Shown here: piece by piece, positions 1 to 60,790 of the stretch
How positions within the stretch are numbered: the first letter of the stretch is position 1
How the letters are laid out: each line of letters opens with the position of its first letter
DNA from: a virus
Length of the DNA: 60,790 nt
IMG/VR virus record: IMGVR_UViG_3300005253_000580
Location: 1-60,790 of that record
Reading direction: 5' to 3' (one strand)
The notes under the pieces: generated by a model
Database searches by the model: none
Told to the model about the DNA's origin: nothing
The model's input: the letters and a program-made list of their open reading frames with translations, nothing else
Position numbers and translations under genes: made by a program

Positions 1-121
1 CCCCGTTGAGTTCTCAACCATCATCGCCCCCTCTTGAATGCGCCTACCACTGACTGACGTACAAGCCGTTGCACGGCACCAGAGCGTACAACTTTGTCAA
101 TCGCGGTTTGGTCAGTCACCC
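1..121. repeat. Terminal direct repeat, copy 1 (identical to 60670..60790)
   Basis: ccccgttgagttctcaacc...ggtcagtcaccc occurs exactly at both ends. Joining the ends puts the ATG of ORF 60469..60693 in an ATGA overlap with the stop of ORF 21..479. Confidence 0.95.
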
Positions 122-479
122 AGCCACGGCGAGAGGCCCAACGTACTTGCCGCTTTCTACTATGCAGGAAGGCAGAGTAGCTCGCCTTGGAGCCTAGTTT
201 GTAGCCCGTAGCGCCGACTCTCCTAACTCCCCAGGAGCGATTGAGCTGCTCTGAGGTCTTGCGTCCACCACCTCGCCAGCGTGGACCGAAACCTCGCTGG
301 TACCAGCGGCCCGTAGGGTTAGACGGAGAGTTTGCGATAGTCGCCGGCGGATAGGGCGTCAGCTCATTGCGTATCTGCTCAATGATTGCTCGTGACGCTG
401 CGCGGATGGAGGGTTTGTAGTTGCGCCCAAGGGCTTGCTGTAGCCTCCTATCCCCACGAACCTGGATGCTGATAGCCAT
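21..479 (-). CDS. Hypothetical head-module protein (possibly HK97 gp10-like; weak)
   Basis: 152-aa ORF with a 1-nt overlap to the upstream gene and an ATGA overlap across the circular junction. Lies just downstream of the head-morphogenesis gene. No firm motif. Confidence 0.5.
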   Translation of the reverse strand: MAISIQVRGDRRLQQALGRNYKPSIRAASRAIIEQIRNELTPYPPATIANSPSNPTGRWYQRGFGPRWRGGGRKTSEQLNRSWGVRRVGATGYKLGSKASYSAFLHSRKRQVRWASRRGWVTDQTAIDKVVRSGAVQRLVRQSVVGAFKRGR

Positions 480-823
480 TAGCGCACCCGGTCAGGGTAG
501 CGCACGACACTGTTGTTGACCCTCTTCACCTTCACGTTGACCTTGGCGAGCGTTAGGTCCGCATCGTCGAACGCCAGGTCTGGACGGAGGGACGTATCGT
601 GCTTGTCGAGGTAGTAGTCAGCGGTCAGGCCCAGCTTGGCCGCCCATGTCTTAGCGTAGTCCTCACCACCGCCAGACCAGATGACCATCGTGTGACCCTG
701 AGCCTGAAACCAACGGTAGACAGCGATGACCTCGTAGTTGGGCACATCGATATCAAAGCCCGTCGCGGAGGCAGGGATGATGAGGGTGTCATCTACGTCA
801 AAGGCAACGATTAGGTTACCCAT
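479..823 (-). CDS. Small HAD-superfamily phosphatase-like protein
   Basis: N-terminal FDVDDTL matches HAD motif I (DxDxT). 114 aa, same operon. Confidence 0.6.
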   Translation of the reverse strand: MGNLIVAFDVDDTLIIPASATGFDIDVPNYEVIAVYRWFQAQGHTMVIWSGGGEDYAKTWAAKLGLTADYYLDKHDTSLRPDLAFDDADLTLAKVNVKVKRVNNSVVRYPDRVR

Positions 824-835
824 CAGTCACGATCA

Positions 836-1480
836 TCACGCCACCTTCAGCGTCGCATTGCATCTGCACGCCACGTGGGCGGGCGGTCCATCAGGAAATT
901 GATTCTTCCATACCGACTCTGGCTTCCCGTTGAGTGGCCTACAGATATCCGTATCAACCAAGTCATCACCCAGCGTGTGCCATATGCGCTCCATGACGAT
1001 ACCCGCACCACCAAGCTGGCGCTGAGCTATGTTGGTCGCCTCAGCGGACGCCCTCGTCACCTCGGTCACCGCGATAGCTTGTGCACGAGCAGGGCCAAAA
1101 GCTGGCCTTAGTGCCCCCTCCAATTCCCCCCGTGTCATCCCTGGCGTGGTGATGAAGGTCTGGATGGCCCGACTCACCACGTCTCGTGTCGTTGCGGTCA
1201 GGTCCTTCACCAGCCCGAATGTATGGTCTCGTGCCCAGGCAGCCGCCGCCTCATTGATGACTACAGCATCAAGATCAGCACTGACAGCCAGGGCTATGCC
1301 AGACGCTCGCTGCGCAACGTCAGTGAGTTGAGGTACGATGGCGGCGTTGAACATCCTCTCTACTTCATCGAAGCTGAGGATGTCGCCACGGATGATCTTG
1401 TCCGCTATGAGCGTGCCCTGTCGCCCCATCGCTCTAGTCAAGGCGAGACGCAGGGCGTCCTCGTCACGCTCCTGCGACAA
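836..1480 (-). CDS. Head morphogenesis / minor head protein (SPP1 gp7 / Mu F family)
   Basis: C-terminal ICRPLNGK...PPAHVACRCN signature typical of this family. Immediately downstream of portal. Confidence 0.8.
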   Translation of the reverse strand: MSQERDEDALRLALTRAMGRQGTLIADKIIRGDILSFDEVERMFNAAIVPQLTDVAQRASGIALAVSADLDAVVINEAAAAWARDHTFGLVKDLTATTRDVVSRAIQTFITTPGMTRGELEGALRPAFGPARAQAIAVTEVTRASAEATNIAQRQLGGAGIVMERIWHTLGDDLVDTDICRPLNGKPESVWKNQFPDGPPAHVACRCNATLKVA

Positions 1481-2810
1481 GAATGTCCTCCTCAGTCCTA
1501 TGCCCGTTGGTCTCTATCTCAGCGTAGCCAGGCATTGAGTAGGACCGGACTGGCTCCTTCACCAGCGCTGCAGGAATCTCAATGATGTTGGCCGATACTA
1601 GGAACACATCCCCATTGGGGGCAGCTTCAAACCCTAGAGCCTCACGGTATTCATTCCGCGTGAGTGCCCCGTCCTGGAAGCCATCCCTGATAGGAACCAA
1701 TGCCTCCTGCCTATTGATGGCGAGGGCACGGACTTCAGAGGTATCAAACTCAGTGATGATCCGCTCGTCAAACTCCGCTGCGACGTCAGTCTGGTACTGC
1801 TCCTGTAGGTTCCGCCAGAGATTCGACAGGGTAGTCTCGGCGAAGAACCGACGCATACCTGAAACGTTGTTATAGGTCGCAGCATCCAAGCCAGCCTGGA
1901 GTCCCGCAAGAATGGCAGGAACCCCCAAAGCCCCAGCGATCCGTGACTCTGAGACGGTACGGATAGAGGAGAGGTCAAGCTGGCGGGGGTTGAAACCGAT
2001 GGTTGTGATGGTCGTATCCCCATCCACAACGGCTGGAGTACCCAGCATAGCCCCGCCAAACTCCGCACGGAAATGTTCTTTAACCTGTCGTGCGGTCTCC
2101 TGGTTTAGCTTTGCCTTGATACTAAGCACCGTCGTAGGCGCAGCGTAGTTCGCCAGCAATGCCCCCACGAACTTGGTCGCCTCATTGTCTGATGCGATCT
2201 GCCGCGAGAGAACTTCCAGCGGCCCAAGACCCTCTACGATGCCACCCGACTCGCCGGCCGGATCGGGAAGCGTGAATGACACTACGTCCTTACGGGGGAT
2301 AGAGATGATCTGGGCATCCCCAGGCTGCTGGTAGCTGTAGCCCCAAAGTACCCGCTCGCCCGGCTCGTTGGAGTTGGAATAGATAGGCCCTACCCTATCA
2401 GGGCGCAGCGGCCACAGAGCGAGAAGTTGGCCTGTCATGTTGCGCTCTTTCCACCAAACGGATCGGCCCGTAATCCCTAGGTGGAGAGTCGTCAGTGCCC
2501 ACATCCGATACTCAGTCATGAGTTCGTTGGGGTGGCGCATGAGTTCTAGCAGCTTATGCCCCTCTGGCAACTCTTGGCGCTTATCCCCACCATCGAGAAA
2601 GGCTTTCATCGGTGGCTCAGCAACACCATGGGCCAAGAGTCGCAAACAAGCATAGACTACTTCATTCCGCGCATATGCCTGCCGAGCAAGCGGAAGGAAC
2701 TTGGTCTCAATGAGCCATGCCATATTGGCAAGCCATGAGGAGATGAGCGAGATGCCCTGGGTCGGAGTCGCCTTCAACCCATTCCAGAAGCTCTTGAATC
2801 GGTCAATCAT
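1464..2810 (-). CDS. Portal protein (HK97-type family)
   Basis: 448 aa with portal-like core (...FNPRQLDLSSIRTVSESRIAGALGVPAILAGL...). Followed by the gp7-like head protein. Confidence 0.85.
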   Translation of the reverse strand: MIDRFKSFWNGLKATPTQGISLISSWLANMAWLIETKFLPLARQAYARNEVVYACLRLLAHGVAEPPMKAFLDGGDKRQELPEGHKLLELMRHPNELMTEYRMWALTTLHLGITGRSVWWKERNMTGQLLALWPLRPDRVGPIYSNSNEPGERVLWGYSYQQPGDAQIISIPRKDVVSFTLPDPAGESGGIVEGLGPLEVLSRQIASDNEATKFVGALLANYAAPTTVLSIKAKLNQETARQVKEHFRAEFGGAMLGTPAVVDGDTTITTIGFNPRQLDLSSIRTVSESRIAGALGVPAILAGLQAGLDAATYNNVSGMRRFFAETTLSNLWRNLQEQYQTDVAAEFDERIITEFDTSEVRALAINRQEALVPIRDGFQDGALTRNEYREALGFEAAPNGDVFLVSANIIEIPAALVKEPVRSYSMPGYAEIETNGHRTEEDILVAGA

Positions 2811-3858
2811 CGATGTCCCCCCTTTGGATGACCTGCCCCCGCTCGATAATCCTGGAGGCCGTTCGTCCTAACACCACGGCGAGGTCGGTCATACCCGCCG
2901 GACCCCGCAAGGTTCTTACGTTCTCTGGCGTAAACACCTCGCCTACCGTCATGTCCTTTACACAGTGAACGCTGCGCCGATAGCGACGATAGAACGCCTC
3001 ATCAACCGCCTCCACTCTACCGTACATGATGACCTCTGTCTCACGTACCCGTTCCACCATCTCTTTGAACTCGTCGGGCTCTAGGGAGAAGGTAGCATCC
3101 GCCGCACCGTTGGCGCGGGAGCGCGTGAAGTGCTTCTCGATAATGCGGGCCCCGGCGGCTACGGCGAGGGCTGGCACCATAGGGCTCAGGGAATGGTCGC
3201 TGAGGCCCCTCACTACATGGTGTAGCCTATCCTGGTACTGACGATGCACCATATGGAGATTCATGTAGTGCAAGGGGGTGGGATAAGCAGTTACGCAATG
3301 CAAGACTGCTACATGGTCGAGACCAGTTAGGAGAGTAAAGGGGTGCAAACTTGCAAGGATTTCGTCCTCAGTTGCCATCCCTGTGGAGATAATGACGCGC
3401 TTGCCAGTGCGAGCTACGGCCCGAATCAGGTTCAAGTCCGTGATCTCAAAGGAGGCGATCTTGTAGGCCCAGACGTCAAGCATGTACTCCGTGAACATCA
3501 GTGCAGTGGGGTCGTAGATAGAAACAATAAACTCCAAGCCCAGAACCCTCGCCACCTCCTGTAGGGGCTGCGCCCAACTCCACGGCGTCCGTGCCTCAGA
3601 ATATAAGTCCCATAGCGTACGCCCTGCCCAGGGGCCAGAGTGGATCTGGAAGGGCTCTGTATCCATGGGTAGCGTCATCGTCTCGGGGCTGTAGAGCTGG
3701 ATCTTGACTGCATCAGCGCCAGCCTTGGCGGCAGCCTCCACCAGTGCCACGGCTTCGTCATAGCTGCCCCGGTGGTTGCAGGACAGCTCCGCAACAATAA
3801 TCGTTTTATCCGGCCACATTGAAGAGCCCCTTAATCCTAGCGAGTTCCTGGTCATCAT
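2803..3858 (-). CDS. neuB: Nonulosonic acid synthase, NeuB/PseI/LegI family, with C-terminal SAF domain. Likely true start is the ATG at 3819.
   Basis: IVAELSCNHRGSYDEAVALVEAAAKAGADAVKIQ matches the NeuB N-terminal signature. C-terminus VKDMTVGEVFTPENVRTLRG is SAF-like. Confidence 0.85.
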   Translation of the reverse strand: MMTRNSLGLRGSSMWPDKTIIVAELSCNHRGSYDEAVALVEAAAKAGADAVKIQLYSPETMTLPMDTEPFQIHSGPWAGRTLWDLYSEARTPWSWAQPLQEVARVLGLEFIVSIYDPTALMFTEYMLDVWAYKIASFEITDLNLIRAVARTGKRVIISTGMATEDEILASLHPFTLLTGLDHVAVLHCVTAYPTPLHYMNLHMVHRQYQDRLHHVVRGLSDHSLSPMVPALAVAAGARIIEKHFTRSRANGAADATFSLEPDEFKEMVERVRETEVIMYGRVEAVDEAFYRRYRRSVHCVKDMTVGEVFTPENVRTLRGPAGMTDLAVVLGRTASRIIERGQVIQRGDIDD

Positions 3859-4474
3859 CTAATGCCTCTGTACTCTTGGCCACATCCTCCACCTCTATGA
3901 TGGGCCGCGACTCATCAAATCCGTACTGCCATCGTGTCCTCACCAGGTTGAAAGTGTAGAACAAGTCCTCGCTCTCCACCTCGACCTCGATGCCCCGGCC
4001 CATCGCCATACCCAGCCAGAACTCCAGACAGGCACGGGCCGAGAGTGGCTCGCCCACTGGATGCAGTGTAACACCACAGAGCCTGATATGGGTCACCCCC
4101 TCCAGAATCGCATGGGCCACGAGCCAATCGAAGGTTCCACAGTGGTAGCGCCCATTGGGTAGCTCCTCCTCGATCCGCTTCTTCGGGAACTCCACACTGC
4201 CAGGAAATTCAGGGTAGTGGCGCTGCATGTATAGAGGGGTGCTGCCATCGTATTTCCAATGATTTAACCATGTGTCCTTGCTGACAGCATCCCAATAGGG
4301 CCAGTGCTCTTCCAGATACTCGGCTGAGTGAAGCTGATACCAGCGATCAGCATCCCAGGGGCCGAATGTGGACAAGGGATCATTGATACCCCATATTTCG
4401 TAGCCCGCTCTTCGGGCCTCGCGCCATGTCTTGAAGCCCTTACCAAACCCTACGATGGCAACCTTCCTAGTCAC
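3806..4474 (-). CDS. Rossmann-type transferase-like protein, paralog A. Architecture resembles CMP-nonulosonate transferases (CstII / DUF115-Maf-like); assignment tentative.
   Basis: KVAIVGFG ... EIWGIND ... RWYQLH ... GTFDWLVAHAILEGVTHIRLCGV aligns block by block with ORF 52065..53036. The block order resembles VIIAGNGPS / CNQ / ...GIDFY of sialyltransferase-like enzymes. Adjacent to the NeuB-family gene. Confidence 0.45.
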   Translation of the reverse strand: MTRKVAIVGFGKGFKTWREARRAGYEIWGINDPLSTFGPWDADRWYQLHSAEYLEEHWPYWDAVSKDTWLNHWKYDGSTPLYMQRHYPEFPGSVEFPKKRIEEELPNGRYHCGTFDWLVAHAILEGVTHIRLCGVTLHPVGEPLSARACLEFWLGMAMGRGIEVEVESEDLFYTFNLVRTRWQYGFDESRPIIEVEDVAKSTEALDDDQELARIKGLFNVAG

Positions 4475-4649
4475 GACTCACCACCCCTTTGCCCTTGCAC
4501 ATTGGGCAGCGCTCCTCGCCCGGGTCTTGGTCTTCCAGCGCATCGAATAGCTGAGTGATCGGGTCCACCAGCTTGGCCCAGATGTTCGTCTTTGGCTTTC
4601 GTCGCACACCGACTCCATGACAGACCGGACAGCGTCTAGTCATTCTCAA
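4467..4649 (-). CDS. Small zinc-finger protein with two DnaJ-type CxxCxGxG motifs
   Basis: CPVCHGVG and CPMCKGKG in 60 aa. Overlaps both neighbours (8 and 14 nt). Confidence 0.5.
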   Translation of the reverse strand: MRMTRRCPVCHGVGVRRKPKTNIWAKLVDPITQLFDALEDQDPGEERCPMCKGKGVVSRD

Positions 4650-5499
4650 AGATCCATAGCCTGGTCTGACCTAAGTCAGGGTAGTGAATCTCACTAGGGA
4701 TGGTGAATGCAAGGTGATTGACTGGTGCTTCGTAGTCCGGCTCCCGCCCCTCCTGCTGAGCAAGAAGAGCATTCACAACACGGGAGAGAAAGTAATATGT
4801 CCCCGTAAACCCGACTGTCACGTAATTGGGCAGTTTCTCCTCCAGCACGGCCGTGCATAGTTCTTCTGCTCGTAGGTACCGGGTATGGCTTGGCGGTACA
4901 ATCTCTGGTAGACCCACCCACTTCCGCATCCGGTTCAATCCATTGAGTCCGTCCTGCGACGACTCCACCATCACGTACTTCTTGCCCAGGGAGATGAGGT
5001 GCTGGATGGCCCGAAGCTGCGTCGGCCAGTCTGGCAGGTTGATGATGCAGCGCTCGGTGTAGACGGCATCGTACTCCGCACCCTTCCAGTCAAAGAGATC
5101 AGAGCAACCATATCGAACCGAACCGAGCGCACTAGACGAAAGCCGCTGGAGGTTACTCAGCATATCGGTGGAAAAGTCCACGGCGTCTATCACCATAGAG
5201 TACCGCTCAGCCAGATACCGCGCCGTCTCGCCATCACCGCAACCCATGTCCAGTACCCGCTTGGCACCCTGTAGCCTTCTGGCGATCTCACGCATCTCCA
5301 GTTCCTTCAGCACGCGATCCCGCGTCCCCGCATACTCGCCGAGGGAGGCGCGGTCATCCCAGAAGGCTTGCATATCTACAGCCATGTCAAGATTACCCAG
5401 AAGAACAATAATGCGCACACGACAGCTTCCCACGCTACAAAGACGCGCAGCCAATGCTCCCAGCCCAGATGGCCTCCTTGGCTTTGCCAGCTTGTCCAT
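4636..5499 (-). CDS. Class I SAM-dependent methyltransferase. Start uncertain: alternative ATGs at 5385 and 5373.
   Basis: VLDMGCGDGETARYLAE matches SAM-binding motif I. Confidence 0.7.
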   Translation of the reverse strand: MDKLAKPRRPSGLGALAARLCSVGSCRVRIIVLLGNLDMAVDMQAFWDDRASLGEYAGTRDRVLKELEMREIARRLQGAKRVLDMGCGDGETARYLAERYSMVIDAVDFSTDMLSNLQRLSSSALGSVRYGCSDLFDWKGAEYDAVYTERCIINLPDWPTQLRAIQHLISLGKKYVMVESSQDGLNGLNRMRKWVGLPEIVPPSHTRYLRAEELCTAVLEEKLPNYVTVGFTGTYYFLSRVVNALLAQQEGREPDYEAPVNHLAFTIPSEIHYPDLGQTRLWIFEND

Positions 5500-5569
5500 G
5501 GATCAGGTGGCGTCTCTAGCGTTCCCGTGTCCGTCCAAGGTGGTGGTGCTGGTGGCGGACCTGGGGTCT

Positions 5570-5941
5570 TCATGCTAGCCCCTCCAAGCTCAAGGCATCG
5601 AATGCTGCGTTGACCTCCTGCATCTTCTTCTCAGTGCCCCCTAGGTCAGGATGGTGACGCCGAGCAGCCTCACGATAGGCCGTGCGAATTTCAGTTGGTG
5701 AAGCCGTAGCGGTTGTGATGCCAAGCACTTTGAATGCCCGTTGTGCACGATGGCTAAGATGCAGCACCGTTGGTGCTGGGCGGCTAGCAGGTCGCTCACC
5801 GTACCAACCCCACTCCACTCGTAAGCGCCGAATCATCTCAGCAGTAAGTATGGGATCAACCCGCCACGCATTTGGATCCAGAACGTCACCCTCAAACTCA
5901 AACTCCCACTCTATCCGTATCTTGGGGCCATCGGGATTCAT
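5570..5941 (-). CDS. J-domain (DnaJ-like co-chaperone) protein
   Basis: C-terminal TEIRTAYREAARRHHPDLGG...MQEVNAAFDAL with the HPD tripeptide. Confidence 0.75.
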   Translation of the reverse strand: MNPDGPKIRIEWEFEFEGDVLDPNAWRVDPILTAEMIRRLRVEWGWYGERPASRPAPTVLHLSHRAQRAFKVLGITTATASPTEIRTAYREAARRHHPDLGGTEKKMQEVNAAFDALSLEGLA

Positions 5942-6570
5942 TCTATCATCCTCACAACCTCGAACGCCTCAGCGTACTCCACCCCCACCACGGCACCCCA
6001 GTATTGCGCTCGTGCTTCCAAGGCTCGGAAGGACCGGGGATGGGGAAAGGGGCGCATCTCGCTCTCATAGCACCGTAAGCCAGCTACCTTCTCTTGCCAA
6101 TACTGTGACACGTCCACGAACCGAGCGGGCCGGAACGAGTAGTCAAAGGCCCACTCGGTAGAAGATAGCACCTCAAAACTGTAGAGCGCTTGGAGAGGGT
6201 CCGCATAGCCAGGTCGCGTAGCTGTGAGTACCGCCTCGAACACTGCGCGGTGGTCTACATTCAGGTCGCTTCGGTGGTGGGTGTAGACGATGTGCGGCTC
6301 ATGAGCTTTTATCCATGCCTCGACTGCATGGATAATCCGTATCAACGGCACTGTATCCATCTGGTTATCAGGAAAGAGGTCGCCAACAAAGACAGGACTG
6401 AAGCCAAGCGCCCCTGCCGCTCTTACTGCACCCTCCACCTGCTGCCCGCCCTCTCGCCCTCTACCCAGGTATAGCACACTCACGCTCTCCCCCTCGGCGA
6501 TGTGCCGAGCGATGGTGCCACCCATGCCGAGAATCTCGTCGTCAGGATGAGCGCAGACCACACCGATCAT
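5938..6570 (-). CDS. PIG-L / LmbE-family N-acetyl-sugar deacetylase
   Basis: N-terminal VVCAHPDDEILGMGG matches the AHPDD(E) PIG-L signature. Confidence 0.8.
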   Translation of the reverse strand: MIGVVCAHPDDEILGMGGTIARHIAEGESVSVLYLGRGREGGQQVEGAVRAAGALGFSPVFVGDLFPDNQMDTVPLIRIIHAVEAWIKAHEPHIVYTHHRSDLNVDHRAVFEAVLTATRPGYADPLQALYSFEVLSSTEWAFDYSFRPARFVDVSQYWQEKVAGLRCYESEMRPFPHPRSFRALEARAQYWGAVVGVEYAEAFEVVRMIE

Positions 6571-6692
6571 TGGCCCTCCGCCTTTTCCATCTCAACTATG
6601 ATCTCGACATGCTCAGGGTCTTCAGTGTAACGGTGGCTTGCTTCCTCGAATGCCTGCCACAGGATTGTCAGCGTCGTCTTGATTTCCGTCAT
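6567..6692 (-). CDS. Hypothetical 41-aa protein (below the ORF-track cutoff)
   Basis: Hand translation gives MTEIKTTLTILWQAFEEASHRYTEDPEHVEIIVEMEKAEGQ. It exactly fills the gap, with an ATGA overlap onto the PIG-L start. Confidence 0.35.
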   Translation of the reverse strand: MTEIKTTLTILWQAFEEASHRYTEDPEHVEIIVEMEKAEGQ

Positions 6693-6693
6693 C

Positions 6694-6921
6694 TTACGTT
6701 GATCTATTGACATTTTTCACCTCCCACCCCTTCACCCTGAAAGCTCGCGCTATGTCGAAGTGCAACTCCACCTCCCCCTCAACCTCCGGCATCTCGGCCA
6801 TGACACGGAACTGATTAGGAACAGAGCCGCGCTGGACATCGAGAATCCGGCTCCCCTCTGGCGCGTTGAGAAGGCCAAGGAGGAAATTATACGAGACCTG
6901 GAAATTTATACGGCCCATCAC
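6694..6921 (-). CDS. Hypothetical protein
   Basis: 75-aa ORF with a 4-nt overlap to the upstream gene, in-operon. Confidence 0.5.
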   Translation of the reverse strand: MMGRINFQVSYNFLLGLLNAPEGSRILDVQRGSVPNQFRVMAEMPEVEGEVELHFDIARAFRVKGWEVKNVNRST

Positions 6922-7586
6922 CTCACCTCCGTTATCGTCACGTCCGCCTCGATCCTCCCCGTCTTCAGCGAGGCACGCGAGAACTCCAAACGGTAGCCAT
7001 TGACCTCTATGAACGCTTTGGGGTAGCCCTCCGCGTCCAGCATACGGATGAAGTCATGGAGTCCTTCCATGTCCAACTCTATGGGCAGCCAGCTCTGATC
7101 AGGTGTACGACGCTTGAACGTCACTACCTCGCCCACCTGCGATACCGACTCAGGCTCCGTAGCCGCTATCTCCTGGGCCATGTCGATGCACAGGTGTGCG
7201 GCGCGCAGATAGACCTCCTCAGCCGTGCCGTACAGGGCCAGGGGACGCTCCATGTAGATGGGCCCGGCATCCACCACCTGGGTCATCCGGTGCGCGGTAA
7301 TGACCGTCTCCGTCGCGCCTAGCATGATGAGGTTCTGCAGGGGAGAACCGCCGCGACCATAGGGCAAATCAGTTAGATGAAAGTTCACGGCCTCGTACCG
7401 CTCCGTAATCTCGGCGGAAACCCATTTTGAATAATGAATAAAGAATATGTAGCGCGGCACCATTAGCGGTAGCCAGTCCTTTGCCAACTCACCCGAATGG
7501 AAGTGCCAGTTGCTTGGGAGGTGTGCACGCTCAAAAGCATACTGTCCCCAGGGACGGTCACTGACGACGAGGTAATTGCTTCGCAC
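6918..7586 (-). CDS. Formyltransferase-like protein (Fmt N-terminal domain family)
   Basis: NFHLTDLPYGRGGSPLQN matches the H-x-(S/T)-x-LP-x-x-RG formyltransferase motif. The ORF is open to 7631, but a GTG at 7586 sits in a TAGTG overlap with the upstream small ORF. That start gives an N-terminus (VRSNYLVVSDRPWG) collinear with the duplicated fragment MKHYAVVSDRPWG. Confidence 0.7.
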   Translation of the reverse strand: MRSNYLVVSDRPWGQYAFERAHLPSNWHFHSGELAKDWLPLMVPRYIFFIHYSKWVSAEITERYEAVNFHLTDLPYGRGGSPLQNLIMLGATETVITAHRMTQVVDAGPIYMERPLALYGTAEEVYLRAAHLCIDMAQEIAATEPESVSQVGEVVTFKRRTPDQSWLPIELDMEGLHDFIRMLDAEGYPKAFIEVNGYRLEFSRASLKTGRIEADVTITEVR

Positions 7587-7753
7587 TATGTAAGCATCAG
7601 GGCATAGGCATAGACGAGGAGAGCGATCCAAAGACCCATAACGACCCCCGCCAATGCACCGTCCAGGTAGGCTTTATGCTCCCGCTCGGTCTCATATCCC
7701 CCTTCAACCCAGGCGGGTACCATTCTTTCGCCCTGTGTATCTAGTCTACTCAT
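7586..7753 (-). CDS. Hypothetical 55-aa protein with C-terminal TM helix
   Basis: Hand translation gives MSRLDTQGERMVPAWVEGGYETEREHKAYLDGALAGVVMGLWIALLVYAYALMLT. 1-nt overlaps at both ends. Confidence 0.4.
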   Translation of the reverse strand: MSRLDTQGERMVPAWVEGGYETEREHKAYLDGALAGVVMGLWIALLVYAYALMLT

Positions 7754-7899
7754 CACACGTCCTCCGCTTCGAACTCATCGAATGGGCAAATCTCTTCGTC
7801 TTCATATTCTACGCCGACAGGGTGGCGTTCAGATTGCCTCGCCCGCTCAAAGGCGTAGCGCCCCCAGGGTCGGTCGCTGACGACAGCATAGTGTTTCAT
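7753..7899 (-). pseudogene. Duplicated N-terminal fragment of the formyltransferase-like gene (48-aa ORF)
   Basis: MKHYAVVSDRPWGRYAFERAR... versus ...NYLVVSDRPWGQYAFERAH... in 6918..7586. The nucleotide match is also visible (gtcgtcag[c/t]gaccg[a/t]ccctgggg). ATGA overlap with the HNH gene stop. Confidence 0.45.
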
Positions 7900-8381
7900 G
7901 GAGCCACCGTCCGTTTGTAGTAAGCCCGACGCTGTATCCCTCGCGCCTTCTCAAGATTCCTCTTCCGCCAGCCTCTTCCCTGTTCATTCTTGCATATCTG
8001 ACACCACCGTCGCCCCTCTTCTACTTGATATGCATGCCCTCTTTGGCAATACTCGCGACGCGCATTAAGGGCTGCCGGCCCCATACCTCGAAGTATATTC
8101 TCTCTGTCCGATACTGCCTCCAAGTGAGAAGGGTTGACGCAAGCATGATTGCGACACAGATGATCTATGGTCAATCCGATGGGGATTGGTGACTTGAAAT
8201 ACGCATAGGCAAAGCGATGGACAAACTCTGCCCCCCTAGTATTATCTGTTCGACTCCCAACTGTGAATTGAGCATAGCCTTTATTGGTTATCGTGCCTTG
8301 CCAATTCCAACACTGCGTTATCACGTCAATCTCTACACACTTCCAGAACCGAATTATTAGGGGCGCCGCTATTCTAGACAT
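7896..8381 (-). CDS. HNH homing endonuclease (type A: DHLC..CVNPSHLE)
   Basis: LTIDHLCRNHACVNPSHLEAVSDRENILRG plus a C-terminal CQRGH...CQIC zinc module. GC is visibly lower than the neighbours. Confidence 0.8.
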   Translation of the reverse strand: MSRIAAPLIIRFWKCVEIDVITQCWNWQGTITNKGYAQFTVGSRTDNTRGAEFVHRFAYAYFKSPIPIGLTIDHLCRNHACVNPSHLEAVSDRENILRGMGPAALNARREYCQRGHAYQVEEGRRWCQICKNEQGRGWRKRNLEKARGIQRRAYYKRTVAP

Positions 8382-8628
8382 CAGATAACGCCCAGTCCAT
8401 GAACAGCCCAGCCTGAAACCGTGGGTTGTCCGCTTGCAGCACCTCGCAGACCGCGTTGATCGCCTCTAGGCGCCTACCGTCCACCATCGGGATCTTCTGA
8501 AGTGCGCGGGCAAAGTGGCGGTAGTTGTAGCGGCGCTCTTCTAGGGCTTCCATTAGCCTACCGTTGGTTCGTTGCAAGCTGTCACGCTCAGCTTCCAGGC
8601 TGGAGATAACTTTCTGTGAATCAATCAT
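8374..8628 (-). CDS. Hypothetical coiled-coil protein (start taken at the ATG at 8628)
   Basis: MIDSQKVISSLEAERDSLQ...; the ATG at 8628 makes an ATGA overlap with the stop of ORF 8625..8813. Confidence 0.5.
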   Translation of the reverse strand: MIDSQKVISSLEAERDSLQRTNGRLMEALEERRYNYRHFARALQKIPMVDGRRLEAINAVCEVLQADNPRFQAGLFMDWALSDV

Positions 8629-8813
8629 CTCGCCTCTATAGGTGGTGGTGGAGAGCCGTAATATATAGTGGCCCGCTGCCCGATGCCGAATACCCTCCCA
8701 CACCGAGCGCAATAGTCCTCTACCGTCTCCGTCCAGGCATTGACGGGCATCGGTTCGCGAGCGATCACGCGCTCTTGCAAGTCATGCAACCTCAGACTAC
8801 ATAGCAACGGCAT
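8625..8813 (-). CDS. Hypothetical protein
   Basis: 62-aa ORF, ATGA-coupled to the downstream gene. Confidence 0.45.
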   Translation of the reverse strand: MPLLCSLRLHDLQERVIAREPMPVNAWTETVEDYCARCGRVFGIGQRATIYYGSPPPPIEAR

Positions 8814-8872
8814 ACCTCACCTCCTCACTTAGCACCTTATCTATAGATGTTTTCTTGAAGAACCACATGGCC

Positions 8873-10096
8873 TCATCTCTCCTCGAACAGCACTCGCGGT
8901 AGCCGCTCCCGCATCACTTCCTTGACGTCAATCTTCTGCATCTCAGTCCACACCTCGCCAGCAGCTTCGGTAGTCAGCCTCACATCCTCGGCCATGTGTG
9001 CCAGATTAGGAAGAATGGGGCGGTTCATGAGGATGCCCCGGTCACGCATGCCCACGATAAAATAGGCCCGCTCCTCTGGGCTGTCGAACTGGATGAGTGA
9101 GCGTGGACCATGACCAATAACTCGATAACCATGAATCTGACATAGGCGTAGACCTTCCATGAGATCATTCCCCATCTCCCAAAGATGCCACACTCCCCAC
9201 TGATCCCAGATGTCCAGCACAGCGTCCGCTGCCGCCAGGGATAGGGCGTTGCCGAAGTGGGTGGAGGAGACGAACACCGGATCGTTGCGCTCGAACCACT
9301 CGAAGTATGCCCTGTGTCCCACGATGGCCGAGATAGGCACACCGTTGCCCAGTGCCTTGCCATAGCACACGATGTCGGGCTTGATGCCGTAGACCTCAGA
9401 GGCACCGCCCAGCGCCCAGCGAAAACCGGTCACCACCTCGTCCATGATCAGGAGAGCGCCCGTCTTGTCACAGATGTGGCGCACGTACTCGTAGTAGTTG
9501 GGCTCAGGGTCAACCATCGGGTGCTCCAAGATGATGGCAGCCGGGGCATCATCTGGCTTCACAACCACGGCCAACTCCACGAGCTGCTGCTTGTCATTGA
9601 ACGGAAGGTCCACGACATTCTGCGGGGCTACCCCCCACGCTGGCGGGGTCTTGCCGATGGACCAGTCTGCCCAGCCCGAGTAGCCCGACGAGAGGACACG
9701 CTGTCGCCCCGTTACCGCCCGCGCCAAGCGCACAGCCATGGTGGTAGCGTCCGTGCCGCTGAGCCCGAAGCGTACACCAAGGGTGTCCGGTGACCAACCC
9801 GGAACATGGGTACCAAGGAGGTTGGCCAGCTTCTCGGCGACCCGTGCTTCTAGGACATGAGGGAGGGAGAAGCCAATGCCCTCGAATGCTTGATCGGCGA
9901 GGCGGCAGCAGAAATCTACATTAGCGTAACCAAGCAGGTTCGCACCCAGTCCCGATACCCAGTCCAGGTACCTGTTGCCAGCACGGTCATAAACGTGCGC
10001 TCCCACACCCCACGCCAGTTCCTTGGGCTCAAAGTCCACGCCCCAGAAGACGGGCGATTTCGAGAAGGTGGCGGCGATGGGGAGAGGCTTAGGCAT
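8873..10096 (-). CDS. Class-III (HemL/GSA-aminomutase-like) PLP-dependent aminotransferase
   Basis: GLSGTDATTMAVRLAR, LIMDEVVTGFR, and the PLP-lysine context CYGKALGNG. The ATG at 10096 is preceded by GGAGGA. The ORF is open to 10180. Confidence 0.8.
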   Translation of the reverse strand: MPKPLPIAATFSKSPVFWGVDFEPKELAWGVGAHVYDRAGNRYLDWVSGLGANLLGYANVDFCCRLADQAFEGIGFSLPHVLEARVAEKLANLLGTHVPGWSPDTLGVRFGLSGTDATTMAVRLARAVTGRQRVLSSGYSGWADWSIGKTPPAWGVAPQNVVDLPFNDKQQLVELAVVVKPDDAPAAIILEHPMVDPEPNYYEYVRHICDKTGALLIMDEVVTGFRWALGGASEVYGIKPDIVCYGKALGNGVPISAIVGHRAYFEWFERNDPVFVSSTHFGNALSLAAADAVLDIWDQWGVWHLWEMGNDLMEGLRLCQIHGYRVIGHGPRSLIQFDSPEERAYFIVGMRDRGILMNRPILPNLAHMAEDVRLTTEAAGEVWTEMQKIDVKEVMRERLPRVLFEER

Positions 10097-10233
10097 TAGG
10101 TTCCTCCACCATCTATAACCCAGCCGATCAAGAGCAAAACTAAGCCACATGCAGCCGAACCTATCAACACCACCCACCATATAAGCGAAAGTATAGTGAG
10201 AACGTTGAGGAGAGATTCGAGTAGCACTTCCAT
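10096..10233 (-). CDS. Hypothetical 45-aa hydrophobic (TM) micro-protein
   Basis: Hand translation gives MEVLLESLLNVLTILSLIWWVVLIGSAACGLVLLLIGWVIDGGGT. 1-nt overlaps with both flanking sugar genes. Confidence 0.4.
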   Translation of the reverse strand: MEVLLESLLNVLTILSLIWWVVLIGSAACGLVLLLIGWVIDGGGT

Positions 10234-10895
10234 CACGCCCTCACCACTCCCAGCACACTGAGCCACCCGAAGTCCTCACCCAGCGCTGCATAGACGCCAC
10301 GCACATACTCCATATCCTCCTCAGTATCCACTGACCACTTCAGCGCCGAGAGGTCATCGGCGTGCTGAAGGTGCCCGCTCTTGTAGGTCTTGCGTAGCCA
10401 CGTCGTGACGTGCTCCCGGTCCTTCTGCGCCGTCTTACGGTCTGCTTGGCGTAGTGCCTCGATGGTGAAGGCCTCCACATCGAGGCCATCAGGGTAAGTG
10501 CGGGGGTCCACGTTGTTGAGGTAGGGCGCGTTGAGCGCCGCATGAGCCGCCACTACTTCGTCAATCAATCCTGGGTCAATCAGGGGGCAGTCAGCCGTGA
10601 TCCGCACGATGACGGTAGCTCCCGTTATCGTCGCCACGTCCGCGTAGCGCCCCAGCACATCCCCCTCAAAGTGACCACCGCGTAGAACGCTGATATCATT
10701 GGCTTGGCAGAAGCGCACGATCTGCTGGTCGGCCCCTGAGAACGAGGTGGCCACCACCACTGAACCAACTAACTCCGCCCGCTTCACCCGCTCGTAGACA
10801 CGCTGAAGCATGGGCTTGCCGCAGACATCCTGGAGCACTTTGCCGGGTAGGCGGGACGATCCCATACGGGCTTGGATGATGGCGACTGTGTTCAC
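10233..10895 (-). CDS. Cytidylyltransferase, SpsF/PseF-like (CMP-nonulosonate synthetase family). GTG start.
   Basis: IIQARMGSSRLPGKVL is the N-terminal signature of this family. Confidence 0.8.
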   Translation of the reverse strand: MNTVAIIQARMGSSRLPGKVLQDVCGKPMLQRVYERVKRAELVGSVVVATSFSGADQQIVRFCQANDISVLRGGHFEGDVLGRYADVATITGATVIVRITADCPLIDPGLIDEVVAAHAALNAPYLNNVDPRTYPDGLDVEAFTIEALRQADRKTAQKDREHVTTWLRKTYKSGHLQHADDLSALKWSVDTEEDMEYVRGVYAALGEDFGWLSVLGVVRA

Positions 10896-10956
10896 ATCGC
10901 CTCCAGGTCAACCGCTATCCTTTTCAATGCTTCTTCGGTCGTTTCGCTAGCCATTC

Positions 10957-11244
10957 TCACCACCCCCTGAACTCTAGTAGCTTCCTATCCAGCTTGGCTA
11001 TCTCGTCGTCGGTCCGTGCTATCCGCTCCAATGTTCCCATCTGCGCCATGCGGTAGGCAACGCCCAGGAATAGCCCCGCAAAGGCAAGCGGAAACAGCAG
11101 CGCAAAGGCCCACGGTATGCCTGCCTCCCTCAATGGAACAAGAGAAGCACTCGCCGCTAGAATCCCGCCACCGAGCACCAGGTGAAACTCACTGTATACT
11201 ACGTCCCAGAACCGATGCCAGTCAGTCTTCTTCCTGGTGCTCAT
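10957..11244 (-). CDS. Membrane protein (2 predicted TM helices)
   Basis: HLVLGGGILAASASLV and IPWAFALLFPLAFAGLFLGVAY are hydrophobic stretches. Confidence 0.55.
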   Translation of the reverse strand: MSTRKKTDWHRFWDVVYSEFHLVLGGGILAASASLVPLREAGIPWAFALLFPLAFAGLFLGVAYRMAQMGTLERIARTDDEIAKLDRKLLEFRGW

Positions 11245-11255
11245 ACTACTCCCCC

Positions 11256-11600
11256 TTAGCGCCCCAGAAGCGCTTGGATGGCGTAGAACTCAGGGTTGAG
11301 GATATGCAGGATAGGGGACATCACGGTAAGCATTGCCACCGAAGCAATCAGCCCCAGGATTATTAACCCCCCCCAGGCCACAGCCGTGCCGTTTGTATCA
11401 GATGTCATTTCCCGCTTAACCCATTTACCAGCTTTCCGAGCCACCACAAACAAAAGGGTGGCAAATGCTAAGCGTAGCGCTCCGGCCACTACACCCCAGC
11501 TTAGTTGCTGTCGCACGTATATCCCCCACACCTCGGTACCCATAGGTCCAAGGCGCTCCACTAGCATGTCCAGGATTCCGCCAATGTCTTCAGGATTCAC
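11256..11600 (-). CDS. Membrane protein (multi-TM)
   Basis: WGVVAGALRLAFATLLFVV and WGGLIILGLIASVAMLTV are hydrophobic stretches. Confidence 0.55.
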   Translation of the reverse strand: MNPEDIGGILDMLVERLGPMGTEVWGIYVRQQLSWGVVAGALRLAFATLLFVVARKAGKWVKREMTSDTNGTAVAWGGLIILGLIASVAMLTVMSPILHILNPEFYAIQALLGR

Positions 11601-11613
11601 GATCTAGCCTCCC

Positions 11614-12069
11614 CTACGCAACGTCACATATCAAGCATATCCATCCCATCTCTTCTAACCGCCTAACATCCTTGTCTTGGTGAGACGCTGAGCAATAGGC
11701 GTAAGCCACTACTCGCGCACTAGCCGTCTGAAGACAAGACCAGAAGGGATCCACTACTGGCTCCATACATGTCACGTGGCAGCACACTATGGGCCTGACC
11801 TGTAAGGTTGCTCCTGAAAGAGACCAGTCCAACTCCCAATTCCGGAAACCTTTTCCTGAATTGACATCAAACTCCACCCCAGCCGAGCGTAAAAGTCGCT
11901 CGGCCTCATAGACCATGTGACGCTGTTCGGTTGTTATCAGGGACATATCAATCTTGAGCGTGGCATAGCCGTTGGAGAAATCCACTCTGGCAACAGAAGC
12001 ATATATTTCGTGGCTGAATCTCTCGGCTAGCTGTTGAGCGTGTTCATGCGCTTCACCCAATAAGTCCAT
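11614..12069 (-). CDS. Hypothetical protein
   Basis: 151-aa ORF on the operon strand. No motif recognised. Confidence 0.55.
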   Translation of the reverse strand: MDLLGEAHEHAQQLAERFSHEIYASVARVDFSNGYATLKIDMSLITTEQRHMVYEAERLLRSAGVEFDVNSGKGFRNWELDWSLSGATLQVRPIVCCHVTCMEPVVDPFWSCLQTASARVVAYAYCSASHQDKDVRRLEEMGWICLICDVA

Positions 12070-12089
12070 GCCTAGTATCCCTTGCCTTC

Positions 12090-12275
12090 GTGCCTAACAT
12101 GTGGAAGGCCCTCTTTCGGCAGCGCCAGGCCGTGGAGTGGGCGTTTTCCAGGCTCAAAGGGCAGCGTTCCTTGAACCGGATTACGGTGCGGCGGCGAATG
12201 AAGGTGACTACGCACTGCTACCTCTCCCTGATTGCAATGCAGGCGGCCTCATGTATAATGTCACTGGCTGTCTGA
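12090..12275 (+). pseudogene. C-terminal remnant of an IS4/IS5-superfamily DDE transposase
   Basis: FRQRQAVEWAFSRLK fits the (Y/F)-x2-R-x3-E-x6-K signature. ...RITVRRRMKVTTHCYLSLIAMQA is a typical transposase tail. Only about 60 aa remain, on the opposite strand to all neighbours. Confidence 0.55.
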
Positions 12276-12303
12276 ACCTAGCCTGTGCTGGTCTAGGACG
12301 GCA

Positions 12304-12335
12304 CGAACTCACAAGGTGAAAGCCTTGTGAGTTCG
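12304..12335. other. Perfect 13-bp stem / 6-nt loop hairpin downstream of the IS remnant
   Basis: cgaactcacaagg-tgaaag-ccttgtgagttcg. There is no U-tract on either strand. Confidence 0.6.
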
Positions 12336-12349
12336 GCGTTACGGCCATC

Positions 12350-12562
12350 TCACCATGCCTGCTGGCCCTCCGCGGACGTTACTGAAGCATTACCCTCAGT
12401 GACTGCTACCCTCCACCCCTCTTCTTCGTCCTTAACAACCACCCAGCGCCAGCCCAACCCTGCGCTCGTGAGTGCATCTGCCACATCCCCGGCACAGAAG
12501 GAGCAGCGCCCGTCCACTACCGCTATAGCCGTTGCCACAGCCTCTGCTTCCCAATTCGTCAT
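12350..12562 (-). CDS. Hypothetical protein
   Basis: 70-aa ORF whose ATG is in an ATGA overlap with the TerL stop. Confidence 0.45.
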   Translation of the reverse strand: MTNWEAEAVATAIAVVDGRCSFCAGDVADALTSAGLGWRWVVVKDEEEGWRVAVTEGNASVTSAEGQQAW

Positions 12563-14067
12563 GGTGCCATTCTCTCCATCAACTCTATCTCGCTCCGTTC
12601 ACGCCGTCCCGTTGGCTCCAGCCACCAGTCGGGAATAGCCGAGCCCTGGAGTAGCAGGAGTGCCATAGTGGTGGTGTCCACCCAGTCGTCGTGGTCTGCG
12701 CTGGGGAACTCCAGGTGCTCAGCCTTCCACTCCTGAAGCCACGGGGCCTCCGGCGGGAGCCACACACGCATCGAGGCGAATATGTCCGTCACGGCATGGG
12801 CACGGGCCAGCTTGCCTCGCTCCTCTTTCCACCCTTGCACCTGGAGACCCTGGCTCTGCATCTGCTGCACCAGGCTGATCCCGCTAGCCTTATACTCCAC
12901 CCAGGTCCTATTGGGTTTGATTCGCTCTATGTGCCGTTCTACGAGATGCTTCAGATCGGGGAAGCCTACCTTCCAGCGCCCAGCGTCCAGCAGGTAGAGG
13001 TTGATTCCGCGACGCCCCCACGTGGCGGTAGCGGACCAATCGGCCTCCTGCCCCTCCTCGAAGGCTGTGTCCCAGACGGTGATGATGTCCTCCAGTATCT
13101 CCCGCGAGAATACCTCTGGAGGTAGAGGCACCATCTCCTCTGCCAGCGCTCGCCGCTCCTCCTCAGTGGGCACCCGCCAGGACTGCCACCACTCACCCCT
13201 GAATACATTACCCTCTTCCTCTCCAATATCACCCTGATAGACGCGGCGGAAGGTAAGGGGTGCCAGTGTCTGCTCACGCTGGAGGCGCTCAATAGACCAT
13301 CGCTCAGGCCATAGGGCAGTGCCGTCGTCCTGGATCGCCTTCTGGTGGATGAGAGTCCATTCCCTCTGGAGAAGATGGGCGGCGAGGTCACCGGAGTGCC
13401 AGCGCGTCATGATACAGACGGCTACGCCCTTGTCTGTGAGTCGGGTCAGCGCCACACGGTCCACCTTCTCTATGATCTTCTCGCGCTGATACCGAGTAGC
13501 CGTGTTCTCCAGGTCGTTCACGTCGTCGAGGATAAGCACATCAGCGCGGGGACCAGCAGGAAGCTCGGCGATTCCATAGGCTGAGAAGCTGGGGTGGGGG
13601 TCGGCTATATTGGGCCTCTTGAGATACCAAGCATGACCCGCCGTGCCACGACGGTCATCCAGCTCAACACCGGGAAAGGCATCGTGGAATTCAGCGCTAT
13701 CCCTGATAGTGTCCCTAACCGCCAGGCTCTTGGCAACCGCTAGGCCAGCAGCGCTGGACAGGTAGATAATATGAAGGCTAGGGTCTTGCCCCAGTAGCCA
13801 CGCAGGCCAGTGAACGCCAACCCACTGCGTCTTCGCGTAGCCAGGAGGGGCAATGATCAGCAATGGGTTATCAGGACTCACCTCAGCAAGCGCCTCTAGC
13901 CACACCTTATGGTGTATGGCGGGCGGGAGACCGTGAACAATGCGACCATAGTCGCCAAGGGTGGGCGGGGGAGGCGGCACTACGGTAGCCTTTGCCTCCT
14001 GAATACGCCGTACTACTTCAGTCAGTGCTGGGGTAAAATCCGCAGGACCATGAAGGAGCTGGTTCAC
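12559..14067 (-). CDS. terL: Terminase large subunit
   Basis: Walker-A-like IIAPPGYAKT, Walker-B-like VLILDDVND, and a C-terminal nuclease-like region. 4-nt overlap with TerS. Confidence 0.85.
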   Translation of the reverse strand: MNQLLHGPADFTPALTEVVRRIQEAKATVVPPPPPTLGDYGRIVHGLPPAIHHKVWLEALAEVSPDNPLLIIAPPGYAKTQWVGVHWPAWLLGQDPSLHIIYLSSAAGLAVAKSLAVRDTIRDSAEFHDAFPGVELDDRRGTAGHAWYLKRPNIADPHPSFSAYGIAELPAGPRADVLILDDVNDLENTATRYQREKIIEKVDRVALTRLTDKGVAVCIMTRWHSGDLAAHLLQREWTLIHQKAIQDDGTALWPERWSIERLQREQTLAPLTFRRVYQGDIGEEEGNVFRGEWWQSWRVPTEEERRALAEEMVPLPPEVFSREILEDIITVWDTAFEEGQEADWSATATWGRRGINLYLLDAGRWKVGFPDLKHLVERHIERIKPNRTWVEYKASGISLVQQMQSQGLQVQGWKEERGKLARAHAVTDIFASMRVWLPPEAPWLQEWKAEHLEFPSADHDDWVDTTTMALLLLQGSAIPDWWLEPTGRRERSEIELMERMAP

Positions 14068-14576
14068 GGTGCTGGTAGTTCCTTTTGCTCAATACCTAAG
14101 CTAAGCACTCCCGTTAGAAGTTCCTCCTCGGATATACCACTTTCCTCAGCGAAAAGCTTGAGCCGCTCCGTCAGGATATCCCAGCGATCACGACGACCGA
14201 AGAATGCTGGGAACCGCCTTTCGAGTAGCCATGCGTCAGCCGCCCACTCCCCTTTGCTATAGGTCTCATGGACAGTAGTTACACCTGTCCTCTCGTTGGT
14301 AGTAGTGGTCCGAGATAACACCTGTCCACCCTCAGCAGCTCGGCTAATACGGGCAACCCGTGTAAGAATAGCATCCGCCTCTGCCCTCGCGATATCTAGG
14401 ACGAAAGTGACAAAGCGTCCACTAGTTTGCTCTTTCCCCTGAAGCATCCAACGGTCCAATGTGCGGTAGCTGATACCCCCATGAACAGCAGCGACCACTA
14501 AGGGGTTGCCATCGCGCACAGCCTGCACGATATGCGCCGCAGCGGCTGGGGTGAACTTGCTGGGCCGACCTGCCAT
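14064..14576 (-). CDS. terS: Terminase small subunit (HTH DNA-binding)
   Basis: MAGRPSKFTP...GISYRTLDRWM is an N-terminal HTH typical of TerS. Lies directly upstream of TerL. Confidence 0.65.
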   Translation of the reverse strand: MAGRPSKFTPAAAAHIVQAVRDGNPLVVAAVHGGISYRTLDRWMLQGKEQTSGRFVTFVLDIARAEADAILTRVARISRAAEGGQVLSRTTTTNERTGVTTVHETYSKGEWAADAWLLERRFPAFFGRRDRWDILTERLKLFAEESGISEEELLTGVLSLGIEQKELPAP

Positions 14577-16507
14577 CAGAGCCCCATCCCTACCTGCGCC
14601 TCGCGCCCCACAGCCATATCGTAATATTCCTGCTCCTTCTCGATGCCGATAAAGCTGAACCCCTCAGCCAAGGCCGCGATGCCAGTAGTGCCGCTGCCCA
14701 TAAAGGGATCTAAAATGAGACCATTCGGAGGACACACGAGGCGGCATAGCCAGCGCATGAGATCCACAGGCTTCTGCGTTGGGTGCATGGACCGCCCGTT
14801 CTCCTGCTGACGCTCGGAGGGCGACACCTTAGCTGTATAGAAGAAGCGGGAGGCACCGCCTGAGTCAAGATAGCCAACTGTCATGCGGTCTTTACTGCTT
14901 GCGGGACCAGAATACACAGGGCTATTATGGTTCTCGCGCGTGAATCCTGGAGCGCTACCCCCTCGCTCCCCGCTCTGCTCGTCCAGCAAGCGCACGGCGC
15001 AATCAGGGGCGCACTCCCAAGCGGCTACGGTCTCGGTACCATCAGGGGCGTAATTCTGTCTCGGATTACGTTCATAATTCTTTCCTGACATTGAGGTATT
15101 TTCTGATTCTGCTAGATGGTGCGTGGTTAGTAAGGTGCTTGACTTCACCTGCTTGGTGCCCACCTCCACGCACTCAGGGCTGTGGGCCAGCACCAAATTA
15201 GCCGGCCATCGACCTATATCCCCAGCAACGCTCTCAGTTTGACGTTTTCCGCCTCCGCCTCGGCCAGCCGCCTCATTATTCGCAAATGCTCCTTGCCGTG
15301 TTCTGTCCACTCCGATAGGACTAGATTTTCTATCCGGTTGTCCTTCTTGTCCCCGTTGATGTGGTGCACCATCTCTGTACTCAGTAGTGGTCTCCCTAAT
15401 GCTCTCGCCATTACCAGGCGGTGTTCCCTCACCTGGCGAACGTTCGGGTCTAGCAGCAACGCCTTGTCGGTATCCGGCAGAATGTCTACCCGTAGGTCTT
15501 GATACCCCTCCCGCTTGGAGTCCCACCGACCACCCTTCCACCTGGGGTTGTTCGCTCCCATCATCACTTTCGACCGGCATGGTAGACTGCAAGTCATTGG
15601 TAATTTTGCGCGGTTGATTTGACTTATCCACCGCTTCATCGGCTTGCCGCAACCCGCGCAATTCATGTCGCGCACTCGCTCGCGCCTCCGCTTTTCGGCT
15701 GAGGCCCTGACCGCCGCTTCTGTTCTCTTCTTCATAGGTACTATTATGGGTCTTGATACGGTTGCTGTCAATGTTTATGCCGCCTACACCCCATCTCAGG
15801 ACGTTGGCGGCTACCGTGCGCTCACTGAGGGGCTTGCGGCAGAGGGCAATTATTTCCCACGATGGCTTCAGCGCTGTGCCCCAGCCATCCCACTGCTGAG
15901 CGGCTTCGGTGGCGGGAGTAGTTTGACTGAATTCACCAGCGTAGTCACCGTAGGCAACCTTGCCATCCTCAAGACGTGTCCGCCCCCAATTCTGTTGTCG
16001 CCCCACAACCTCGCGCTCAGCACCTGCCGCCTTGTCTATGGCCTTGCTCACCGAGGCGCTTTTCGGAAACCCACTGCCGTAGAGCCAGCAGAGGGTGTCC
16101 CGTATCTCAAACCCGGCGTCCTCCAGAGCCACCATGAGGCGATGGTGAGTTCTCGTTGAGCCGAAGGCCACGAGGTGCCCTCCAGGTTTGAGAACGCGCA
16201 AAGCTTGAGTAGCCCAGTTGTAGGACCATTCCTGAAACGCCAGGTTACCTTTGGTGGAACGGTCGTAAGCACCAGCATAATCACTCCGAGTGAATCCACT
16301 TGTTGTGCGACCTGACGCCAAGCGCGATGCACTGGGCCCCATAGCCTCACGCTTCCGAGCAGCCTCTTCAATCTCCGCGCCATCCCATGCTTTACCCATA
16401 AAGCGAATTCCATACGGAGGATCGCACACGATGGCATCCACGCTGTCGGGCTCCATGCTCGCCATGTGCTCAACGCAGTCGGCTAGGACGTGCTCGGGGT
16501 TAGGCAT
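14576..16507 (-). CDS. DNA methyltransferase (beta-class N6A/N4C, DPPY ... FxGxG order) carrying a roughly 175-aa insertion. The ORF is open to 16609; the likely start is the ATG at 16507.
   Basis: IVCDPPYG (motif IV) is N-terminal and LDPFMGSGTTGIAA (motif I) is C-terminal. A low-complexity stretch lies between GGINIDSNRI and GRWPANLVLAH. Confidence 0.8.
   Translation of the reverse strand: MPNPEHVLADCVEHMASMEPDSVDAIVCDPPYGIRFMGKAWDGAEIEEAARKREAMGPSASRLASGRTTSGFTRSDYAGAYDRSTKGNLAFQEWSYNWATQALRVLKPGGHLVAFGSTRTHHRLMVALEDAGFEIRDTLCWLYGSGFPKSASVSKAIDKAAGAEREVVGRQQNWGRTRLEDGKVAYGDYAGEFSQTTPATEAAQQWDGWGTALKPSWEIIALCRKPLSERTVAANVLRWGVGGINIDSNRIKTHNSTYEEENRSGGQGLSRKAEARASARHELRGLRQADEAVDKSNQPRKITNDLQSTMPVESDDGSEQPQVEGWSVGLQAGGVSRPTGRHSAGYRQGVAARPERSPGEGTPPGNGESIRETTTEYRDGAPHQRGQEGQPDRKSSPIGVDRTRQGAFANNEAAGRGGGGKRQTESVAGDIGRWPANLVLAHSPECVEVGTKQVKSSTLLTTHHLAESENTSMSGKNYERNPRQNYAPDGTETVAAWECAPDCAVRLLDEQSGERGGSAPGFTRENHNSPVYSGPASSKDRMTVGYLDSGGASRFFYTAKVSPSERQQENGRSMHPTQKPVDLMRWLCRLVCPPNGLILDPFMGSGTTGIAALAEGFSFIGIEKEQEYYDMAVGREAQVGMGL
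15214..15771 (-). CDS. HNH homing endonuclease (type B) nested out of frame inside the methyltransferase ORF
   Basis: REHRLVMARALGRPLLSTEMVHHINGDKKDNRIENLVLSEWTEHGKEH plus an N-terminal CAGCG...CSLPC zinc motif. Same strand as the MTase, and 16609-15771=838 is not a multiple of 3. Confidence 0.75.
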   Translation of the reverse strand: MTATVSRPIIVPMKKRTEAAVRASAEKRRRERVRDMNCAGCGKPMKRWISQINRAKLPMTCSLPCRSKVMMGANNPRWKGGRWDSKREGYQDLRVDILPDTDKALLLDPNVRQVREHRLVMARALGRPLLSTEMVHHINGDKKDNRIENLVLSEWTEHGKEHLRIMRRLAEAEAENVKLRALLGI

Positions 16508-16715
16508 CAGCCCTCTTCCGCTCCCTGTACGCTTTGTCCCTACAGGACACAGAGCAGTACCTGCGCGTAGCGAGGCCGAGTATGACCGCGCCGCACACAA
16601 CGCACTCACCCTCTACCCGTGGCCTCATGGCAGCGAGAGCGCGGGCAGCGTCAGTAGCGTTAGTCATAAGCCAGGCCCAGGGCCATTCTCCCAGGGACAC
16701 CGATGGTTGGCCCAC
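16500..16715 (-). CDS. Small zinc-ribbon protein
   Basis: CVVCG...YCSVSCRDKAYRERKR. Confidence 0.5.
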   Translation of the reverse strand: MGQPSVSLGEWPWAWLMTNATDAARALAAMRPRVEGECVVCGAVILGLATRRYCSVSCRDKAYRERKRADA

Positions 16716-16854
16716 TACTTAGCTGTTGCCTTGTGTTTGTCAACTCATTCACAAAGCAGCCGTATGTGGTGGTGAGGATTCCAGCGTTCTGGTTACCCTG
16801 CTGACGGGCCATCGATTCCTCACTTGGGCGTCTCTCTTCCGCCACCTGGCTCAT
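16660..16854 (-). CDS. Hypothetical first gene of the leftward arm (possibly leaderless)
   Basis: The ATG lies 6 nt downstream of a TAGAGT -10 element, with no SD. Overlaps the next ORF by 56 nt, so it is uncertain. Confidence 0.35.
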   Translation of the reverse strand: MSQVAEERRPSEESMARQQGNQNAGILTTTYGCFVNELTNTRQQLSSGPTIGVPGRMALGLAYD

Positions 16855-16860
16855 GCGCTT

Positions 16861-16889
16861 ACTCTACCACACTCGCTATGGTTGCGCAA
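16861..16889 (-). promoter_or_regulatory. Putative sigma70-type promoter, leftward arm
   Basis: Minus strand reads TTGCGC-17 nt-TAGAGT, then 6 nt to the ATG at 16854. Confidence 0.35.
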
Positions 16890-16935
16890 CCCCACTAAAT
16901 GGCGTAAGGTGGGGTCGTTTCAGGGGTTATCCCTA

Positions 16936-16964
16936 TTGCCAAACCGCTAGGGATGCGCTATGAT
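16936..16964 (+). promoter_or_regulatory. Putative sigma70-type promoter, rightward early arm
   Basis: TTGCCA-17 nt-TATGAT, about 35 nt upstream of the AAGGAGGA RBS and the ATG at 17001. Confidence 0.45.
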
Positions 16965-17000
16965 AGTGCTAGAGAGGGCAAGGAACTAAGGAGGAAGGAC

Positions 17001-17369
17001 ATGGACCGCACGAAAGCGATAGACCACCTGAAGGGATTGCTCAGTCCAGACGATACGGTGTACCTCATCCTCCGGCACGTCTCTGCATCAGGAATGACAC
17101 GATGGATCAGCCCGCTCGTGTTCCGCGAGGGCAGAGCAATGGACCTGACCTACGCCGTTTGCGCCACCCTCGGCATCAAGCGCTCGGAGATCCACGAAGG
17201 CGTTAGGCTGGCGAACCTCGGCGATATGGATTTGGGCTTCCATCTCCTCTACGAGTTGGGCCAAGCGCTCTTCCCTGAAGGCTTCGATATCCAAACGATA
17301 GGCCGCAACGGCGACATCAGCGGCCACGAGCCTGATGGTGGCTACGCCTTCAACCGTGAATGGCTGTAA
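17001..17369 (+). CDS. Hypothetical early protein (first rightward gene)
   Basis: ATG preceded by AAGGAGGAAGG. The ORF track extends to 16953. Confidence 0.6.
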   Translation: MDRTKAIDHLKGLLSPDDTVYLILRHVSASGMTRWISPLVFREGRAMDLTYAVCATLGIKRSEIHEGVRLANLGDMDLGFHLLYELGQALFPEGFDIQTIGRNGDISGHEPDGGYAFNREWL

Positions 17370-17502
17370 TGAGCAGGGACACAGAACGAAGATTCATCCC
17401 CCCAATCGACCACGGGCTCCTCTCACCCTCTGGCAGGGGCTCCACCCCTGTAACGGGCAAGGTCCAGTCCCAAGCCTGGGCCACGAGTAGAGGAGGAGCG
17501 AG

Positions 17503-17652
17503 ATGGATAGCCATTCTTTCGTCAAAGCCATAGTGCTGCTGACAGCAACCATGAGAGAAGGAGTTGAGGTGATAACAGCCTTTGTAAGTGCGTGGAGGCA
17601 AGCCTTCCCTCAACGGGCTATGTGGGGTTGTGGTCAACCGGAGGAGGAGTAG
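17503..17652 (+). CDS. Hypothetical 49-aa protein
   Basis: GAGGAGGAG RBS. Ends in the conserved GGAGGAGTAGCCATG junction. Confidence 0.35.
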   Translation: MDSHSFVKAIVLLTATMREGVEVITAFVSAWRQAFPQRAMWGCGQPEEE

Positions 17653-17654
17653 CC

Positions 17655-17861
17655 ATGCACCATCCAGGCGATTGCCCCATCTGTGGCCTCCTCTGCCGAC
17701 TCCGTAGGGACGGCACCGTGGGGCGGCACTACCCAGCAAGAGGGCGTTGGCGTATGACGGTAAGAGACTGGACCCCGTGCGTGGGCGAGGGCCGCATACC
17801 TGTGCAACATGACGGCAGCTCCACCGTCGCCAGGGCTAGTCACCTATTGCAGGGGGGGTAG
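17655..17861 (+). CDS. Small CxxC protein, paralog 1 of 21093..21317
   Basis: MHHPGDCPICGLLCRLRRDGTVGRHYPA is identical to the paralog. The first 83 nt are identical at DNA level. Confidence 0.55.
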   Translation: MHHPGDCPICGLLCRLRRDGTVGRHYPARGRWRMTVRDWTPCVGEGRIPVQHDGSSTVARASHLLQGG

Positions 17862-17863
17862 AT

Positions 17864-18628
17864 ATGACACGCCCCAGAATAGCCATAGAGGACATTGTGA
17901 CCCTCCGTGCTGGTGGCATCCGTAGCCTCCAAGAGGTGGGTGAAATCCTTGGCGTGACTCGCCAGCGTGTTCATCAACTATTGAAAAGGCATGGAATAAC
18001 AGAGCCATATCATAAGCACCAGTTCCCACTCCTACAGAATGCCGAGTGGCTCCACGCGAATAAGCACCGAACGGCCCGGGAAATAGCCCGATTGTTGGGA
18101 TGCTCTGTAACAACAGTATTGGATCATACCAGGGCTATAGGAATCACGCTCACTATCCGCTACCCCCGCGCCGTTTCTGAGGCGACTATCCATAGCATCA
18201 AAGATGACCCGAGGCCACTCCACGAGATCGGCAAGGCTTTAGGCGTCTCCGTCCAGGTCTTGTCCTTCTGGATGCGTCGAGTAGGAGTAGCAAGAGGGGG
18301 AGGCGGACCGGGCAGAATACGCCCAGCGGTCCGCCAAGCAGCCCAAGCAAGACGCGCAGCCCTCACCCATTGCTTCCATGGGCACGCCTACGCCGAATAC
18401 GGATACTACCAAACACCCAAGGGCTACCGAACATGCAAGGCGTGTTCTAGGTTGGGCCACCAGCGCAATCACCCACCAAAGCCACGTATCCCAATGGTGT
18501 ATTGCAAACGAGGTCATCTCCTGCAACCACCGAACATCAGAATTGAGTCTCGCAGGGACGGAAGAACACAACGCCGATGCTTGCTGTGCGTGAAGATTAA
18601 GAGATCAACACCGCAGCAGAGGAGGTAG
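17864..18628 (+). CDS. Multi-HTH protein with two CxxGH...CxxC zinc modules (putative regulator)
   Basis: EVGEILGVTRQRVHQLL is a sigma-region-4-like HTH. HCFHGH...CKAC and YCKRGH...CLLC are the zinc modules. Confidence 0.6.
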   Translation: MTRPRIAIEDIVTLRAGGIRSLQEVGEILGVTRQRVHQLLKRHGITEPYHKHQFPLLQNAEWLHANKHRTAREIARLLGCSVTTVLDHTRAIGITLTIRYPRAVSEATIHSIKDDPRPLHEIGKALGVSVQVLSFWMRRVGVARGGGGPGRIRPAVRQAAQARRAALTHCFHGHAYAEYGYYQTPKGYRTCKACSRLGHQRNHPPKPRIPMVYCKRGHLLQPPNIRIESRRDGRTQRRCLLCVKIKRSTPQQRR

Positions 18629-18630
18629 AG

Positions 18631-19041
18631 ATGGCACTATTACCAGCCGCAGAACGGTGCCAGAAGCAGGTATCCAGCGCAGGATATTGGCACTCCCGTC
18701 AATGTTATAGCCGATTCTCCTTGACCCGTGAAGGTGTTCGGTACTGCAAGGTCCACGATCCAGTGCGCGTCCAAGAGAAGCGCGACGCTCAATACGCCGA
18801 GTATGAAGCGAAATGGGCAAAAGAGCGCGAAGGTATGCGGCGTCGCCGCGCAGAATCAAAAGCCTGTGAAGGCATCAGCACCAAGGCGCTCGAAGAAGGC
18901 GTGGTCAAGGAAATGGTGAAGGCTGCCAAGTCAGCCCTGAGCGCCATTCGGCGCATGGAGCGAACCCTGGAAGAAGATGAACACCTTATATCAGTGGCTA
19001 TGCACTTGGCCACTGTCCTTGCCAAGGCTGAGGAGGAGTAG
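18631..19041 (+). CDS. Hypothetical protein (Cys/His N-terminus, coiled-coil C-terminus)
   Basis: 136-aa ORF, RBS GGAGGTAG, tightly packed. Confidence 0.55.
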   Translation: MALLPAAERCQKQVSSAGYWHSRQCYSRFSLTREGVRYCKVHDPVRVQEKRDAQYAEYEAKWAKEREGMRRRRAESKACEGISTKALEEGVVKEMVKAAKSALSAIRRMERTLEEDEHLISVAMHLATVLAKAEEE

Positions 19042-19043
19042 CC

Positions 19044-19358
19044 GTGCAGATCAACACCGACGCCCCCATCCTCCACGACTGCCGGTGCGGGACGAGTAAA
19101 AGCAGCCGCCCCCACCACGAATTCTACAAGGGCTTCCTCATCCATCGCTGGAACGGTGGCCGCTGCCTGATCCCCCTGGAGATACCCACCAAAGAGGCGG
19201 GCAACTACATGATGAAGACGCCCATCCAACACTGGTCAGCTGAAGAAAAGGTGTCTTGCCTCTATTTCAAGGGGCCCGGCTCTGACCGTATCTACACAGC
19301 AATCGACCGCTTCTGGGCGGCCGTGCAGGCAGGGCTTGCACAACCCGCACCTGGATAG
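19044..19358 (+). CDS. Hypothetical protein (GTG start)
   Basis: Preceded by the GGAGGAGTAGCCGTG junction. Confidence 0.5.
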   Translation: MQINTDAPILHDCRCGTSKSSRPHHEFYKGFLIHRWNGGRCLIPLEIPTKEAGNYMMKTPIQHWSAEEKVSCLYFKGPGSDRIYTAIDRFWAAVQAGLAQPAPG

Positions 19359-19365
19359 CATAAAG

Positions 19366-19389
19366 CCCCGGCGGGTCGATTCGCCGGGG
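19366..19389 (+). promoter_or_regulatory. Conserved GC stem-loop, copy 1
   Basis: agcataaaG-CCCCGGCG-ggtcgatt-CGCCGGGG-cagagcagca, just after a stop codon. No U-tract. Confidence 0.5.
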
Positions 19390-19432
19390 CAGAGCAGCAC
19401 CAAGGGGGTTAGCGATGGTGCCAGGATGTCCC

Positions 19433-19460
19433 TTGACACCCCCGCTTTGACTGCTATCAT
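19433..19460 (+). promoter_or_regulatory. Putative promoter with leaderless geometry
   Basis: TTGACA-16 nt-TATCAT, then 6 nt to the ATG at 19467. No SD. Confidence 0.3.
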
Positions 19461-19466
19461 GCCCGT

Positions 19467-19661
19467 ATGGACACACCTGGAGAACAGCACTGTGACTGGT
19501 GCGGACTACCGTTCAAGACCGACATCCATGCCGCCGGCACCCAGCGCTTCTGCCCTGGCGGAAAGTGCCAACGAGCCTCCGCCACAGAGCTCCGGAGACA
19601 AGAACGAGAGGTCCGCCGGGCCCTCGCTCACATGCTCCCACCGATCACGAAGCCAGCATAA
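19467..19661 (+). CDS. Small zinc-ribbon protein
   Basis: CDWCG...FCPGGKC. Confidence 0.5.
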   Translation: MDTPGEQHCDWCGLPFKTDIHAAGTQRFCPGGKCQRASATELRRQEREVRRALAHMLPPITKPA

Positions 19662-19663
19662 GG

Positions 19664-19690
19664 CCCCGGCGCTGCGACATTACGCCGGGG
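19664..19690 (+). promoter_or_regulatory. Conserved GC stem-loop, copy 2
   Basis: agcataagG-CCCCGGCG-ctgcgacatta-CGCCGGGG-cagagtagca, with the same flanks as copy 1. Confidence 0.5.
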
Positions 19691-19718
19691 CAGAGTAGCA
19701 GCACAGGAGGCGACAACA

Positions 19719-19928
19719 ATGCTGCAACCACGACCCAGTATACACCCCAGGACGGTCCGCCATCTATGCGGCAATTGCGGGCACCCTGTCCCCATCGGTA
19801 CGGAGATCCGATGCTACCACCCCAATCGCACGGTGACACTCTGTGAGCACTGCGTCGATTGCGACCGGGATTGTGCAGACGTGCATCGGCGGGTCCACCT
19901 GATTGAGTTGCAAGAGCAGGAGGTGTAG
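19719..19928 (+). CDS. Small Cys-rich protein
   Basis: CGNCG...CEHCVDCDRDC. Confidence 0.5.
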   Translation: MLQPRPSIHPRTVRHLCGNCGHPVPIGTEIRCYHPNRTVTLCEHCVDCDRDCADVHRRVHLIELQEQEV

Positions 19929-19930
19929 CG

Positions 19931-20746
19931 ATGGGTATCTACTACAAGGGCACTCAGTTGGATGGCTTTGATTGGCATACAGGCCGCACGATCAACTACC
20001 GCACGGCGCTGGGCTCCAAGGCTATCCACCCCAGACCAAACCCTGCGGCTGACTTGTGCTCTGACGGCGTTCTCCACGCATCGCCAACCCCCGAAGGGGT
20101 GTTCATCGGCTCTCGTATCCCCTTGGCCCTCTTCCGCGTAGAGGGTACGCCCGTAGTCGAGGACACGGAGAAGGCGGGGTTTGTCGAGTTAACCGTCATC
20201 GAGGAACTGGACCCCGCCAAGACGTTTCGCTGGAACTACGCAGGGGCAGCAAGCCCAGTCAATCCACTACTCCTAACCCCTCCAGCCATAGACGGTGAGA
20301 TCATGGCATTGGTACGGACATGGGCCAGCGTCGGGGCCAGCGTCGGGGCCAGCGTCTGGGCCAGCGTCTGGGACAGCGTCGGGGACAGCGTCAGGGCCAG
20401 CGTCGGGGCCAGCGTCGGGGCCAGCGTCTGGGTCAGCGTCGGGGACAGCGTCGGGGCCAGCGTCAGGGCCAGCGTCTGGGCCAGCGTCAGGGCCAGCGTC
20501 TGGGACAGCGTCAGGGACAGCGTCTGGGTCAGCGTCAGGGCCAGCGTCTGGGACAGCGTCGGGGCCAGCGTCGGGGCTTACATCGGATCGCTGTTCGTGG
20601 CTGTCGTGCCCGACTGGGATACCAACTACCCATACCAATCCGCCGTTGATCTGTGGCGGAAAGGACTCGTGCTGTCATATGACGGTCGCCTCTATCGCCT
20701 GCACGGCCACCGTGACGCTCGCATCCTGTGGGAAGGGACGGTGTAG
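19931..20746 (+). CDS. Protein with a central 21-unit tetrapeptide repeat [W/G/R]-[A/D/V]-S-V
   Basis: N-terminal globular part (CSDGVLHASPTPEG) and a non-repetitive C-terminus. The other frames through the repeat are low-complexity artefacts. Confidence 0.65.
   Translation: MGIYYKGTQLDGFDWHTGRTINYRTALGSKAIHPRPNPAADLCSDGVLHASPTPEGVFIGSRIPLALFRVEGTPVVEDTEKAGFVELTVIEELDPAKTFRWNYAGAASPVNPLLLTPPAIDGEIMALVRTWASVGASVGASVWASVWDSVGDSVRASVGASVGASVWVSVGDSVGASVRASVWASVRASVWDSVRDSVWVSVRASVWDSVGASVGAYIGSLFVAVVPDWDTNYPYQSAVDLWRKGLVLSYDGRLYRLHGHRDARILWEGTV
20321..20572 (+). repeat. Tandem repeat, 21 x 12 nt, consensus [T/G/A]GGG[C/A/T]CAGCGTC
   Basis: Counted unit by unit. 10 of 12 positions are invariant in all 21 units. 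Confidence 0.95.
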
Positions 20747-20748
20747 CG

Positions 20749-21090
20749 ATGGAATGGACAGAACTAACTAGCCAGCAACGGAGCGGGGCTCTCACGGGCC
20801 TCACCTACAGGATTACCAGGACAACCATCTCACTCAGTCCTGATGCCTGCAACTTTCTGGGGGAACGTGTGCGCATTGTGCAGGACGGCAACCGGATAGG
20901 ATTCCTCCCCGCAGAGGAAGGTGTTGGCCAAAGGATACTTTGGACGGGGGGAACGGCTGCGGGCCAAATCGTAAACCGCCATCGCTCCCCTTTGCGTCAT
21001 CTCCCCAGCGGTGGACCCCTTGCACTCCATCGGGAAGCCACAGAAGGCTACGGCGACGCCCTAGTCGGTGATCTGCCCCTGGAGGTGTAG
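20749..21090 (+). CDS. Hypothetical protein (start at the ATG after the GTGTAGCGATG junction)
   Basis: MEWTELTSQQ.... The ORF track begins at 20728. Confidence 0.5.
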   Translation: MEWTELTSQQRSGALTGLTYRITRTTISLSPDACNFLGERVRIVQDGNRIGFLPAEEGVGQRILWTGGTAAGQIVNRHRSPLRHLPSGGPLALHREATEGYGDALVGDLPLEV

Positions 21091-21092
21091 CG

Positions 21093-21317
21093 ATGCACCA
21101 TCCAGGCGATTGCCCCATCTGTGGCCTCCTCTGCCGACTCCGTAGGGACGGCACCGTGGGGCGGCACTACCCAGCTACGGCGCGATGGCGCTATACACCC
21201 AACGGGGGTATGACCCACGACAGCGACCCGTGCAATGGAGAAGGGCAGAAGCCTACGCCTCACGTCGGCAGTTCAGCCGTCGCCAAGGCTAGCCATCTGT
21301 TACAGGAGACCCCATGA
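21093..21317 (+). CDS. Small CxxC protein, paralog 2 of 17655..17861
   Basis: The first 83 nt are identical to 17655-17737. The C-terminus SSAVAKASHLLQ compares with SSTVARASHLLQ. Confidence 0.55.
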   Translation: MHHPGDCPICGLLCRLRRDGTVGRHYPATARWRYTPNGGMTHDSDPCNGEGQKPTPHVGSSAVAKASHLLQETP

Positions 21318-21787
21318 CCACTGCCGAAGAGCACCGCGAAGCCATCACCACTCAGGCCCACCTCGTGCGAGTCGCACGAGAGAATCATCGTCACCTCAGC
21401 GCTAACATGTCACGAGCCGTGACTGCATTCGAGACGAAGCTCATCACCGAACGCCAAGAACTAGCTGACGCCAGTGATGCCGTGCTTACCACAGAGGCCC
21501 AGCTACGCGCCCTCACCCTCGCAGCCTTCGCCGATGACCCCACCAACAAGGCTCCAGGCCCCGGCGTCGGCATCCGCGTGGCAACCAACCTGGAGTACGA
21601 TCCGGGAACAGCCTATGACTATGCCTTGTCACACAGCCTGTTTCTGACGCTGGATAGGCGAGCGTTTGACCGACACGCAAGTGCAGAGACCCCCTCCTTC
21701 GTAACCAAGACAGAGATACCCCAAGCCACCATCACGGCCAAACTGAGTGAGGCGCTCGGCCTGCCGGCGGAGGGTGGGCCGTTTTGA
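21314..21787 (+). CDS. Hypothetical protein (upstream of the recombination gene)
   Basis: 157-aa ORF with a 4-nt overlap to the upstream gene. Confidence 0.55.
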   Translation: MTTAEEHREAITTQAHLVRVARENHRHLSANMSRAVTAFETKLITERQELADASDAVLTTEAQLRALTLAAFADDPTNKAPGPGVGIRVATNLEYDPGTAYDYALSHSLFLTLDRRAFDRHASAETPSFVTKTEIPQATITAKLSEALGLPAEGGPF

Positions 21788-21945
21788 TGAGATTTGACTG
21801 TCTCTATTGTGATTGGAACACCCGCCAGCTCAAAAAGGCATTCGCGCACTGGATCAATCACATAGCCGCTGGAGGAAAGCATGAACGATCTGCTACAGAA
21901 GCCACGGCCACCCACCAGGGAGCCCTACCTCCCCAGCGATGATCC
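21787..21945 (+). CDS. Possible 52-aa C2H2-type zinc-finger protein (below the track cutoff; overlaps 21881..22081)
   Basis: MRFDCLYCDWNTRQLKKAFAHWINH fits C-x2-C-x12-H-x3-H. TGATG overlap with the upstream stop. Confidence 0.3.
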
Positions 21946-22081
21946 CGTATGCCGACTGGACGGGGAGCCTCTGTCGGCCCATGAGCGCTGTGAATACTCA
22001 GTCCTGGTAGGCCCCCAGCACGAGACCAGGACGGCTCCCTGCCTTACCTGCGCCTACTACACAGCCACAGGAGGAGAATAG
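21881..22081 (+). CDS. Hypothetical small protein
   Basis: GGAGGA RBS 5 nt upstream of the ATG. Confidence 0.4.
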   Translation: MNDLLQKPRPPTREPYLPSDDPVCRLDGEPLSAHERCEYSVLVGPQHETRTAPCLTCAYYTATGGE

Positions 22082-22083
22082 AC

Positions 22084-22977
22084 ATGGCAACCACCGAACG
22101 CTCGTTTGCAGCCAGAGAACAGAGGGAACTCGCCACCACTGAGGAAGCTAGGGGGCGACTCGCTGACATACGGCAGTTCGTGCGCACGGAACTAATCGAA
22201 GGCCAGGACTACGGGACCATCCCCGGCACTCAGAAGCCGAGCCTCTGGCAGCCTGGGGCGGAGAAGCTCACCGAGAAGCTGATGTTGGCCCCTACCTTTG
22301 ACTCCGTTAGCTGGGTGGTGGAAGACCATGAGCGCGGTGCTTACATGGTGGACGTGCTGTGCCGCCTCATCTACTACCCCACGGGCCAGATTGTGGCGGA
22401 GTGCTTCGGCAGTGCTGCCAGAGACGCCACGGACGATAAGCCCAACCCTTCCTTCCGAGAGAAGGGGCTAGCACGGAACACCACCATCAAGATGGCTCAG
22501 AAGTCAGCCCTGGTGGGAGCGGTTCTGAAAGCGGCACGGCTGGCCGTGGAGTTCACACAGGACGTTGAGGACATGACCATGCCTCCTCAAAAGCAAGAGG
22601 GCGGGCCTTCTGCAATATGCCCAGAGTGTGGCGGTCCTCTCCGAACGGGTATCTCCCCAAAGAACAACAAGCGCTGGTGGCGCTGCGATGCCTGCGACAA
22701 GTTTGTCAATGAGCCCCAGCAGCGCGAACTCGGCGATGACCAGCCAGTCCCGAAGCCAGAGCATACCGCCCTACAACTGAGCGTCCAGAAGATCAGGAAC
22801 AACTCCCTGATGCTATGGCCCTACAACCCCGAAGAACGCAAGGCAGAGGCGGACGCTTGGATTCAGAAATACCTCGGCCACTCCTTCGAGGAGCTGGACG
22901 AGACTGAGATGGCTATAGCAGCAGACGAACTGGAGCGGTTGGTGGCGGCGAACCTGGAGCCCAACGATGGGAAGTGA
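22084..22977 (+). CDS. Putative ssDNA-annealing/recombination protein with C-terminal zinc ribbon (family assignment tentative)
   Basis: DYGTIPGTQKPSLWQPGAEKL block and CPECGG...CDACDKF. Sits in a replication/recombination neighbourhood with RusA downstream. Confidence 0.4.
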   Translation: MATTERSFAAREQRELATTEEARGRLADIRQFVRTELIEGQDYGTIPGTQKPSLWQPGAEKLTEKLMLAPTFDSVSWVVEDHERGAYMVDVLCRLIYYPTGQIVAECFGSAARDATDDKPNPSFREKGLARNTTIKMAQKSALVGAVLKAARLAVEFTQDVEDMTMPPQKQEGGPSAICPECGGPLRTGISPKNNKRWWRCDACDKFVNEPQQRELGDDQPVPKPEHTALQLSVQKIRNNSLMLWPYNPEERKAEADAWIQKYLGHSFEELDETEMAIAADELERLVAANLEPNDGK

Positions 22978-23245
22978 GTCCATTCTGCTAGACCTGATCG
23001 AGGACGTGAAGCAGGCTATCACGGATGAAGGCACGCTCCGAACACACCTCGTGGAGATAGTAGCCAACCTGGAGGCTGTGCCAGACCGCCTAACCGGCCT
23101 GACCCAGGGCCAGGACACCCTCCCCGACCACGAGCGCAGGCTGGACGCGGCGATAGCAGCGATAGCCAGAGTGTCATTGCTTACTATGAGCAACCGCGAA
23201 ATAGCGGTGATAGTCGCCCGCGCCTACGTGGGGTTCCGGCCTTGA
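22967..23245 (+). CDS. Hypothetical protein
   Basis: 92-aa ORF overlapping both neighbours by a few nt. Confidence 0.45.
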   Translation: MGSESILLDLIEDVKQAITDEGTLRTHLVEIVANLEAVPDRLTGLTQGQDTLPDHERRLDAAIAAIARVSLLTMSNREIAVIVARAYVGFRP

Positions 23246-24078
23246 CCCTCGCCGAGTGGAAGGCCCGCGTATCCGTTGCCTCTGGTGGCCTCTGCGCCGC
23301 TTGTCGCAACAAGCCAATCTCGGAGTTCGATCATATAATTGCGCGCTCGCTGGCCCCCGAGCTGATAGACGAGCCTTCGAATCAACTCCCCGTGTGCCGC
23401 GAGTGCCACGAGCGAAAGGAGCGGGGCGAGCTCACCTGGGGCCGGGACGGAGGCATCCTGTGGATCGAGGGCGAGGGGGTCAGTGTGCGGAGGCACTGGC
23501 CCCCCACCGATGTTGCCATTGGCCTCTTATCCCACGTCAACTACTCGACCAATGCCATCCAGCACCACGCCGAGGAGCTTGGCTTTCTGGATGACCAGGA
23601 ACTACTCGATTACGTAGCGGCTCTCAGGGAGCATGAGGGGGTCACCTACCACCTCCAGTGCCTCGCCCTAGCCGAGGGAAGCCGCCGCAACCTCTATGGG
23701 GACAAGATGATGTTCTACCGCGCCGCCGCCGAGGAAACCCGCCTCAGCGTCCGTAGCGTCCAGGACCGGACTAAGGTGGGCGCCGCCTTCGGTGAGCGGC
23801 TCATGGATGAGGAGGTGCAGAACCTACCGGAGGGCCACCTGGTCGCCCTGGCACGGGCCGAGAAGCCCCTGGAGGCCCTGGACCTAGCTCTGGCGCAGAA
23901 GGCCGAGAAAGGCACCTACACCCTCCAGGAGATGAGCGATGATCTGCACTTGAAACACCGGGAATTCTGCCACTTCTGGAGCAGCGAAGAGGGTACCAAC
24001 GGCACATGTTTGGTGGAAAGAATGGCGAATCTTGCCAAAGTTGACGCCGCCCCCGATTCGGGGGTAGAATCACCGTGA
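23242..24078 (+). CDS. HNH-domain protein (type C) with a helical C-terminal extension
   Basis: CAACRN...FDHIIARS...NQLPVCRECHERK. Confidence 0.6.
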   Translation: MTLAEWKARVSVASGGLCAACRNKPISEFDHIIARSLAPELIDEPSNQLPVCRECHERKERGELTWGRDGGILWIEGEGVSVRRHWPPTDVAIGLLSHVNYSTNAIQHHAEELGFLDDQELLDYVAALREHEGVTYHLQCLALAEGSRRNLYGDKMMFYRAAAEETRLSVRSVQDRTKVGAAFGERLMDEEVQNLPEGHLVALARAEKPLEALDLALAQKAEKGTYTLQEMSDDLHLKHREFCHFWSSEEGTNGTCLVERMANLAKVDAAPDSGVESP

Positions 24079-24138
24079 AATGAAGCTGCCCCAGGCTGGC
24101 GAGGCCCGGGGACAGCGGCCAGCGGGAAGACGCTGACG

Positions 24139-24963
24139 GTGGAGTCAGTATACCAAACCTCCCCGCTAGGCGCAAAGGGAGGTTATCTTTTGCCCGAACA
24201 AAACACTATGACTCGCAATGAGCAACTAATCGCCCTCCATGCCGAAGGCTATACCCTGGCAGAGGTTGGGCGGGAACTGGGCATCACAAGGGAGAGGGTG
24301 CGCCAGATTCTCAACACAAAGGGCACCTTCAACCGTAACGGAAACGTGGTGAAGTATCCGATGCTACGCGACCACGGATGGCTCTCGGAACACGCTGATT
24401 GGGCCATCAAAGATCTGGTAAAGATGACAGGAGCCAGCCAGACAACCATCAACCTCGCATTCCACACACTCAGCATCCCCCGAAACGCCCCACCCCCGAC
24501 CAGCCCCCCTAGGAGGACTCACTGCCCCCGCGGGCATCTCATAGTGGGGCATAACGTTTACGGCTACCAGTGCCGGATATGCTTCAACGAGACTCGGCGG
24601 CTAACCCGCACACCCAAAGGGGCAAGACGCGGAAGAAGACTAGAAGATAGCGACTACTACAGAGACCGCCCAGACCTCAAGATCGCTAACATCTGGAAGG
24701 AGAACGGGACAATGGAACTCACCAAGGGGAGACATTGGATCATCAGCGCGAGTTATCTGCAATGGCTGCAAGATAACGGCCACGCCGATATGCTAGGTCA
24801 GTTCGCGGCGCTTCTGCAAAAACGAGATGTCTATCTAGCGAAGAGGCGTGGACTCACCCGCTATCACATGATGGACGATACTGCTCTCCTAAGACATCGT
24901 GAGAAGCTAGAAACTCAACTCCAGAATATATCGCATGTTGCAGTAGAGCGAGGCATTCAGTGA
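24139..24963 (+). CDS. HTH protein with a CxxGH...CxxC zinc module (putative regulator). Start uncertain.
   Basis: LAEVGRELGITRERVRQILN is a sigma-region-4-like HTH. HCPRGH...CRIC is the zinc module. Confidence 0.55.
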   Translation: MESVYQTSPLGAKGGYLLPEQNTMTRNEQLIALHAEGYTLAEVGRELGITRERVRQILNTKGTFNRNGNVVKYPMLRDHGWLSEHADWAIKDLVKMTGASQTTINLAFHTLSIPRNAPPPTSPPRRTHCPRGHLIVGHNVYGYQCRICFNETRRLTRTPKGARRGRRLEDSDYYRDRPDLKIANIWKENGTMELTKGRHWIISASYLQWLQDNGHADMLGQFAALLQKRDVYLAKRRGLTRYHMMDDTALLRHREKLETQLQNISHVAVERGIQ

Positions 24964-25232
24964 GCATCCTAGCCCGCCGCATCGAAGACGCCGAGCAAGC
25001 CACCGCTGAACTGGCCCGGGACGTGAGCGCCCTTGAACTCGTGGACCTGCGCGCCCAGGTCGCCACACTCCAGGAGGAGAAGTGGGGGCTGTGGTCGGCG
25101 ATGGACGCAATGGTAATTGTCTTGCTGGATGGTGAACCCTGTTACCGGACCAGAAACAGCGTGCCGATGGAGATGCCACCACGGGCGAGGCGGCTAGTCA
25201 CCGCCGCTCTCCGTAAGGTCGGAGCGGTATGA
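24960..25232 (+). CDS. Hypothetical coiled-coil protein
   Basis: 90-aa ORF with 4-nt overlaps. Confidence 0.45.
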   Translation: MSILARRIEDAEQATAELARDVSALELVDLRAQVATLQEEKWGLWSAMDAMVIVLLDGEPCYRTRNSVPMEMPPRARRLVTAALRKVGAV

Positions 25233-25546
25233 TGGCACGCAAGGATAAAGAGGCGCAGGCTGCCTACATGAGGGAGTATCGCGCAGCTCACAAAGCAGAA
25301 CTGGCTGCCTACCAACAGGCCTATGATGCTGCGCACAAGGAGGAACGTACTGCATGGGAAGCAGAGCACAGGGCAAGGATGGCCAGCTACCGCGCAACTC
25401 ACAAAGAGGAGATAGCTGCGTGGGCGCGAATCTACTATGCAACCCACAAAGAAGAGAGGGCCATCTATAACCTTACTTACAACGCAGCCCACAAAGAGGA
25501 CAGGGCCACCTATGGCCGCGCTTACCGTGAGGCCCACAGAGAATGA
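25229..25546 (+). CDS. Repeat protein (A-x-HKEE-x-A-x-Y heptad-like repeats). Corresponds to the N-terminal part of the HNH gene 40995..41534.
   Basis: AAHKAELAAY, AAHKEERTAW, ATHKEEIAAW, ATHKEERAIY, AAHKEDRATY. Confidence 0.5.
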   Translation: MMARKDKEAQAAYMREYRAAHKAELAAYQQAYDAAHKEERTAWEAEHRARMASYRATHKEEIAAWARIYYATHKEERAIYNLTYNAAHKEDRATYGRAYREAHRE

Positions 25547-25845
25547 TAGCTGTCCAGAAGCATGACTATCACCGCACTGAGAAGGGCAAAGCGGTAATAG
25601 CGGTCCAGGGCGCGAAGCGTAGGGCCTTGATGCGCACACCTGAGGTCGGTCTGTCTGCTGCCGGGTGGCTGGACATCCTAAGCCGTGCCAAGGGTCGCTG
25701 TTTCTACTGCAAGGCTAAGGCGAAGCTCACCCTCGACCACGTTGTTCCGCTGAGCAGGGGCGGCCAGCACGTCAAAGAGAATGTCGTGGCGGCTTGCTTA
25801 AGTTGTAACTCCAAGAAGGGCAACAGATTATGGCTCCTAATATGA
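25543..25845 (+). CDS. HNH endonuclease (type C, McrA-like)
   Basis: CFYCKAKAKLTLDHVVPLSRGGQHVKENVVAACLSCNSKK. Confidence 0.7.
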   Translation: MIAVQKHDYHRTEKGKAVIAVQGAKRRALMRTPEVGLSAAGWLDILSRAKGRCFYCKAKAKLTLDHVVPLSRGGQHVKENVVAACLSCNSKKGNRLWLLI

Positions 25846-25899
25846 GGAGAAACATGAGCATCTTTCGTAGTTATAAGGTCGGAGCGCTGGAGGAGCCAG

Positions 25900-26157
25900 A
25901 TGGGCGTTTATAGTTGCCGAGGTTGTGGGGGCATAATTTACAGCGATGAGCGGCGTATCCAGCACGCGCCGCGCCAGAACTATCACCTCGTGTGCCACAA
26001 GAGAATGCTGGCTAGGAAACAGGCGCGGGCGCAAGCGAGTAAATGCCCAGGCCATCTGCGTCACTGGTTCACAGCGTCAGTCGGCGATCGGCTATCGCAC
26101 TGTTCCCGATGCGGTGCGCCTAACCCCTCCATGAGGGTCGGAGCGCTGGAGCCATGA
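25900..26157 (+). CDS. Small zinc-ribbon protein
   Basis: CRGCGG...CSRCG. Confidence 0.45.
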   Translation: MGVYSCRGCGGIIYSDERRIQHAPRQNYHLVCHKRMLARKQARAQASKCPGHLRHWFTASVGDRLSHCSRCGAPNPSMRVGALEP

Positions 26158-26378
26158 GCCAACCTGAACCAACTGGACTCTGTGAGAACTGCGGGCTGCG
26201 TGACGCTACGGGTTGGTGGGTTGGCGACGGTGGCGTCCTGGCTTTTGTTCATGGCCACAAAAAGGCGTGGTGCGAGCAGTGTGTAGTACGGGCTCAGATA
26301 CAGCACGCCGAGGAGATGGCAGCGAACCTTCCAAGTCTACGAGAAACATTAGACACCCTGGAAAGGAGGGAGTCATGA
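26154..26378 (+). CDS. Small Cys-containing protein
   Basis: CENCG...WCEQC. Confidence 0.45.
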   Translation: MSQPEPTGLCENCGLRDATGWWVGDGGVLAFVHGHKKAWCEQCVVRAQIQHAEEMAANLPSLRETLDTLERRES

Positions 26379-26596
26379 TGGACATCACGGAGCGGCGCAT
26401 TCGAGTGAGCCGAGACAAAGAACCTCAGATCGGCGTCTATCATAACTGGTGCCGTGAGTGCACTCAATGGTCTATATGGGCGGTTACATTCTATGGCTCC
26501 CCACCAGGACCACGGATAAGATCAGTTTACCACTACTATTGTGACCTCCATCTCCCTGCCAAATATCGGAGGTTGTTGGAGGAACTGGAGCCATGA
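26375..26596 (+). CDS. Hypothetical protein (start at the ATG after GGAGGGAG)
   Basis: MMDITERRIRV.... ATGA overlap with the upstream stop. The ORF track starts at 26213. Confidence 0.45.
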   Translation: MMDITERRIRVSRDKEPQIGVYHNWCRECTQWSIWAVTFYGSPPGPRIRSVYHYYCDLHLPAKYRRLLEELEP

Positions 26597-27372
26597 GTTG
26601 GGGAGCGCTAGACGCAGTAGAGAACATGGTCGAGGTGAAGGGTATAGAACGCTTCGTGCTCTACATCCTCGCTTACCGCCAGAACAGCGAAACGCTCCGC
26701 TGTGATCCCTCGCTTTCTAGACTCCAGCGGGATACAGGGCTCACCCGACCAACCCTGAGTAAACACCTGTGGGCTCTGCATACAAAGGGGCTCATCCGCA
26801 TTGAAAGCCGCTACGACGACAGAGGCCAACTCAGTAACTTCTACCACCTCCTTTTTGCAACCCCCCTAGTAAAGGAGATTACCTACCCCCCCCTAGGAGC
26901 TTTACCCAAACAGGAAGAGAACAGAGAAGACATTAAGAACCCCCCTACTCTTAAAAAGAGTAGACCCCCATCGGCTACTGCTCCACCAGAATTGGAAGAG
27001 TTTGACTCAACGCTCAGGGAAGGACTCGGAGACGCCTACCATCCAACGGGGGGTTTTTACGCAACGGTGCTGAGAAAGTATGGCGGGCTTGATCTCGTTG
27101 AAGAGGCGGTGAAGATGGTTGGATACTATGCTGCCAACCCAGGCAAAAATAAGGGGGCCACGTCATACGTGCTGAACTGGCTTGGAGGTGTGAGGAGTGG
27201 CACAGCGCAGAGACAAGGGATTGGAACGACTCGGAAGCGTGATGGAAGAGACCCGTGGGCAGACGGTACCGATGGCTACCGAGACGACGGAGCCATCCCC
27301 ACTCTGCCTGAAGTGCAACGGCGCGGGCTGGACCTCGACGCCAGTGGCCCGCGGGCAGAGATCCGGGAGTAA
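26593..27372 (+). CDS. Putative replication initiator (winged-HTH, DnaD/O-like by position)
   Basis: LSRLQRDTGLTRPTLSKHLWALHTKGLI is a wHTH. Followed by a DnaC-like loader. Has a Pro-rich linker. Confidence 0.45.
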   Translation: MSWGALDAVENMVEVKGIERFVLYILAYRQNSETLRCDPSLSRLQRDTGLTRPTLSKHLWALHTKGLIRIESRYDDRGQLSNFYHLLFATPLVKEITYPPLGALPKQEENREDIKNPPTLKKSRPPSATAPPELEEFDSTLREGLGDAYHPTGGFYATVLRKYGGLDLVEEAVKMVGYYAANPGKNKGATSYVLNWLGGVRSGTAQRQGIGTTRKRDGRDPWADGTDGYRDDGAIPTLPEVQRRGLDLDASGPRAEIRE

Positions 27373-28003
27373 GGCTGTGCCCTGTGAGTGCCAGGACGTG
27401 CGCCTACGGGCTGAGCGCCATGCCTCAGACCTCTACTGGGACATCGTGCGACTCCCCCTGCGAGGTGACTTCCTACGGTGGACCTTTGAGGCCTGGGAGC
27501 ATGTCCCGAAGCTGGAGGGCGCTTTCACCGTAGCAATGGCGATGGCAGACGGGAAGCCTTGGCCCTCCGTCCTCCTGTTCGCCGGACCATCTGGCACGGG
27601 CAAGACCCACCTGGGCGTAGCGGCTGTGCGTAGGGCTCAGCAGAGAGGTGTGCCGGCGCGGTATGTCTACGTTGCCAGCTATCTCACCGAGCTCCGGGGC
27701 TTCATGTTCGGTGAGGGGGATGCCGACTCTCAGAAGATGACGGCTGAGAAGTGGGAAGCTATCCATATCGATCTGCCGCTCCTGGTGCTGGATGACTACG
27801 GCGTGAGCAAAGACACAGACTGGACCGACGAGAGGTTGGACCGGCTTATTGCTGAGCGCGACGCCAATGGCGACCCTACGATTCTCACGACGAATCTTGA
27901 CATCGACCAACTCCCTACGAGGATACGGGATCGGGTCACAGGCACCAAGGCGCTCAACTTCCGCTTCGCGGTGCCCAGCTACCGCCAGCGTAAGGGAGCC
28001 TGA
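27197..28003 (+). CDS. DnaC/IstB-like AAA+ helicase loader. Start uncertain: ATGs at 27242 and 27272.
   Basis: Walker A GPSGTGKTH, Walker B LLVLDDYG, and an N-terminal CLKCNG...CEC motif. Confidence 0.75.
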   Translation: MAQRRDKGLERLGSVMEETRGQTVPMATETTEPSPLCLKCNGAGWTSTPVARGQRSGSKAVPCECQDVRLRAERHASDLYWDIVRLPLRGDFLRWTFEAWEHVPKLEGAFTVAMAMADGKPWPSVLLFAGPSGTGKTHLGVAAVRRAQQRGVPARYVYVASYLTELRGFMFGEGDADSQKMTAEKWEAIHIDLPLLVLDDYGVSKDTDWTDERLDRLIAERDANGDPTILTTNLDIDQLPTRIRDRVTGTKALNFRFAVPSYRQRKGA

Positions 28004-28545
28004 TGGACGCCTCTGTGGAAAATGGACACTGCGCCGTGTGTGGGAAGCGCTTCGGTGAGCGCGAATGGGCCGCTGCGTGCTATGTGTGCAAACCCGCCCG
28101 GCAGATGTGCCAGCGCTGTTTCCGGTTGCACGGGAGACTCGACCGGGATGAACATGAGGGCTACGAGCCGAATGAGCACCCTGAGCCAGCGCTGGACGTG
28201 ATGAAGAGAATGCGCGGAGATCCAATGCTTCCAAGGGTTATTGCAAGAGAGCCTGACATGACCACCATCGCACGAAAGGGCAAGGTGCCCGGTTTCGATG
28301 TGCCTGACCCAGACTGGGCCGCGCTCTTCCCCGACACGGGCTGCGAGTTGGCCCCACACTGCTTGACGTGCGATCTCCCACGCTGCCGCTGGGACACGCT
28401 GATCAGGAGCCCGTCTCCGGCTCGCATAGCCCGCAATGCCGACATCGTGACCCGGGTCCAGCATGGCGAGGAGATCAAGGACGTAGCGGAAGCCGTGAGC
28501 CTCAGCCCGCGCCGTGTCTGGGGCATCATTCAGAATGGGAGGTGA
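28003..28545 (+). CDS. Zn-ribbon plus C-terminal HTH protein
   Basis: CAVCG...CYVC...CQRC and IKDVAEAVSLSPRRVWGI. Confidence 0.5.
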   Translation: MDASVENGHCAVCGKRFGEREWAAACYVCKPARQMCQRCFRLHGRLDRDEHEGYEPNEHPEPALDVMKRMRGDPMLPRVIAREPDMTTIARKGKVPGFDVPDPDWAALFPDTGCELAPHCLTCDLPRCRWDTLIRSPSPARIARNADIVTRVQHGEEIKDVAEAVSLSPRRVWGIIQNGR

Positions 28546-28548
28546 GAG

Positions 28549-28938
28549 GTGAACTTGGTACTGAGGACTGTGGAAGAGGAGCGGAAAGCTATTATTGAGA
28601 AGATCGAATTCACGGATACTCCGCCCCGTGGAATCATGGTACCAGTCGGGATAGTCTACGACCTCCAGGACGCCCTCACCGAGATGGAGCGGCTACAGGG
28701 CCTGGTAGACCGGGAGGCTGCCACCCGTGTAGCGCTCACAGACTGCAACGAGGCGCACGCACGGCTCACGTCGGCCAATCGCAGGCTACATGCTGAGGCG
28801 GAGCGGCTGGAGCAGCATGTGGTTGACCTTATTGGGCTCAATACTGCTGAGCACGCCAAGGTTCATAAGGCAGAGCAGCGCTACCAACGCCTGCTGGAGC
28901 TGGCGGAGCCTCTCCTTCCTACAGTGGATAATTCCTGA
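28549..28938 (+). CDS. Hypothetical coiled-coil protein
   Basis: 129-aa ORF. Confidence 0.5.
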   Translation: MNLVLRTVEEERKAIIEKIEFTDTPPRGIMVPVGIVYDLQDALTEMERLQGLVDREAATRVALTDCNEAHARLTSANRRLHAEAERLEQHVVDLIGLNTAEHAKVHKAEQRYQRLLELAEPLLPTVDNS

Positions 28939-29147
28939 TGCTATGGAGGAGCACGATGGCCCGTCATAGCCACCGCTGGAAGAACGGCTACCCCCGCCAC
29001 TGCCGATGTGGGGCACAGATAACCCTCGATGAGCGTCTTGTCCTATTGCCAGAGCATGTCGAAGAACTCCGCACCGTGTGGCTCCGCCCTGGACCGATGC
29101 CGGACTGGGCGCAGGAGAGGCTACGGCAGGAGAGAGTGAATGCCTGA
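28938..29147 (+). CDS. Hypothetical protein
   Basis: 69-aa ORF, tightly packed. Confidence 0.4.
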   Translation: MLWRSTMARHSHRWKNGYPRHCRCGAQITLDERLVLLPEHVEELRTVWLRPGPMPDWAQERLRQERVNA

Positions 29148-29517
29148 CCCCCTTGTCATTACCATTCCCGGGATGCCGCCCAGTGCAAACCATGCCTTTG
29201 TGACGCGCTCCAACGGTATGCGGGTACTCACGAGGGAGGCCGAGGAGTATCAAGGGTGGGTAGAGAACGCAGCACTGGCGGCCTATGCAAACGGCAATCT
29301 CACCCTACACAAGGGCCAATGGCTCCGGCTCACCTTCAAGGCGTATTTCCCTGACAAGCGGAAGCGCGACCTGGATAATATGAAAAAGGTGATCGGAGAT
29401 GGAATTGCCAGGGGGCTTTTCATCGACGACCGTTGGTTCCTGTGGACAGACGATGTACCAGAAGTGGACAAGGCCGACCCCCGTATCGTCGTGACGGTAG
29501 AGGAGGAGGCGCTGTGA
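29140..29517 (+). CDS. rusA: RusA-family Holliday junction resolvase
   Basis: MPPSANHAF, KRDLDNMKKVIGDGI, FIDDRW. Confidence 0.8.
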   Translation: MPDPLVITIPGMPPSANHAFVTRSNGMRVLTREAEEYQGWVENAALAAYANGNLTLHKGQWLRLTFKAYFPDKRKRDLDNMKKVIGDGIARGLFIDDRWFLWTDDVPEVDKADPRIVVTVEEEAL

Positions 29518-29894
29518 AAATAATATCCTTCAGCTATACAGTTGAAGCGCTCCTGGCTGGAGCCAAGACCGTCACGCGCCGGGACTGGAGCGAGCGCTAT
29601 GCCCGCAGCTTCAATGCGGGCGAGGTGGTGCAAGCCTGGGATAAGTTGCCCCGCGCCGGTGGCAAGAGGGTGGGGGCCATTCGCCTGACGCACGCTCCCT
29701 TCCAAGAGAACGTGCGGGCTGCTCCTCGCTGGGCGTTCGCCGACGAGGGCCTCGCGTGGATGGCTGTCCATGACCTGCGATTGCAGGGCCTCACGCCTGA
29801 GGCGTTCTGGCTGCGTTGGCGGGAGGAGAACCCGCTCCTCTGGGTGGTGCGCTTCGAGCTCATAGAGAGAACCGTGACGATAGAAGAGGCGTGA
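29514..29894 (+). CDS. ASCH-domain-like protein (GTG start in a GTGA overlap with the rusA stop)
   Basis: KIISFSYTVEALLAGAKTVTRRDW. RBS GGAGGAGG. Confidence 0.55.
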   Translation: MKIISFSYTVEALLAGAKTVTRRDWSERYARSFNAGEVVQAWDKLPRAGGKRVGAIRLTHAPFQENVRAAPRWAFADEGLAWMAVHDLRLQGLTPEAFWLRWREENPLLWVVRFELIERTVTIEEA

Positions 29895-29914
29895 CGATAG
29901 AGGAGGCGTGAGCG

Positions 29915-30091
29915 ATGGCAATCTACATCTGCCGCACGTGCGGTATCTACCTGCTAGCGGGTTGTGGCTGTGCCCACGCGCATGGCTGGGAGAACGATGG
30001 ACACGAGGTTGCGAAACTCCCCAACGCCGGCGGCAACTTCTGCGACTGTGCCTGTGGCTGCGGAGAGGAGCCCCACGATGGCTCCCACTGA
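29915..30091 (+). CDS. Possible 58-aa Cys-rich protein (third frame, not in the ORF track)
   Basis: MAIYICRTCG...CGCAHAHG...FCDCACGCGEE. RBS GAGGAGG. All three frames are open here. Confidence 0.3.
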   Translation: MAIYICRTCGIYLLAGCGCAHAHGWENDGHEVAKLPNAGGNFCDCACGCGEEPHDGSH

Positions 30092-30293
30092 GTCGCCCTC
30101 CTGCGCCTGCCCCCACCGGAACGGGGCCTGTGGTCAGACTGCTAGGCATCAATGTGTACTCCGTGAGAGATCCTTGTGCGCACGGTGTAGCGCTGACCCC
30201 AGTGACCTGCGCCAAGGAATGTGTGAGATCTGCGCACGAGAGGCCAAGCTGGTGGAGAAGCACAAGCCGAGGGAGCGCGTGACTGATGGATAG
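30078..30293 (+). CDS. Possible 71-aa Cys-rich protein (internal ATG of ORF 29964..30293)
   Basis: MAPTESPSCACPH...CARC...CEIC. RBS GGAGAGGAG. Confidence 0.35.
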   Translation: MAPTESPSCACPHRNGACGQTARHQCVLRERSLCARCSADPSDLRQGMCEICAREAKLVEKHKPRERVTDG

Positions 30294-30295
30294 CC

Positions 30296-30595
30296 ATGCC
30301 GCGTGAGAGCGGTCGTAGGGGCAAGGTGAAAGGCGAGATCATGGCCGCCGTTCTTGGTGCCATGGCGGGCTTTGAACATGACCATGAGATCAAAGTGGGT
30401 CATCTGAAGACATCACTCGCCAAGAGAATTGCTGGTGAATTACTTGATCTCTTTGATAGATTCGACCGTGACCCGAACTACGGTCGGGGTTACGTTGGGA
30501 GTGTTGGAGGGCATTCGTTTTCTAAGAATAGCCAGCGGTACAAAGACCGGAAGATCGCCAAAGTAGTGAGGGCCATACGCAAATCGGGCGGCTAG
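30296..30595 (+). CDS. Hypothetical protein
   Basis: 99-aa ORF. Confidence 0.45.
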   Translation: MPRESGRRGKVKGEIMAAVLGAMAGFEHDHEIKVGHLKTSLAKRIAGELLDLFDRFDRDPNYGRGYVGSVGGHSFSKNSQRYKDRKIAKVVRAIRKSGG

Positions 30596-30609
30596 ATAGG
30601 AGGAGCGAG

Positions 30610-30876
30610 ATGGAAATTTGGATGCGGGACATCTCAACTTGCGACCACTGGAGAAAGGACCAGCGGTGTAGTCGTTGCGGCTCAGAGACCACGGGACGCC
30701 AGCTATGCCCTAGAGGTCCGGTCACTTTGCGTATGCAAGGAGTGGACTGCCCCTACTGTGAGGACGGCACGGAACACTCCCATTTCCAGGGATTGGCGAT
30801 ACGTGATGATTTGGCAGAGGGTGACTGGGTGGAGGCGGGCTACAAGCAGGGCGTCCCGGGTATCCCATTCGCGTGA
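30610..30876 (+). CDS. Small Cys-rich protein
   Basis: CSRCG...CPYCEDG. RBS GGAGGAG. Confidence 0.45.
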   Translation: MEIWMRDISTCDHWRKDQRCSRCGSETTGRQLCPRGPVTLRMQGVDCPYCEDGTEHSHFQGLAIRDDLAEGDWVEAGYKQGVPGIPFA

Positions 30877-31143
30877 TGTGGCACACGCTGGTGGCCTCCT
30901 TCTACCTTGGGATCGTGCACGACACCGACCTGATACGCGCCCTTCGAGCGAACCCTTGACAAGGGGGTGTACACTTAGGGAGCGGAGACGCGAAGCAGTT
31001 CGCGCCTGGCGTAGCCAGCGCTTAGCGCAGCGTCTACGATCCCTAAAGGACGTAGCGATGCTTGGGCCAGAAGACGGTTTATTGTAGCCCATCGGCGGCG
31101 TGATAACCCCCTATACGGGGGCTGCCGCTGATCATTGGAACCC

Positions 31144-31181
31144 CAGGGGGTGCATCTCGGTGCACCCCCTGAATTGTTTCT
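31144..31181 (+). terminator. Putative intrinsic terminator
   Basis: Perfect 11-bp stem CAGGGGGTGCA-tctcgg-TGCACCCCCTG followed by aattgtttct. Confidence 0.5.
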
Positions 31182-31323
31182 AGGAGGTGTAGCCATGGGC
31201 ACGACCAGCACTCCAGCCACCTCCTTGGCTAGAGTTTCGCAACTAGCTACTTGTGCCGTGAGTGTGCTCATTGGTCTACATGGGTGGTTACATTCTATTA
31301 TTCAGAAAGGAGGTGATGCCAAT

Positions 31324-31825
31324 GCCTACGGAGATTAGTTGGACAGACGTGCTGGGACTCCCTGACTACCAGGTCTCCAGTGGCGGCCATATCCGGCGAT
31401 CTACATCAGGTAAGTCCACACGGGTAGGTAGAATCCTCAAGGCCCAGATCGCGAAGGATGGCTACCTGTACTTGATGGTTCGGCGTCACAAGATATGGAT
31501 TCACAGGGCTGTTCTGGAGGCGTTCGTCGGACCGTGCCCAGAGGGGCAAGAGACTCGTCACCTGAATGGCGATCCCACAGATAACTGCGTAGCGAATCTT
31601 GCTTGGGGTAATCGGTTTGAACAACGGGAAGATGCCAGGCGGCACGGCACATTACCAATAGGTGAGAGGTCTTGGTCAGCAAAGCTAACAGAGAAGCAGG
31701 TCAGGGAGATCCGCCGACTCTACGGCTCGCTCTCGCTCAGAACGCTTGGGCAGCAATTCGGCGTCTCACATACTGCAATACGACGCGCTGCACTTGGCTT
31801 GAAATGGAGGCACCTCAATGGGTGA
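31324..31825 (+). CDS. HNH homing endonuclease (type B). The ORF track starts at 31262.
   Basis: DYQVSSGGHIRR...HRAVLEAFVGPCPEGQETRHLNGDPTDNCVANLAWG. RBS AAAGGAGG. Confidence 0.7.
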
Positions 31826-32699
31826 TCGCACGGGGATTTCCTGGGCCGATGCAACTTGGTCACCAATAGTCGGGTGTAGCAAGATCTCGCCGGGCTGTGC
31901 CTATTGCTATGCAGAGCGCCTGAGCACCCGCTTCAAGTGGACGACGCTGCCCTGGATCCCGAAGTACGAGGCCGAGAACGTGGTGTTGCACCCGGAGCGC
32001 TTGGAGCAACCCCTTCGCTGGAAGAAGCCACGGCGCATCTTCGTCAACTCCATGAGCGACCTGTTCCACGAGCTGGTGCCAGATGGGTTTATCGAGCAAG
32101 TGTTTGTCGTCATGGCCCTGGCTCCGCAACACACCTTCCAAGTACTGACGAAGCGCCCGGAGCGGATGCAAGCCTTCTGCGCTGCGCATCCCTGGTTTGG
32201 CAAGCAGGTCCGCATAGGACGAGGTGAGCGCCTACTTGCTGAGGGAACAATCAGCCACTCTGTTCTCCCCAACGTTTGGCTCGGCGTCAGCGTGGAGAAC
32301 CAATACTGGGCCGGTCACCGCATCCCGCTCCTGCTCGATACGCCGGCCGCCGTGCGCTTCATCTCGGCGGAGCCTTTATTGTCCGCCTTGGACTTGAGAC
32401 CGTACCTAGACGATCTCCAAGATAGCCAGAGGGCAACGCTGGATCTCGTAATCGTCGGTGGCGAGAGCGGCGGGCCGGAGAAACGACGACTGGTGCAATG
32501 GGCCTGTCCTGGAAACCTTTGGCCAGACGGCTACGCCTGGTATCCGAAGCCACGAGCCCTCGAATGGGTCCGTTCTCTTGTGGTACAATGTGAGAGTGCA
32601 GACATCCCGCTGCATTTCAAAGGATGGGGCGGTCCAACATCGCGATCGGGAGGACATCTGATTGATGGGCGTGAATATCGCAGCTTTCCAAAGCCGTAG
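31818..32699 (+). CDS. Phage Gp37/Gp68-family (DUF5131) protein
   Basis: GISWADATWSPIVGCSKISPGCAYCYAE, RIFVNSMSDLFH, VIVGGESGG. Confidence 0.75.
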   Translation: MGDRTGISWADATWSPIVGCSKISPGCAYCYAERLSTRFKWTTLPWIPKYEAENVVLHPERLEQPLRWKKPRRIFVNSMSDLFHELVPDGFIEQVFVVMALAPQHTFQVLTKRPERMQAFCAAHPWFGKQVRIGRGERLLAEGTISHSVLPNVWLGVSVENQYWAGHRIPLLLDTPAAVRFISAEPLLSALDLRPYLDDLQDSQRATLDLVIVGGESGGPEKRRLVQWACPGNLWPDGYAWYPKPRALEWVRSLVVQCESADIPLHFKGWGGPTSRSGGHLIDGREYRSFPKP

Positions 32700-32952
32700 T
32701 TTGGCTGAACGCTTCTGGCGACGGGTTGACTATTCGGGGGGATTAGAGGCTTGTTGGCCCTGGAAGGGTGCACAGGATAAACATGGCTATGGATGGATCA
32801 CGATCGGCAGCATGTTAGACGGTTCCCGGCATACTGAACGCTGTCCTCGTGTGGCGTATATCCTGACTCATTCAACTTATAGCGTAGAACCCAGCAGAAG
32901 GGAAGGGTCAATGCGTGCAACACCTACCCCGTCAGGGAATGGAATGTTATGA
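32662..32952 (+). pseudogene. Truncated type-A HNH endonuclease remnant (N-terminal half only, no DHLC/HNH core)
   Basis: ERFWRRVDYSGGLEACWPWKGAQDKHGYGWI parallels ERFWPKVGFTEACWLWLGAVDRDGYGQF (33571..34002) but diverges before the catalytic motif. Its 3' end overlaps the convergent M23 gene. Confidence 0.5.
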
Positions 32953-33650
32953 GCCTCCGCATAGGCCCGCGAGGCCAGGCACTCCCAATGGAGATGTGCC
33001 CCACTCACAAGGCCAGTCGCGCCGCTCCGCCCTATCTCCTGCCCCTCCTCTATCAGCTTGCCATACTCTACCGAGTACCAGCTAAGGTGGGCGTAGCCTG
33101 TCTCTAGACCGTTCCCGTGGTCGAGTCGAACGTAGTTGCCCAGATACTTGTGGTTCTCCAGCAGCATCGTCACCTTGCCAGGAGCAGCGGCCAGCACGGG
33201 CGTACCAGACCAGAGCGCCCAGTCCAGGCCGTAGTGGAAGTGCTCCTGATTCCCGATGTAGGTGGGGTCGTAACCCCACGGCTGGCTCATTGACCAGCGG
33301 CCGTTAAAGGGAAGTCGGAGCTCTAACGGGTAGAGGAGACCCCTTACGCTTGAAGAGCGCCGCTCCTCAAGCAACCCTATTTGTGTACTAATGCTGTCCT
33401 GATCACCAAGGATGGCCTGGTAGTCTTCCTCGCCGATAGAACGGTTAGCATCAATTGCGAGCAGGTGTTTGTAGTACTCCCATTCCTCGGGGGACCGCCC
33501 GTTGTGATTGCGCCGGTATTCACCGAGCCAGTCTTGCATACTCCCCTCTCGATCTGGTACCATAAGGATAATGCCGCACCACTGGTCGAATCCTCGCAAC
33601 AAGCCTAGCCATCCCGCAGAAGAAAGGTTCTGGCCTAAGGTCGGTTTCAC
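32877..33650 (-). CDS. M23-family peptidase (putative endolysin). Start probably 33563 or 33539.
   Basis: HYGLDWA...GTPVLAAAPGKV...VRLDHGNGLETGYAHL...GRSGATGLVSGAHLHWE. Confidence 0.8.
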   Translation of the reverse strand: MKPTLGQNLSSAGWLGLLRGFDQWCGIILMVPDREGSMQDWLGEYRRNHNGRSPEEWEYYKHLLAIDANRSIGEEDYQAILGDQDSISTQIGLLEERRSSSVRGLLYPLELRLPFNGRWSMSQPWGYDPTYIGNQEHFHYGLDWALWSGTPVLAAAPGKVTMLLENHKYLGNYVRLDHGNGLETGYAHLSWYSVEYGKLIEEGQEIGRSGATGLVSGAHLHWECLASRAYAEAHNIPFPDGVGVARIDPSLLLGSTL

Positions 33651-34002
33651 TGAGGCTTGTTGGTTGTGGCTTGGCGCTGTGGACAGAGATGGCTACGGCC
33701 AATTCGGTCTCACCACAGCTCCTGTAACAATGATCACCGCCCACCGGTACGCCTATATCACTTGGTATGGAACTATCCCCGATGGCCTCCAGATCGACCA
33801 CCTTTGCCAGATCAAGAACTGTGTGAACCCAACGCATATGGAGCTGGTGACTTCTGGCGAAAATACCCGGAGGAGAGCTAGGCTGAAGACTCACTGCAAG
33901 CATGGCCATCGGTATACCGCCGAGAATGTCTATGTCAATCCCACCACTGGGCGGCGACAGTGCCGTGTCTGCCAGAAGGCTAGGAACTATCGGCGAAGTT
34001 AG
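33571..34002 (+). CDS. HNH homing endonuclease (type A), opposite strand inside the lysis cassette
   Basis: LQIDHLCQIKNCVNPTHMELVTSGEN and HCKHGH...CRVC. Confidence 0.8.
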   Translation: MPHHWSNPRNKPSHPAEERFWPKVGFTEACWLWLGAVDRDGYGQFGLTTAPVTMITAHRYAYITWYGTIPDGLQIDHLCQIKNCVNPTHMELVTSGENTRRRARLKTHCKHGHRYTAENVYVNPTTGRRQCRVCQKARNYRRS

Positions 34003-35347
34003 CAAGGAGATCCACGATCAGGTTGAACTCGTGGAGGACTGGAGTCCCTGCTTCCTGGAGGAGTTCCACACTGGCTGGAATTTGGCCTACCGCCGCCGCG
34101 TGCATAGCCGCCGCCTCGAGCATCTCGGCGTCCTTACCGCCGGTCTCCTGAGTCCATGCTCTACCTGCCGGGGTCAGAAGCCACGCCTTTGCATCAGTTC
34201 GCCAGCTCATCGTTGCCTCCGGGGGGATAGGGTCGGCCACCACTTCTGATAGCGGCTCCTGCGCCGCCAGCCAAGCCGTCCATGCTCGCGCCATCTCCGT
34301 GCCCACATGGGTATACTCGCCGTGGTCAATGCCCGCCGAGTGATGGAGGAAGACGTTGGTAGCCTCGATGCGGTCCCCCCACTCAGCCAGGATGCGCGTC
34401 AGAAACAGCACCGCGTCCGCAGCATAGGCGGGCTGCTGGCCTGGCTCCGAGTTGTCGGGGCTGTTGAACTCGGTGATAACGATGGGCATGTCGGTAGGGA
34501 TGTGGTGGATGAGCCCACCAGGGTCCCGGGGCGGCTCGTCCCATAGTTCGGTCTTATCCTTGTAGCCAGGGGGCCGGGCGAACCGGAAGGCGTGGTAGTA
34601 GCTTGCGATGGGCTTGATACCGTAGCCGAATTTCTGCCAATAAGTATGAATTCCGCATTTTATGATGCCCTTGCCGGGGCGTTGATAGTTCAGCACCACG
34701 CCATAGATATCAGGCTGAAGGGCATAGAAGCCCCGCCCTCGCTCCTGGTAGATGTTGCCGTCACCGCCGATGTATTGCCGCACATAGGCAGGGTTGACCG
34801 CTGGCCCGTCCTCCTGGTGCCCGTAGGACTCGTTCCAGGCCACGTAGTCCACGTCCGGCAGCACCTCGTCGAAGCCCTTGATGATTTCCAGTTCGTAGGC
34901 GGCAATGCGCCGCCAGCCCTCCTCGGACTCCCAGTAGCCCTGGTTAGGCCAGAAGTCGGGCTCGCTGTCATCGTGCCCGCCGTGCTCGTTCCACAGCGTC
35001 AGCTCGTTCTTGCCGATGACGCCGCCTATCTTCTCGGCGGGCCAGCCGGGGACGTTCTCCCAGGGCATCCCATGCACGAAATCCAGGTAGCGCTCGGCGA
35101 TCATGCGGCCCCAGACACGCCCATCGGGGTACGTCTCCATGATGGAGCCGTGGTAGGGCCGCAGGTACACCATCGGCAGCTCCTCAGCCGGCGTCCCCGC
35201 GTAGTAGCGCAGCACCTGCGCAGCCTCACCCAGGCCCCCAGCCGCCGTGAGCACCACCAGGGACTCGGCGCCGGTCTCCTTCAACCCCTCAGTGGCGGCG
35301 GGGCCGCTACCTTGAGTGCCCCAGCCTGCTCTCTGTGTGCGCGTCAT
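33980..35347 (-). CDS. Putative TIM-barrel glycoside hydrolase (clan GH-A-like; tentative), possible second lysin or depolymerase
   Basis: LWNEHGG / AWNESYG (acid/base-like NE) and PIVITEFN (nucleophile-like TE). Adjacent to the M23 lysin. Confidence 0.4.
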   Translation of the reverse strand: MTRTQRAGWGTQGSGPAATEGLKETGAESLVVLTAAGGLGEAAQVLRYYAGTPAEELPMVYLRPYHGSIMETYPDGRVWGRMIAERYLDFVHGMPWENVPGWPAEKIGGVIGKNELTLWNEHGGHDDSEPDFWPNQGYWESEEGWRRIAAYELEIIKGFDEVLPDVDYVAWNESYGHQEDGPAVNPAYVRQYIGGDGNIYQERGRGFYALQPDIYGVVLNYQRPGKGIIKCGIHTYWQKFGYGIKPIASYYHAFRFARPPGYKDKTELWDEPPRDPGGLIHHIPTDMPIVITEFNSPDNSEPGQQPAYAADAVLFLTRILAEWGDRIEATNVFLHHSAGIDHGEYTHVGTEMARAWTAWLAAQEPLSEVVADPIPPEATMSWRTDAKAWLLTPAGRAWTQETGGKDAEMLEAAAMHAAAVGQIPASVELLQEAGTPVLHEFNLIVDLLANFADSS

Positions 35348-35535
35348 CGCTCCTCCAATCGGTTCAAGTCGCCGTGGATCTCCCAGGCTTCGGCCGACTC
35401 TTCTTTCATGCGTTCCATGACTTCGTGGAGCCTATCAAGCATGATGCGACCGGTGAGGTAGAGGTCCAGGGCACGATCAGCAAAAGCGGGCCATCTAGCC
35501 TGGTCCTGCTCAATCTGCTCAGCCGTCACCATCAT
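35344..35535 (-). CDS. Hypothetical protein (start at the internal ATG at 35535)
   Basis: MMVTAEQIEQDQ.... 4-nt overlap with the downstream gene. Confidence 0.4.
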   Translation of the reverse strand: MMVTAEQIEQDQARWPAFADRALDLYLTGRIMLDRLHEVMERMKEESAEAWEIHGDLNRLEER

Positions 35536-35679
35536 CCTACCTCTTGGCCAACGCCTCCCATATGCGGCGGTAGCGGCATAGACTCTCTTTGAGGAGGGCC
35601 TCGTGGACCGCCGAATCAAGAACTCCCCACCCTAGCTTCTTGAGGTCGGCCCAGTTAGCGTTGTCCGTGCTTTCGTTCA

Positions 35680-35940
35680 TCATCGCTGTAACTGCTCTAA
35701 CCGCCACCTTTGTTCATAGTAGCGATCCTGAATGGCCCTTGTAGGATACGCCTTCGGCCTGAAGTGTGCCCGCATGGCCCTTCGCGCCTCCTCGCTACGG
35801 TTGGCAGTCTCATGCGGCGTGGTTCGGAGGTAGCGCAAGGACTCCTCGTGGCGTCGGCGCGTGGCCCTGCCGCGTGGAGTCAGTGCTAGAATGAGCACCC
35901 TGAGCCAATGGATGGGATTCATCTCACGCCTCCAGTCCAT
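35680..35940 (-). CDS. Hypothetical basic protein
   Basis: 86-aa ORF. Confidence 0.4.
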   Translation of the reverse strand: MDWRREMNPIHWLRVLILALTPRGRATRRRHEESLRYLRTTPHETANRSEEARRAMRAHFRPKAYPTRAIQDRYYEQRWRLEQLQR

Positions 35941-35995
35941 GCAGTTCTGCGGCTACTTCCCATATCTCTGTCGCCTCTTCCTTGCGTCACCATCG

Positions 35996-36232
35996 CTACA
36001 CTGATACGACCAGGGTGCGGAGATACTCCAGCCTAGTGCTCAGGTGGTCTACCAGTTTGTCGGCATTGAGTTCCAGGTGTTCATAGGTAGACAGGAGGAC
36101 TTGGCTAAGACCATCCAACGCGGCAGGGAGTGTGCCGCCAACCCCGAAGATACCATACCGCTCCAGCGAGACGAGCCACCGCTGACCATCGAAGGATGCG
36201 GTAAGTCGAAGGGTTTTCTTCTCGTTCACCAT
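35996..36232 (-). CDS. HicB-like (UPF0150-fold) small protein; tentative
   Basis: MVNEKKTLRLTASFDGQRWLVSLERYGIFGVGGTLPAALDGLSQVL resembles the HicB N-terminal domain. Confidence 0.4.
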   Translation of the reverse strand: MVNEKKTLRLTASFDGQRWLVSLERYGIFGVGGTLPAALDGLSQVLLSTYEHLELNADKLVDHLSTRLEYLRTLVVSV

Positions 36233-36483
36233 TGCTCTATCACTCCTGCCCTGTTCACCTCTTCTACCGTGGGAGGAGGATAGACCTTTTCCTGCCCACA
36301 ATAGGCACATACCCCCACTACCGGCATTATACCAGAGGGCGTCAACAGCATCCTATGCGCACCCGTCGGGGACTCTGGGCAGTGCCAGGACTCACTACCC
36401 ACGTAGGAGTCAAAGCGGGGGTTGATGACGCGCTTCCCAGGGGTGAGTGCGCCCAGGGAGTGCTTCCAATCAGTCATCCTCAA
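36226..36483 (-). CDS. Hypothetical Cys/His protein
   Basis: HCPESPTGAH...CAYCG. Confidence 0.45.
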   Translation of the reverse strand: MRMTDWKHSLGALTPGKRVINPRFDSYVGSESWHCPESPTGAHRMLLTPSGIMPVVGVCAYCGQEKVYPPPTVEEVNRAGVIEQW

Positions 36484-36802
36484 ACTCCATCTCTGTATCC
36501 ATCTCGTACTCGGCTAGCTGGGCGATGATGGAGGACTCGGAGGCCCCCTCTTCTACCATGACCAGGAGGTGGGCGACGACGGGGCGCAGAACCTCGGTCT
36601 GGTGCAGGAACTCGCCAAACCTGCCCGGGGGGACGATGGGCTCAATGAGGGAGCGCATGTGTTCTCGCTCCTCTATATACCCCTCAAAGGCGTGAAGCGC
36701 AACCTGAAAGATGGGAATCATCCGACCATCCTGGATGAGGGCGACGAAGGCTACCCACTCGTCCTCTTCGTTCTTCCCGACGCCCCATCCTAGTTGGGCC
36801 AT
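36470..36802 (-). CDS. Hypothetical acidic protein (start at the ATG at 36802)
   Basis: MAQLGWGVGKNEEDEW.... The upstream extension of the track ORF is low-complexity. Confidence 0.45.
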   Translation of the reverse strand: MAQLGWGVGKNEEDEWVAFVALIQDGRMIPIFQVALHAFEGYIEEREHMRSLIEPIVPPGRFGEFLHQTEVLRPVVAHLLVMVEEGASESSIIAQLAEYEMDTEMEFEDD

Positions 36803-36804
36803 GA

Positions 36805-37005
36805 CTACGCCGGGGGTGCCCCGCTCTTGCCGAAGTAGTAGCCAATGCTGCCCATCGCCAAGCCCACCAAAGCCGTCAGAGCGGCTTCTGAGGCGCTGGC
36901 CGTCGCCAGGTAGACCAATGCCCCTACCGTAGGGCCGATGACGATGAAGGCCAGCACCGCCCGCACAGAGCCGGTCGGCCAACCGAACGCGCCTCGCTCC
37001 ATCAT
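36805..37005 (-). CDS. Small 2-TM membrane protein (holin candidate)
   Basis: VRAVLAFIVIGPTVGALVYLA and ALTALVGLAMGSIGYYFG. Confidence 0.4.
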   Translation of the reverse strand: MMERGAFGWPTGSVRAVLAFIVIGPTVGALVYLATASASEAALTALVGLAMGSIGYYFGKSGAPPA

Positions 37006-37049
37006 GACCTCCCGTTGACTTTCAGGATAGAAGTGCGATAATTACTAAT

Positions 37050-37637
37050 ATGGAACGCGAACGTATCAGTGGAAGGTATGCGCCAGGTTCGACGCTGCCT
37101 CTGCTTCCACGTTTTTGGGCGAAGGTGCGGATCACAGATTCCTGCTGGATCTGGATAGGCACTCATAATTCGTATGGCTACGGAATCTTCTGGCATCAGG
37201 GCAGGTATGTTCCCGCTCATCGTTTTTCCTATGAGTTGCACCGGGAAAACATCCCCGTGGGTTTGACTATTGATCACCTCTGTCGCGTGCGCCACTGCGT
37301 CAATCCGAGTCATCTTGAAGTGGTTTCTATGCGAGTGAATATTCTCCGAGGTGAAGCTCCTCCTGCTCGGAACAGACGGAAGCGGCACTGCCTCAGAGGC
37401 CATCCTTTCAACACAGCCAATACCTACTATACAAGGGGTGGTGATAGACACTGCCGTATTTGCGCACGTGATCGACAACGAAAGCGGACAGGGTATAAAG
37501 GGCCACGTACTCATTGTCGTCAAGGCCATCCGTTTGATGAGGCTAACACTTACCTTCAGCCAGATGGAAGTCGGGCTTGCCGCATTTGCAAGCGAGAAGC
37601 TCTGAAACGTTGGCGAGCAAGGATGCATCATAGCTAA
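37050..37637 (+). CDS. HNH homing endonuclease (type A) with two C-terminal CxxGH...CxxC modules
   Basis: LTIDHLCRVRHCVNPSHLEVVSMRVNILRG; HCLRGH...CRIC; HCRQGH...CRIC. Confidence 0.8.
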   Translation: MERERISGRYAPGSTLPLLPRFWAKVRITDSCWIWIGTHNSYGYGIFWHQGRYVPAHRFSYELHRENIPVGLTIDHLCRVRHCVNPSHLEVVSMRVNILRGEAPPARNRRKRHCLRGHPFNTANTYYTRGGDRHCRICARDRQRKRTGYKGPRTHCRQGHPFDEANTYLQPDGSRACRICKREALKRWRARMHHS

Positions 37638-37837
37638 GATGGGTGATGATTCTGCCTCCGTAGCAGTGTCGCTACTTCGCTTAGAACTAGGTGCATCTGA
37701 CGGCTTACCTCAGTGTGGTCATGGAGCTCACGGCGGAGGTCGCCGATCACAGCCTTCACCACCCAGCTTAGCAGACCAGCCAGCACCAGGGCTAGGCCAA
37801 AGCCGCCGTACTGGATCACCGGCAGAAGCTCTATCAC
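37634..37837 (-). CDS. Small N-terminal-TM membrane protein (holin/spanin-like candidate)
   Basis: YGGFGLALVLAGLLSWVV. Confidence 0.45.
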   Translation of the reverse strand: MIELLPVIQYGGFGLALVLAGLLSWVVKAVIGDLRRELHDHTEVSRQMHLVLSEVATLLRRQNHHPS

Positions 37838-38178
37838 GCCTTGGCCCGGCTACGCCTCGGCCTCTTCAGGTCTGGGGGCTTTCCCACTGGCACTTCTGGG
37901 GGTGTCTCCTTGGCCTTCTCCATCGTCTCCGCTTGGTGCTGTAGCTTCTCCACCATAGGGAGTAGTTCAGCCTTCGCCGCCTCCGCGCCCACTTGTTGAC
38001 GGGCCATCCGCCCCCTGAACTCCAGGGCGACGGCTATCTCTCCGATGGTCAGGTCGCCCATGACCTGAAGCTCCGCGTTGAGATTGGCTCCCTGCGCTTT
38101 GACGTTCAGAGTGATGACGCCGTGACGCTCTGGTGGAGTGTCGGGGGGTAAGGCTCGGCCTTCTCGCTTCGGGGTCAT
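37834..38178 (-). CDS. Hypothetical protein (start at the ATG at 38178 behind GGAGG)
   Basis: MTPKREGRALPP.... Confidence 0.45.
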   Translation of the reverse strand: MTPKREGRALPPDTPPERHGVITLNVKAQGANLNAELQVMGDLTIGEIAVALEFRGRMARQQVGAEAAKAELLPMVEKLQHQAETMEKAKETPPEVPVGKPPDLKRPRRSRAKA

Positions 38179-38189
38179 CACCACACCTC

Positions 38190-38459
38190 CTATCCCAGGA
38201 TCGTGTTGTCCAACCGCTGCTTGATGAGGTCCTGGATGGCCTGTACCTCGTCCTTGCGAGGCTGAGGTGCCACGAGCCATAGATCCTCGGTCTCCCGTGC
38301 CTGGTGCCCAGGACGGTTGCCCTCATCATCCGGAGCCGCGCTCAGGTTTTCGTAGCGGACGTTGTATTCCACCAGGTAGCCGATGACCTGGTTGTCAGTG
38401 TTGATCTGCGGTTCCACCTTCTCTATCCTGTAGGAGACCGCCGTGAGTACCTTGGCCAT
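38190..38459 (-). CDS. Hypothetical protein downstream of the tail fibre
   Basis: 89-aa ORF. Confidence 0.5.
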   Translation of the reverse strand: MAKVLTAVSYRIEKVEPQINTDNQVIGYLVEYNVRYENLSAAPDDEGNRPGHQARETEDLWLVAPQPRKDEVQAIQDLIKQRLDNTILG

Positions 38460-38468
38460 ACCCTCTTC

Positions 38469-40928
38469 CTATGCCGCCTGCAGCGCGGCTACCTCTGCCT
38501 CTAGTTCTTCAATGCGACCAATAAGCTGCTGAATGCCTTTGATTTGTAGACCAGCAAGATGTTCATACTCTACCTTCCAGGGGAGATGATTGCAACCCGG
38601 TAGGCCGGTGGAGCAGTATGGGCAGTCGCGCCCGCCGCCCTGGTCATTGACGATCCAAGGAGCGACCTTGATAGTCTCGTGAGCCAACATCCCTGTGTAC
38701 CGACCCCTATAGTTGCGACCGTAGGGAGATTGATCAGCAGGGTCATCCCACGCAAAGTCTACCACGCGCATCTGCCGGATGAGGCTAAGGGCATCTCTCT
38801 GGGTATCCTCAATGTCCACCTTCAGCCGTGCATCCGACGTTACGTTGATAGAGGCATTGCCGATGAAGAGCTGGGTGCTGGCCGCTCCTTGGGTCGCGTC
38901 GTCGATCTCGTTGTCACCGGAGTCGGCACCAATACGGATGCCTGTCTGCGCCACAATATCAGCCGACGCCACAAAACCTTCATGGGTGATGCTGGCCCAC
39001 GTCGCTACCGCCGTGGCGACTACACCGGAAATATCGAGACGTTTGACATACGCTTGTGCGTCAGCACGCGATGTGAGGACATGCAAAGCTCCTGGTTCGG
39101 TAGCGTGAGTTGCGCCGTACCAAATTATGCGGCTAGCTTTCCCTGCCGCGCCATCTGTCCCGCCACTGAGAATAAATGAACTATTGTCGGTCGCTACGTT
39201 CGCAAAGGAGCCATTCCCAAGTTGTATGTGCTGGTTCGCGGGGATAATTAAGGAGCCTGCTGGGTCTAGCGTCAAGTTGCCAGCAGCTGTACTGATAGTG
39301 GTGGCAGCGTCAAACTCCAAGGTGGACTCAGCTTCCACTGCAAGAACGGCCTCAGCATCGGTGTACTTGGCGTGGTGCTTAGGGTGCACGTGATCCTTGC
39401 GTGCCAAGCTACCTTCAGTGCCGTCAGCAGCCGAGTCAGCATCTATCAGAGGGTCGGAGGTGGCGTCGTCAATGAGAGTTACATCCTCGTCCGGCATCGT
39501 GATCGTGCGAGTGTTCCCTGTCGTGATGCCCGAGAGTTGGAAGTCCAGGATCCTCGTGGCGTCGCCCTCGTCGAAGATTTTGAAGGCGTTGTCGGCGAAA
39601 GTCGTAGCGATGGCTTGGGTAGTAGTCCCCGCGATACTGCTAGGAAACTTACCCCGTAGGTCGGCCTCCTCTACAGAGGTCCACGTTCCACCGCCGCCAG
39701 CACTGTGCTTTAAGAGGAGTCGAGAGATCAGGAACGCGGCGCCCTTGAAGTCGGCAGGGAGGTCGAATACCGTGTAACCCAACACGTCCTGTTCGGCGTC
39801 CGTTTGCTTGTTATAGGACCCCCCGGGAAGGTTCACGAACAACTGAGAGTCTGCAGCAGCTTCCGAGATGGACGCCCAGATGACCAGGTTGAAGTACTTC
39901 CCCGACATGCTCGCGCCGGTGTTGTCGGTCAACAGGTCGGCTAGGTCGGTAATGGTGGTGTATGGCGAGGCGTTGTCGTTGACGACGTGGACCACACTCC
40001 CAGTGCCAGTATTCTTTGCTGGCATCGTATGCGGGTGGAGCTGGAAGATAGTCCCAGAGGTGGTGGCAAAGTCGATCGTATCTGGGCTCCCACCTGTGAT
40101 CGTCAACGTCTGCGAGACACCGGACTTCCAGGTAGCGTGCTGCTCACGAATCCACTCTGTGAAGTGAGAAAGCTGGCCCTGGTTGTCTGCGTCGCTCAGG
40201 TGATCTGTCCACGCGTGGAACTTCAGCGCCCCGTTGGTTTGGACCAGCGCTGCCGTCTGGACGATGACCGTCGCTAGGGGTGCGTGCTCAGCGCTAGGGA
40301 AGGCTGACGTGCTGACGGTCAAGGCCTTGGTGGATTGCAGGATGTAGACGTAGTTCTGCTGTGGCGAGGTGGCGCTCCCGGCAGTCAGCGCGATGGTCGC
40401 GGGTGCTGCCGTAAACGTGGTGAAGCCATCCGAGAACAAGAGCGTGAGGTTGCCGCCACCTTCCTTCTGAACCGAGAAGGTGATGGTGGCACCGTCCGAG
40501 GAGGCACTGGCGTCGATGGTCTCTACGATACCGCCGTTGAGGATGCTTAGATTCGCTTCACCGTTCTTGATGAGGAGGCCATCCACGGTGACACCAGCGT
40601 CAGCGCCCAACTCGCCTATAACATCAAGGCTGAGCAGACCGTTAGAATCGATAGTCGCGACCGTCGCTGAGTCTGAATCCTGGATAATGACTTTTCGAGC
40701 ACCAGCGTTATCGGGCAACCGGATGGTGAAGTCGAGGCCGGCACCTGGGATGAAGAGGGGGCCGGTAGCGTCCGCGGCATCAACGAATTCTGCGGCTCCC
40801 ACCATGAGGTCATAGAGCGCCTTGATAGCATTGATGACGTTCGTGTTGAAGTCGTCGGGACGCACACCGCCGGACGTAACAGGTACGTCATTAGCGGCGT
40901 AGACCACAGGGTCAACGAAATCAATCAT
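38469..40928 (-). CDS. Tail fibre / tailspike with C-terminal intramolecular chaperone (peptidase S74) domain
   Basis: TSDARLKVDIEDTQRDALSLIRQMRVVDFAWDD...GMLAHETIKVAPWIV in the last ~120 aa (about 38469-38837). 819 aa. Confidence 0.75.
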   Translation of the reverse strand: MIDFVDPVVYAANDVPVTSGGVRPDDFNTNVINAIKALYDLMVGAAEFVDAADATGPLFIPGAGLDFTIRLPDNAGARKVIIQDSDSATVATIDSNGLLSLDVIGELGADAGVTVDGLLIKNGEANLSILNGGIVETIDASASSDGATITFSVQKEGGGNLTLLFSDGFTTFTAAPATIALTAGSATSPQQNYVYILQSTKALTVSTSAFPSAEHAPLATVIVQTAALVQTNGALKFHAWTDHLSDADNQGQLSHFTEWIREQHATWKSGVSQTLTITGGSPDTIDFATTSGTIFQLHPHTMPAKNTGTGSVVHVVNDNASPYTTITDLADLLTDNTGASMSGKYFNLVIWASISEAAADSQLFVNLPGGSYNKQTDAEQDVLGYTVFDLPADFKGAAFLISRLLLKHSAGGGGTWTSVEEADLRGKFPSSIAGTTTQAIATTFADNAFKIFDEGDATRILDFQLSGITTGNTRTITMPDEDVTLIDDATSDPLIDADSAADGTEGSLARKDHVHPKHHAKYTDAEAVLAVEAESTLEFDAATTISTAAGNLTLDPAGSLIIPANQHIQLGNGSFANVATDNSSFILSGGTDGAAGKASRIIWYGATHATEPGALHVLTSRADAQAYVKRLDISGVVATAVATWASITHEGFVASADIVAQTGIRIGADSGDNEIDDATQGAASTQLFIGNASINVTSDARLKVDIEDTQRDALSLIRQMRVVDFAWDDPADQSPYGRNYRGRYTGMLAHETIKVAPWIVNDQGGGRDCPYCSTGLPGCNHLPWKVEYEHLAGLQIKGIQQLIGRIEELEAEVAALQAA

Positions 40929-40994
40929 GTGACGTTCCCCTCAGAGCACGGACCTTTCCCAAAAGACCCCAATGAAAGGCGCTCATGTTTCTCC

Positions 40995-41534
40995 TCATAA
41001 TAGAAGCCATAACCTGGCGCTCTTCCTGGAGTTGCAGCTTTTACAAGCCGCCACGATGTTCTCCTTCACGTGGAACCCGTCCTTGCTCAGAGGTAGCACA
41101 TGGTCCATCGTGAGCTTGGCTACCTTCTCTTTGCAGTAGTAGCATCTACCCTTGGCATGATTGAGGATGGCCAGCCACTCAGCGGAGGTGAGTGGGGCTG
41201 TGGTGCTGCGCTTCTGTGCTCTGCGTCTGGCATCTTTGGCTGCCACCACCGCCCTGCCCTTCTCGGTGCGGCGGTAATCTCGCGTTTGGAGAGCTATCCA
41301 TTCTCTGTGGGCTTTTAGGTAGGCGGCCCTCTCCTCCTTGTGCGCTTCGCCATAGGTGCGGCCCCAAGCGGCCCTCTCCTCCTTGTGCGCTTCTCGGTAG
41401 GTGCGGCCGTAGGCGTCCATCTTGGCCTTGTGCGTCTCGTAGTAGGTGCGGCCGTAGGCGGCCAACTCATTCCTGTGCGCTTCTCGGTAAGCGCGGCCCC
41501 AGGCAGCCTTCCTTGCCCTGTCCTTGTATGGCAT
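40995..41534 (-). CDS. HNH endonuclease (type C) with N-terminal AHKEE repeats. Intact (fused) paralog of 25229..25845.
   Basis: EAHKEERAAW repeats plus CYYCKEKVAKLTMDHVLPLSKDGFHVKENIVAACKSCNSRK. The ATG at 41534 is behind GGAGG. Confidence 0.7.
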   Translation of the reverse strand: MPYKDRARKAAWGRAYREAHRNELAAYGRTYYETHKAKMDAYGRTYREAHKEERAAWGRTYGEAHKEERAAYLKAHREWIALQTRDYRRTEKGRAVVAAKDARRRAQKRSTTAPLTSAEWLAILNHAKGRCYYCKEKVAKLTMDHVLPLSKDGFHVKENIVAACKSCNSRKSARLWLLL

Positions 41535-41587
41535 CGTCTGCCTCCTCTCGGCTACGTGTCGTGAGGGGAACGTCACCCCTAAGGCTA

Positions 41588-41875
41588 TCAAGGCGCCAGG
41601 TGTCCCACATCGAATCCAATGGTGCTATCGAACTGGAACCAGTTGATGCCACCACCGACAGCCGGGTCGCCGAAGGCGTGGCTGGCGATGACCCAGTGCT
41701 GGGCGAAGCCCACGCGCTCCAGGTAGACGTGATCCCCGACGACGAACAGGGCGACGGCATCGGTGCGATTGAACGACGCCTCGATGGTCCGCCCGTTGGT
41801 GAGCGTGACGGCGTAGTTGTTGTCGCCGATCTTCTCCTTGATCGTGCCGAAGGCGTTGTTGACTTCTGGCCTCAT
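41588..41875 (-). CDS. Hypothetical tail-module protein
   Basis: 95-aa ORF with a 4-nt overlap. Confidence 0.5.
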   Translation of the reverse strand: MRPEVNNAFGTIKEKIGDNNYAVTLTNGRTIEASFNRTDAVALFVVGDHVYLERVGFAQHWVIASHAFGDPAVGGGINWFQFDSTIGFDVGHLAP

Positions 41876-42117
41876 GTCGTCGCCTCAACGATGTAGACCT
41901 GTTGCGTTGCTCGCACGAAAAGACACCTCACGCGCTCCCCACCTGACGGGTCCGTAATCGGCCCCTCTGGAATCACGAATGCCTCCATGCGCCTACCTGC
42001 ATAGAGTATCACGCCAATGTCCACCACGTCAGCGTAGAAGCTGAACGGCAACTCGATGAGCGAGTCCAGATTCTCCCGCTCGATAGGGGTGACGATGCCG
42101 GGAATCTTACTGCTCAT
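41872..42117 (-). CDS. Hypothetical tail-module protein
   Basis: 81-aa ORF. Confidence 0.5.
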   Translation of the reverse strand: MSSKIPGIVTPIERENLDSLIELPFSFYADVVDIGVILYAGRRMEAFVIPEGPITDPSGGERVRCLFVRATQQVYIVEATT

Positions 42118-42124
42118 GCCTTTC

Positions 42125-43450
42125 TCATCTCACACGCGTTATACCAATAGGTATGACGCTACCCGCCCCAAGAATCGTGAGTAAATTACTTTCAATGCGT
42201 GTAAAGGCGACCCAATCTGTAGTGCGGTATACCCGTATGCCCGGGGCATCATCTCCGAGAGCGTTATATTGTGTTTTGCTCAGGGGAATACCAATCTGAA
42301 TCCTCGGTGCTGCGGCTGCATCGAAAGTATCACCCCCGTCCGTACTCTTTGCACGCTGAAACCCCAGCCCTGCTACTATCACAGCCTCATCATTTGGTGC
42401 AACCCCAAGCCAATCAGGACCGATACCTGGAGTCAAATCAGTCCAATCCACACCTGCATTTGTGCTTATAAATAGAAGCCCACCGGTGTCACGGTAGGCC
42501 ATTACAATATCGTCATCTGGATTGGCGCTCTGAGGAAGCACCAACTCATACGCAATAGCAGTTTGGGTTAGGCTACCCGCATCAACCTTGGAAAATGAGT
42601 GCGCCTCATCATCAGATCGATATATTTGGGATTCATTTGCGCTATTAGAATCCCGTAATGCACAATAGACCCTTGTATTATCATGAAGCCCCCACACAGC
42701 GTTATAAGGAGGATCGATTGAGGCTACAACTGCACCGCCACCAGCCAATAGAACCGCGGTCCAGGTATCCCCTTGATCATGACTATGGAAGAAATATACA
42801 AGCTCGTCACTGCCGTCGAAGAAGGAAACAGCGATGCCTACAATACCAGTTTGCGACAATGTAGGTGCCGCCATCAAAAATGCACTGGAAATCGTCTTAC
42901 CTGTGGCACTTTCAACCCCAGCTTTATCCAGCACTTTGGTCCACGCAACACCAGTCAAAATCGCGCTATTTCGCCATAACTCGGGCTCAAATGATGCATT
43001 CTCCAATGTAAGCCAATGACGATCAGGCGTTGTGGGATCTTGCGCTAGAGCATGGAAATGAGCTTGTGTAGTTCCATCCGAGGGTAAGCCAGAACTATTT
43101 TCGGTCCACGTTATATCCGCAGCGCCTGCATCAGGAGTGGGTGTATAAAACACTCTCGGCGCTGTGGTTGTAACATCCCCAATGTAAATGTAAAGAAGCA
43201 ACCTGGCGCGGCGAGGCGATGGAATAAAGAGTTGTTTGCCCCCCTCCACACGACGAGCCACAGCGAAATCACCAGTCGCATAATCGCGAGGTGTATCAGT
43301 ATCTCCCGACTGACTCAGCACCTCGATATTCCGCCCCTGGACCCATGCTCGGTAGCCATAGCCACTCGCCAAGTCTTCAGCTATGGTCACGGGCTGGAAC
43401 ACCGGCAACCGTGGCCGGCGGATGGGCGGGATGAAGGGATAGCGGCTCAT
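42125..43450 (-). CDS. BNR/Asp-box repeat (sialidase-like beta-propeller) tail-module protein
   Basis: Asp-boxes SHDQGDTW and STDGGDTF, plus degenerate STNAGVDW and RSDDEAHSF. GC is visibly lower than the flanks. Confidence 0.65.
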   Translation of the reverse strand: MSRYPFIPPIRRPRLPVFQPVTIAEDLASGYGYRAWVQGRNIEVLSQSGDTDTPRDYATGDFAVARRVEGGKQLFIPSPRRARLLLYIYIGDVTTTAPRVFYTPTPDAGAADITWTENSSGLPSDGTTQAHFHALAQDPTTPDRHWLTLENASFEPELWRNSAILTGVAWTKVLDKAGVESATGKTISSAFLMAAPTLSQTGIVGIAVSFFDGSDELVYFFHSHDQGDTWTAVLLAGGGAVVASIDPPYNAVWGLHDNTRVYCALRDSNSANESQIYRSDDEAHSFSKVDAGSLTQTAIAYELVLPQSANPDDDIVMAYRDTGGLLFISTNAGVDWTDLTPGIGPDWLGVAPNDEAVIVAGLGFQRAKSTDGGDTFDAAAAPRIQIGIPLSKTQYNALGDDAPGIRVYRTTDWVAFTRIESNLLTILGAGSVIPIGITRVR

Positions 43451-45318
43451 TAGTAAGCCACCGTCGAACTCTTATCGAGCGCTCCCGACATGATAGTGTT
43501 CTCCGGGCGCTGGTTAACAAGGTGCAGACTACACCTCCAGCCTTCCTGGGCCGACCACAGATAATCCCAACCAATGGTGATATAGTCCTCCTCATGGATG
43601 CCCAGCACGCGCCGATCCAGCACCCGCATTTCTATCCCGTGCTCGATCCAATCCTGGCCCAGCATAGAGACGACTATGCTGTTCAACTCACGGTTGGCGG
43701 CTCGGTACCACAGGTGCCCTATGCGCCGCGTGGTGCCCCCCGTACCATTGATCTCTCCGATCGTCTGAGCCACCCGCGCATTGCGCGAGATACGGGCTCC
43801 GTATGGCGGGACGGGTACTGGGGGGTCTACCTCGGCGAACCCCGCAAATTCGGAATGTTCAACCCTAGTGACAACCTGAGCCGTCATGCCCAGATTGGTC
43901 TCCGCCCAATCAAGGGCTACTATTTCATCCGAACTTAGATAGTAGGTAGGAGTGCCAGTGCCGAAGTCAAAATCCTGAACCTCTACCCGCCCAGGATTAG
44001 CGCTCCCAGCATTCCGCGTGATAGCCATCACGGAGTCGTCGGCTATCTCCTGAAGAGCATCTATGGCGCTCTCACCGAGCACCTGCCAGGTGCGTGGTTT
44101 CAAAAGCATGGTGCCCACATTGTAGTCGGCGGCGACAAGGCCACCGAGGTCCATCATGCGCTCCATGATCTCCTTGGTCGTCTTGTTCATTTCCGCCCCC
44201 GTAATAGGGGTACCGTTGTCTGACCAGCCCTGGACAATATGGGCCATCTGCAAGAGGCGCCGGTTCTTATCCCGTGCCGTCATGCGGAGAACATCCTGGC
44301 CAGATTGGGAAATGATCTGTGGCTCATCCAAGAGCCCGCGAAAGACTTCCTTCCATGAAGTCCAGCGAGCGCCGTCGCCCTGGCGGCTCTCTATCCGTAC
44401 CTCACGATTGAGCCATTGATAGCCGGCGAACATATTGGATCGGTGCCCCGGCCCCTGGCTATCCCCAATGATGCCAGTGATGTGCCCGCCCGCTGCCATG
44501 TCAAGAACTGCTTGATCTACGCCATTGCGTTCATGAGTGCTGATCTGCAATCCCTGGAGCCAGGGAAGGAACCCCCAGGTCTCGCCACTCTCTATCGTGG
44601 TATCTCTGTCACTCCATTCCGGGAAGCCCTCGCTCTCGTTGGAGTCCAGGTTCACATCCACGCGAGCAACATTGATCTGTGACCAGTCAGTGCTCTCCTG
44701 ATCCTGGACTCGCCCGTTGCCGATAGCGAAGACCCAGGCGTGACGGTTAGTGGCGTCAATCGTCCCCTTGCTGACGGTATCCCGTTTGAGTTCATACGTT
44801 GCATTGGCAAGGTTCGTCGCCGGCACGTAGATGAATTCATAATCATGTGAGGTCGTATGGCTCGCCCCCAGATTCTCAATCTCTGTCAGCGTTGGCATGT
44901 GGATGCTATAGCCCTCCGCCACATCATTGTTGATAGTGACGATGGCATCGGCATTCTGTAGATCGATGATCTGGAACTTGGTGCCGAAGCCCCCTACGGT
45001 GGTATAGTCCATCGTCCATTCGAGGGTGTAGCCGATGGACCGATCGAACGGGAATGTCTTTCCGGCTCTCGACCACACAATGGGATACCCATTATCCGCA
45101 GCACCGACACTCAGTGAGAGTTTACCGGCGGCGACGGTTATGACGCCATTCGGCGGAGTAATGCTGTCAAACAGATCGTCATCCAGGGAGCCGCCCCCAA
45201 ACTCATCCACAAAGTTCTGGGTAGCCTTGGCGCGGTCAAGGCGGATACGCACCCGCACATCGGAGAACTTGTGCGGGCTGGCGTATATCTCTCGCTCAAC
45301 GCCAGTGGGAACAGCCAT
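43450..45318 (-). CDS. Large distal tail / baseplate-like protein (by position)
   Basis: 622 aa, third gene after the tape measure, with 1-nt overlaps. Confidence 0.5.
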   Translation of the reverse strand: MAVPTGVEREIYASPHKFSDVRVRIRLDRAKATQNFVDEFGGGSLDDDLFDSITPPNGVITVAAGKLSLSVGAADNGYPIVWSRAGKTFPFDRSIGYTLEWTMDYTTVGGFGTKFQIIDLQNADAIVTINNDVAEGYSIHMPTLTEIENLGASHTTSHDYEFIYVPATNLANATYELKRDTVSKGTIDATNRHAWVFAIGNGRVQDQESTDWSQINVARVDVNLDSNESEGFPEWSDRDTTIESGETWGFLPWLQGLQISTHERNGVDQAVLDMAAGGHITGIIGDSQGPGHRSNMFAGYQWLNREVRIESRQGDGARWTSWKEVFRGLLDEPQIISQSGQDVLRMTARDKNRRLLQMAHIVQGWSDNGTPITGAEMNKTTKEIMERMMDLGGLVAADYNVGTMLLKPRTWQVLGESAIDALQEIADDSVMAITRNAGSANPGRVEVQDFDFGTGTPTYYLSSDEIVALDWAETNLGMTAQVVTRVEHSEFAGFAEVDPPVPVPPYGARISRNARVAQTIGEINGTGGTTRRIGHLWYRAANRELNSIVVSMLGQDWIEHGIEMRVLDRRVLGIHEEDYITIGWDYLWSAQEGWRCSLHLVNQRPENTIMSGALDKSSTVAY

Positions 45319-45698
45319 TACACATCGTCCATGAAGAAGACAACCACGGCCCAGATTTCAGCGTCCGCTGGGTTGGTGCTGATAGCATCAGCATCCAGAT
45401 CAATCACGTCATCCTTGGCAAAGGAGGCGTTGGTGGTGTCCACCACCTGGCCTTCCAGTAGCTTCGTGCCACTGTCTACCTCGAAGGCTCCTACCGTGGA
45501 GAGGATGTCTTTGTTGCCATCGGTTTCATTCCGGAGTTGGAAATCAGTGCTCGTACCGCCCCCACTGCCGAGGGTCGTCATGTAGCCGCCGACTTCGATG
45601 ATCTCCCCAGCGTAGGGCATTTCCTTTGACCACTTCCCGTTCGCAACGGTGATGGTCCCATTGGCTTTCCACCGGACGATAGCTCGTTGTGCAATCAT
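45318..45698 (-). CDS. Tail-module protein sharing a domain with 45700..46413
   Basis: MPYAGEIIEVGGY...GAFEVDSGTKLLEGQVV...DDVIDLDADAI versus MPAGGRILKVKGF...GDFVVASATGLLENQVL...NDTLELDVDGI. Confidence 0.5.
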   Translation of the reverse strand: MIAQRAIVRWKANGTITVANGKWSKEMPYAGEIIEVGGYMTTLGSGGGTSTDFQLRNETDGNKDILSTVGAFEVDSGTKLLEGQVVDTTNASFAKDDVIDLDADAISTNPADAEIWAVVVFFMDDV

Positions 45699-45699
45699 G

Positions 45700-46413
45700 T
45701 TAGGCTCCGTACATTATGGTAAAAACGGTGACTAGAAGTTCTTTGCTATCGGAGTTCCCAGGAATCCCATCCACGTCAAGCTCAAGCGTGTCGTTGCGGT
45801 CGAAGGTAGGGCTGGCCGCTAGCACCTGATTCTCCAGGAGCCCCGTCGCCGACGCCACTACGAAGTCGCCCCGTGTGGTCAGATAGTCCGTGGCTCCGTT
45901 GGAGACCTGGATGCGTGTCTGGCCCGCACCCGTTCCCACATCCTCAATGAAGCCTTTCACCTTCAGGATGCGACCGCCCGCTGGCATCTTGATCTTGGCC
46001 TTGCCGTCCCCCGTAACGATGGTGCCATCGATGTAGAACTCCCACACTGCCAATGCGGGGAAGGGGTTGTATTCCTCGAAGTCCAGGCTGAAGGTCTCTA
46101 CCACGCCCCCATCACCCTGTCCCACAGATATGAGGGGGATGACGACGTTACGATGATAGAGCCCCGTACCCCCCTCCTTCGTGAAGGACAGAACATGGCG
46201 AGCAATCATCCCTCGCTTGGCGCGGAGCTCAGCTATCGCCGCTATGACGGCGTTCTGTTCGCCCCATGTTGCTGAGATTACACCCGGTATGAGCAGTACC
46301 TGGATGATCTTCCCGTGAGCCGAAGTTGGTGTAGACACCACAGCAGGCTCGCCAATCCGCCAACGGGCAGGAGGATTGGTCATGGCAACGTTGTCGATCT
46401 TGAAGTCGGGCAT
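45700..46413 (-). CDS. Distal-tail-position protein (first gene after the tape measure)
   Basis: 237 aa with a 1-nt overlap to the TMP stop. Confidence 0.5.
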   Translation of the reverse strand: MPDFKIDNVAMTNPPARWRIGEPAVVSTPTSAHGKIIQVLLIPGVISATWGEQNAVIAAIAELRAKRGMIARHVLSFTKEGGTGLYHRNVVIPLISVGQGDGGVVETFSLDFEEYNPFPALAVWEFYIDGTIVTGDGKAKIKMPAGGRILKVKGFIEDVGTGAGQTRIQVSNGATDYLTTRGDFVVASATGLLENQVLAASPTFDRNDTLELDVDGIPGNSDSKELLVTVFTIMYGA

Positions 46414-49010
46414 TAGAATATCGGCTTGGGCCGAATAAGATCACGGAGACGCGGTTCCACAGCAAACTTATCCAGCACCTCGCGTGGCGACCCACCCATG
46501 ATATTGATAGTGACGTTGCGGTTATCGGTAGCGTTGGAGATATTGGGTGAAATGCTGCCATTCGTTCGGGGGATGAATAACTCAGGGCCTCGCTCACCCA
46601 CCAGGAACGGGCGGCCAGCGCTCACAGGGCCGCCGTGCTCACGGGGAGTGGGAGGAGCACCAGGACCAAGCACAAACCCAACCCCTGCCATCTGTTCCAG
46701 GAACTGTAGATAGGTCTCGGCTTGCTGATTCACCTTCGCCCACTCGCCGCCCAATTCCACTACGGCAGGTAGGGCGAAGCGGCTCATCTGTGCATCTGTC
46801 TTTTGTACGCGGGTGAGAAATTCCCCCGTGATGTCACGGATTTCTACCCACCCGGATTTCAGAATGCCCAGTGATGGAAAGGTCGTGAAGCCCTGGAGCA
46901 TCTCAACATCCGCCACTATGAGCCCCATTGCCTCCGCCGCTATACGGATGTCCTCAACCGTGGTCGCCTCCAGGCTCAGAAGCGTGTCCAGCTTCTCTTG
47001 CACTGTCATCTCCTGAATAGAATTGACGAGACGGTCTATCATCCGGTTCGCCGGGTCGAAGGCGATCTCCCCCCTGAGCCGCACAATATCCATCTGGCGG
47101 CGTAGCTCTTTGAGTTGATTCTCTAGGGGTTCAATGCCCTCAGCACCCCGCCCCCCAGCCTCAGCGATGGCAAGCTGGAGCTTCTTGGCGTCAATGCTCA
47201 TGCGGAAGAGCTCGTCTCCAACTGCCGTCTCGCCGAATAGAGGAATGTCCGCAATGGCACGGATGATGTCCTGGAGCTCGCGGGCTTGATCAATAGGAGG
47301 GCCAAGGTCTGGGGGCGGGGGTGGTGAGGGAGGCGGGGGTATCTCTTCCATTTCACGTCTTAGATTCTTGGCCCCATCGATCCAGCGCTGCATGGGATCT
47401 TCCCCGTCAGCCCTACCAAGATTCCGCCTAAATCTATTGAACTTTTCAGTGAGTCGATCAATGATCGCGCCCCCCTCAATCTCCAGGTTCTTGAGTTGCT
47501 TGAGTTCAGGCAGATCAAACCCCGGAATCTGATTGAGGAAAATGCGCAGCTCCTGGTATGCCCTGATAAAGTCATTGATGGAATCAATAACTCTATTCAC
47601 CATAATGCCGAAAAGGTTGATGACCGCAGCAGCCATCGCCTTGAAGAATCCCAGGATATTCCCCGCCACGGTCTCTACTATGCCCTGTATATCGCCCCAG
47701 TTATTGCGCCATGCTTTCACGAAGAGGAAGACGGCTGCTGTGATGGCGGCAAGCGCAAGTGTGATAGGCAGGAAGGCCAGTGCTGTAGCAATAGCTGCCC
47801 TGATCGCTGCCGCTTGCATGATCCCAAAGGCTATCGCCGCACCCGCCGTCATGACCCCAATGGTTACCCCAATCTCAACCATATTATCAGCCAAGAGTTC
47901 AATGGCATTGATGATAGGGCTGGGGTCAAAGCTGGTCGCAAACTCTATCATGCGCTCAATCAAGGGTGATAGGATGGGGAGTAGCTTGGTTCCGATCTCT
48001 ATAAACACAACCTGAATGGCTGCCGCTAGCCGCTCCATCTGACGATTGAAGCCTGCGTTGATGGTATTGAACGCCTCGGTTGCGGCACCAGCGGAGGTCA
48101 TGGCGGCTTCATAGTCTGCTGCGAATTTCCCTGCACCCTCACCCGTGAGAGCCAATACTGCCTGCAAGGCTTCTACTGACCCAAAGAGTTTGGCCATCTT
48201 TGTTATATTCCCACCCGTAGCCTTATCTACATCTTGAAGAAGGCCGACCAGCCCCTTGGCTTCTAGGCCCTCAGCATTAAATGCGATGCCCAGATCCGTG
48301 GCCAGTTCAATAGCCTGAGATGAAGGCGTGATAATATTTGCAATTGCCTGCCGCAATGCAGACGTAGCAACTCTTGCAGGTATATTCTGCTTCGTCATTG
48401 TTGTTATGGCCGCCGCGACCTCTTCAATACTGATACCAGTGGAAGCAGCAATGGGGGCGACCACAGCGATGCTTCGAGTAAGCTCTTCAAAGGTTACTAC
48501 TCCACCCTTCACTGTTGTAAAGAGAATGTCAGCTATTCGCTGAGCATCCGACATTGGGAGGCTGAAGGCATTGATGACTCCCGTCAAAGCTGTTACGGCC
48601 ACTTCTGTTTCGGTCACACCTGCAATCGCTGCCTTAGTGGCGACCTCCATAAATTCAAAGACGTTCTCAGCGGGCACACCGGCTGAGATGGCTTGATACA
48701 ACGCCTTGGTAGACTCGATAGCGTCCACGCCCAATGCCTTCGAGAGCGCCAGTGTCTTCTCGGTGAGTGATTCTATCTGCCTCTCGCCATCCGGCAATAG
48801 AGAGGCGACCTCACGAATACCCGCTTCAAAGTCACCTGCCATCTTGGTGGCTGTAGCGCCGAGGGCAATGACGGCAGCACCAACGGCAGCGACGGGAATA
48901 GCCAGGTTCTTGATGGTGCGACCGAGCGTCTCAGTAGAACGACTGGCCTTCTGCATCTCCCTTGAGAGATTGCCAGTAGCATTGATGACAACTTCGACTT
49001 TCTCGGCCAT
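46413..49010 (-). CDS. Tail tape measure protein
   Basis: 865 aa. N-terminal core ...ATKMAGDFEAGIREVASLL..., long helical/TM-rich middle. Preceded by the G/G-T chaperones. Confidence 0.85.
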   Translation of the reverse strand: MAEKVEVVINATGNLSREMQKASRSTETLGRTIKNLAIPVAAVGAAVIALGATATKMAGDFEAGIREVASLLPDGERQIESLTEKTLALSKALGVDAIESTKALYQAISAGVPAENVFEFMEVATKAAIAGVTETEVAVTALTGVINAFSLPMSDAQRIADILFTTVKGGVVTFEELTRSIAVVAPIAASTGISIEEVAAAITTMTKQNIPARVATSALRQAIANIITPSSQAIELATDLGIAFNAEGLEAKGLVGLLQDVDKATGGNITKMAKLFGSVEALQAVLALTGEGAGKFAADYEAAMTSAGAATEAFNTINAGFNRQMERLAAAIQVVFIEIGTKLLPILSPLIERMIEFATSFDPSPIINAIELLADNMVEIGVTIGVMTAGAAIAFGIMQAAAIRAAIATALAFLPITLALAAITAAVFLFVKAWRNNWGDIQGIVETVAGNILGFFKAMAAAVINLFGIMVNRVIDSINDFIRAYQELRIFLNQIPGFDLPELKQLKNLEIEGGAIIDRLTEKFNRFRRNLGRADGEDPMQRWIDGAKNLRREMEEIPPPPSPPPPPDLGPPIDQARELQDIIRAIADIPLFGETAVGDELFRMSIDAKKLQLAIAEAGGRGAEGIEPLENQLKELRRQMDIVRLRGEIAFDPANRMIDRLVNSIQEMTVQEKLDTLLSLEATTVEDIRIAAEAMGLIVADVEMLQGFTTFPSLGILKSGWVEIRDITGEFLTRVQKTDAQMSRFALPAVVELGGEWAKVNQQAETYLQFLEQMAGVGFVLGPGAPPTPREHGGPVSAGRPFLVGERGPELFIPRTNGSISPNISNATDNRNVTINIMGGSPREVLDKFAVEPRLRDLIRPKPIF

Positions 49011-49231
49011 TAGATCAAGCTGTCCTTATCGCGGGGCTTGCGGTTCCGCTCTGTGTTGAACGCAGCCCACCGCTGCACCCATATCTCTGGTACCCGATCT
49101 TCTATTTCCCAGGGGGGGATGTGCCATTCTGATGCCAACAACAAATCCATTAGCCAGTCAGGACCGGCTCCGTGCCCTCGGAGGGCAAGGGTGAGTTGTT
49201 GGCGTTCTCCGGGGGGACCTCTGCGCCCCAT
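49010..49231 (-). CDS. Tail assembly chaperone, -1 frame extension (T part of G-T)
   Basis: Open in the -1 frame relative to 49150..49431, overlaps it by 82 nt, and ends at the TMP start. Confidence 0.6.
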   Translation of the reverse strand: MGRRGPPGERQQLTLALRGHGAGPDWLMDLLLASEWHIPPWEIEDRVPEIWVQRWAAFNTERNRKPRDKDSLI

Positions 49232-49431
49232 GTCACGCCCGCTAGAAGAGCATCGAATTGCTCTGCTGAGATATTATCTAGTGCCTCTTCGATTGGCGTT
49301 CCGTCATCTGTTTTGAGTCTCGGCAGCAGTAGTTCTTCTACGGCCTCGAACACATCCACGACTTCATGCCACCCCGCCGTATCGTCCTCACGCTTTTCCT
49401 GTAGCGTATTGAGACGTTTGGCGAGTGCCAT
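49150..49431 (-). CDS. Tail assembly chaperone (G-like)
   Basis: 93-aa acidic protein between the major tail protein and the TMP. Confidence 0.6.
   Translation of the reverse strand: MALAKRLNTLQEKREDDTAGWHEVVDVFEAVEELLLPRLKTDDGTPIEEALDNISAEQFDALLAGVTWGAEVPPENANNSPLPSEGTEPVLTG
49210..49216 (-). promoter_or_regulatory. Candidate -1 programmed frameshift slippery heptamer C CCC CCG
   Basis: In the G frame ...GTC CCC CCG GAG.... A -1 slip continues GGA GAA CGC... into ORF 49010..49231. Confidence 0.5.
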
Positions 49432-49543
49432 GAACTGCTTCCTGGCCTTGTATGACCCTGGCTTCGTTGGGTCAATAGGCTCTACTATTAACTTTGTGAT
49501 GTCTGGCCTCCTTCTGGCCTTTTGGGCACACGTTCTTTAGCTC

Positions 49544-50551
49544 CTACGTCGTACTGGATGAGCCATTTTGCACATTCATCGCGAGCCAGTTGCCCAGCCC
49601 CGTGCTGTAGCGCCCCATGAAGGTGAACTCAACCGTCATGTTGCCATCACGGTCGCCATACAGCAGTTCCCCCTCGGTCTTGATACCGGCGAAGTCGATG
49701 TTGAACTCCTTGTATTCCGATGAGGTGCCCTGGCTTGCCTCAAGCCTGATCTGCCTACTCACCGCAGCGCCGGTGGAGCCGAGCAACTCATCAACAAGGG
49801 CCTTGGCGTTGCTGTTGAATTCGGCGATGAACTTCAGCGTGCCCTCGAACTTGCCGTCCCCCCAATCCGCCGGCGTGATGGCTCCAGCGAACTGCTTGAG
49901 GTGACGGTTAGTCTCCATGTCAAAGTCGAAGCTGATCAGCGTGTCGCTGACGATGTCGCCCGTCGCGCCGATGGTCCCCGTGGAGAATGCGCTGATGTAG
50001 AGTCGAGTGTCCGCCACCCGTACAGGGCGAACCGTTCGATCATCCAACCCCGTCGTTAGCTGCGAGGTAACGACAATCTGCTTCGCTATCCAGTCCACTC
50101 TGCCGTTCCAGAACCCCCCGGCCTCGCCGGTGATGTTGAAGTGTTTGGCAACAGAACCAAGGGCCTTGTAGGGTAGACCGCTTGTGCCGTACTCAATGCC
50201 ATAGGTGCGGACTACTTGCGTGCTGGTGATAGGCGCAGTGTATGGATAGTTGTATGGTGCCGTTGTCGTCGTTGAGGCTCCGATAGCAGTGAAGAACCCA
50301 TTGAGAATCCTCGGTGATTCCTCGTAGGTCATCACCAGATCCCAGGTAGCTTCGCCGGAATGGGCCTGCTCCTGCGCGACCGGCCCAGGGCCGAACCATC
50401 CCACCTGCGAGATAGGCTCAACGACGCTGACGATCTTGAGTGTGGCATCGGTGATACCATGTACCTTGATCGTCGCCGTGGCAGGAGCGGTCGAGGTTCC
50501 CCAGGATGGCTCCGTCGAGATCTGAACAATCTTTGCAGCGGTTGCTGGCAT
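49544..50551 (-). CDS. Major tail protein (by position)
   Basis: 335-aa protein immediately upstream of the chaperone pair. No sheath gene is present. Confidence 0.6.
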   Translation of the reverse strand: MPATAAKIVQISTEPSWGTSTAPATATIKVHGITDATLKIVSVVEPISQVGWFGPGPVAQEQAHSGEATWDLVMTYEESPRILNGFFTAIGASTTTTAPYNYPYTAPITSTQVVRTYGIEYGTSGLPYKALGSVAKHFNITGEAGGFWNGRVDWIAKQIVVTSQLTTGLDDRTVRPVRVADTRLYISAFSTGTIGATGDIVSDTLISFDFDMETNRHLKQFAGAITPADWGDGKFEGTLKFIAEFNSNAKALVDELLGSTGAAVSRQIRLEASQGTSSEYKEFNIDFAGIKTEGELLYGDRDGNMTVEFTFMGRYSTGLGNWLAMNVQNGSSSTT

Positions 50552-50563
50552 GATCTACCTCCT

Positions 50564-50989
50564 CTATGTCGTCTTGTCGGTTACTTCGAAACTTAGCTCG
50601 AATCCGTGATAGGTGAATCCGGCATATTCCATGTCTCCCCTTACCCCTGAATCGTGAATGTCCCGTATGTGGTCCACAGTGTTGTCGAGGCTGAGGTTGC
50701 CATTGAAGGTATCGCCCATAGCCTGGAGGATGGGGAGCACTTCCTGAAACCCTTCGTCTATGCCTATCCCCTGGGGGAGTGGCTTGACGTAGACCAATAT
50801 GCGATAGGTACGATCATGACGCTTCAAGCCCACGGCTTGCGGCCCCCAATCCGCCTCACCAGGGATGCAGATAGCCATAGGCAGTGAGACGCTATTGAGT
50901 GATGCTGGCACCACTGTGGGAGCCGAGGCAATGCCAGAGCTAGCAGCTGCAAGCTCCTGTATCTTCTCGTAGATCGCTAGAATGCTCAT
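50564..50989 (-). CDS. Head-tail joining / tail terminator-position protein
   Basis: 141 aa, lying between the connector and the major tail protein. Confidence 0.45.
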   Translation of the reverse strand: MSILAIYEKIQELAAASSGIASAPTVVPASLNSVSLPMAICIPGEADWGPQAVGLKRHDRTYRILVYVKPLPQGIGIDEGFQEVLPILQAMGDTFNGNLSLDNTVDHIRDIHDSGVRGDMEYAGFTYHGFELSFEVTDKTT

Positions 50990-51660
50990 ATGATGTGTGT
51001 ATGCGAGGTGATGATTCCCCGCTGTTCCAGAATGACTCTGACATGCTGGGGGAAGCCCTTCGGCACCGTGATGATTCCCAGTTCTGGAGTGGCCGTCACA
51101 TCGAATATCTGGCTATCCTTCGCTTTGTAGAGATAGGCAGCAAGCTCTAAGTTGGCCTGCACGATAGAAGCCGATGGTGCTGTGGACTTACCCCAGACAC
51201 CTAATATACTGATCTCCCCGTCCGTCTCGAATGCCCATTGCTCCGAGGTGCGGAGACGGATGTAGCGGTAAGGGGGATCATTCCGAGGCTCCAACCAATA
51301 CCCGGTAGAGCTGATGGTGTTGGTGTCACCGTTGGTCAGCGTTGTGATGGATAGGAGGTCACGGTCTAGCTTCAGGACACGGTAGCCCCGCACACCACTC
51401 CCAGGCCAATCCCAGGAGAAGCCGCCTACCCCGCCGCCAGGAAGTGAAGGGTTGGTGACCTGCGAACCCACGGGGATATCTCTCAGGGCATCACTCTTGT
51501 AGACTCGCGTGGCTGCGGAGGATTCGAAGACCGTGCCTGTAATGTCTTCAATCTCCTGCTGGGCCACAGTGAGAAACCGTTCCAAGAGATCATCATCGCC
51601 GGTCGTGCCGGTTGAAATGTCGAGGTAGATTTTCAACTCGGCAAGGGTGGTATATGCCAC
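50986..51660 (-). CDS. Head-tail connector (gp6-like N-terminus)
   Basis: MAYTTLAELKIYLDISTGTTGDDDLLERFLTVAQQEIEDITG. Confidence 0.6.
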   Translation of the reverse strand: MAYTTLAELKIYLDISTGTTGDDDLLERFLTVAQQEIEDITGTVFESSAATRVYKSDALRDIPVGSQVTNPSLPGGGVGGFSWDWPGSGVRGYRVLKLDRDLLSITTLTNGDTNTISSTGYWLEPRNDPPYRYIRLRTSEQWAFETDGEISILGVWGKSTAPSASIVQANLELAAYLYKAKDSQIFDVTATPELGIITVPKGFPQHVRVILEQRGIITSHTHII

Positions 51661-51672
51661 TGCGCCCCCCTC

Positions 51673-52056
51673 TCATTCGACAAAGAGCCTCAACGTCCCG
51701 GAAGTTGTGCCCGAGGTTGAACCACACGTCATTGTCACGGTAACCTTCTCGTTGAACAGGGGGAGCCTATCAGCCACAGCTCCTGTCGTAGCCGTATCCG
51801 AGGCAGTGCTTAGCACACCTACTGTTCGGGGGAACCACTGGCCATCAGCGCTGATATCAGCCTTCGAGAATAGTAGCAGCCCCGTGCGGTCGCCTGTGAT
51901 CTGGAGAAGCCCCTGGGTGCTCAGTGGCGTGCTAGTGGAAACCTCAAGTTGTACAGCATGGAGATAGCCATTGTAGGTCTTAGAAGACGATGCCGTGGCC
52001 GGCGAGGTGCTGGTCGTCGCCGTGAGCGTGATATCTTCGGATGTGATGTAGGCCAT
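51673..52056 (-). CDS. Hypothetical Ser/Thr-rich head-module protein
   Basis: 127-aa ORF. Confidence 0.5.
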   Translation of the reverse strand: MAYITSEDITLTATTSTSPATASSSKTYNGYLHAVQLEVSTSTPLSTQGLLQITGDRTGLLLFSKADISADGQWFPRTVGVLSTASDTATTGAVADRLPLFNEKVTVTMTCGSTSGTTSGTLRLFVE

Positions 52057-52064
52057 GCTTTACC

Positions 52065-53036
52065 TCACTGCGGCTTCGGCCCGTTCCCAACAATGATGTC
52101 TTGAGGCGGCACCCATATCTTCTTGATGTGCTGCGTATCCTGAATAGCCCCTCGGTACTGGTCTCGCGCCCCCGTCAGATTGGCAATCTGCTGATCAAGC
52201 TCATTGAGTTTCTGTTGAAGTTCGGTCTCACGAGCCTGGAGCTTCTGCTGGAATGCTGATTGCGCGATGCTCTGGTAGCCGTACAAGAACGCTGCCTTGA
52301 GGAGATCCGACTGTGCTGGGATGGTGACTTTGATACCCATGCCCCTTGCATAGCCGATGTAGTATTCGCAGCTAGGGCGCTGGCTTTGATATTCTGTATC
52401 ATGGGCCATATCCACTCCGAACACCCCGATCTCCTCAAACCCTTCCATCATCGCCAGAGCGATCATGTACGAGATGCTGTTCGTGAGGTATGGCTGCTCA
52501 GGATCGCCATAGCGGTGGATGATCTCGGTCAGTGGGTAGACCACCGATTGCGGGATATCCTCCCAGTGCTGCTGCATGTACACTGGCACGGTCATGGCCT
52601 GGAGCTTCTGAATGTGTTCGTGGGTACGGCCTTTGTCCGCCTCATAGATTTCTCTTCGGTGTAACTCGAACCAGCGAGTCCAGCGCGGGATGAGCATGTA
52701 GAGCTCATTGAGCCCCCATATCTCCCACTCAGGATCATCGAAGGGTGCGAGTTTCCACGACTCCGTAAAGCCCAGGACGGCCACCTTCGTGAGCTTCTTG
52801 GGTTCCGCGATAGGCGGCGGCTCCGTTCCCAGGAGCAACGCCTGGGACATCCCCGTTCGCGCTGGCTCAATTCCCACCCCTGCATCAATCGTGATCATGC
52901 CCTCTGACGCGCTCACTGTTACGTCTGTGCCTGTCGGCATCTCGCCTACCATTCTAATTTCCTCCTGCGCCTCTAGGGCGTCTTGAAACTCACCTAGATG
53001 ACGTTCGTACCCGTCGATTGAGCAAGAACAGTCCAT
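52065..53036 (-). CDS. Rossmann-type transferase-like protein, paralog B of 3806..4474, with a C-terminal coiled coil. Start may be the ATG at 52952.
   Basis: KVAVLGFT...EIWGLNE...RWFELH...NSISYMIALAMMEGFEEIGVFGVDMA...YARGMGIKV aligns with paralog A. Confidence 0.45.
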   Translation of the reverse strand: MDCSCSIDGYERHLGEFQDALEAQEEIRMVGEMPTGTDVTVSASEGMITIDAGVGIEPARTGMSQALLLGTEPPPIAEPKKLTKVAVLGFTESWKLAPFDDPEWEIWGLNELYMLIPRWTRWFELHRREIYEADKGRTHEHIQKLQAMTVPVYMQQHWEDIPQSVVYPLTEIIHRYGDPEQPYLTNSISYMIALAMMEGFEEIGVFGVDMAHDTEYQSQRPSCEYYIGYARGMGIKVTIPAQSDLLKAAFLYGYQSIAQSAFQQKLQARETELQQKLNELDQQIANLTGARDQYRGAIQDTQHIKKIWVPPQDIIVGNGPKPQ

Positions 53037-53821
53037 CTGGTGCTATTCAGCCCAATCAAATGAATCCATCCCGGTGCAGCGGCTAGACCAGTCGTGAAGG
53101 CGATGTGCGTGCTGCCAGCCGTAGTGAAGTCAGCCCCCGCCGAGCTTGAGGTGATCGTCACCGTCGCGGCAGTCGAGACAACAGATATCCACTTCACCAC
53201 ACCAGCAACCGGGGCATTAAGATCCACCGTCAGCGCAGTGGCTGCATAGATGGTGCTAATGCCATAGGCCGTCATTTCCGTCGTGCCGCCGCTCGTTATT
53301 GCCTCGACATACTGCTGATAGCCAGTGTTAGCAAGGATGCGTTGGCCTGAGATGGCACCACCAGCACCACCAGTGGTAGTGACGCTATCAAAGGTTCCTG
53401 CACCCGTGGAGGTCACCGCCGCGCCAGTGATAGTGCCCGTGGAGGTGACGGCATTGAATGTGCCGAGCCCCGTGGAAGTCACCGCGTTGAACGTGCCCGT
53501 TCCGGTGCTGGTGACGGCATCGAATTTAGCCGCGACCCCCGACCCTGTGGATGTGTAGCTGGCGCCAGTGCTTACGAAGCCGCCAACAGCATCAACTTCG
53601 CCCGTGGTGTTGATGTCTCCACCAATAAACCCACCTGCCGTACTGAGGTCGATAGTACCGCCGGTGGTAATGAGTTCTGAACCACCTACCTTGAGTACAC
53701 CACCCGACTCGATGTCGATCTCTCCGCCCGATTCAACGTCAGCAGAACCAGAGGAGGCGATGACGAAGCGGTCGCCACCTCTCTCCCGATAGGTACCCGG
53801 CTGGTACGTATTGTCTGCCAT
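52994..53821 (-). CDS. Gly/Ser/Thr-rich repeat protein in the head module (decoration/fibre candidate)
   Basis: Five 11-aa repeats: FDAVTSTGTGT, FNAVTSTGLGT, FNAVTSTGTIT, GAAVTSTGAGT, FDSVTTTGGAG (about 53365-53530). Lies two genes downstream of the MCP. Confidence 0.6.
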   Translation of the reverse strand: MADNTYQPGTYRERGGDRFVIASSGSADVESGGEIDIESGGVLKVGGSELITTGGTIDLSTAGGFIGGDINTTGEVDAVGGFVSTGASYTSTGSGVAAKFDAVTSTGTGTFNAVTSTGLGTFNAVTSTGTITGAAVTSTGAGTFDSVTTTGGAGGAISGQRILANTGYQQYVEAITSGGTTEMTAYGISTIYAATALTVDLNAPVAGVVKWISVVSTAATVTITSSSAGADFTTAGSTHIAFTTGLAAAPGWIHLIGLNSTRWTVLAQSTGTNVI

Positions 53822-53905
53822 AGCATTCTCCTTTGCTGCTCTGGGGCGAGGCCGAGGCTAGTGACCCCGCCCCAGATAGCGCTGTGCGCTCGGAGCGCTA
53901 GTTCG

Positions 53906-54358
53906 TTATGCGGTCCCCGTGCTGGGGCGGCTGTGGTACTCAGCACCGATCAGATCGGCGGTGCTGTGCGTGACCGGTGCCTCCTTCGGCAGGTAGCCGA
54001 GGGCGATGATGGAGTCAAAGACATCACTCGTGTTTACCGACACATAGACGAGACGCACCCACTGCTTCCCTGGCTTATACAGATCCAGGATCGCCACGCC
54101 ATCTTCAATGGTGGTGGTCATCGAGATTGAGGTTCCAGTGAGATCGGAGACCGCACTGGTACTGAAGCCAGAAGAGGCTGACTCCTGCAGCTTGATGCTC
54201 GCGCCGGTGGTTTGCAGGGTGCTCAGCGACACTAGCCAAGCGACCCCCGTATAGGGCGTGGTGTCGATGCCAGCGTCGTTTTTGTCGGCGGTGGTGCCCG
54301 TGACCTGGCTTGTGCGGTGAATGATAGCCACATTGCGCATCAGATTGTGCATTGCCAT
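53906..54358 (-). CDS. Hypothetical head-module protein immediately after the MCP
   Basis: 150 aa, Thr/Ser-rich. Confidence 0.5.
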   Translation of the reverse strand: MAMHNLMRNVAIIHRTSQVTGTTADKNDAGIDTTPYTGVAWLVSLSTLQTTGASIKLQESASSGFSTSAVSDLTGTSISMTTTIEDGVAILDLYKPGKQWVRLVYVSVNTSDVFDSIIALGYLPKEAPVTHSTADLIGAEYHSRPSTGTA

Positions 54359-54385
54359 TGTCGTTTCCTCCCTTCCCCTATGTGC

Positions 54386-55735
54386 TTAGGTGCTGATGTT
54401 CTGGAGACGGAGCCGCCAGTCCTCGACCAGCGCGCCACCGAACCGGATGCGGCCCAGCATGATAATCTGGTTCGTCTGGGCCAATAGCTCCTTGAGTATC
54501 TGGATCGTGAAGCCTACCCGCTGCACCAGGAAGTATCCGCTGAGGTCGCCGTAGATGATGGGCTTGTTGGAAGCGGTCGTGGCGTTCGGCATGAATTCCG
54601 AATAGAGGATCGGGATGCCCAGAAGATCGCCCCTCACCTTTGGCACTGACAAGCCGCCGGCCTCATCATTGTTTGACCAGAGATATCTACCATCACCATC
54701 CTTGAGTTTGAAGATCGTGCGACCAGTATTCAGCTTGTTCATGACAAAGACAGAGTTCTGGTCGTACTGGGGCGGTAGGTTGAAGGCCAGGTCCACAATG
54801 CCATCGCCCGTGAGCGTGGCGGTGGCACCAGAGTTGACGGCATTGGTGATGGCGTTGGCATTGACGAGGATGCCTTCGGGACGACTGGTCCCCGATCCCT
54901 GGATGATCATATCCTCAAAGAGGAGCTCAATCGTCTCGCTGAACTTCGCGGAGATGTATCCCATGATGTCGAACCCAGAGTCCTCAACCATGTCATTGGT
55001 GAGGACCAGTGACATCATTGCTGTCCAGATTGGGATACGCACCTGACCGAATACCGGCTCCGTGACTCGGTGAACCGTGGATGACGCAGGAATCTCACCA
55101 CTCCAGGTTATCCGCATACCAGTGGTGTACAGATCATCATCAGTCCAGGTGACTTTCGGGAAAGCCATTGAATCTCTACCCGTAGTCAGCCGCGTTACCC
55201 GACCAGCCATGACGGTTGGGGTCGGCTCCTTCTGGAGGACACGGTTCTGAATGTCTTCGGGCACAAGGTATCCACCAGACACATCAAGCCCCTCCTGCAG
55301 AACCTTGATGGCTTCGGGAGTCTGATTGCCCATCCAGCCCTTGGTGCGAACATATGCGCGTATAGCCGCCCCGTAATCTGGATGGCGGATCGCGGCCATC
55401 TCCTTGTCAGTCATCAGGGCAATGCCATCGGAACTAACCAGAACAGACTCTGGGTTATTCTCGACGAGCACACTACCATGTGGGCTGAATCCAACAACGG
55501 CAGCACTGCCCTTATTCGGGTCCGCAAGACTGATCCCACCACTGGACTGACGGGCGTAAGCCGAAAGGTCACCCGCTTTCCGCTGGGCCTCAATCTCTGC
55601 CTTGATGGGCTCAACCTCAACATGGATAGCCTCGATGCGCTCAGCATCCGCTACCCCAAAGTCCTCCTTGGCTGCGATAGCCTCGACCTCTGTCACGAGA
55701 GCGGCTAGCTTTTCCTGTGCGTCTTTTAGAGCCAT
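54386..55735 (-). CDS. Major capsid protein (HK97-type)
   Basis: Coiled-coil N-terminal delta-like region, then GGYLVPEDIQ and a long capsid core. Follows the prohead protease. Confidence 0.85.
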   Translation of the reverse strand: MALKDAQEKLAALVTEVEAIAAKEDFGVADAERIEAIHVEVEPIKAEIEAQRKAGDLSAYARQSSGGISLADPNKGSAAVVGFSPHGSVLVENNPESVLVSSDGIALMTDKEMAAIRHPDYGAAIRAYVRTKGWMGNQTPEAIKVLQEGLDVSGGYLVPEDIQNRVLQKEPTPTVMAGRVTRLTTGRDSMAFPKVTWTDDDLYTTGMRITWSGEIPASSTVHRVTEPVFGQVRIPIWTAMMSLVLTNDMVEDSGFDIMGYISAKFSETIELLFEDMIIQGSGTSRPEGILVNANAITNAVNSGATATLTGDGIVDLAFNLPPQYDQNSVFVMNKLNTGRTIFKLKDGDGRYLWSNNDEAGGLSVPKVRGDLLGIPILYSEFMPNATTASNKPIIYGDLSGYFLVQRVGFTIQILKELLAQTNQIIMLGRIRFGGALVEDWRLRLQNIST

Positions 55736-55747
55736 GAGTTTCCCCCC

Positions 55748-56995
55748 TTAGCTCAGATACTGTATGGCTGCCAACTTCAATTTCAATACCTGGACTCGCC
55801 TCAGCGCCATCTCGGCTTTCGCCGGGTCACTGTCGCGCAGGAGACCCTTGATAGTCTCGGTAGCGTTTGCCATATCTCCCAGGTACTCCTGGAGTGCATG
55901 ACGGTTGTCATCCGAGATAACCCGACCCTCTTTTGCGCGTCGCTCATGGAGGTCTTGCGTGCGCTCCACGAGTTCGGCGATGTATGTCTTTGTCGTGTCT
56001 ATCATCATGCCCATCGACATTGCCGCTGGTGTGGGCACGAAGACCGCTTCTACCTCTACGGGATCGCCAATACTGGTGACGTTGTTGTCTTCATCAAGGG
56101 TGAAGGGCACGCTGAAATGACGTTCGGCACCCTGATGTTCCAGGGCAACGATGGCGTGATCGCTGAACGTCGCCTCGACGTAGCAATAACCCTGGGGTTC
56201 AAAGGGGGACGCCCAAGCCATATGGGTATGGCATAGAGCCTGAATCTGTGAGCGCACATCTTCCCAAGAAGTCGGTGAATGAGCTGCCTTGGTAACGGAT
56301 TCCTCCTCGGTGATATCAACCCCCAACACGGCGCCAAGCGCCTCCTCAGTCTCAGGAAGCTCGACCCCTATCGCCTTGTAATGGCCCTTCACCTCTGCAA
56401 AGGCCACATCAGCCAGGGGGTTCGCAGGCGTCGGCGTCAAAGAACCCTCAACAATGGGCCAGCGCAGAATCTCGCCAGTCTTCGTATTGGCCTGCACTAG
56501 ATGCCGCATGGAGCCAGACGATAGGCCCAGCTTGCCCTGTTTGATAAGTTCCTTGATCGCCTCGTAATACTCGTTGGCGGCATCTAGCTGGGCCTTCATC
56601 CATTGCCCCAAGTCTGTCGGCGAAATAGCCTTGATGCGCCCAACGACAGTTATGCCCGTTCCATCGTCCAGGCCGTGCTGGTAGAGCAATGGACGCTCAG
56701 TGAACCAATCAAGGGCGAAGTCTGTCTTGGCAGAGAAGAACTCACCCATGAGATCCCTGCCATTGAAGGGACCACCATAGGGCGCTAGAAGCCCCTCGAT
56801 CTCAGTCTCACTGTTATCCAGGAACTTGACCGCCATCTTCGACTCCTGGGCGTTGAGCGCGGCTAGTTGCTGCTGCGCCTCCTGCTGGGTCGCATGGCAC
56901 CCCAACGACTCGCCCGCAGCGTCTCCATCAGCGCCCTGCCTGAAGACACACCACTCATCTTCTCTTTTCTCAATAGTCCAGGGCATGTTCACCAC
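55748..56995 (-). CDS. Prohead serine protease (S78-like) with a C-terminal scaffold-like extension
   Basis: PLLYQHGLDDGTGITVVGRI ... LIKQGKLGLSSGS fits the His...Ser arrangement of HK97-type proteases. Confidence 0.7.
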   Translation of the reverse strand: MVNMPWTIEKREDEWCVFRQGADGDAAGESLGCHATQQEAQQQLAALNAQESKMAVKFLDNSETEIEGLLAPYGGPFNGRDLMGEFFSAKTDFALDWFTERPLLYQHGLDDGTGITVVGRIKAISPTDLGQWMKAQLDAANEYYEAIKELIKQGKLGLSSGSMRHLVQANTKTGEILRWPIVEGSLTPTPANPLADVAFAEVKGHYKAIGVELPETEEALGAVLGVDITEEESVTKAAHSPTSWEDVRSQIQALCHTHMAWASPFEPQGYCYVEATFSDHAIVALEHQGAERHFSVPFTLDEDNNVTSIGDPVEVEAVFVPTPAAMSMGMMIDTTKTYIAELVERTQDLHERRAKEGRVISDDNRHALQEYLGDMANATETIKGLLRDSDPAKAEMALRRVQVLKLKLAAIQYLS

Positions 56996-57073
56996 ACAAA
57001 AAGACCAGACTCCTGAACCTTACGGTTTCAAGAATCTGGCCTCGCTGGGCCTTAGTTATTTAGTTGTACTTAT

Positions 57074-57103
57074 ATTTCACCCGATAGCGAGGGTGTCTGT
57101 CAA
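57074..57103 (-). promoter_or_regulatory. Possible promoter for the protease/capsid operon
   Basis: Minus strand reads TTGACA-18 nt-TGAAAT. Confidence 0.25.
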
Positions 57104-57228
57104 GTCTCTCACTTCCAAACAAAGAAACACCCCCCACCTGGGAGGATGTTCCGAGAGCCTGAAGGCCCGGGCGGCGATGCATGGTGACTATCCCTTGACA
57201 GCAAGGAGGTTGCCGCAAAGCAGGCCGA

Positions 57229-57278
57229 TTAAGAGAAAGGAGGGTGATGCCTTCCCCTGGAAAGTTTAGGCATCACCC
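57229..57278 (-). terminator. Putative intrinsic terminator (minus strand)
   Basis: Perfect 10-bp stem GGGTGATGCC / GGCATCACCC (17-nt loop) followed on the minus strand by TCCTTTCTCTT. Confidence 0.45.
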
Positions 57279-57335
57279 CTCAGAAAGGAGCATTATGGGA
57301 AGTAGTGGTAGGTATTATCCACTTAGACATTGATG

Positions 57336-57614
57336 CTAAGGAATGGCCGACAATTCAGGAGATTGCTGAGGCAATCGCTGGGTGGCATCAGGCATGGGCT
57401 GATGCCCACAACGCATGGGGCGCAGTTCCGGAGCCTGACCGTCTCGGAGTTCAGCCGCCCGCGCCAAATAGGAGACAACCGTAGGGTCTGGATACACGTG
57501 CACGTAATTGCCCTCTGTGTCCTGAACACAGAGAAGCAATTTTTCGCCCGTTAGTTTCTCGCTCAACGCTCCTACCATGTTGCACAGAGTAATCAGTAGC
57601 TGCCTATCCGTCAT
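57336..57614 (-). CDS. Hypothetical protein
   Basis: 92-aa ORF. RBS GAGGAGGTGA upstream of the ATG. Confidence 0.45.
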   Translation of the reverse strand: MTDRQLLITLCNMVGALSEKLTGEKLLLCVQDTEGNYVHVYPDPTVVSYLARAAELRDGQAPELRPMRCGHQPMPDATQRLPQQSPELSAIP

Positions 57615-57630
57615 CGCATCACCTCCTCAG

Positions 57631-57684
57631 ACTTTTGAGGCAAAAGCCCCACTTTTGGGGCAAGTGCTACTTCTGGGGCAAAGC
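57631..57684. promoter_or_regulatory. Three direct repeats ACTT(T/C)TG(A/G)GGCAA(A/G) spaced 20 and 18 nt (operator/iteron-like)
   Basis: acttttgaggcaaaag (57631), acttttggggcaagtg (57651), acttctggggcaaagc (57669), immediately upstream of the RBS of 57336..57614. Confidence 0.4.
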
Positions 57685-57727
57685 CGGCGTGCTTGTCGAG
57701 ACGTCCAGTTGTATGGAGTATAGCACA

Positions 57728-58399
57728 TCACGTCTCCCACTGGTAGACCTTTTGCAACAGCGTGCAGTGCGCCCGTTGGTGGTCGGGGATCTCGGCTAGA
57801 TCGCCCACCTCATTGGTGTCGTGGTTGAAGATGATTTCCTTGCGGATACGGTAGCCCGCCGCCAGGAAGGGGGAGATGTAGTCCGCCTTGAAAGTGAACA
57901 GCCCCTCCTGGTGGTGGTAGGGCACCTCGGTCGGTATCTCAGGGAGGAAGTCGCCTATGAGGAGGAAACCCCGGTTGGGCACACAGGAGTCTATAGATTC
58001 CAAGGACGCCATCATCTCAACTCTGTCTATCCAGTGGAAGACAAAATAGACGATGGTGAGATCAATATTGTGCGGCGCAAAATGCAGAGCGTCTGAGGCG
58101 GGTGCTATGCTAAGCAATGATACTGGCCACTGATAGCCATCTTGAATGGCGGCCTTTGACACATCAATACCGTAACCGTGACAGCCGTAACGTTGATAGA
58201 GTTTCCGCAAGCGCCAGCCATTCGCGCACCCAATCTCAAAGACAGTCGATCTGTGGTCGAGCGGCGGGATACCCTCGGCCAACAAGCGGAGCGGCATATC
58301 GTCTGCTTCTGCCCTGTCCAACGCTGCCTTGTTGCGGTGGAACCAAGCGTCCCCCTCACCGTTGCGGAATGCGTCACCTTGGTTCATGCCTGCACCCAC
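57728..58399 (-). CDS. Class I SAM-dependent methyltransferase (resembles pseudaminic-acid-biosynthesis-associated methylases; tentative)
   Basis: VFEIGCANGWRLRKL matches motif I. The N-terminal GDAWFHRNK-type segment resembles that family. Confidence 0.65.
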   Translation of the reverse strand: MGAGMNQGDAFRNGEGDAWFHRNKAALDRAEADDMPLRLLAEGIPPLDHRSTVFEIGCANGWRLRKLYQRYGCHGYGIDVSKAAIQDGYQWPVSLLSIAPASDALHFAPHNIDLTIVYFVFHWIDRVEMMASLESIDSCVPNRGFLLIGDFLPEIPTEVPYHHQEGLFTFKADYISPFLAAGYRIRKEIIFNHDTNEVGDLAEIPDHQRAHCTLLQKVYQWET

Positions 58400-58465
58400 C
58401 CCTAAGGCGGAGAACCTGACGTATCAGGAACTGGTAGGGCAGTCGTCGTAATTACCCGCTCAAAC

Positions 58466-59455
58466 TCAGTCTTGGTTATGGGATGTGCTTTCGGCTTCTG
58501 TTTTTTGGGCATCTTGCACCTCTAGGCTCTTAGGCCACCATCGGAACCCGAAACCTTGATATGGCAGCAATGTTCCCCGCAACCGATACCTATGCGGGCT
58601 AAGTTGCTCACGCCTTTCCCGATGTTGCATGCCGACTTCATAGGAGAAATTGTCTGGTATTTGCACTTCGACTTCAGGCTTTTCGGTTGCATGGATGATA
58701 ATGGTCACTTCTTGATCACTTGGCCGTCGCACTTGGATGGTCTCAGACCACACGGAAATTATCTCTTTAGGTGCGAAGTCTTTTATTTCATGTTCGAATT
58801 CTAATGACCAAACTGTTCTCGTTACGGGTAATTCAGAACCAGAAAATTCACACCGATTACCAGCACGCAGGTAGCCAACACGGATTATCTCTGACTGTCT
58901 AATGCCGTAATGGTACTCATCAATACTTCGTCGTATTTTCAGAGTTTGAGTATGAGAGGAAATATTCTGGATATCGTAAGAGGAATATTCCCTCAATAGC
59001 ACTGACGCTCCATCTAATATTTCTATCGTAAAACGATGATAATAGTTCCTTCGCACCATAGTTATGTTTGTTAACCAGGTCATTTCCCCGCGTATTGATG
59101 GGGGCAACAAGTAACCTAGAACTGCTCTTACTATATCATCCAATGCCTTCTGTCGTAGATATGATTCAAAGACAAGGCCAAGAACACAAGCTATGAGGAT
59201 CGCTATGCCAGTCTCTGCTAAGAGAAAGGCGAACCAAGCACCCTTATGTTCCCCCGTGATTAGGAGTGCTGCTAAGATCAGGACTAAACCTATGACCAGA
59301 GGGATCGCGAACCACTTCGACGCTTCCCTAAAGCTCATACTCCTGTATCCTTGTTGGCGTAGTAGGTTCCGCTGCTGAATGATATCATCCAACTCAGCAA
59401 TAGAGCCATGTTTGAATTCAGGCGGCCATGCGTCGAGCCAAGTATTATGCCGCAT
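58466..59455 (-). CDS. Low-GC membrane protein (two adjacent TM helices plus a roughly 220-aa C-terminal domain), function unknown
   Basis: WFAIPLVIGLVLILAALLITG and AWFAFLLAETGIAILIACVLGLVF. Hand counts of 60-nt lines give about 37-48% GC against roughly 60-70% in sampled flanking genes. Confidence 0.6.
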   Translation of the reverse strand: MRHNTWLDAWPPEFKHGSIAELDDIIQQRNLLRQQGYRSMSFREASKWFAIPLVIGLVLILAALLITGEHKGAWFAFLLAETGIAILIACVLGLVFESYLRQKALDDIVRAVLGYLLPPSIRGEMTWLTNITMVRRNYYHRFTIEILDGASVLLREYSSYDIQNISSHTQTLKIRRSIDEYHYGIRQSEIIRVGYLRAGNRCEFSGSELPVTRTVWSLEFEHEIKDFAPKEIISVWSETIQVRRPSDQEVTIIIHATEKPEVEVQIPDNFSYEVGMQHRERREQLSPHRYRLRGTLLPYQGFGFRWWPKSLEVQDAQKTEAESTSHNQD

Positions 59456-59512
59456 GGCGCGCCCGCGTGGTAGTGGCCAGTATACTACAACATGACGTTT
59501 CTGTGACGCTGT

Positions 59513-60472
59513 TCATGCTCCCTCCAACAGAGTTTTGAAAGCCTCGTTCGTCAACCACTGCTTATTGGTGTCCGAAGTGTAACTCCACATAGGCGGCATC
59601 ATTATCCCCTTGCCTTCCCATCCCGTCACATGAGATGGCAGAATAACGTAGCAAGAGCCAATGTCCAGGGCTTGTTCACCAGGCGCTACCATCGCCTCGT
59701 GTAATTTCTCACCCGGTCGAATGCCTATGATCTCTACCTCGGCATCCGGCGCGAGAGCCCACGCCACGTCCACCACACGCATGGATGGTACCTTCGGCAC
59801 AAAGACCTCGCCACCCTTCATGCGCTCCAGGCAGGCCAGAACGAACTCAACGCCCTGCTCCAGGGTGAGCCAGAACCGCGTCATGTCCTTGTGCGTGACC
59901 GTTACCCGCCCCGTCCTGGCCTGCTCCTGGAACAGAGGCGCAACGCTTCCACGGCTACCGATGACGTTTCCGTATCGGGTACAGGCGAATGCTGTCAGAC
60001 GGTTCGGGCCACGGTAGGAGTTGGCCTGAATCAGCAGCTTCTCCATGACCAGCTTCGTTGCACCATAGAGGTTGAGTGGTGCAACGGCTTTATCCGATGA
60101 CAGCCCTAGTACCTTCCCTACACCGCAATCCAGGGCTGCCTCTACAAGGTTCAGAGTGCCGATGATGTTCGTCTTGACTGCCTCTGCCGGGTTGTACTCA
60201 GCCGCAGGCACCTGCTTCAGCGCAGCGGCGTGGACTACTATATCCACACCCTCCAGAGCTCGTCGTAGCCGAGCCTCATCCCGCACATCACCGATGAAAT
60301 AACGCAGCGGATCAGCATCACCAAACCGACGCCTCATCTCCTCTTGTTTCAACTCGTCTCGTGAGTAGATAATGAGGCGTCGGGGGCCTAGCGGCAGTGC
60401 CATCTCAGTGAACTTCTGTCCGAAGCTCCCTGAGCCGCCAGTGACCAGGACACTCAACCCCTCCAGGTTCAT
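59513..60472 (-). CDS. pseB: UDP-GlcNAc 4,6-dehydratase (inverting), PseB/FlaA1/CapD-like
   Basis: VLVTGGSGSFGQKF, IIYSRDELKQ, FIGDVRD, VVHAAALKQVPAAEYNPAEAVKTNIIGTLN. Confidence 0.85.
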   Translation of the reverse strand: MNLEGLSVLVTGGSGSFGQKFTEMALPLGPRRLIIYSRDELKQEEMRRRFGDADPLRYFIGDVRDEARLRRALEGVDIVVHAAALKQVPAAEYNPAEAVKTNIIGTLNLVEAALDCGVGKVLGLSSDKAVAPLNLYGATKLVMEKLLIQANSYRGPNRLTAFACTRYGNVIGSRGSVAPLFQEQARTGRVTVTHKDMTRFWLTLEQGVEFVLACLERMKGGEVFVPKVPSMRVVDVAWALAPDAEVEIIGIRPGEKLHEAMVAPGEQALDIGSCYVILPSHVTGWEGKGIMMPPMWSYTSDTNKQWLTNEAFKTLLEGA

Positions 60473-60693
60473 GCGCTAAACCGAATGCCAAGGGATGTCG
60501 TTGACGGGAAGTCTGCTTTGACTGAGAGCACCAGAGCGCCAGTATCGCTAACATCCATATGATTTATCGTGTTGCAATCATCACACTTGGTCTCAATGAC
60601 GGTACCCGGACCAAGGCTGTAAATATGATTGAACTTGTTGCCGCAATTGAAACAGCGATACTCCCAATACCCCGTTGAGTTCTCAACCATCAT
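60469..60693 (-). CDS. Small zinc-ribbon protein spanning into the terminal repeat
   Basis: CFNCG...CDDCN. 4-nt overlap with the pseB start. Confidence 0.5.
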   Translation of the reverse strand: MMVENSTGYWEYRCFNCGNKFNHIYSLGPGTVIETKCDDCNTINHMDVSDTGALVLSVKADFPSTTSLGIRFSA

Positions 60694-60790
60694 CGCCCCC
60701 TCTTGAATGCGCCTACCACTGACTGACGTACAAGCCGTTGCACGGCACCAGAGCGTACAACTTTGTCAATCGCGGTTTGGTCAGTCACCC
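60670..60790. repeat. Terminal direct repeat, copy 2 (identical to 1..121)
   Basis: Exact 121-nt match to the window start. Confidence 0.95.

Follow-up and report, generated by a model that had tools for sequence, protein, structure and literature searches.

What is a set of sugar-biosynthesis genes doing in the morphogenesis operon of a tailed phage? The question is raised by IMGVR_UViG_3300005253_000580, a complete tailed phage genome of ~60.7 kb from marine sediment, analysed here as a single window of 60,790 nucleotides. TerL, which matches annotated TerL genes at 27–30% identity (tblastn), is separated from the portal gene by 9.75 kb; the two genes are neighbours in the relatives L077, L010 and L096, as the initial annotation had presumed. 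All of the ORFs named in that annotation are present at the coordinates in Table 1 on the minus strand, which is indeed the late (morphogenesis) strand, and most junctions are the 1–8 nt overlaps it described. In Pfam and NCBIfam profile searches, each named ORF falls into the family proposed for it, supporting a gene set for a pseudaminic-type nonulosonate, a sialic-acid-like sugar, inside the operon. No intrinsic terminators above chance are found inside the block.

The 9.7-kb stretch of bacterial-type genes that parts TerL from portal, and the failure to find a close cultured relative, could point to a chimeric assembly of phage and bacterial DNA, an artefact against which the initial annotation had cautioned. 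This explanation is hardly credible. Gene order is identical in the JGI contig and in its ENA (MEGAHIT) and Logan counterparts (two sequencing runs, PRJNA259156), a 121-bp direct repeat at both window ends closes the genome, and GC content across the cassette region is even (0.55–0.60). Moreover, phages from other sites carry homologous cassettes adjoining homologous portal and MCP genes. A chimeric contig was rejected on the three independent assemblies and the terminal repeat, and the contig is taken as a real phage genome. The repeat implies either a 60,669-bp circle or a terminally redundant unit; the genes at 21–479 and 60469–60693 share 4 nt across the end junction.

Table 1. Features of the late operon and the sugar genes, in order of position in the window
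Feature	Coordinates	Strand	Match or remark
Minimal HAD-type phosphatase-like protein	479..823	-	DxDxT motif FDVDDTL
MuF-like head morphogenesis protein	836..1480	-	Phage_Mu_F 1.5e-6
Portal	1464..2810	-	Phage_portal 7e-56; downstream border of inserted block
PseI-like nonulosonate synthase (NeuB family + SAF domain)	2803..3858	-	NeuB PF03102 7.7e-66; SAF 4.6e-6
GT42 (CstII)-like putative nonulosonate transferase, type 1	3806..4474	-	Predicted fold; 53-nt overlap with PseI gene
SAM methyltransferase 1	4636..5418 (ORF to 5499)	-	Methyltransf_25 6e-11; gene callers give 260 aa
J-domain protein inside cluster	5570..5941	-	DnaJ 3e-9
PIG-L/LmbE-type N-deacetylase	5938..6570	-	PIG-L 6e-22; AHPDD motif
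Formyltransferase-like N-acyl transferase (1zgh family)	6918..7586	-	Formyl_trans_C_2 5.5e-25
HNH homing-type endonuclease, inserted in sugar block	7896..8381	-	HNH_3 5e-11
Class-III (HemL-like) PLP aminotransferase	8873..10096	-	Aminotran_3 7e-34; candidate C4 aminotransferase or extra tailoring step
SpsF-type cytidylyltransferase, candidate CMP-nonulosonate synthetase	10233..10895	-	CTP_transf_3 1.4e-26
TerL, large terminase subunit	12559..14067	-	Terminase_6C 7e-9; upstream border of inserted sugar block
GT42 (CstII)-like putative nonulosonate transferase, type 2, head module	52065..52952	-	Longest ORF to 53036
Ser/Thr/Gly-rich 275-aa protein, candidate O-glycosylation acceptor / head fibre	52994..53821	-	11-aa 'AVTSTGxGTFN' repeats
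Ser/Thr-rich 150-aa head-module protein, candidate acceptor	53906..54358	-	phrog_5707, unknown function
HK97-type major capsid protein (MCP)	54386..55735	-	Phage_capsid 4e-45
SAM methyltransferase 2	57728..58387 (ORF to 58399)	-	Methyltransf_11/25 7e-6
ORFan membrane protein, two predicted TM helices	58466..59338 (ORF to 59455)	-	Between PseB and methyltransferase 2; not assigned to pathway
PseB, UDP-GlcNAc inverting 4,6-dehydratase	59513..60472	-	TIGR03589 417.6 bits vs 407.75 cut-off; Polysacc_synt_2 1e-92

The canonical CMP-pseudaminic acid pathway of Campylobacter, Helicobacter and Aeromonas comprises PseB, PseC, PseH, PseG, PseI and PseF and serves flagellin O-glycosylation. The phage shares with it a PseB equivalog (motifs TGGSGSFG, SSDK and YGATK), a PseI-like synthase, activation by a CTP_transf_3 enzyme and presumed acceptors that are rich in Ser/Thr. 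The synthase scores 324 bits on the PseI model TIGR03586, 16 bits short of the equivalog cut-off of 340, versus 213 bits on NeuB_NnaB. The best PDB match of the cytidylyltransferase is 6oew (‘cytidylyltransferase’, 5e-27, full length), and its homologs are kept adjoining the aminotransferase in L010, L017 and L096; a PseF equivalog was considered and rejected (TIGR03584, 32 bits versus a cut-off of 205.7). Unlike the canonical system, the genes are phage-encoded in a head operon, the transferases are GT42-like rather than Maf or FlmG, and the presumed acceptor is a virion protein rather than flagellin. The ORFan beside PseB matches only itself among 5.8 billion proteins, with no family or PDB match; it has two predicted TM helices and is not a sugar enzyme.

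The pathway had been described as near-complete, which is not supported in the canonical sense. Homologs of DegT/PseC, GNAT/PseH and GT28/PseG were not found genome-wide, either by Pfam searches of all ORFs of at least 85 aa except three plus-strand ORFs overlapping cluster genes, or by six-frame phmmer with bacterial and phage references, which covered every frame. Thus, phage genes by themselves may leave the pathway unfinished, and UDP release (PseG) and N-acetylation (PseH) must be supplied by the host or by unrecognised ORFs. The HemL-like aminotransferase may replace PseC, as first suggested. Among PseB-containing phage cassettes, DegT (seven loci) and Aminotran_3 (the window; L010/L015; L017; L096/L097; L098/L099) never occur together, and this mutual exclusion suggests that the class-III enzyme may stand in for PseC. 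It shares 63% identity with its counterparts in L010 and L096, its nearest structures in PDB include GSAM and aminotransferases acting at sugar C-6’, and its NF004856 score of 2e2 bits is below cut-off. Counting against replacement, the Aeromonas flagellin glycosylation islands carry a class-III aminotransferase together with pseC; in the group I islands this enzyme is accessory, as are HAD, methyltransferase and deacetylase genes, a set that matches the one in the window (PMC7874193).

The formyltransferase-like protein matches PDB 1zgh (3.8e-53) and the ArnA formyltransferase domain (6e-12), and keeps the N-x-H...D catalytic motif (VNFH, VVDAG). In two bacterial loci, L006 and L008, its homolog lies beside or close to a PIG-L gene. 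In the latter (GCA_002347265 contig DDYB01000014), the homologs are 53% (formyltransferase-like) and 45% (PIG-L) identical to those of the phage and lie between a PseG/PseH fusion and PseI. This locus also has PseB and, unlike the window, PseC, PseF and the fusion itself, among O-antigen-type GT2 and ABC transporter genes. In Thalassoporum, the pair adjoins a GT28_C gene. Given this coexistence with PseG/PseH or GT28_C, the proposal that the two proteins replace PseH and PseG is not supported; from this bacterial setting they look like add-on tailoring enzymes. Both methyltransferases are kept in the cassettes most like this one, with homologs of the first in L010 (35% identity) and L096 and of the second adjoining PseB in L010 (39%) and L096 (50%). 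Matches of the small HAD-type protein to HAD and HAD_PNKP are weak (E ~2e-3, below cut-off).

Which enzyme might transfer the activated sugar? The gene at 3806–4474 had been labelled only as transferase-like; the gene stands, but a GT42-like identity had been missed. As a single sequence it has no Pfam, PHROG, NCBIfam or PDB sequence match. Its AF2 model (pLDDT 82) has CstII as top Foldseek match (probability 0.99). A paralog in the head module, overlooked in the initial annotation, shares 27% identity with it and 64% with the copy in L077; its model (pLDDT 84.7) has CstII/Cst-I as all top 13 Foldseek PDB matches (E 3.7e-6 to 1.2e-4, followed by a gap to 1.6e-2). Searched against PDB, HMMs of the family find CstII (E 1.2e-4), and CMP-sialic-acid transferases take all nine top places; Pfam CST-I and MAF_flag10 both stay below threshold. 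From predicted fold and weak sequence similarity, both paralogs appear to have the CstII/GT42 sialyltransferase fold, and their recognition as sialyltransferase-like proteins is new here.

Comparison with CstII and Cst-I of Campylobacter jejuni shows the same predicted fold (Foldseek probability 0.99–1.00), shared N-terminal ‘KVaIvG’, ‘N’ and ‘A.AI.lGf.eI.l.G.D’ motifs and a CMP-nonulosonate donor, here implied by gene neighbourhood. However, identity to CstII is 12–16%, the presumed acceptor is a protein rather than lipooligosaccharide, and type 2 carries a long coiled coil at its C terminus. The family is large and unannotated, with invariant H, E, R and N residues and a phage setting in all contexts examined. 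Four members carry inteins directly after the invariant E-Y, and inteins at an invariant motif are typical of catalytic sites. PseI/NeuB, PseB or cytidylyltransferase genes lie within 10 kb in 22 of 80 IMG/VR loci with the family, and a type-1 homolog directly adjoins PseF in 10 other phage loci. In L096 the cassette is present, but the corresponding position holds no type-1 transferase.

The type-2 gene comes after the MCP gene and a Ser/Thr-rich ORF. The ORF upstream of type 2 has an S+T fraction of at least 0.22 in 27 of 40 non-redundant loci, versus 15% of background ORFs (binomial p 1e-13; Mann-Whitney p 4e-10). In the window, the fraction is 0.28 in the larger protein, whose gene contains a 33-bp repeat (x2.7, 53436–53525) and has an L077 homolog at the same position, and 0.26 in the smaller, against a background mean of 0.14; a homolog of the latter follows MCP in L010. 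L077 retains MCP, the Ser/Thr-rich gene and type 2, although no sugar genes interrupt the series TerL, portal, MuF, protease and MCP there. In L010, the MuF-like gene is fused to portal. Since phage fibres are often rich in Ser/Thr, lying next to the enzyme gene does not prove these proteins to be its substrates.

A PseI query against 50,697 deposited phage records gave three weak matches only. IMG/VR phages, in turn, carry two kinds of cassette. In type A (for example, L022, L037 and L066), PseB, GT42-like, cytidylyltransferase and PseI genes occur in the same order as here, and several have a second GT42-like gene ~4–5 kb downstream; unlike the window, these have DegT, GNAT and HisF-like genes and a canonical PseF. 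The window belongs to the rarer type B, with Aminotran_3 and SpsF-like genes. The type-B core, found in at least four phage lineages, consists of PseB, two methyltransferases, SpsF-like, Aminotran_3 and NeuB-family genes and usually Gfo/Idh/MocA. Only in the window is the cassette split, with insertions between TerL and portal and between neck and protease genes. Virion glycosylation has been described for Che8-type mycobacteriophages (Freeman et al. 2023, as cited in PMC12619734). Glycosyltransferase genes lie in the structural operon there too, and capsid or tail proteins are the targets. Those phages reportedly use ordinary hexose-type glycosyltransferases and host nucleotide sugars, whereas the window phage itself encodes enzymes for nonulosonate synthesis and activation, and its transferases differ in fold.

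We consider it somewhat better than an even bet that the late operon carries a glycosylation system by which head-decoration proteins are O-glycosylated with tailored pseudaminic acid. The family and fold assignments, gene order, conservation across phages and genomic association are established. Donor, acceptor, product and virion location we infer as follows. PseB would convert UDP-GlcNAc to the UDP-4-keto-6-deoxy intermediate, and the 4-amino group would probably come from the class-III aminotransferase, or from host PseC. The PseI-like synthase would condense the hexose with PEP and the SpsF-type enzyme would yield the CMP-sugar. PIG-L and the formyltransferase-like protein may exchange N-acetyl for formyl or another acyl group, with the methyltransferases and small HAD protein as possible further tailoring enzymes. 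The two GT42-like transferases, one in the sugar cassette and one in the head module, would use the CMP-sugar.

The same genes could instead remodel the host surface: the phage would make or boost a modified pseudaminic acid that ends up on the flagellin, pili, LPS or capsule of its host, the GT42-like enzymes acting on host acceptors, and superinfection or use of a receptor might thereby be blocked. To our knowledge, all characterised pseudaminic acid transferases act on cellular glycoconjugates, and type 1 lies within the sugar cassette rather than adjoining a structural protein. The absence of PseC, PseH and PseG also implies a host that already makes pseudaminic acid. In Acinetobacter, prophages are known to carry genes for modifying capsule nonulosonates (PMC12053666, PMC6586298). 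We nevertheless regard this alternative as unlikely, given that the genes lie among late head genes and share their orientation, one gene's stop often overlapping the next one's start, that type 2 is kept between MCP/Ser/Thr-rich ORFs and the head-tail adaptor in many phages, and that no integrase was seen in the ORFs scanned.

It is distinctly unlikely that the cassette merely boosts host pseudaminic acid flux as an auxiliary-metabolic set, the GT42-like proteins being Rossmann-like structural or assembly factors, or transferases for another donor. The incomplete pathway, the lack of curated annotation for the family, its low identity to CstII and the roughly three quarters of family-bearing loci without sugar genes in the 10-kb flanks examined fit such a role. 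However, the top structural and profile matches are all CMP-sialic-acid transferases, the family shows strong enrichment around PseI, PseF and PseB, and the inteins sit at the invariant motif. The product might also be another nonulosonate or a 6-deoxy-amino sugar derivative, made by a non-canonical route through the class-III aminotransferase and SpsF-type cytidylyltransferase (and Gfo/Idh/MocA in relatives). The conserved type-B core always lacks DegT and GNAT, the PseI of the window is below cut-off and its cytidylyltransferase is not PseF, and aminoglycoside pathways use class-III enzymes to aminate sugar aldehydes (PDB names). This alternative is very unlikely in view of a PseB above the equivalog threshold, a synthase scoring far higher on PseI than on NeuB, and a formyltransferase-like/PIG-L pair that comes from canonical Pse clusters.

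In the favoured reading, glycosylation of head proteins, the Ser/Thr-rich proteins encoded after MCP and before type 2 are the likely acceptors, and the virion head would thus bear tailored pseudaminic acid. The two GT42-like transferases and these proteins lend support to the virion glycosylation first suggested for the locus. A sialyltransferase-like enzyme adjoining Ser/Thr-rich head proteins suggests that the phage coats its own capsid with sugar.

The window very probably encodes the synthesis and activation steps for a pseudaminic acid (Pse)-type nonulosonate, together with enzymes that resemble nonulosonate transferases. The initial annotation had proposed a near-complete Pse pathway spliced into the phage morphogenesis operon. 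Every gene family that it named holds at the family level in profile searches and by motifs (see table), the large terminase (TerL) and portal genes are separated by a measured 9.75 kb, and the genes of the block are co-oriented with the 1-8 nt overlaps that had been described. The cytidylyltransferase is not a PseF equivalog; it may be equivalent to PseF in function.

Features of the window, with the matches or motifs that support their assignment and their gene context
Feature	Coordinates (strand)	Evidence and context
HAD-type protein, 114 aa	479-823	DxDxT motif; profile matches weak
NeuB-family synthase	2803-3858	PseI TIGR03586 324.3 bits (cut-off 340.25), against 212.9 for NeuB_NnaB
GT42-like transferase, type 1	3806-4474	Near portal gene
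58-60-aa protein	4467-4643 (-)	Two DnaJ-type CxxCxGxG zinc-finger motifs; inside sugar cluster
SAM methyltransferase	4636-5418	
J-domain protein	5570-5941 (-)	DnaJ 3e-9; inside sugar cluster
PIG-L deacetylase	5938-6570	AHPDD motif
Formyltransferase-like (Fmt-like) protein	6918-7586	1zgh family of truncated formyltransferase-like proteins; N-x-H...D catalytic residues kept
HNH endonuclease	7896-8381 (-)	HNH_3; mid-cassette, between aminotransferase and Fmt-like genes
Class-III aminotransferase	8873-10096	HemL-like
Cytidylyltransferase	10233-10895	CTP_transf_3, SpsF/6oew type; PseF TIGR03584 32 bits (cut-off 205.7)
DNA methylase, 677 aa	14576-16609 (-)	N6_N4_Mtase 1e-34; late strand, directly upstream of small terminase-like gene
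Repeat protein	19931-20746 (+)	About 20 hexapeptide-like repeats (ASVWDSV / GASVGASV...); no family match
HNH-type endonuclease	23242-24078 (+)	
HNH-type endonuclease	31262-31825 (+)	
DUF5131 protein	31818-32699 (+)	2e-75
M23 peptidase	32877-33650 (-)	4e-25
Tail fibre/spike, 819 aa	38469-40928 (-)	C-terminal Peptidase_S74 'chaperone of endosialidase' domain, 8e-8
Tail-region protein	42125-43450 (-)	Weak BNR/Sortilin-Vps10 repeat matches; F510_1955 glycosylhydrolase family 7e-8, below cut-off
GT42-like transferase, type 2	52065-52952	Between MCP/Ser/Thr-rich ORFs and head-tail adaptor; 127-aa ORF precedes adaptor
275-aa protein	52994-53821	Ser+Thr fraction 0.28; 11-residue AVTSTGxGTFN repeats; followed by type 2
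150-aa protein	53906-54358	Ser+Thr fraction 0.26; after MCP
Major capsid protein (MCP)	54386-55735	First in head-module order
SAM methyltransferase	57728-58387	
Membrane ORFan	58466-59338 (-), also given as 58466-59455	Two predicted TM helices; between PseB and second methyltransferase
PseB, inverting UDP-GlcNAc 4,6-dehydratase	59513-60472	TIGR03589 417.6 bits (cut-off 407.75, passed); catalytic motifs present

The contig stems from a metagenome of marine sediment at Loki's Castle (PRJNA259156, JGI 3300005663), and one of its proteins has been deposited as LCGC14_0313360. The first 121 of its 60,790 bases are identical to the last 121, indicating a genome of 60,669 bp that is circular or terminally redundant. 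The order TerL, sugar genes, portal, MuF, HAD, PseB and capsid gene is the same in a JGI contig and in an ENA MEGAHIT contig, and its section from portal to PseB recurs in a Logan contig that derives from another sequencing run. GC content across the sugar block is even (0.55-0.60); the stretch 57000-60000 is lower (0.51-0.52). The agreeing assemblies, the terminal repeat and the even GC content effectively exclude a chimera of phage and bacterial DNA, an artefact that the initial annotation had considered.

The pathway is not near-complete in the canonical sense, since no PseC, PseH or PseG was found. Pfam scans took in all ORFs of at least 85 aa except three plus-strand ORFs overlapping cluster genes, and six-frame phmmer searches with bacterial and phage reference proteins covered every frame of the window. 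For PseC, the DegT-type C4 aminotransferase, the scanned ORFs contain no DegT_DnrJ_EryC1 domain and six-frame searches with bacterial and phage DegT proteins were negative. For PseH, the GNAT N-acetyltransferase, the window yields neither an acetyltransferase Pfam match nor a phmmer match to PseH or GNAT queries. For PseG, it yields no Glyco_tran_28_C domain and no phmmer match to the PseG domain of L008, the bacterial contig DDYB01000014 (GCA_002347265), a search of limited sensitivity for divergent PseG. Small ORFs considered as the missing PseH or PseG were rejected: those at 11614-12069, 10957-11244, 8374-8712 and 6694-6921 match no family, and the sole family match of 11256-11600 is a PHROG termed 'membrane protein'. 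The membrane protein gene adjoining PseB was likewise rejected as a divergent PseG or PseC, its product having no homolog except itself among 5.8 billion proteins; it may represent a moron with a role in, for instance, superinfection exclusion.

Lacking the DegT-type PseC, the window has a class-III aminotransferase, which may either replace PseC or tailor the sugar; there is evidence for each role. Type A phage cassettes (seven loci, for example L022, L037 and L066) contain PseB, DegT, GNAT, HisF-like, canonical PseF and PseI genes. Type B cassettes, found in the window and in loci L010/L015, L017, L096/L097 and L098/L099, contain PseB, two methyltransferases, an SpsF-like cytidylyltransferase, Aminotran_3 and PseI, usually with a Gfo/Idh/MocA oxidoreductase. 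DegT and Aminotran_3 never occur together in these cassettes, as a functional replacement of PseC would predict. Bacterial loci suggest a tailoring role: class-III aminotransferase, HAD hydrolase, methyltransferase and deacetylase genes are accessory to pseBCFGHI in Aeromonas flagellin glycosylation islands (PMC7874193), and in O-antigen loci of Legionella a HemL-like gene is flanked by PseG and a cytidylyltransferase gene (PMC3694923). A profile search of genome contigs with the aminotransferase alignment returned no relative, the patterns being too phage-specific, and the evidence for a class-III aminotransferase and SpsF pair in bacteria comes from papers only. In the type A locus L022, a DpdA-like gene (16807-17541, plus strand; 1.9e-36), which we take to encode a 7-deazaguanine DNA-modification transglycosylase, directly follows the Pse cassette beside PseI. 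The idea of nonulosonate-linked DNA hypermodification that it raised was rejected, as it finds no support in the window.

The Fmt-like and PIG-L proteins had been proposed to replace PseH and PseG, and this proposal is not supported. L008 has, in this order, PseB, PseC (DegT), PseF, a PseG/PseH fusion, Fmt-like, PIG-L and PseI, and in Thalassoporum the Fmt-like/PIG-L pair adjoins a GT28_C gene; thus, the pair accompanies the canonical enzymes. The Fmt-like family is large, with >7,800 matches and identities of ~50-55% in cyanobacteria, Verrucomicrobia and Chloroflexi. The most economical reading of the pair would be removal of an N-acetyl group followed by re-acylation with a formyl or other group, and Pse5Ac7Fo is already known as a natural variant (PMC11040635).

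Comparison with relatives bears out the description of the sugar genes as spliced in between normally adjacent TerL and portal genes. In L010/L015 (portal 50% and MCP 42% identical to the window) and in L096/L097, from Hainich groundwater, the whole type B cassette is undivided and lies upstream of the genes for the small and large terminase subunits, and the terminase adjoins the portal. Locus L077 (portal 46%, MCP 47% and type 2 transferase 64% identical) has the order TerL, portal, MuF, protease, MCP, Ser/Thr-rich protein and type 2, with no intervening sugar genes. Only in the window is the cassette split, with one part between TerL and portal, and PseB and a methyltransferase between a neck gene and the protease gene. 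The window arrangement is therefore derived. There is no near DNA match to the window in 50,697 phage records, IMG/VR scans with the single TerL or portal protein found nothing, and synteny through the best TerL matches, DSL-LC04 and Pelagibacter phage HTVC023P, was rejected as too distant (~29% identity). A promoter and terminator scan of the window gave no informative signal. The HNH endonuclease genes, one of which combines NUMOD4 and HNH_3, may, speculatively, be linked to rearrangement or mobility of the cassette. The J-domain and zinc-finger proteins of the cluster together resemble a split DnaJ co-chaperone.

The type 1 protein of the sugar cassette has no match in Pfam, PHROGs, NCBIfam or PDB sequences, and its 21 metagenomic homologs all lie in phage contexts. 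By blastp, the type 2 protein of the head module is its paralog (27% identity). AlphaFold models from family alignments are confident (pLDDT 82 for type 1 and 85 for type 2), and both proteins are predicted to adopt the single Rossmann-like GT-A variant fold of CstII. In Foldseek searches against the PDB, the top 13 matches of type 2 are all Campylobacter GT42 sialyltransferases, CstII or Cst-I (E 3.7e-6 to 1.2e-4, probability 1.00; next match 1.6e-2), and the top match of type 1 is CstII (probability 0.99). Family HMMs against PDB sequences place only CMP-sialic-acid transferases at the top (E down to 1.2e-4), and the HMM-CstII alignment spans the N-terminal 'KVaIvG', the 'EiWGlN' strand and the 'A.AI.eGf.eI.lyGvD' motif. 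Neither window protein matches Pfam CST-I (PF06002), which is matched by 2 of 102 family members at E 3e-3. No Pfam match links the proteins to the Maf/DUF115 flagellin nonulosonate transferases (MAF_flag10, PF01973), and the MptE-like/DUF115-annotated structural neighbours in BFVD are weak (probability 0.87-0.91, E 0.02-0.05), where uncharacterised Caudovirales proteins are also found (E 1.7e-14).

Alignments within the family show invariant H, E-Y and R residues; in CstII, His188 is catalytic and Tyr156 and Tyr162 bind the CMP phosphate. Four members of 506-620 aa (P0155, P0174, P0253 and P0267) carry canonical inteins (Cys...SHN) at one conserved site, which immediately follows the invariant Glu-Tyr and maps to residues 215-216 in ORF 52065-53036 (323 aa), and intein insertion at such a conserved motif is typical of catalytic sites. 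In a set of 1.84 billion proteins, at least 5,331 representative clusters (50% identity) belong to the family with E of 1e-3 or better, and at least 247 IMG/VR contigs match one single family search pattern. Among deposited phages, Microcystis phage Mvi-Yong1342-1 (PP496355) alone has a member (40% identity). Its gene (8908-9711) shortly precedes TerS, TerL and portal and bears the label 'type 11 methyltransferase', which looks like a misannotation; this phage might serve for experiments.

Genomic associations with PseF, PseI and PseB point to a CMP-nonulosonate as the putative donor of the GT42-like enzymes. PseI/NeuB, PseB or cytidylyltransferase genes lie within 10 kb in 22 of the 80 fetched IMG/VR family loci, and the type 1 gene directly adjoins PseF in ten loci. 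By contrast, a PseI query of the 50,697 deposited phage records gave just three weak matches, including a Moritella bacterial contig, and PHROGs contains no family for PseI. Type 2 typically comes after the capsid gene, with a Ser/Thr-rich ORF in between. After collapse at 80% identity, the ORF next upstream of type 2 has a Ser+Thr fraction of at least 0.22 in 27 of 40 loci, compared with 15% of background ORFs (binomial p 1e-13; Mann-Whitney p 4e-10). Head decoration or fibre proteins are typically encoded at such a position after the MCP gene. As in known virion glycosylation systems of phages, the GT42-like genes of the window both belong to the structural operon.

Elsewhere in the window, the M23 peptidase is likely the endolysin, which implies a bacterial host with peptidoglycan. 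The tail-region protein at 42125-43450 is a possible sialidase-like beta-propeller; such a protein would be in keeping with nonulosonates on the host surface.

In the proposed mechanism, PseB would commit UDP-GlcNAc, and the 4-amino group would come from the class-III enzyme or from a host PseC. N-acylation and UDP release would be supplied by the host or performed by unrecognised genes. The PseI-like synthase and SpsF-type cytidylyltransferase would then yield a CMP-nonulosonate, tailored by the PIG-L/Fmt-like pair and the two methyltransferases, and the two GT42-like enzymes would move the tailored sugar onto Ser/Thr-rich head proteins. It may be speculated that the two enzymes serve two acceptors, or that one makes the first transfer and the other extends it, in the manner of bifunctional CstII. 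We lean slightly towards this full model of virion glycosylation, which builds on demonstrated family assignments, folds, synteny and statistical associations and adds a predicted donor, acceptor, product and virion location. More tentatively, and with some doubt, the GT42-like family may allow tailed phages to O-glycosylate Ser/Thr-rich head-decoration proteins with sialic-acid-like sugars, many of them self-made.

Virion glycosylation is known in mycobacteriophages (Freeman et al. 2023), and Acinetobacter has prophage genes that modify host-capsule nonulosonates (PMC12053666, PMC6586298). Within an incomplete coverage of the literature, no report was found of phage Pse cassettes with GT42-like head-module transferases, or of this protein family; the only trace was a review table in which pseI appears among the auxiliary genes of marine phages (PMC6359870).

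If this broader reading is true, 'pseudaminylated' virions would be a widespread trait of environmental phages that has so far gone undescribed, with a non-canonical class-III-aminotransferase route in the window lineage; the type B cassette offers a candidate substitute for the DegT step of Pse synthesis that could be tested. Several thousand unannotated proteins from phage contexts would gain a function, and a novel class of GT42 enzymes directed at proteins, of use in glycoengineering, is predicted. Nonulosonic acids cap the surfaces of bacterial and animal cells, where they carry charge and modulate immunity. Virion glycosylation, which in mycobacteriophages has reportedly been shown only recently and with ordinary sugars, would be extended to sialic-acid-like sugars that are phage-made and placed on head proteins. 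Such a phage would further suggest that capsid surface chemistry is under selection in sediments and groundwater, through charge, particle adsorption, resistance to proteases and grazing, or recognition by host defences.

Follow-up and report, generated by a model that had tools for sequence, protein, structure and literature searches.

The usual view is that homing endonuclease genes persist in conserved genes only if an intron or an intein removes them from the product. Hidden, out-of-frame HNH genes, called the “ShiLan domain”, have been described in the methylases of several mycobacteriophages, including ShiLan gp65, Mantra, Starcevich, Bipolar, Filuzino, and others, in two papers in Genes (Gosselin et al. 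2023, PMC9957025; Arsenault, Gosselin & Gogarten 2025, PMC11855218). The first description of a hidden HNH within a host frame purged of stops dates from 2025 and comes from mycobacteriophages; for this ShiLan element, which is homologous to the one analysed here, read-through of the host gene was likewise concluded (PMC11855218). The endonuclease activity of the ShiLan HNH and its homing into empty alleles are putative (PMC11855218, section 4.4).

The locus analysed here lies in a 60,790-nt stretch of DNA with a GC content of 57% (IMG/VR record IMGVR_UViG_3300005253_000580), hereafter the window. Its source phage is uncultured, comes from marine sediment, and is not a mycobacteriophage. The host gene encodes a DNA methyltransferase (MTase) of the same family as the ShiLan host, PF01555, with the GTALKP, NIDxCRI, and GRWP(A/T)N motifs. 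The MTase is 46–50% identical to PopTart, Xeno, Arib1, and others, with 46–47% for PopTart gp63 and other insertion-free members, and P0002, an insertion-free allele encoded at locus L003, aligns to the ShiLan and Mantra MTase segments. The nested HNH is 36.9–39.8% identical over residues 24–150 to the hidden HNHs of ShiLan, Mantra, Starcevich, Bipolar, Filuzino, and others (E = 2e-14 to 7e-16), and hidden HNHs of the ShiLan type are among its best phage matches. As in ShiLan, the HNH gene is on the host strand, out of frame, and fills the insert, the host frame is open, the distribution is disjunct, and there is neither an intron or intein signature nor a clear RBS.

The methyltransferase gene, the nested HNH gene and their neighbours

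The features of the locus are collected in Table 1. An earlier note made from the sequence of this stretch had described the host as a beta-class MTase with DPPY at the N-terminus and FMGSGTT at the C-terminus, which holds. The protein has the beta-class layout, with DPPY N-terminal to the FxGxG AdoMet motif and a variable target-recognition region in between. The residues D, P, P, Y and F.GSG are invariant, and the C-terminal domain matches CcrM 6pbd, M.RsrI, and M.MboIIA. The start is probably the ATG at 16507 (MPNPEHV, 643 aa), which is preceded by the Shine-Dalgarno (SD)-like GGAAGAGG (-7.8 kcal/mol), and the resulting 643-aa product is 100% identical to database protein P0001. The N- and C-terminal parts share one reading frame and are 78% and 66% identical in amino acids to P0002, respectively, with 77% nucleotide identity between the window and L003 over 16508-15789.

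Table 1. Positions of the methyltransferase gene, the nested HNH gene, and the adjacent terminase genes in the window
Feature	Coordinates	Strand	Description
Beta-class N6/N4 DNA MTase ORF	14576..16609	-	677 codons from GTG, open throughout; PF01555 (N6_N4_Mtase), E = 1e-34
MTase N-terminal part	15755..16507	-	DPPY catalytic motif, GTALKP, GxGxINID-SNRI; homologous to insertion-free alleles
MTase C-terminal part	14576..15214	-	GRWPANLVLAH, GGASRFFY, HPTQKP, FMGSGTT AdoMet motif
HNH ORF (HNH_3, I-HmuI-like)	15214..15771	-	+1 frame relative to the MTase; PF13392, E = 4e-10, above cutoff
Candidate HNH starts	15733..15771	-	TTG 15771-15769; ATG 15735-15733
Insert without homology to the empty allele L003	15215..15788	-	574 nt, against a linker of ~125 nt in L003
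TerS (small terminase subunit)	14064..14576	-	phrog_4102, E = 4e-20
TerL (large terminase subunit)	12559..14067	-	Terminase_6C, E = 7e-9; phrog_38, E = 7e-85

An offset of 838 nt separates the starts of the two ORFs (838 mod 3 = 1). The earlier note had placed the HNH ORF on the MTase strand in another frame at this offset, all of which holds, with the correction that both genes are on the minus strand. It had also called the endonuclease complete, with a zinc motif and an HH-N-N core, which also holds. The protein contains CxxC...Cx3C and an HH..N..N..H core; His105, His124, His125, Asn133, Asn137, and His146 are invariant, while Cys29 and Cys49 are near-invariant. It also matches the HNH endonuclease family phrog_20891 (E = 1e-17). 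The AlphaFold2 model of the HNH frame has a pLDDT of 93.7, and the top match in a fold search of the PDB is I-HmuI (1u3e). Since this match is weak (prob 0.85, E = 0.28), the structure contributes little beyond Pfam. A profile sequence search of the PDB with the HNH gave no matches.

The HNH ORF begins 9–21 codons past NIDSNRI, and its TAG stop (15214-15216) overlaps the D-I-G codons immediately before GRWPAN. The protein is 185 aa from the TTG at 15771 or 173 aa from the ATG at 15735. The junction comparison places the TTG where the relatives carry an ATG built from the host (D/N)-G codons. A rare GAT or AAT codon creates this ATG in all four of the relatives having it, against a joint expectation of 0.006. 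The weak SD-like sequence TAGGCGG precedes the TTG by 8 nt (duplex -5.7 kcal/mol), and the ATG has no SD (-0.7 kcal/mol), the median of the window genes being -6.9 kcal/mol. By these duplex energies, a good Shine-Dalgarno is found at neither candidate start, which is a point against separate translation of the HNH.

The two terminase genes come next after the MTase gene, as had been noted before. The MTase stop and the ATG of TerS share bases (TGATG at 14578-14574), an arrangement suggestive of translational coupling. This position raises the alternative that the nested HNH is a terminase-adjacent accessory nuclease for packaging and not a homing enzyme. Terminase-associated HNH proteins are widespread in phages, and many phages need one for packaging. 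However, the closest relatives, L003 and L004, keep the order MTase-TerS-TerL-portal without an HNH, and in three further carriers (L001, L002, and L167) the element stays with the MTase site and not with the terminase genes. The family itself, HNH_3 with a zinc ribbon and I-HmuI-like, and the nearest phage relatives, which are the hidden HNHs of mycobacteriophage methylases, also speak against a packaging role, and we consider it very unlikely.

The insert and the open host frame

The inserted segment had previously been placed at 15200-15780, close to the stretch that is non-homologous to L003 (Table 1). In the MTase frame the insert is a 180-aa loop rich in G, R, E, Q, S, and P (residues 252–431 in the 643-aa numbering). 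The linker between NIDxxRI and GRWPAN was surveyed in 53 homologues; it is 12–47 aa long in the 51 insertion-free proteins, and the other two are occupied. The homologues thus have no long conserved segment at this position, and the insertion stands. Flank identity to the empty allele P0002/L003 is 74%, and this allele keeps the MTase-TerS-TerL synteny. The cassette stands in place of its ~28-aa linker with no clean insertion point, so the homing site can be placed only approximately, which is a point against the homing-cassette reading. In the AlphaFold2 model of the MTase, the N-terminal part has a pLDDT mostly of 85–97, while residues 246–440 have a pLDDT of 29–41 and no secondary structure. 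The insert is therefore predicted to be disordered between well-folded parts of the MTase.

The distribution of the insertion is disjunct. Thirty-seven empty alleles resemble the flanks of the window MTase more closely than either of the occupied alleles surveyed, and the occupied alleles rank only 38th and 53rd of 53 by flank identity, while the closest allele (74%) is empty. Such a patchy distribution among the methylases is consistent with homing.

The HNH is out of frame with the MTase and therefore not part of an intein, as the earlier note had argued, and no Hint/intein or any other Pfam domain is detected in the insert read in the host frame. Because the insert has no Hint or splicing blocks, nothing would remove the loop from the MTase protein.

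A compact self-splicing intron of group I or II, with the ribozyme wholly inside the HNH coding sequence and spliced from the mRNA, had been listed before as a second option. Introns are the typical home of HNH_3 enzymes such as I-HmuI, which is also the best structural match of the nested HNH. In addition, highly conserved motifs flank the insertion on both sides, as is frequent for introns. However, Rfam shows no intron family in 14400-16800 at E <= 10, in the whole window at the gathering threshold, or in seven related loci at E <= 1. The HNH ORF fills the insert, which contains no further, non-coding sequence for an intron core, so the remark that there is almost no room for a group I core proved correct. 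An intron needs no open host frame, yet stops are purged in 12 of 12 elements at three sites, and the two MTase parts on either side of the insert invariably share one frame. A compact intron is accordingly highly improbable. The Rfam scans returned only chance miRNA- and lncRNA-like matches and one tRNA in L001.

The absence of a host-frame stop over ~560 nt, observed in the earlier note, is real, with 0 stops in the MTase frame across the HNH gene compared with 18–21 in the third frame. As a baseline, 47 other genes of the window have 0.047 stops per codon when read in the same shifted frame, where the longest open run is 132 codons. Given the HNH protein, the probability of an open MTase frame by exact dynamic programming is 1.9e-5 with the codon usage of the window and 1.5e-6 with that of the flanks. 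It is 0.0014 when the HNH gene's own synonymous codons are shuffled. The avoidance can be seen directly in the HNH codons, where T-ending codons make up 0 of 57 before codons starting with AA, AG, or GA against 14 of 115 elsewhere (Fisher p = 0.005). A TpA or dinucleotide bias was considered as the cause and rejected because the empirical stop density of the 47 window genes already contains such bias. The openness thus exceeds chance, and the open MTase frame is not a GC accident. Stops have been purged from the host frame by selection, which is indirect evidence that the read-through MTase is the functional product.

Further carriers of the hidden HNH gene

Since two of the carriers, P0004 and P0109, had been found as full-length proteins and are thus open by construction, the survey was redone from the HNH side at the DNA level, ignoring host gene calls. 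An HNH-based DNA search of genome contigs gave only five loci. At the NIDxxRI-GRWPAN site there are six further distinct elements (L001, L002, L007, L008=L168, L009, and L167) and one partial element (L107). Every one of these further elements is in the +1 frame, with the MTase frame left open. The shuffle P of each is 0.0009–0.06, and the Fisher combined p of 4e-9 overstates independence because the lineages share ancestry. Most of the other carriers have a GC content of 63–71%; at such values, the chance of an open -1 frame at a single locus is only moderately low (up to 0.06–0.13). Synonymous sites are near saturation among the elements (p3 differences of 0.42–0.65 per site), so the purging of stops has been maintained separately in each lineage.

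The third earlier option was a dead MTase, disrupted by the endonuclease, whose frame is open through base composition alone. Long spurious ORFs do occur in the window at 57% GC, as illustrated by a 171-aa ORF antisense to the MTase. On the other hand, the probability of the open frame is 2e-5 to 1.4e-3 while the other shifted frame is full of stops, and the frame is open in every independent carrier at the window's site, including the L107 fragment at 48% GC (P = 0.003). Moreover, no carrier of the hidden HNH has lost a catalytic or AdoMet motif, and the flanks of the window MTase still have the identity to the intact empty allele given above. A dead MTase is most improbable.

A different explanation would make the frame offset an artefact of two compensating assembly errors, or a case of programmed frameshifting, with an MTase-HNH fusion as the true product. 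Nothing directly favours it, but the +1 relation is conserved at the site, as a recoding signal would need. The same +1 offset is found in eight independent assemblies from different projects, which argues against assembly errors. In the window, L001, and L007, stops close the HNH frame 0–3 codons ahead of its start; because the HNH gene ends before GRWPAN, a second shift back would be needed; and no slippery motif is conserved at the junctions. This reading is extremely unlikely.

The mean amino acid identity among the elements is 56% in the HNH frame and 33% in the MTase frame, and substitutions in the HNH frame follow p3 > p1 > p2. The amino acid constraint is on the HNH frame only. A conserved function was considered for the similarity between the MTase-frame inserts of the carriers, for example PHQRGQ.GQP, and rejected, as such similarity only mirrors the HNH catalytic motif VHHINGDK.DNR in a frame shifted by one base.

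Read-through is not universal, since the MTase gene of L007 carries, at another site, a different HNH that breaks the frame, and in L010 a host-frame stop follows a ShiLan-type insert. The MTase family also carries inteins at WxYG/SGFPKS, and in L007 and L010 an out-of-frame HNH lies inside such an intein. The intein assignment is based on BLAST similarity to the published ShiLan intein ends; Pfam does not detect Hint domains in the intein-like inserts of L007, L010, and L088.

A broader reading is that the window element is one branch of a larger radiation kept up by selection, with HNH genes at at least five positions of one MTase family, in the +1 and +2 frames, antisense, and inside an intein, and with stops purged nearly always. 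We regard this as evenly balanced between right and wrong. If it is true, dual coding with a disordered loop that the host enzyme tolerates would stand beside introns and inteins as a third general route for homing endonucleases in conserved genes, and it would occur far beyond actinobacteriophages and be systematically missed by gene callers.

Proposed read-through mechanism and comparison with known systems

Of the mechanisms considered, read-through translation that leaves a tolerated, disordered loop in the MTase has the best support and is, as far as sequence comparison and structure models can tell, quite probably the right one. It was the first option of the earlier note, which envisaged a read-through MTase and an overprinted endonuclease, and it is favoured by the purging of stops, the constraint on the HNH frame, and the predicted disorder. 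A selfish homing-endonuclease cassette, essentially an HNH_3-type gene alone, would sit in the naturally variable NIDxxRI-GRWPAN linker and would be removed neither at the RNA nor at the protein level. Ribosomes would read the MTase through the cassette, giving an enzyme with a hydrophilic disordered loop of ~180 aa where the usual linker has ~35 aa, and we infer that this enzyme is active. Selection for a working MTase would clear host-frame stops arising by synonymous drift of the HNH gene, and in the window phage selection to keep ribosomes running on into the coupled terminase genes may contribute to this purging as well. The HNH protein would be made separately and at a low level by internal initiation. 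Its start in the relatives would be the ATG from the host's conserved Asp/Asn-Gly codons and in the window either the TTG at this position or the ATG 12 codons downstream. The putative endonuclease would nick or cut insertion-free alleles at co-infection, and repair would copy the cassette in (homing).

The window element, like the ShiLan domain, would then dispense with both intron and intein and would depend on a tolerant surface linker and continuous stop purging instead. The locus is a clean natural case of dual coding on a single strand: the sequence is constrained in one frame, and only openness in the other. Such HNH genes are hidden by standard gene calling, and the HNH protein of the window is not found in a database of 5.8 billion proteins.

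Among the known systems, mobE in nrdA of the Aeromonas phage Aeh1 is likewise a homing endonuclease without intron or intein in a conserved phage gene that stays functional. There, the free-standing homing endonuclease gene splits the host gene into two ORFs whose products reassemble, whereas the host ORF in the window is continuous and dual-coding. The intron-encoded I-HmuI of the Bacillus phage SPO1 shares the HNH fold (1u3e), an insertion beside highly conserved host codons, and presumed homing, but the window element has no ribozyme and its host frame is open and not interrupted. Inteins with a homing endonuclease, including those with out-of-frame EndoVII-like or antisense endonucleases (bioRxiv 10.1101/2025.01.02.630785), also require that the host frame stays open, but the window insert lacks the blocks for their removal. 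Pacc40 gp60 has an out-of-frame DNA-binding or HNH-like ORF in an open methylase ORF at a position unlike that of ShiLan; by the description in the paper, its host is a helicase-fused methylase of another family, and its HNH belongs to another, less certain family (PMC11855218).

The differences from the ShiLan domain concern position, frame, repeats, and host. The window site lies ~30 codons downstream, at NIDxxRI-GRWPAN, whereas the ShiLan site is between GTALKPSYEP and AFEPIVVARKP. The relative frame is +1 in the window and +2 (the third frame) in ShiLan, and the window element has no duplicated 11-aa target repeat. The ShiLan host is a mycobacteriophage, unlike the marine-sediment phage with 57% GC described here. 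Since the site and the frame differ, the window carries a different element or allele of the same kind. Compared with the published case, this one brings another site of insertion and another frame relation for one enzyme family, the second of each, extends the carriers to environmental phages and prophages that are non-mycobacterial, and gives quantitative evidence for selection on the open host frame.

The nested gene and its insertion site

The HNH endonuclease gene nested out of frame in the DNA methyltransferase (MTase) open reading frame (ORF) was recovered as the earlier note had described it, except for the strand, as both genes lie on the (-) strand. The HNH ORF is offset by 838 nt within the MTase ORF (838 mod 3 = 1), which places it in the +1 frame. 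The MTase has DPPY at its N-terminal side and FMGSGTT at its C-terminal side, and its start is probably the ATG at 16507, giving a product of 643 aa; the 643-aa window MTase is protein P0001, from a marine-sediment metagenome. The HNH protein contains a CxxC...Cx3C zinc ribbon and an HH-N-N-H core. Its ORF opens inside the conserved NID motif, and its TAG stop shares bases with the D-I-G codons immediately 5' of the conserved GRWPAN motif. As claimed, TerS and TerL adjoin the MTase on its downstream side, and in TGATG at 14574-14578 the MTase stop overlaps the TerS ATG.

Coordinates of the nested genes and associated features
Feature	Location	Strand	Details
MTase ORF	window, 14576..16609	(-)	677 codons; PF01555, E = 1e-34
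Nested HNH ORF	window, 15214..15771	(-)	185 codons; PF13392 (HNH_3), E = 4e-10; phrog_20891, E = 1e-17
Intein-like element with HNH	L007:1334-2086 (host ORF 769-3534)		WxYG/SGFPKS site of MTase
Intein-like element with HNH	L010:844-1905 (host ORF 393-2315)		WxYG/SGFPKS site of MTase
Second HNH gene	L167:3251-3856	(-)	201 aa; antisense within MTase ORF L167:1783-4473 (+)
Related +1-frame HNH, another site	L088:2141-2878; L093:405-1145		After GRWPxNVVLxHVG..., before CPVAELDRQ
Third HNH_3 gene of L007 MTase	L007:380-781, within L007:232-781		FMGKDFD site
ShiLan-type insert	L010:2285-2995
tRNA gene	L001:4784-4854		Rfam, 55.5 bits

Judged against insertion-free homologues, the HNH-bearing segment is an insertion into an MTase linker, in line with the earlier note. 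The segment from NIDxxRI to GRWPAN measures 12-47 aa in 51 insertion-free homologues versus 180 aa in the window, and 171 and 198 aa in the carrier proteins P0004 and P0109. The nearest allele, P0002 (contigs L003/L004), is empty, has flanks 74% identical to those of the window MTase, and shares the MTase-TerS-TerL-portal order. DNA homology between the window and L003 covers 16508-15789 and resumes at exactly 15214, with 574 nt between the blocks in the window versus ~125 nt in L003. An HNH associated with genome packaging is very improbable, since this nearest relative has the same terminase module without the HNH, and the element moves with the MTase site rather than with the terminases. 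In two other homologues, P0014 and P0003, the GRWPANV..H.PEC..VG...VK / CP.C.V..LD.QSG region is internally duplicated in tandem, which is further evidence of structural plasticity in this part of the MTase.

The open host frame

The MTase frame across the HNH gene is not open by chance. Across 47 further genes of the window, the equivalent shifted frame has a stop density of 0.047 per codon and a longest open run of 132 codons. Given the HNH protein, the exact probability of zero MTase-frame stops is 1.9e-5 with window codon usage and 1.5e-6 with MTase-flank codon usage, and shuffling of the gene's own synonymous codons, the most conservative of the tests, gives P = 0.0014. The third frame across the gene contains 18-21 stops. 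HNH codons ending in T are absent before codons starting with AA, AG or GA (0/57) versus 14/115 elsewhere (Fisher p = 0.005). The chance estimates (P = 1.5e-6 to 0.0014) therefore reject a dead MTase whose frame is open by chance or GC bias, an option of the earlier note now considered very improbable. The purged host-frame stops support another of its options, a read-through MTase with a tolerated loop and an overprinted endonuclease. The window element is real and under selection.

A compact intron is highly unlikely. Searches of the whole window at the gathering threshold, of the local region at E <= 10 and of seven related loci matched no intron family, and the insert holds no non-coding room for an intron core, as had been noted. 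The MTase parts on either side are always in one frame, and an open host frame is the reverse of what an intron requires. Also, neither Hint blocks nor any Pfam domain were found in the MTase-frame insert, which agrees with its earlier dismissal as an intein. An assembly error or a programmed frameshift is very unlikely, as it conflicts with eight independent assemblies and with HNH-frame stops just 5' of the HNH start.

Across seven elements, HNH-frame translations are on average 56% identical in amino-acid sequence and MTase-frame translations 33%, and substitutions by HNH-frame codon position follow p3 > p1 > p2. This pattern indicates that purifying selection acts on the HNH sequence and that the MTase-frame reading is constrained to openness only. 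The G/R/E/Q/S/P-rich composition of the insert arises because host codon position 2 is HNH position 1, where T is rare. For the HNH frame, AlphaFold2 run on homologue alignments reaches a pLDDT of 93.7, and the best-ranked PDB match, a weak one, is the homing endonuclease I-HmuI. In the MTase frame, residues 246-440 have a pLDDT of 29-41 and no secondary structure, and are predicted to be flanked on both sides by confidently folded MTase parts. The carrier-shared motif PHQRGQ.GQP... was rejected as conserved in its own right, as it arises from reading the HNH catalytic motif with a one-base shift.

Carriers and further nested genes

P0004 (locus L001) and P0109 (L002) were first found as full-length proteins, a possible bias toward open frames. 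Therefore, viral, metagenome and genome collections were searched at the DNA level with the HNH. Among 176 matches, 16 lie within a longer same-strand ORF, 15 of them in this MTase family; in the sixteenth, L085, the host ORF scarcely exceeds the HNH ORF in length. The window site is occupied in L001, L002, L007, L008 (= L168, a Pseudonocardia MAG), L009, L167 (a 1.74-Mb contig of a Solirubrobacterales MAG) and, partially, L107, always in the +1 frame and with an open MTase frame. The shuffle P per locus is 0.0009-0.06, with a Fisher's combined p of 4e-9 for these carriers of common ancestry and 1e-13 for 12 elements at three sites, whose lineages share ancestry. Third-position differences among elements (0.42-0.65 per site) reveal synonymous turnover, so openness has been maintained lineage by lineage. 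Gene calls for L001 and L002 give the MTase alone, and the window HNH protein was not found in a collection of 5.8 billion protein sequences (best match, 58% identity). Gene callers systematically miss nested endonucleases of this kind. In L001 a tRNA gene lies ~350 nt 5' of the occupied MTase gene; none was found in the window.

The intein-like elements of L007 and L010 match the published ShiLan intein in their first ~80 and last ~28 residues, and in between, where an in-frame endonuclease domain would be expected, they have an HNH_3 gene that is out of frame (+1). No stop interrupts the host/intein frame in either (shuffle P = 0.0004 in L007 and < 0.0002 in L010, the latter over 353 codons at only 46% GC). 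An actinophage intein survey (bioRxiv 10.1101/2025.01.02.630785) described out-of-frame EndoVII-like HENs in inteins and did not report HNH ones. The antisense HNH of L167 is inserted between W.CA and CPVAELD of an MTase ORF that also carries a window-type +1 HNH; the host frame there has 0 stops versus 5 and 9 in the other plus frames (P = 0.0012). The L088 and L093 host frames are open with P = 0.0008 and 0.027, and L088 also has a ShiLan-like LAGLIDADG-type intein.

At the FMGKDFD site of L007 the host frame is interrupted, leaving a fragment at 232-486 followed by 769-3534, so this MTase gene is split, inactive or dependent on something else; both nested HNHs downstream keep open host frames. 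The ShiLan-type insert of L010 (46% GC, 289-kb contig) follows GTSLKPAFEPVCVGYKRV and meets a host-frame stop 8 codons in (2313-2315), and another MTase gene, this one complete, is located at ~3367. This insert is a counter-example in which read-through is lost.

Proposed expression, and comparison with ShiLan-type elements

In L001, L002, L007 and L167, the HNH start ATG is made from the host's conserved (D/N)-G codons. All four use the rarer GAT/AAT codon at this position, a choice with a joint expectation of 0.006 that suggests the start is selected for. The window has TTG there, preceded by TAGGCGG, a weak match to an SD (-5.7 kcal/mol; window-gene median, -6.9), and a second candidate, an ATG 12 codons downstream, has no SD (-0.7). 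For the mechanism of such elements, in its splicing, translation and cleavage aspects, we infer that the MTase would be read straight through the HNH cassette, with the insert tolerated as a loop, and that the HNH would be made by low-level internal initiation. Given the stop-start overlap with TerS, a premature MTase-frame stop would uncouple terminase translation too. This coupling could add to selection for the open frame in the window only; it is not a general cause, because other carriers lack it.

Elements of this kind are already in the literature: a "ShiLan domain" in a mycobacteriophage methylase was described by Gosselin et al. 2023 (PMC9957025), and Arsenault, Gosselin and Gogarten 2025 (PMC11855218) showed an out-of-frame HNH to be concealed within it, across which the host frame remains open, and could detect neither an intron nor an intein; their proposal was that the loop is tolerated and that the HNH is produced by leaderless or internal translation. 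The window MTase is a member of that methylase family, with 46-50% identity to PopTart gp63 and others, and its HNH and the ShiLan-group HNHs are homologues (37-40% identity, E ~1e-14 to 1e-16). The ShiLan element uses the +2 frame and is flanked by GTALKPSYEP and AFEPIVVARKP, whereas the window element uses the +1 frame and lies ~30 codons further downstream, with NIDxxRI and GRWPAN on either side. What is new here is the site, the frame and the host range, and the window case adds environmental spread and shows statistically that host-frame stops have been purged.

Follow-up and report, generated by a model that had tools for sequence, protein, structure and literature searches.

The 60,790-nucleotide stretch that was analysed, referred to here as the window, is a contig of a tailed phage from the LCGC14 marine-sediment metagenome and encodes a portal protein, the large terminase (TerL), a major head protein (MCP), a tape-measure protein (TMP), and a tail fibre bearing an S74 chaperone domain. 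The gene described here is on the + strand at positions 19931-20746, within a block of + strand genes that extends from approximately 17.6 to 32.7 kb. Genes in this block encode HTH/sigma-like regulators, HNH nucleases, an IstB-like loader, and DUF5131, and RusA is annotated within the block in two further assemblies of the region (L111 and L112; see below). The block is the early/replication module of the phage.

The gene, delineated from the list of open reading frames and by full-length homologues, encodes a protein of 271 amino acids in which a tetrapeptide array lies between an N-terminal and a C-terminal domain. The N-terminal domain (residues 1-130; positions 19931-20320, + strand) is beta-rich in the AlphaFold2 (AF2) model and, as judged by Pfam matches of homologues, Foldseek searches of BFVD, and hhalign comparisons, appears to be related to DUF7666. 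Its invariant residues are Lys-6, Gly-12, Cys-43, and His-49, and it contains the motif C-S-x-G-V-L-H-A-S. The array (residues 131-214; positions 20321-20572, + strand) was delimited by parsing of the sequence, TRF, a pattern search, and AF2. The C-terminal domain (residues 215-271; positions 20573-20743, + strand) was delimited by AF2 (pLDDT 90-96) and by conservation in the family; it reads AYIGSLF...YPYQSAVDLW..GLV.SYDG..YRLHG and is predicted to form short helices followed by three strands. Residues Tyr-217, Gly-219, Trp-229, Tyr-233, Pro-234, Gln-236, Trp-242, Gly-245, and His-258 are nearly invariant, as is the AYIG motif as a whole across the family.

The window protein had no match in Pfam at E <= 1. 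In PHROGs, we obtained one weak match, on the repeat region, to a family of unknown function, and no annotated PHROG matched the N-terminal domains of the family. Megablast and tblastn searches with the gene and the protein against 50,697 phage records returned no match, no transmembrane segment was predicted, and a literature search for DUF7666, DUF6745, or the peptide strings of the array yielded nothing relevant.

The array and its assembly

As read and parsed from the sequence, positions 20321-20572 consist of 21 head-to-tail units of 12 nt with the form [T/G/A]GGG[C/A/T]CAGCGTC, in frame 0 of the open reading frame. Ten of the 12 unit positions (positions 2-4 and 6-12, including the adenine at position 7) are constant in 21/21 units. 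Position 1 is T in eight units, G in eight, and A in five (TGG, GGG, or AGG, encoding Trp, Gly, or Arg), and position 5 is C in 13 units, A in six, and T in two (GCC, GAC, or GTC, encoding Ala, Asp, or Val), such that each unit encodes [W/G/R][A/D/V]SV and seven types of unit are present out of a possible nine. These two hypervariable positions directly flank the GGG triplet. Directly 3' of the array (positions 20573-20584, + strand), parsing revealed a degenerate 22nd unit, GGGGCTTACATC, which encodes G-A-Y-I and opens the AYIG motif. TRF assigned the array a period of 12, 21.3 copies, and a score of 372, and a search with a two-unit pattern allowing <=3 mismatches gave 20 overlapping matches, all within the array (0.00 expected from shuffles); neither another copy nor a template of the unit was seen elsewhere in the window. 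An earlier note made from the sequence alone had described 21 units in perfect phase, with 10 of 12 positions constant and solely non-synonymous variation, that encode a [WGR][ADV]SV array inside this open reading frame; parsing bears out each of these factual statements, including that the array is in frame. We note that the non-synonymous nature of both variable sites is weak evidence when considered alone, because approximately 42% of random site pairs (28/66 = 0.42 by site count) avoid third codon positions. The significance comes from the recurrence of the same two variable sites throughout the family and not from the window array alone.

A collapsed or mis-assembled repeat, which the earlier note had named as a reason to abandon its reading, is not borne out by the assemblies: the JGI/NCBI LCGC14 assembly (L111) and the ENA k127 assembly of SRR1555748 (PRJNA259156; L112) both contain these 21 units in an identical order. 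Over 20,816 nt, L112 is identical to the window, and L111 differs from it solely at position 20433 (+ strand), which is position 5 of unit 10 and is T in the window and L112 (Val-168) and C in L111 (Ala-168). A single difference would hit any of the 42 hypervariable nucleotides by chance with a probability of ~42/20816 = 0.002; this one reflects either genuine variation within the population or a path chosen by the assembler inside the repeat. The window array contains no recurring three-unit word, and its longest internal exact repeat is 39 nt. The arrays used for comparison below all derive from short-read metagenome assemblies.

A large family with a shared plan

The earlier note had suggested looking for a tetrapeptide-repeat family in protein databases, and an exhaustive phmmer search uncovered a large one, comprising 1170 representatives of 50% clusters; more than 3500 proteins are full-length homologues of the window protein at 41-58% identity. 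The shared plan is a beta-rich N-terminal domain, a [W/G/R][A/D]S[V/I] array, and a C-terminal domain that starts at AYIG and contains YP[YF]Q..VDLW..GLVPS[YF]DG..WRLH. An array could be detected in 118 homologues, with a copy number of 3 to 30 (median 14); in these, the first residue of the unit is Trp (43%), Gly (28%), or Arg (25%), the second is Ala (47%) or Asp (43%), the third is Ser in 95%, and the fourth is Val in 91%. On average, ~30% of units are basic (Arg/Lys) and ~49% are acidic (Asp/Glu), with a mean net charge of -3.8, and neither charge balance nor higher-order periodicity was detected in the arrays. Some members retain the array and the AYIG C-terminal domain and have different N-terminal domains.

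A search with an alignment of the C-terminal domain found just six viral loci, and its one match in GTDB genomes was a false positive, a YjbQ-like gene in Marinicella. We also retrieved 45 viral loci with a degenerate pattern of the C-terminal domain motif, which makes this sample independent of the repeat DNA. No conserved gene neighbourhood was seen among the 45 loci examined, and the gene neighbourhood yields no functional clue; a single small unannotated neighbour recurs in 10 of the 45 loci and is absent from the window. One homologue (P0114/L107) lies on a 3-Mb cellular contig in a non-phage neighbourhood that contains methyltransferase and chaperonin genes. Its 21 units are degenerate, with ordinary synonymous and non-synonymous differences, and therefore the uniformity of the phage copies is not a coding constraint.

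Predicted structure and relatives of the N-terminal domain

The AF2 model of the window protein (116 homologues) has an overall pLDDT of 88 and a pTM of 0.81, with pLDDT >92 in the N-terminal domain. The array region is predicted as four helices (residues 122-138, 141-158, 160-193, and 196-220) at a pLDDT of 64-80 and with uncertain break positions; the lead-in helix begins at approximately residue 122, within the N-terminal part. In a homologue with six units (overall pLDDT 90.9), a helix at residues 127-144, a low-confidence loop at 145-150, and a second helix at 151-166 are predicted, such that the array spans the turn of a helix-loop-helix. The array is thus most likely, as far as these models go, an extendable alpha-helical hairpin or bundle, in which each added unit would lengthen the hairpin and shift the register of the exposed Trp, Arg, and Asp residues. 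The beta-solenoid that had been guessed at from the sequence finds no counterpart in either model, in both of which AF2 predicts helices; with its period of four residues and no Pfam match, the window array is not of the pentapeptide-repeat/beta-solenoid type. No solved structure resembling the window protein was found, and a profile search of PDB sequences gave nothing. A weak Foldseek match to the fold of the rifampin ADP-ribosyltransferase Arr (2hw2; E = 0.11) was rejected, as it was not reproduced with a second model and hhalign against Arr-2 gave a probability of 0.2%.

The Pfam family DUF7666 (PF24703) is matched by 33 of 116 full-length homologues (best E 4e-9), the window protein itself not being among them. 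In Foldseek searches of BFVD, the model of the N-terminal domain matched DUF7666 proteins and predicted structures annotated as RIIB over 101-108 residues at 2.8-3.3 A, with E values of 7e-4 to 6e-3 and a probability of 1.0 for the latter; the top BFVD match is gp39 of Propionibacterium phage Doucette, no more than a degenerate relative, for which hhalign gave a probability of 95%. Further, hhalign aligned the N-terminal domain with residues 214-307 of T4 rIIB, including a C-S-x-G-L-H motif, at E = 3.4e-4 and a probability of 38%, and with a small rIIB alignment at E = 3e-3 and a probability of 10%. T4 rIIB itself does not match Pfam DUF7666. The likeness to RIIB is weak in sequence and comes mainly from the matches between predicted structures.

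Diversity within and between arrays

We compared nucleotide diversity within arrays and between lineage consensus units at each unit position, using those 24 of the retrieved arrays that have >=8 units. Between lineages, the backbone codons differ freely (Ser is TCG, AGC, TCA, TCC, or TCT; Val is GTC, GTG, or GTT; Asp is GAT or GAC; Ala is GCT or GCC), and the synonymous backbone positions are nearly constant inside each array. At the synonymous positions 6, 9, and 12, the within-array diversity is 0.08, 0.04, and 0.02, respectively, and the between-lineage diversity is 0.49, 0.75, and 0.47. At positions 1 and 5, the within-array values are 0.61 and 0.47 and the between-lineage values are 0.42 and 0.46, and diversity inside arrays at these two positions is 6 to 25 times that at the synonymous positions. 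This pattern bears the signature of concerted evolution, from which two sites are exempt, and a mixture of W/G/R and A/D is maintained at these sites in essentially every array of the family. The proposal in the earlier note that concerted evolution is combined with selection at two sites agrees well with these values (0.02-0.08 at synonymous positions and 0.47-0.61 at positions 1 and 5). The same note had taken ordinary synonymous variation between the units of homologues as evidence to the contrary; such variation characterises the degenerate cellular copy, and the 24 arrays are each near-uniform.

The codons used at the variable sites suggest how the unit types arose. Of 461 Gly residues, 456 are encoded by GGG, and a single Arg codon is used in 57 of the 62 arrays with >=3 Arg units (AGG in 48, CGG in seven, and another codon in two), such that one of the four bases is missing from position 1 in each array, even though AGG and CGG encode the same residue. 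The use of one Arg codon per array is what would be expected of old alleles that duplication or conversion has spread, and not of products of random base replacement. Because Trp has only one codon (TGG) and the units are homogenised jointly, xGG would be imposed on all units, with Gly confined to GGG and Arg to AGG or CGG, and the alphabet would consist of the one-step neighbours of one common backbone. Further, the unit composition is non-random, with Arg paired preferentially with Asp and Gly with Ala (chi-square 23, p = 1e-5). Because neutral differences at the two sites would be homogenised like the synonymous ones, their persistence requires either selection for the mixture or site-specific hypermutation. 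We infer from these comparisons that the mixed W/G/R and A/D composition is probably under selection.

Copy number and unit order

Close relatives in the family differ in their arrays. The members of one 90% cluster have 9, 15, 16, and 21 units and identical N- and C-terminal domains (130/130 and 60/60 residues), and those of a second 90% cluster, again with identical flanks, have 16, 17, and 20 units. Within a cluster, the terminal units are common to the members, and the differences are internal insertions or deletions of blocks of whole units. The expectation that the array would be prone to expansion and contraction is therefore realised in proteins with identical flanks. Two loci (L062 and L063), whose flanks are 100% identical along 570 nt and match at 99.6% in the adjoining 2.5 kb, have 14 and 18 reshuffled units, respectively, with three-unit blocks in common. 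Duplicated multi-unit words occur in significant excess in 20-30% of arrays and are absent from the window array, in which the order of unit types is indistinguishable from random. No positive autocorrelation between neighbouring units was detected. Because slippage alone creates autocorrelation, its absence calls for selection against runs or for frequent short conversion tracts.

The same array in DUF6745 proteins

Many phmmer matches cover the array alone, at 70-78% identity, and lie in proteins of 370-570 amino acids. These DUF6745-type proteins consist of a short N-terminal domain, 30-69 units of the pattern [W/G/R/E][A/D][S/K]V, and the C-terminal Pfam domain DUF6745 (PF20530), and their flanks are unrelated to the window protein. 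Their genes are found in phage or prophage early-gene contexts, and the arrays reach 59 and 69 copies. One of them (L109) has 38 units with a 12-nt backbone, NGGGNCAGCGTC, identical to that of the window; solely positions 1 (T in 14, A in 13, and G in 11 units) and 5 (C in 26 and A in 12) vary, and the adenine at position 7 is constant in all 38 units. Another (L110) has 69 units of [G/R/W/E][D/A]KV with variation at positions 1, 2, and 5 only. In IMG/VR, 57 loci contain the exact 12-nt unit of the window. We discarded the idea that these 57 loci are close relatives of the window gene, as most of the arrays with complete downstream sequence belong to DUF6745-type genes. The identical backbone in DUF6745 arrays could reflect convergence through the choice of GC-rich codons or exchange through the array itself.

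Discussion

Overall, we consider that the locus is best explained as an in-frame coding minisatellite under concerted evolution, with two selected sites, in the gene of a tunable host-interaction or anti-defence protein, and we hold this explanation as a whole to be moderately probable. Frequent unequal recombination, slippage, or conversion homogenises the 12-nt units within an array, and the same process adds or removes whole units with the frame always kept. The polymorphic sites are base 1 of an NGG codon (W/G/R) and base 2 of a GNY codon (A/D, at times V/G/N), and selection for the mixed composition would preserve the polymorphism at both. The helical array would project from a body formed by the rIIB-like (DUF7666-type) N-terminal domain and the small C-terminal domain, and its length and exposed pattern of Trp, Arg, and Asp would shift with each gain, loss, or reshuffling of units. 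The product would likely be a rapidly tunable host-interaction protein, probably one with an anti-defence role; the hint of a host-interaction function that the earlier note had drawn from the early-arm location is plausible by analogy. The evolutionary mechanism appears well supported; the function we infer from two analogies, as mutants of gp54 of mycobacteriophage Tweety with altered repeat number retune counter-defence and T4 rIIB acts against RexAB.

Tweety gp54 is the closest described analogue. Like the window protein, gp54 (with Che8 gp57 and PMC gp51) is an early-region protein with its own N- and C-terminal domains around a 12-bp in-frame array, and, as in the window family, its copy number differs between close relatives (PMC2884959); the authors of that study interpret the pattern as "selection for variation" (PMC2884959). 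Mutants of gp54 with more or fewer repeats retune counter-defence against the prophage systems of Phrann and MichelleMyBell (PMC9262239, PMC8549241). We re-analysed Tweety gp54 and found 48 units of AA[G/W/Q][S/Y] with a 12-bp period, in which third codon positions are invariant and an NGG codon toggles between Gly and Trp. Both arrays thus have two constant and two variable residues per unit and invariant third codon positions. They differ in their units (AA[G/W/Q][S/Y] versus [W/G/R][A/D]SV) and in their setting, Tweety-type phages having actinobacterial hosts and the window phage coming from marine sediment, and counter-defence is known only for Tweety. We found no homology between the flanks and gp54 by tblastn (50,697 phage records), and hhalign of the N-terminal domains gave a probability of 1%. 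The window protein is therefore either an independent version of this type of device or a very remote relation of gp54.

A looser analogy is provided by the repeat-variable di-residues of TAL effectors. TAL-effector repeats, like the array, are near-identical DNA repeats with two variable residues per repeat that recombine readily; unlike the array, they are 34 amino acids long and form independently folding hairpins that each read one DNA base, whereas a four-residue unit cannot fold alone. There is no indication of nucleic-acid binding for the window array.

The second analogy concerns rIIB, the classical factor against RexAB, which also triggers bacterial gasdermin/CARD systems (PMC10312443). 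T4-type RIIB is, like the window protein, a non-essential early phage protein, and the N-terminal domain of the window protein superposes on the C-terminal domain of RIIB in predicted structures; unlike in the window protein, the domain is C-terminal in RIIB and is not accompanied by a tetrapeptide array. The same likeness would also suit a protein with the same array dynamics and another role, either in membrane integrity and lysis timing, as once proposed for rII, or in structure or regulation, in which no host defence protein is neutralised. Weak Pfam matches of glycine-zipper type on the small-xxx-small array point in this direction. Helices rich in Trp and Arg frequently bind membrane interfaces. 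We nevertheless think such a role unlikely, if clearly the strongest of the alternatives, given that no transmembrane segment is predicted, that acidic units outnumber basic ones with the negative mean net charge described above, and that rIIB itself is nowadays counted among anti-defence factors (PMC10312443).

Less probable again, and in our view improbable, is that the array is a neutral low-complexity linker, a flexible spacer in which residue differences are tolerated noise and diversity is not selected. Its length does seem loosely constrained (3-30 copies in the 118 homologues and up to 59 and 69 in DUF6745-type proteins), the AF2 confidence is lower in the array than in its flanks, and charge balance and periodic order went undetected. 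However, differences that are neutral and subject to homogenisation should be as rare at positions 1 and 5 as at the synonymous positions, and they are 6-25 times as frequent; one limited set of residues turns up time and again, both in lineages with completely diverged backbone codons and in a second, unrelated protein family; and the preferential Arg-Asp and Gly-Ala pairing is not that of noise.

Directed diversification, in which the two positions on either side of GGG are rewritten by a reverse transcriptase (RT) like that of diversity-generating retroelements (DGRs) or by some other site-specific mutator, had been raised in the earlier note and is, on the evidence, very improbable. DGR variable regions resemble the array as localised hypervariation in a phage protein, and in bbp36 VR2 of Bordetella phages BPP-1/BMP-1 a tandem array varies in copy number between isolates (as cited in PMC2884959). 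The limitation of variation to two nucleotides per unit, the random-looking unit order without neighbour correlation, and the fall of the single assembly difference over 20.8 kb on a hypervariable site would all fit such a mechanism. Yet the hallmarks of a DGR, namely an RT, a template repeat, and adenine specificity, were not found for the window array: there is no RT among the open reading frames scanned against Pfam and PHROGs (part of those in the window), the window contains neither a further copy of the unit nor a template for it, and the adenine at position 7 is invariant in the 21 window units and the 38 units of L109, which is incompatible with adenine-directed mutagenesis. We therefore rejected the array as a DGR target (VR). 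Random replacement by any mutator would, moreover, mix AGG and CGG, whereas 57/62 arrays keep to one Arg codon, and most differences between close relatives are insertions and deletions of whole units.

To an assembly artefact, in which the array is a short-read collapse or mis-join, we give next to no credence: at 252 nt it does exceed the typical Illumina read length, and many related arrays lie at the ends of fetched loci (ends that may reflect data storage and not contig ends), but two separate assemblies agree on unit number and order to within one base, each three-unit word occurs just once and the longest exact repeat, at 39 nt, is shorter than common assembler k values, and arrays of up to 19 units, assembled from different samples, are identical in at least four pairs of related loci.

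It is conceivable, although we think it rather doubtful, that the array is a portable, recombination-driven "tuning cassette" in unrelated early proteins of phages (DUF7666/rIIB-like, DUF6745, small array-only, and, by analogy, gp54). The balanced two-residue polymorphism would then write a combinatorial helical surface, this surface together with the length of the hairpin would choose the immunity protein that is engaged, and the DNA backbone would serve as a homology linker for the swapping of effector domains.

The family provides a clean natural example of concerted evolution coexisting with long-term polymorphism inside repeat units, and it offers a testable handle on DUF7666, DUF6745, and the mechanism of rIIB. 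If the analogy with Tweety gp54 is sound, a host-interaction protein would be kept permanently evolvable, as a minisatellite alters length and surface far faster than point mutation does and without inactivating the gene. Under the same condition, this would be a very widespread strategy, extending beyond mycobacteriophages to more than 1100 clusters at 50% identity and at least two unrelated domain contexts.

Repeats and putative metabolic genes in the window

The array gene lies in a 3.4-kb segment that is flanked by a pair of 123-nt direct repeats (positions 17630-17752 and 21068-21190), which share 89% identity and are perfectly identical over ~85 nt. The two copies lie at the 5' ends of two paralogous small Cys-rich ORFs (~17655..17861 and 21093..21317), both of which begin MHHPGDCPICGLLCRLRRDGTVGRHYPA. 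We consider that this repeat pair may mark a recombination or module boundary. Within the gene itself, the coding (+) strand of positions 20321-20572 carries 21 GGG runs at an exact spacing of 12 nt, which derive from the array.

Further repeats were detected elsewhere in the window. A 50-nt direct repeat (26445-26494 and 31249-31298; 88% identity) overlaps, in its second copy, the beginning of a gene (31262..31825) for an HNH_3/NUMOD4 homing-endonuclease-like protein. Tandem repeats of coding size are located at 25439-25525 (45 nt, 1.9 copies), 53436-53525 (33 nt, 2.7 copies), and 41321-41508 (45 nt, 4.2 copies), the last immediately upstream of a tail-fibre gene with an S74 chaperone domain (38469..40928, - strand). 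We also note that the phage structural/packaging arm contains, on the - strand, a class-III aminotransferase gene (8873-10180) and an adjoining cytidylyltransferase-like gene (10233-10895), which suggest a sugar-nucleotide or modification pathway.

Relatives of the array gene and their genomic settings

Among the 45 viral loci retrieved with a degenerate pattern of the C-domain motif, 10 (L001 and nine others) have, directly beside the array gene, a gene of ~106 aa (MKKMEIYRQGDVL...GEVTGHAH...) that has no Pfam match and is missing from the window. A full-length homologue, P0114, was found on a cellular chromosome (L107, a 3.05-Mb contig, positions 10001-10933), where its neighbors are MtrH/MTTB methyltransferase, corrinoid-protein, and chaperonin genes, with no phage genes nearby; its array consists of 21 degenerate units with synonymous variation of the ordinary kind.

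In a cultured phage, gp39 of Propionibacterium phage Doucette (L105, 27150-27779) is a relative of the N-domain (hhalign probability 95%), which is followed here by a helical region with degenerate quasi-repeats only (ARGFARGFARDVARF...); the gene lies immediately upstream of RecE/RecT. Finally, the loci L015 and L056 (IMG/VR 3300025012_000185 and 3300025030_000200) contain several small tandem ORFs that consist almost entirely of xxSV/xxRV array and end, at the C terminus, in ...SLEEES. These small ORFs are a third architecture with the same tetrapeptide-repeat module.
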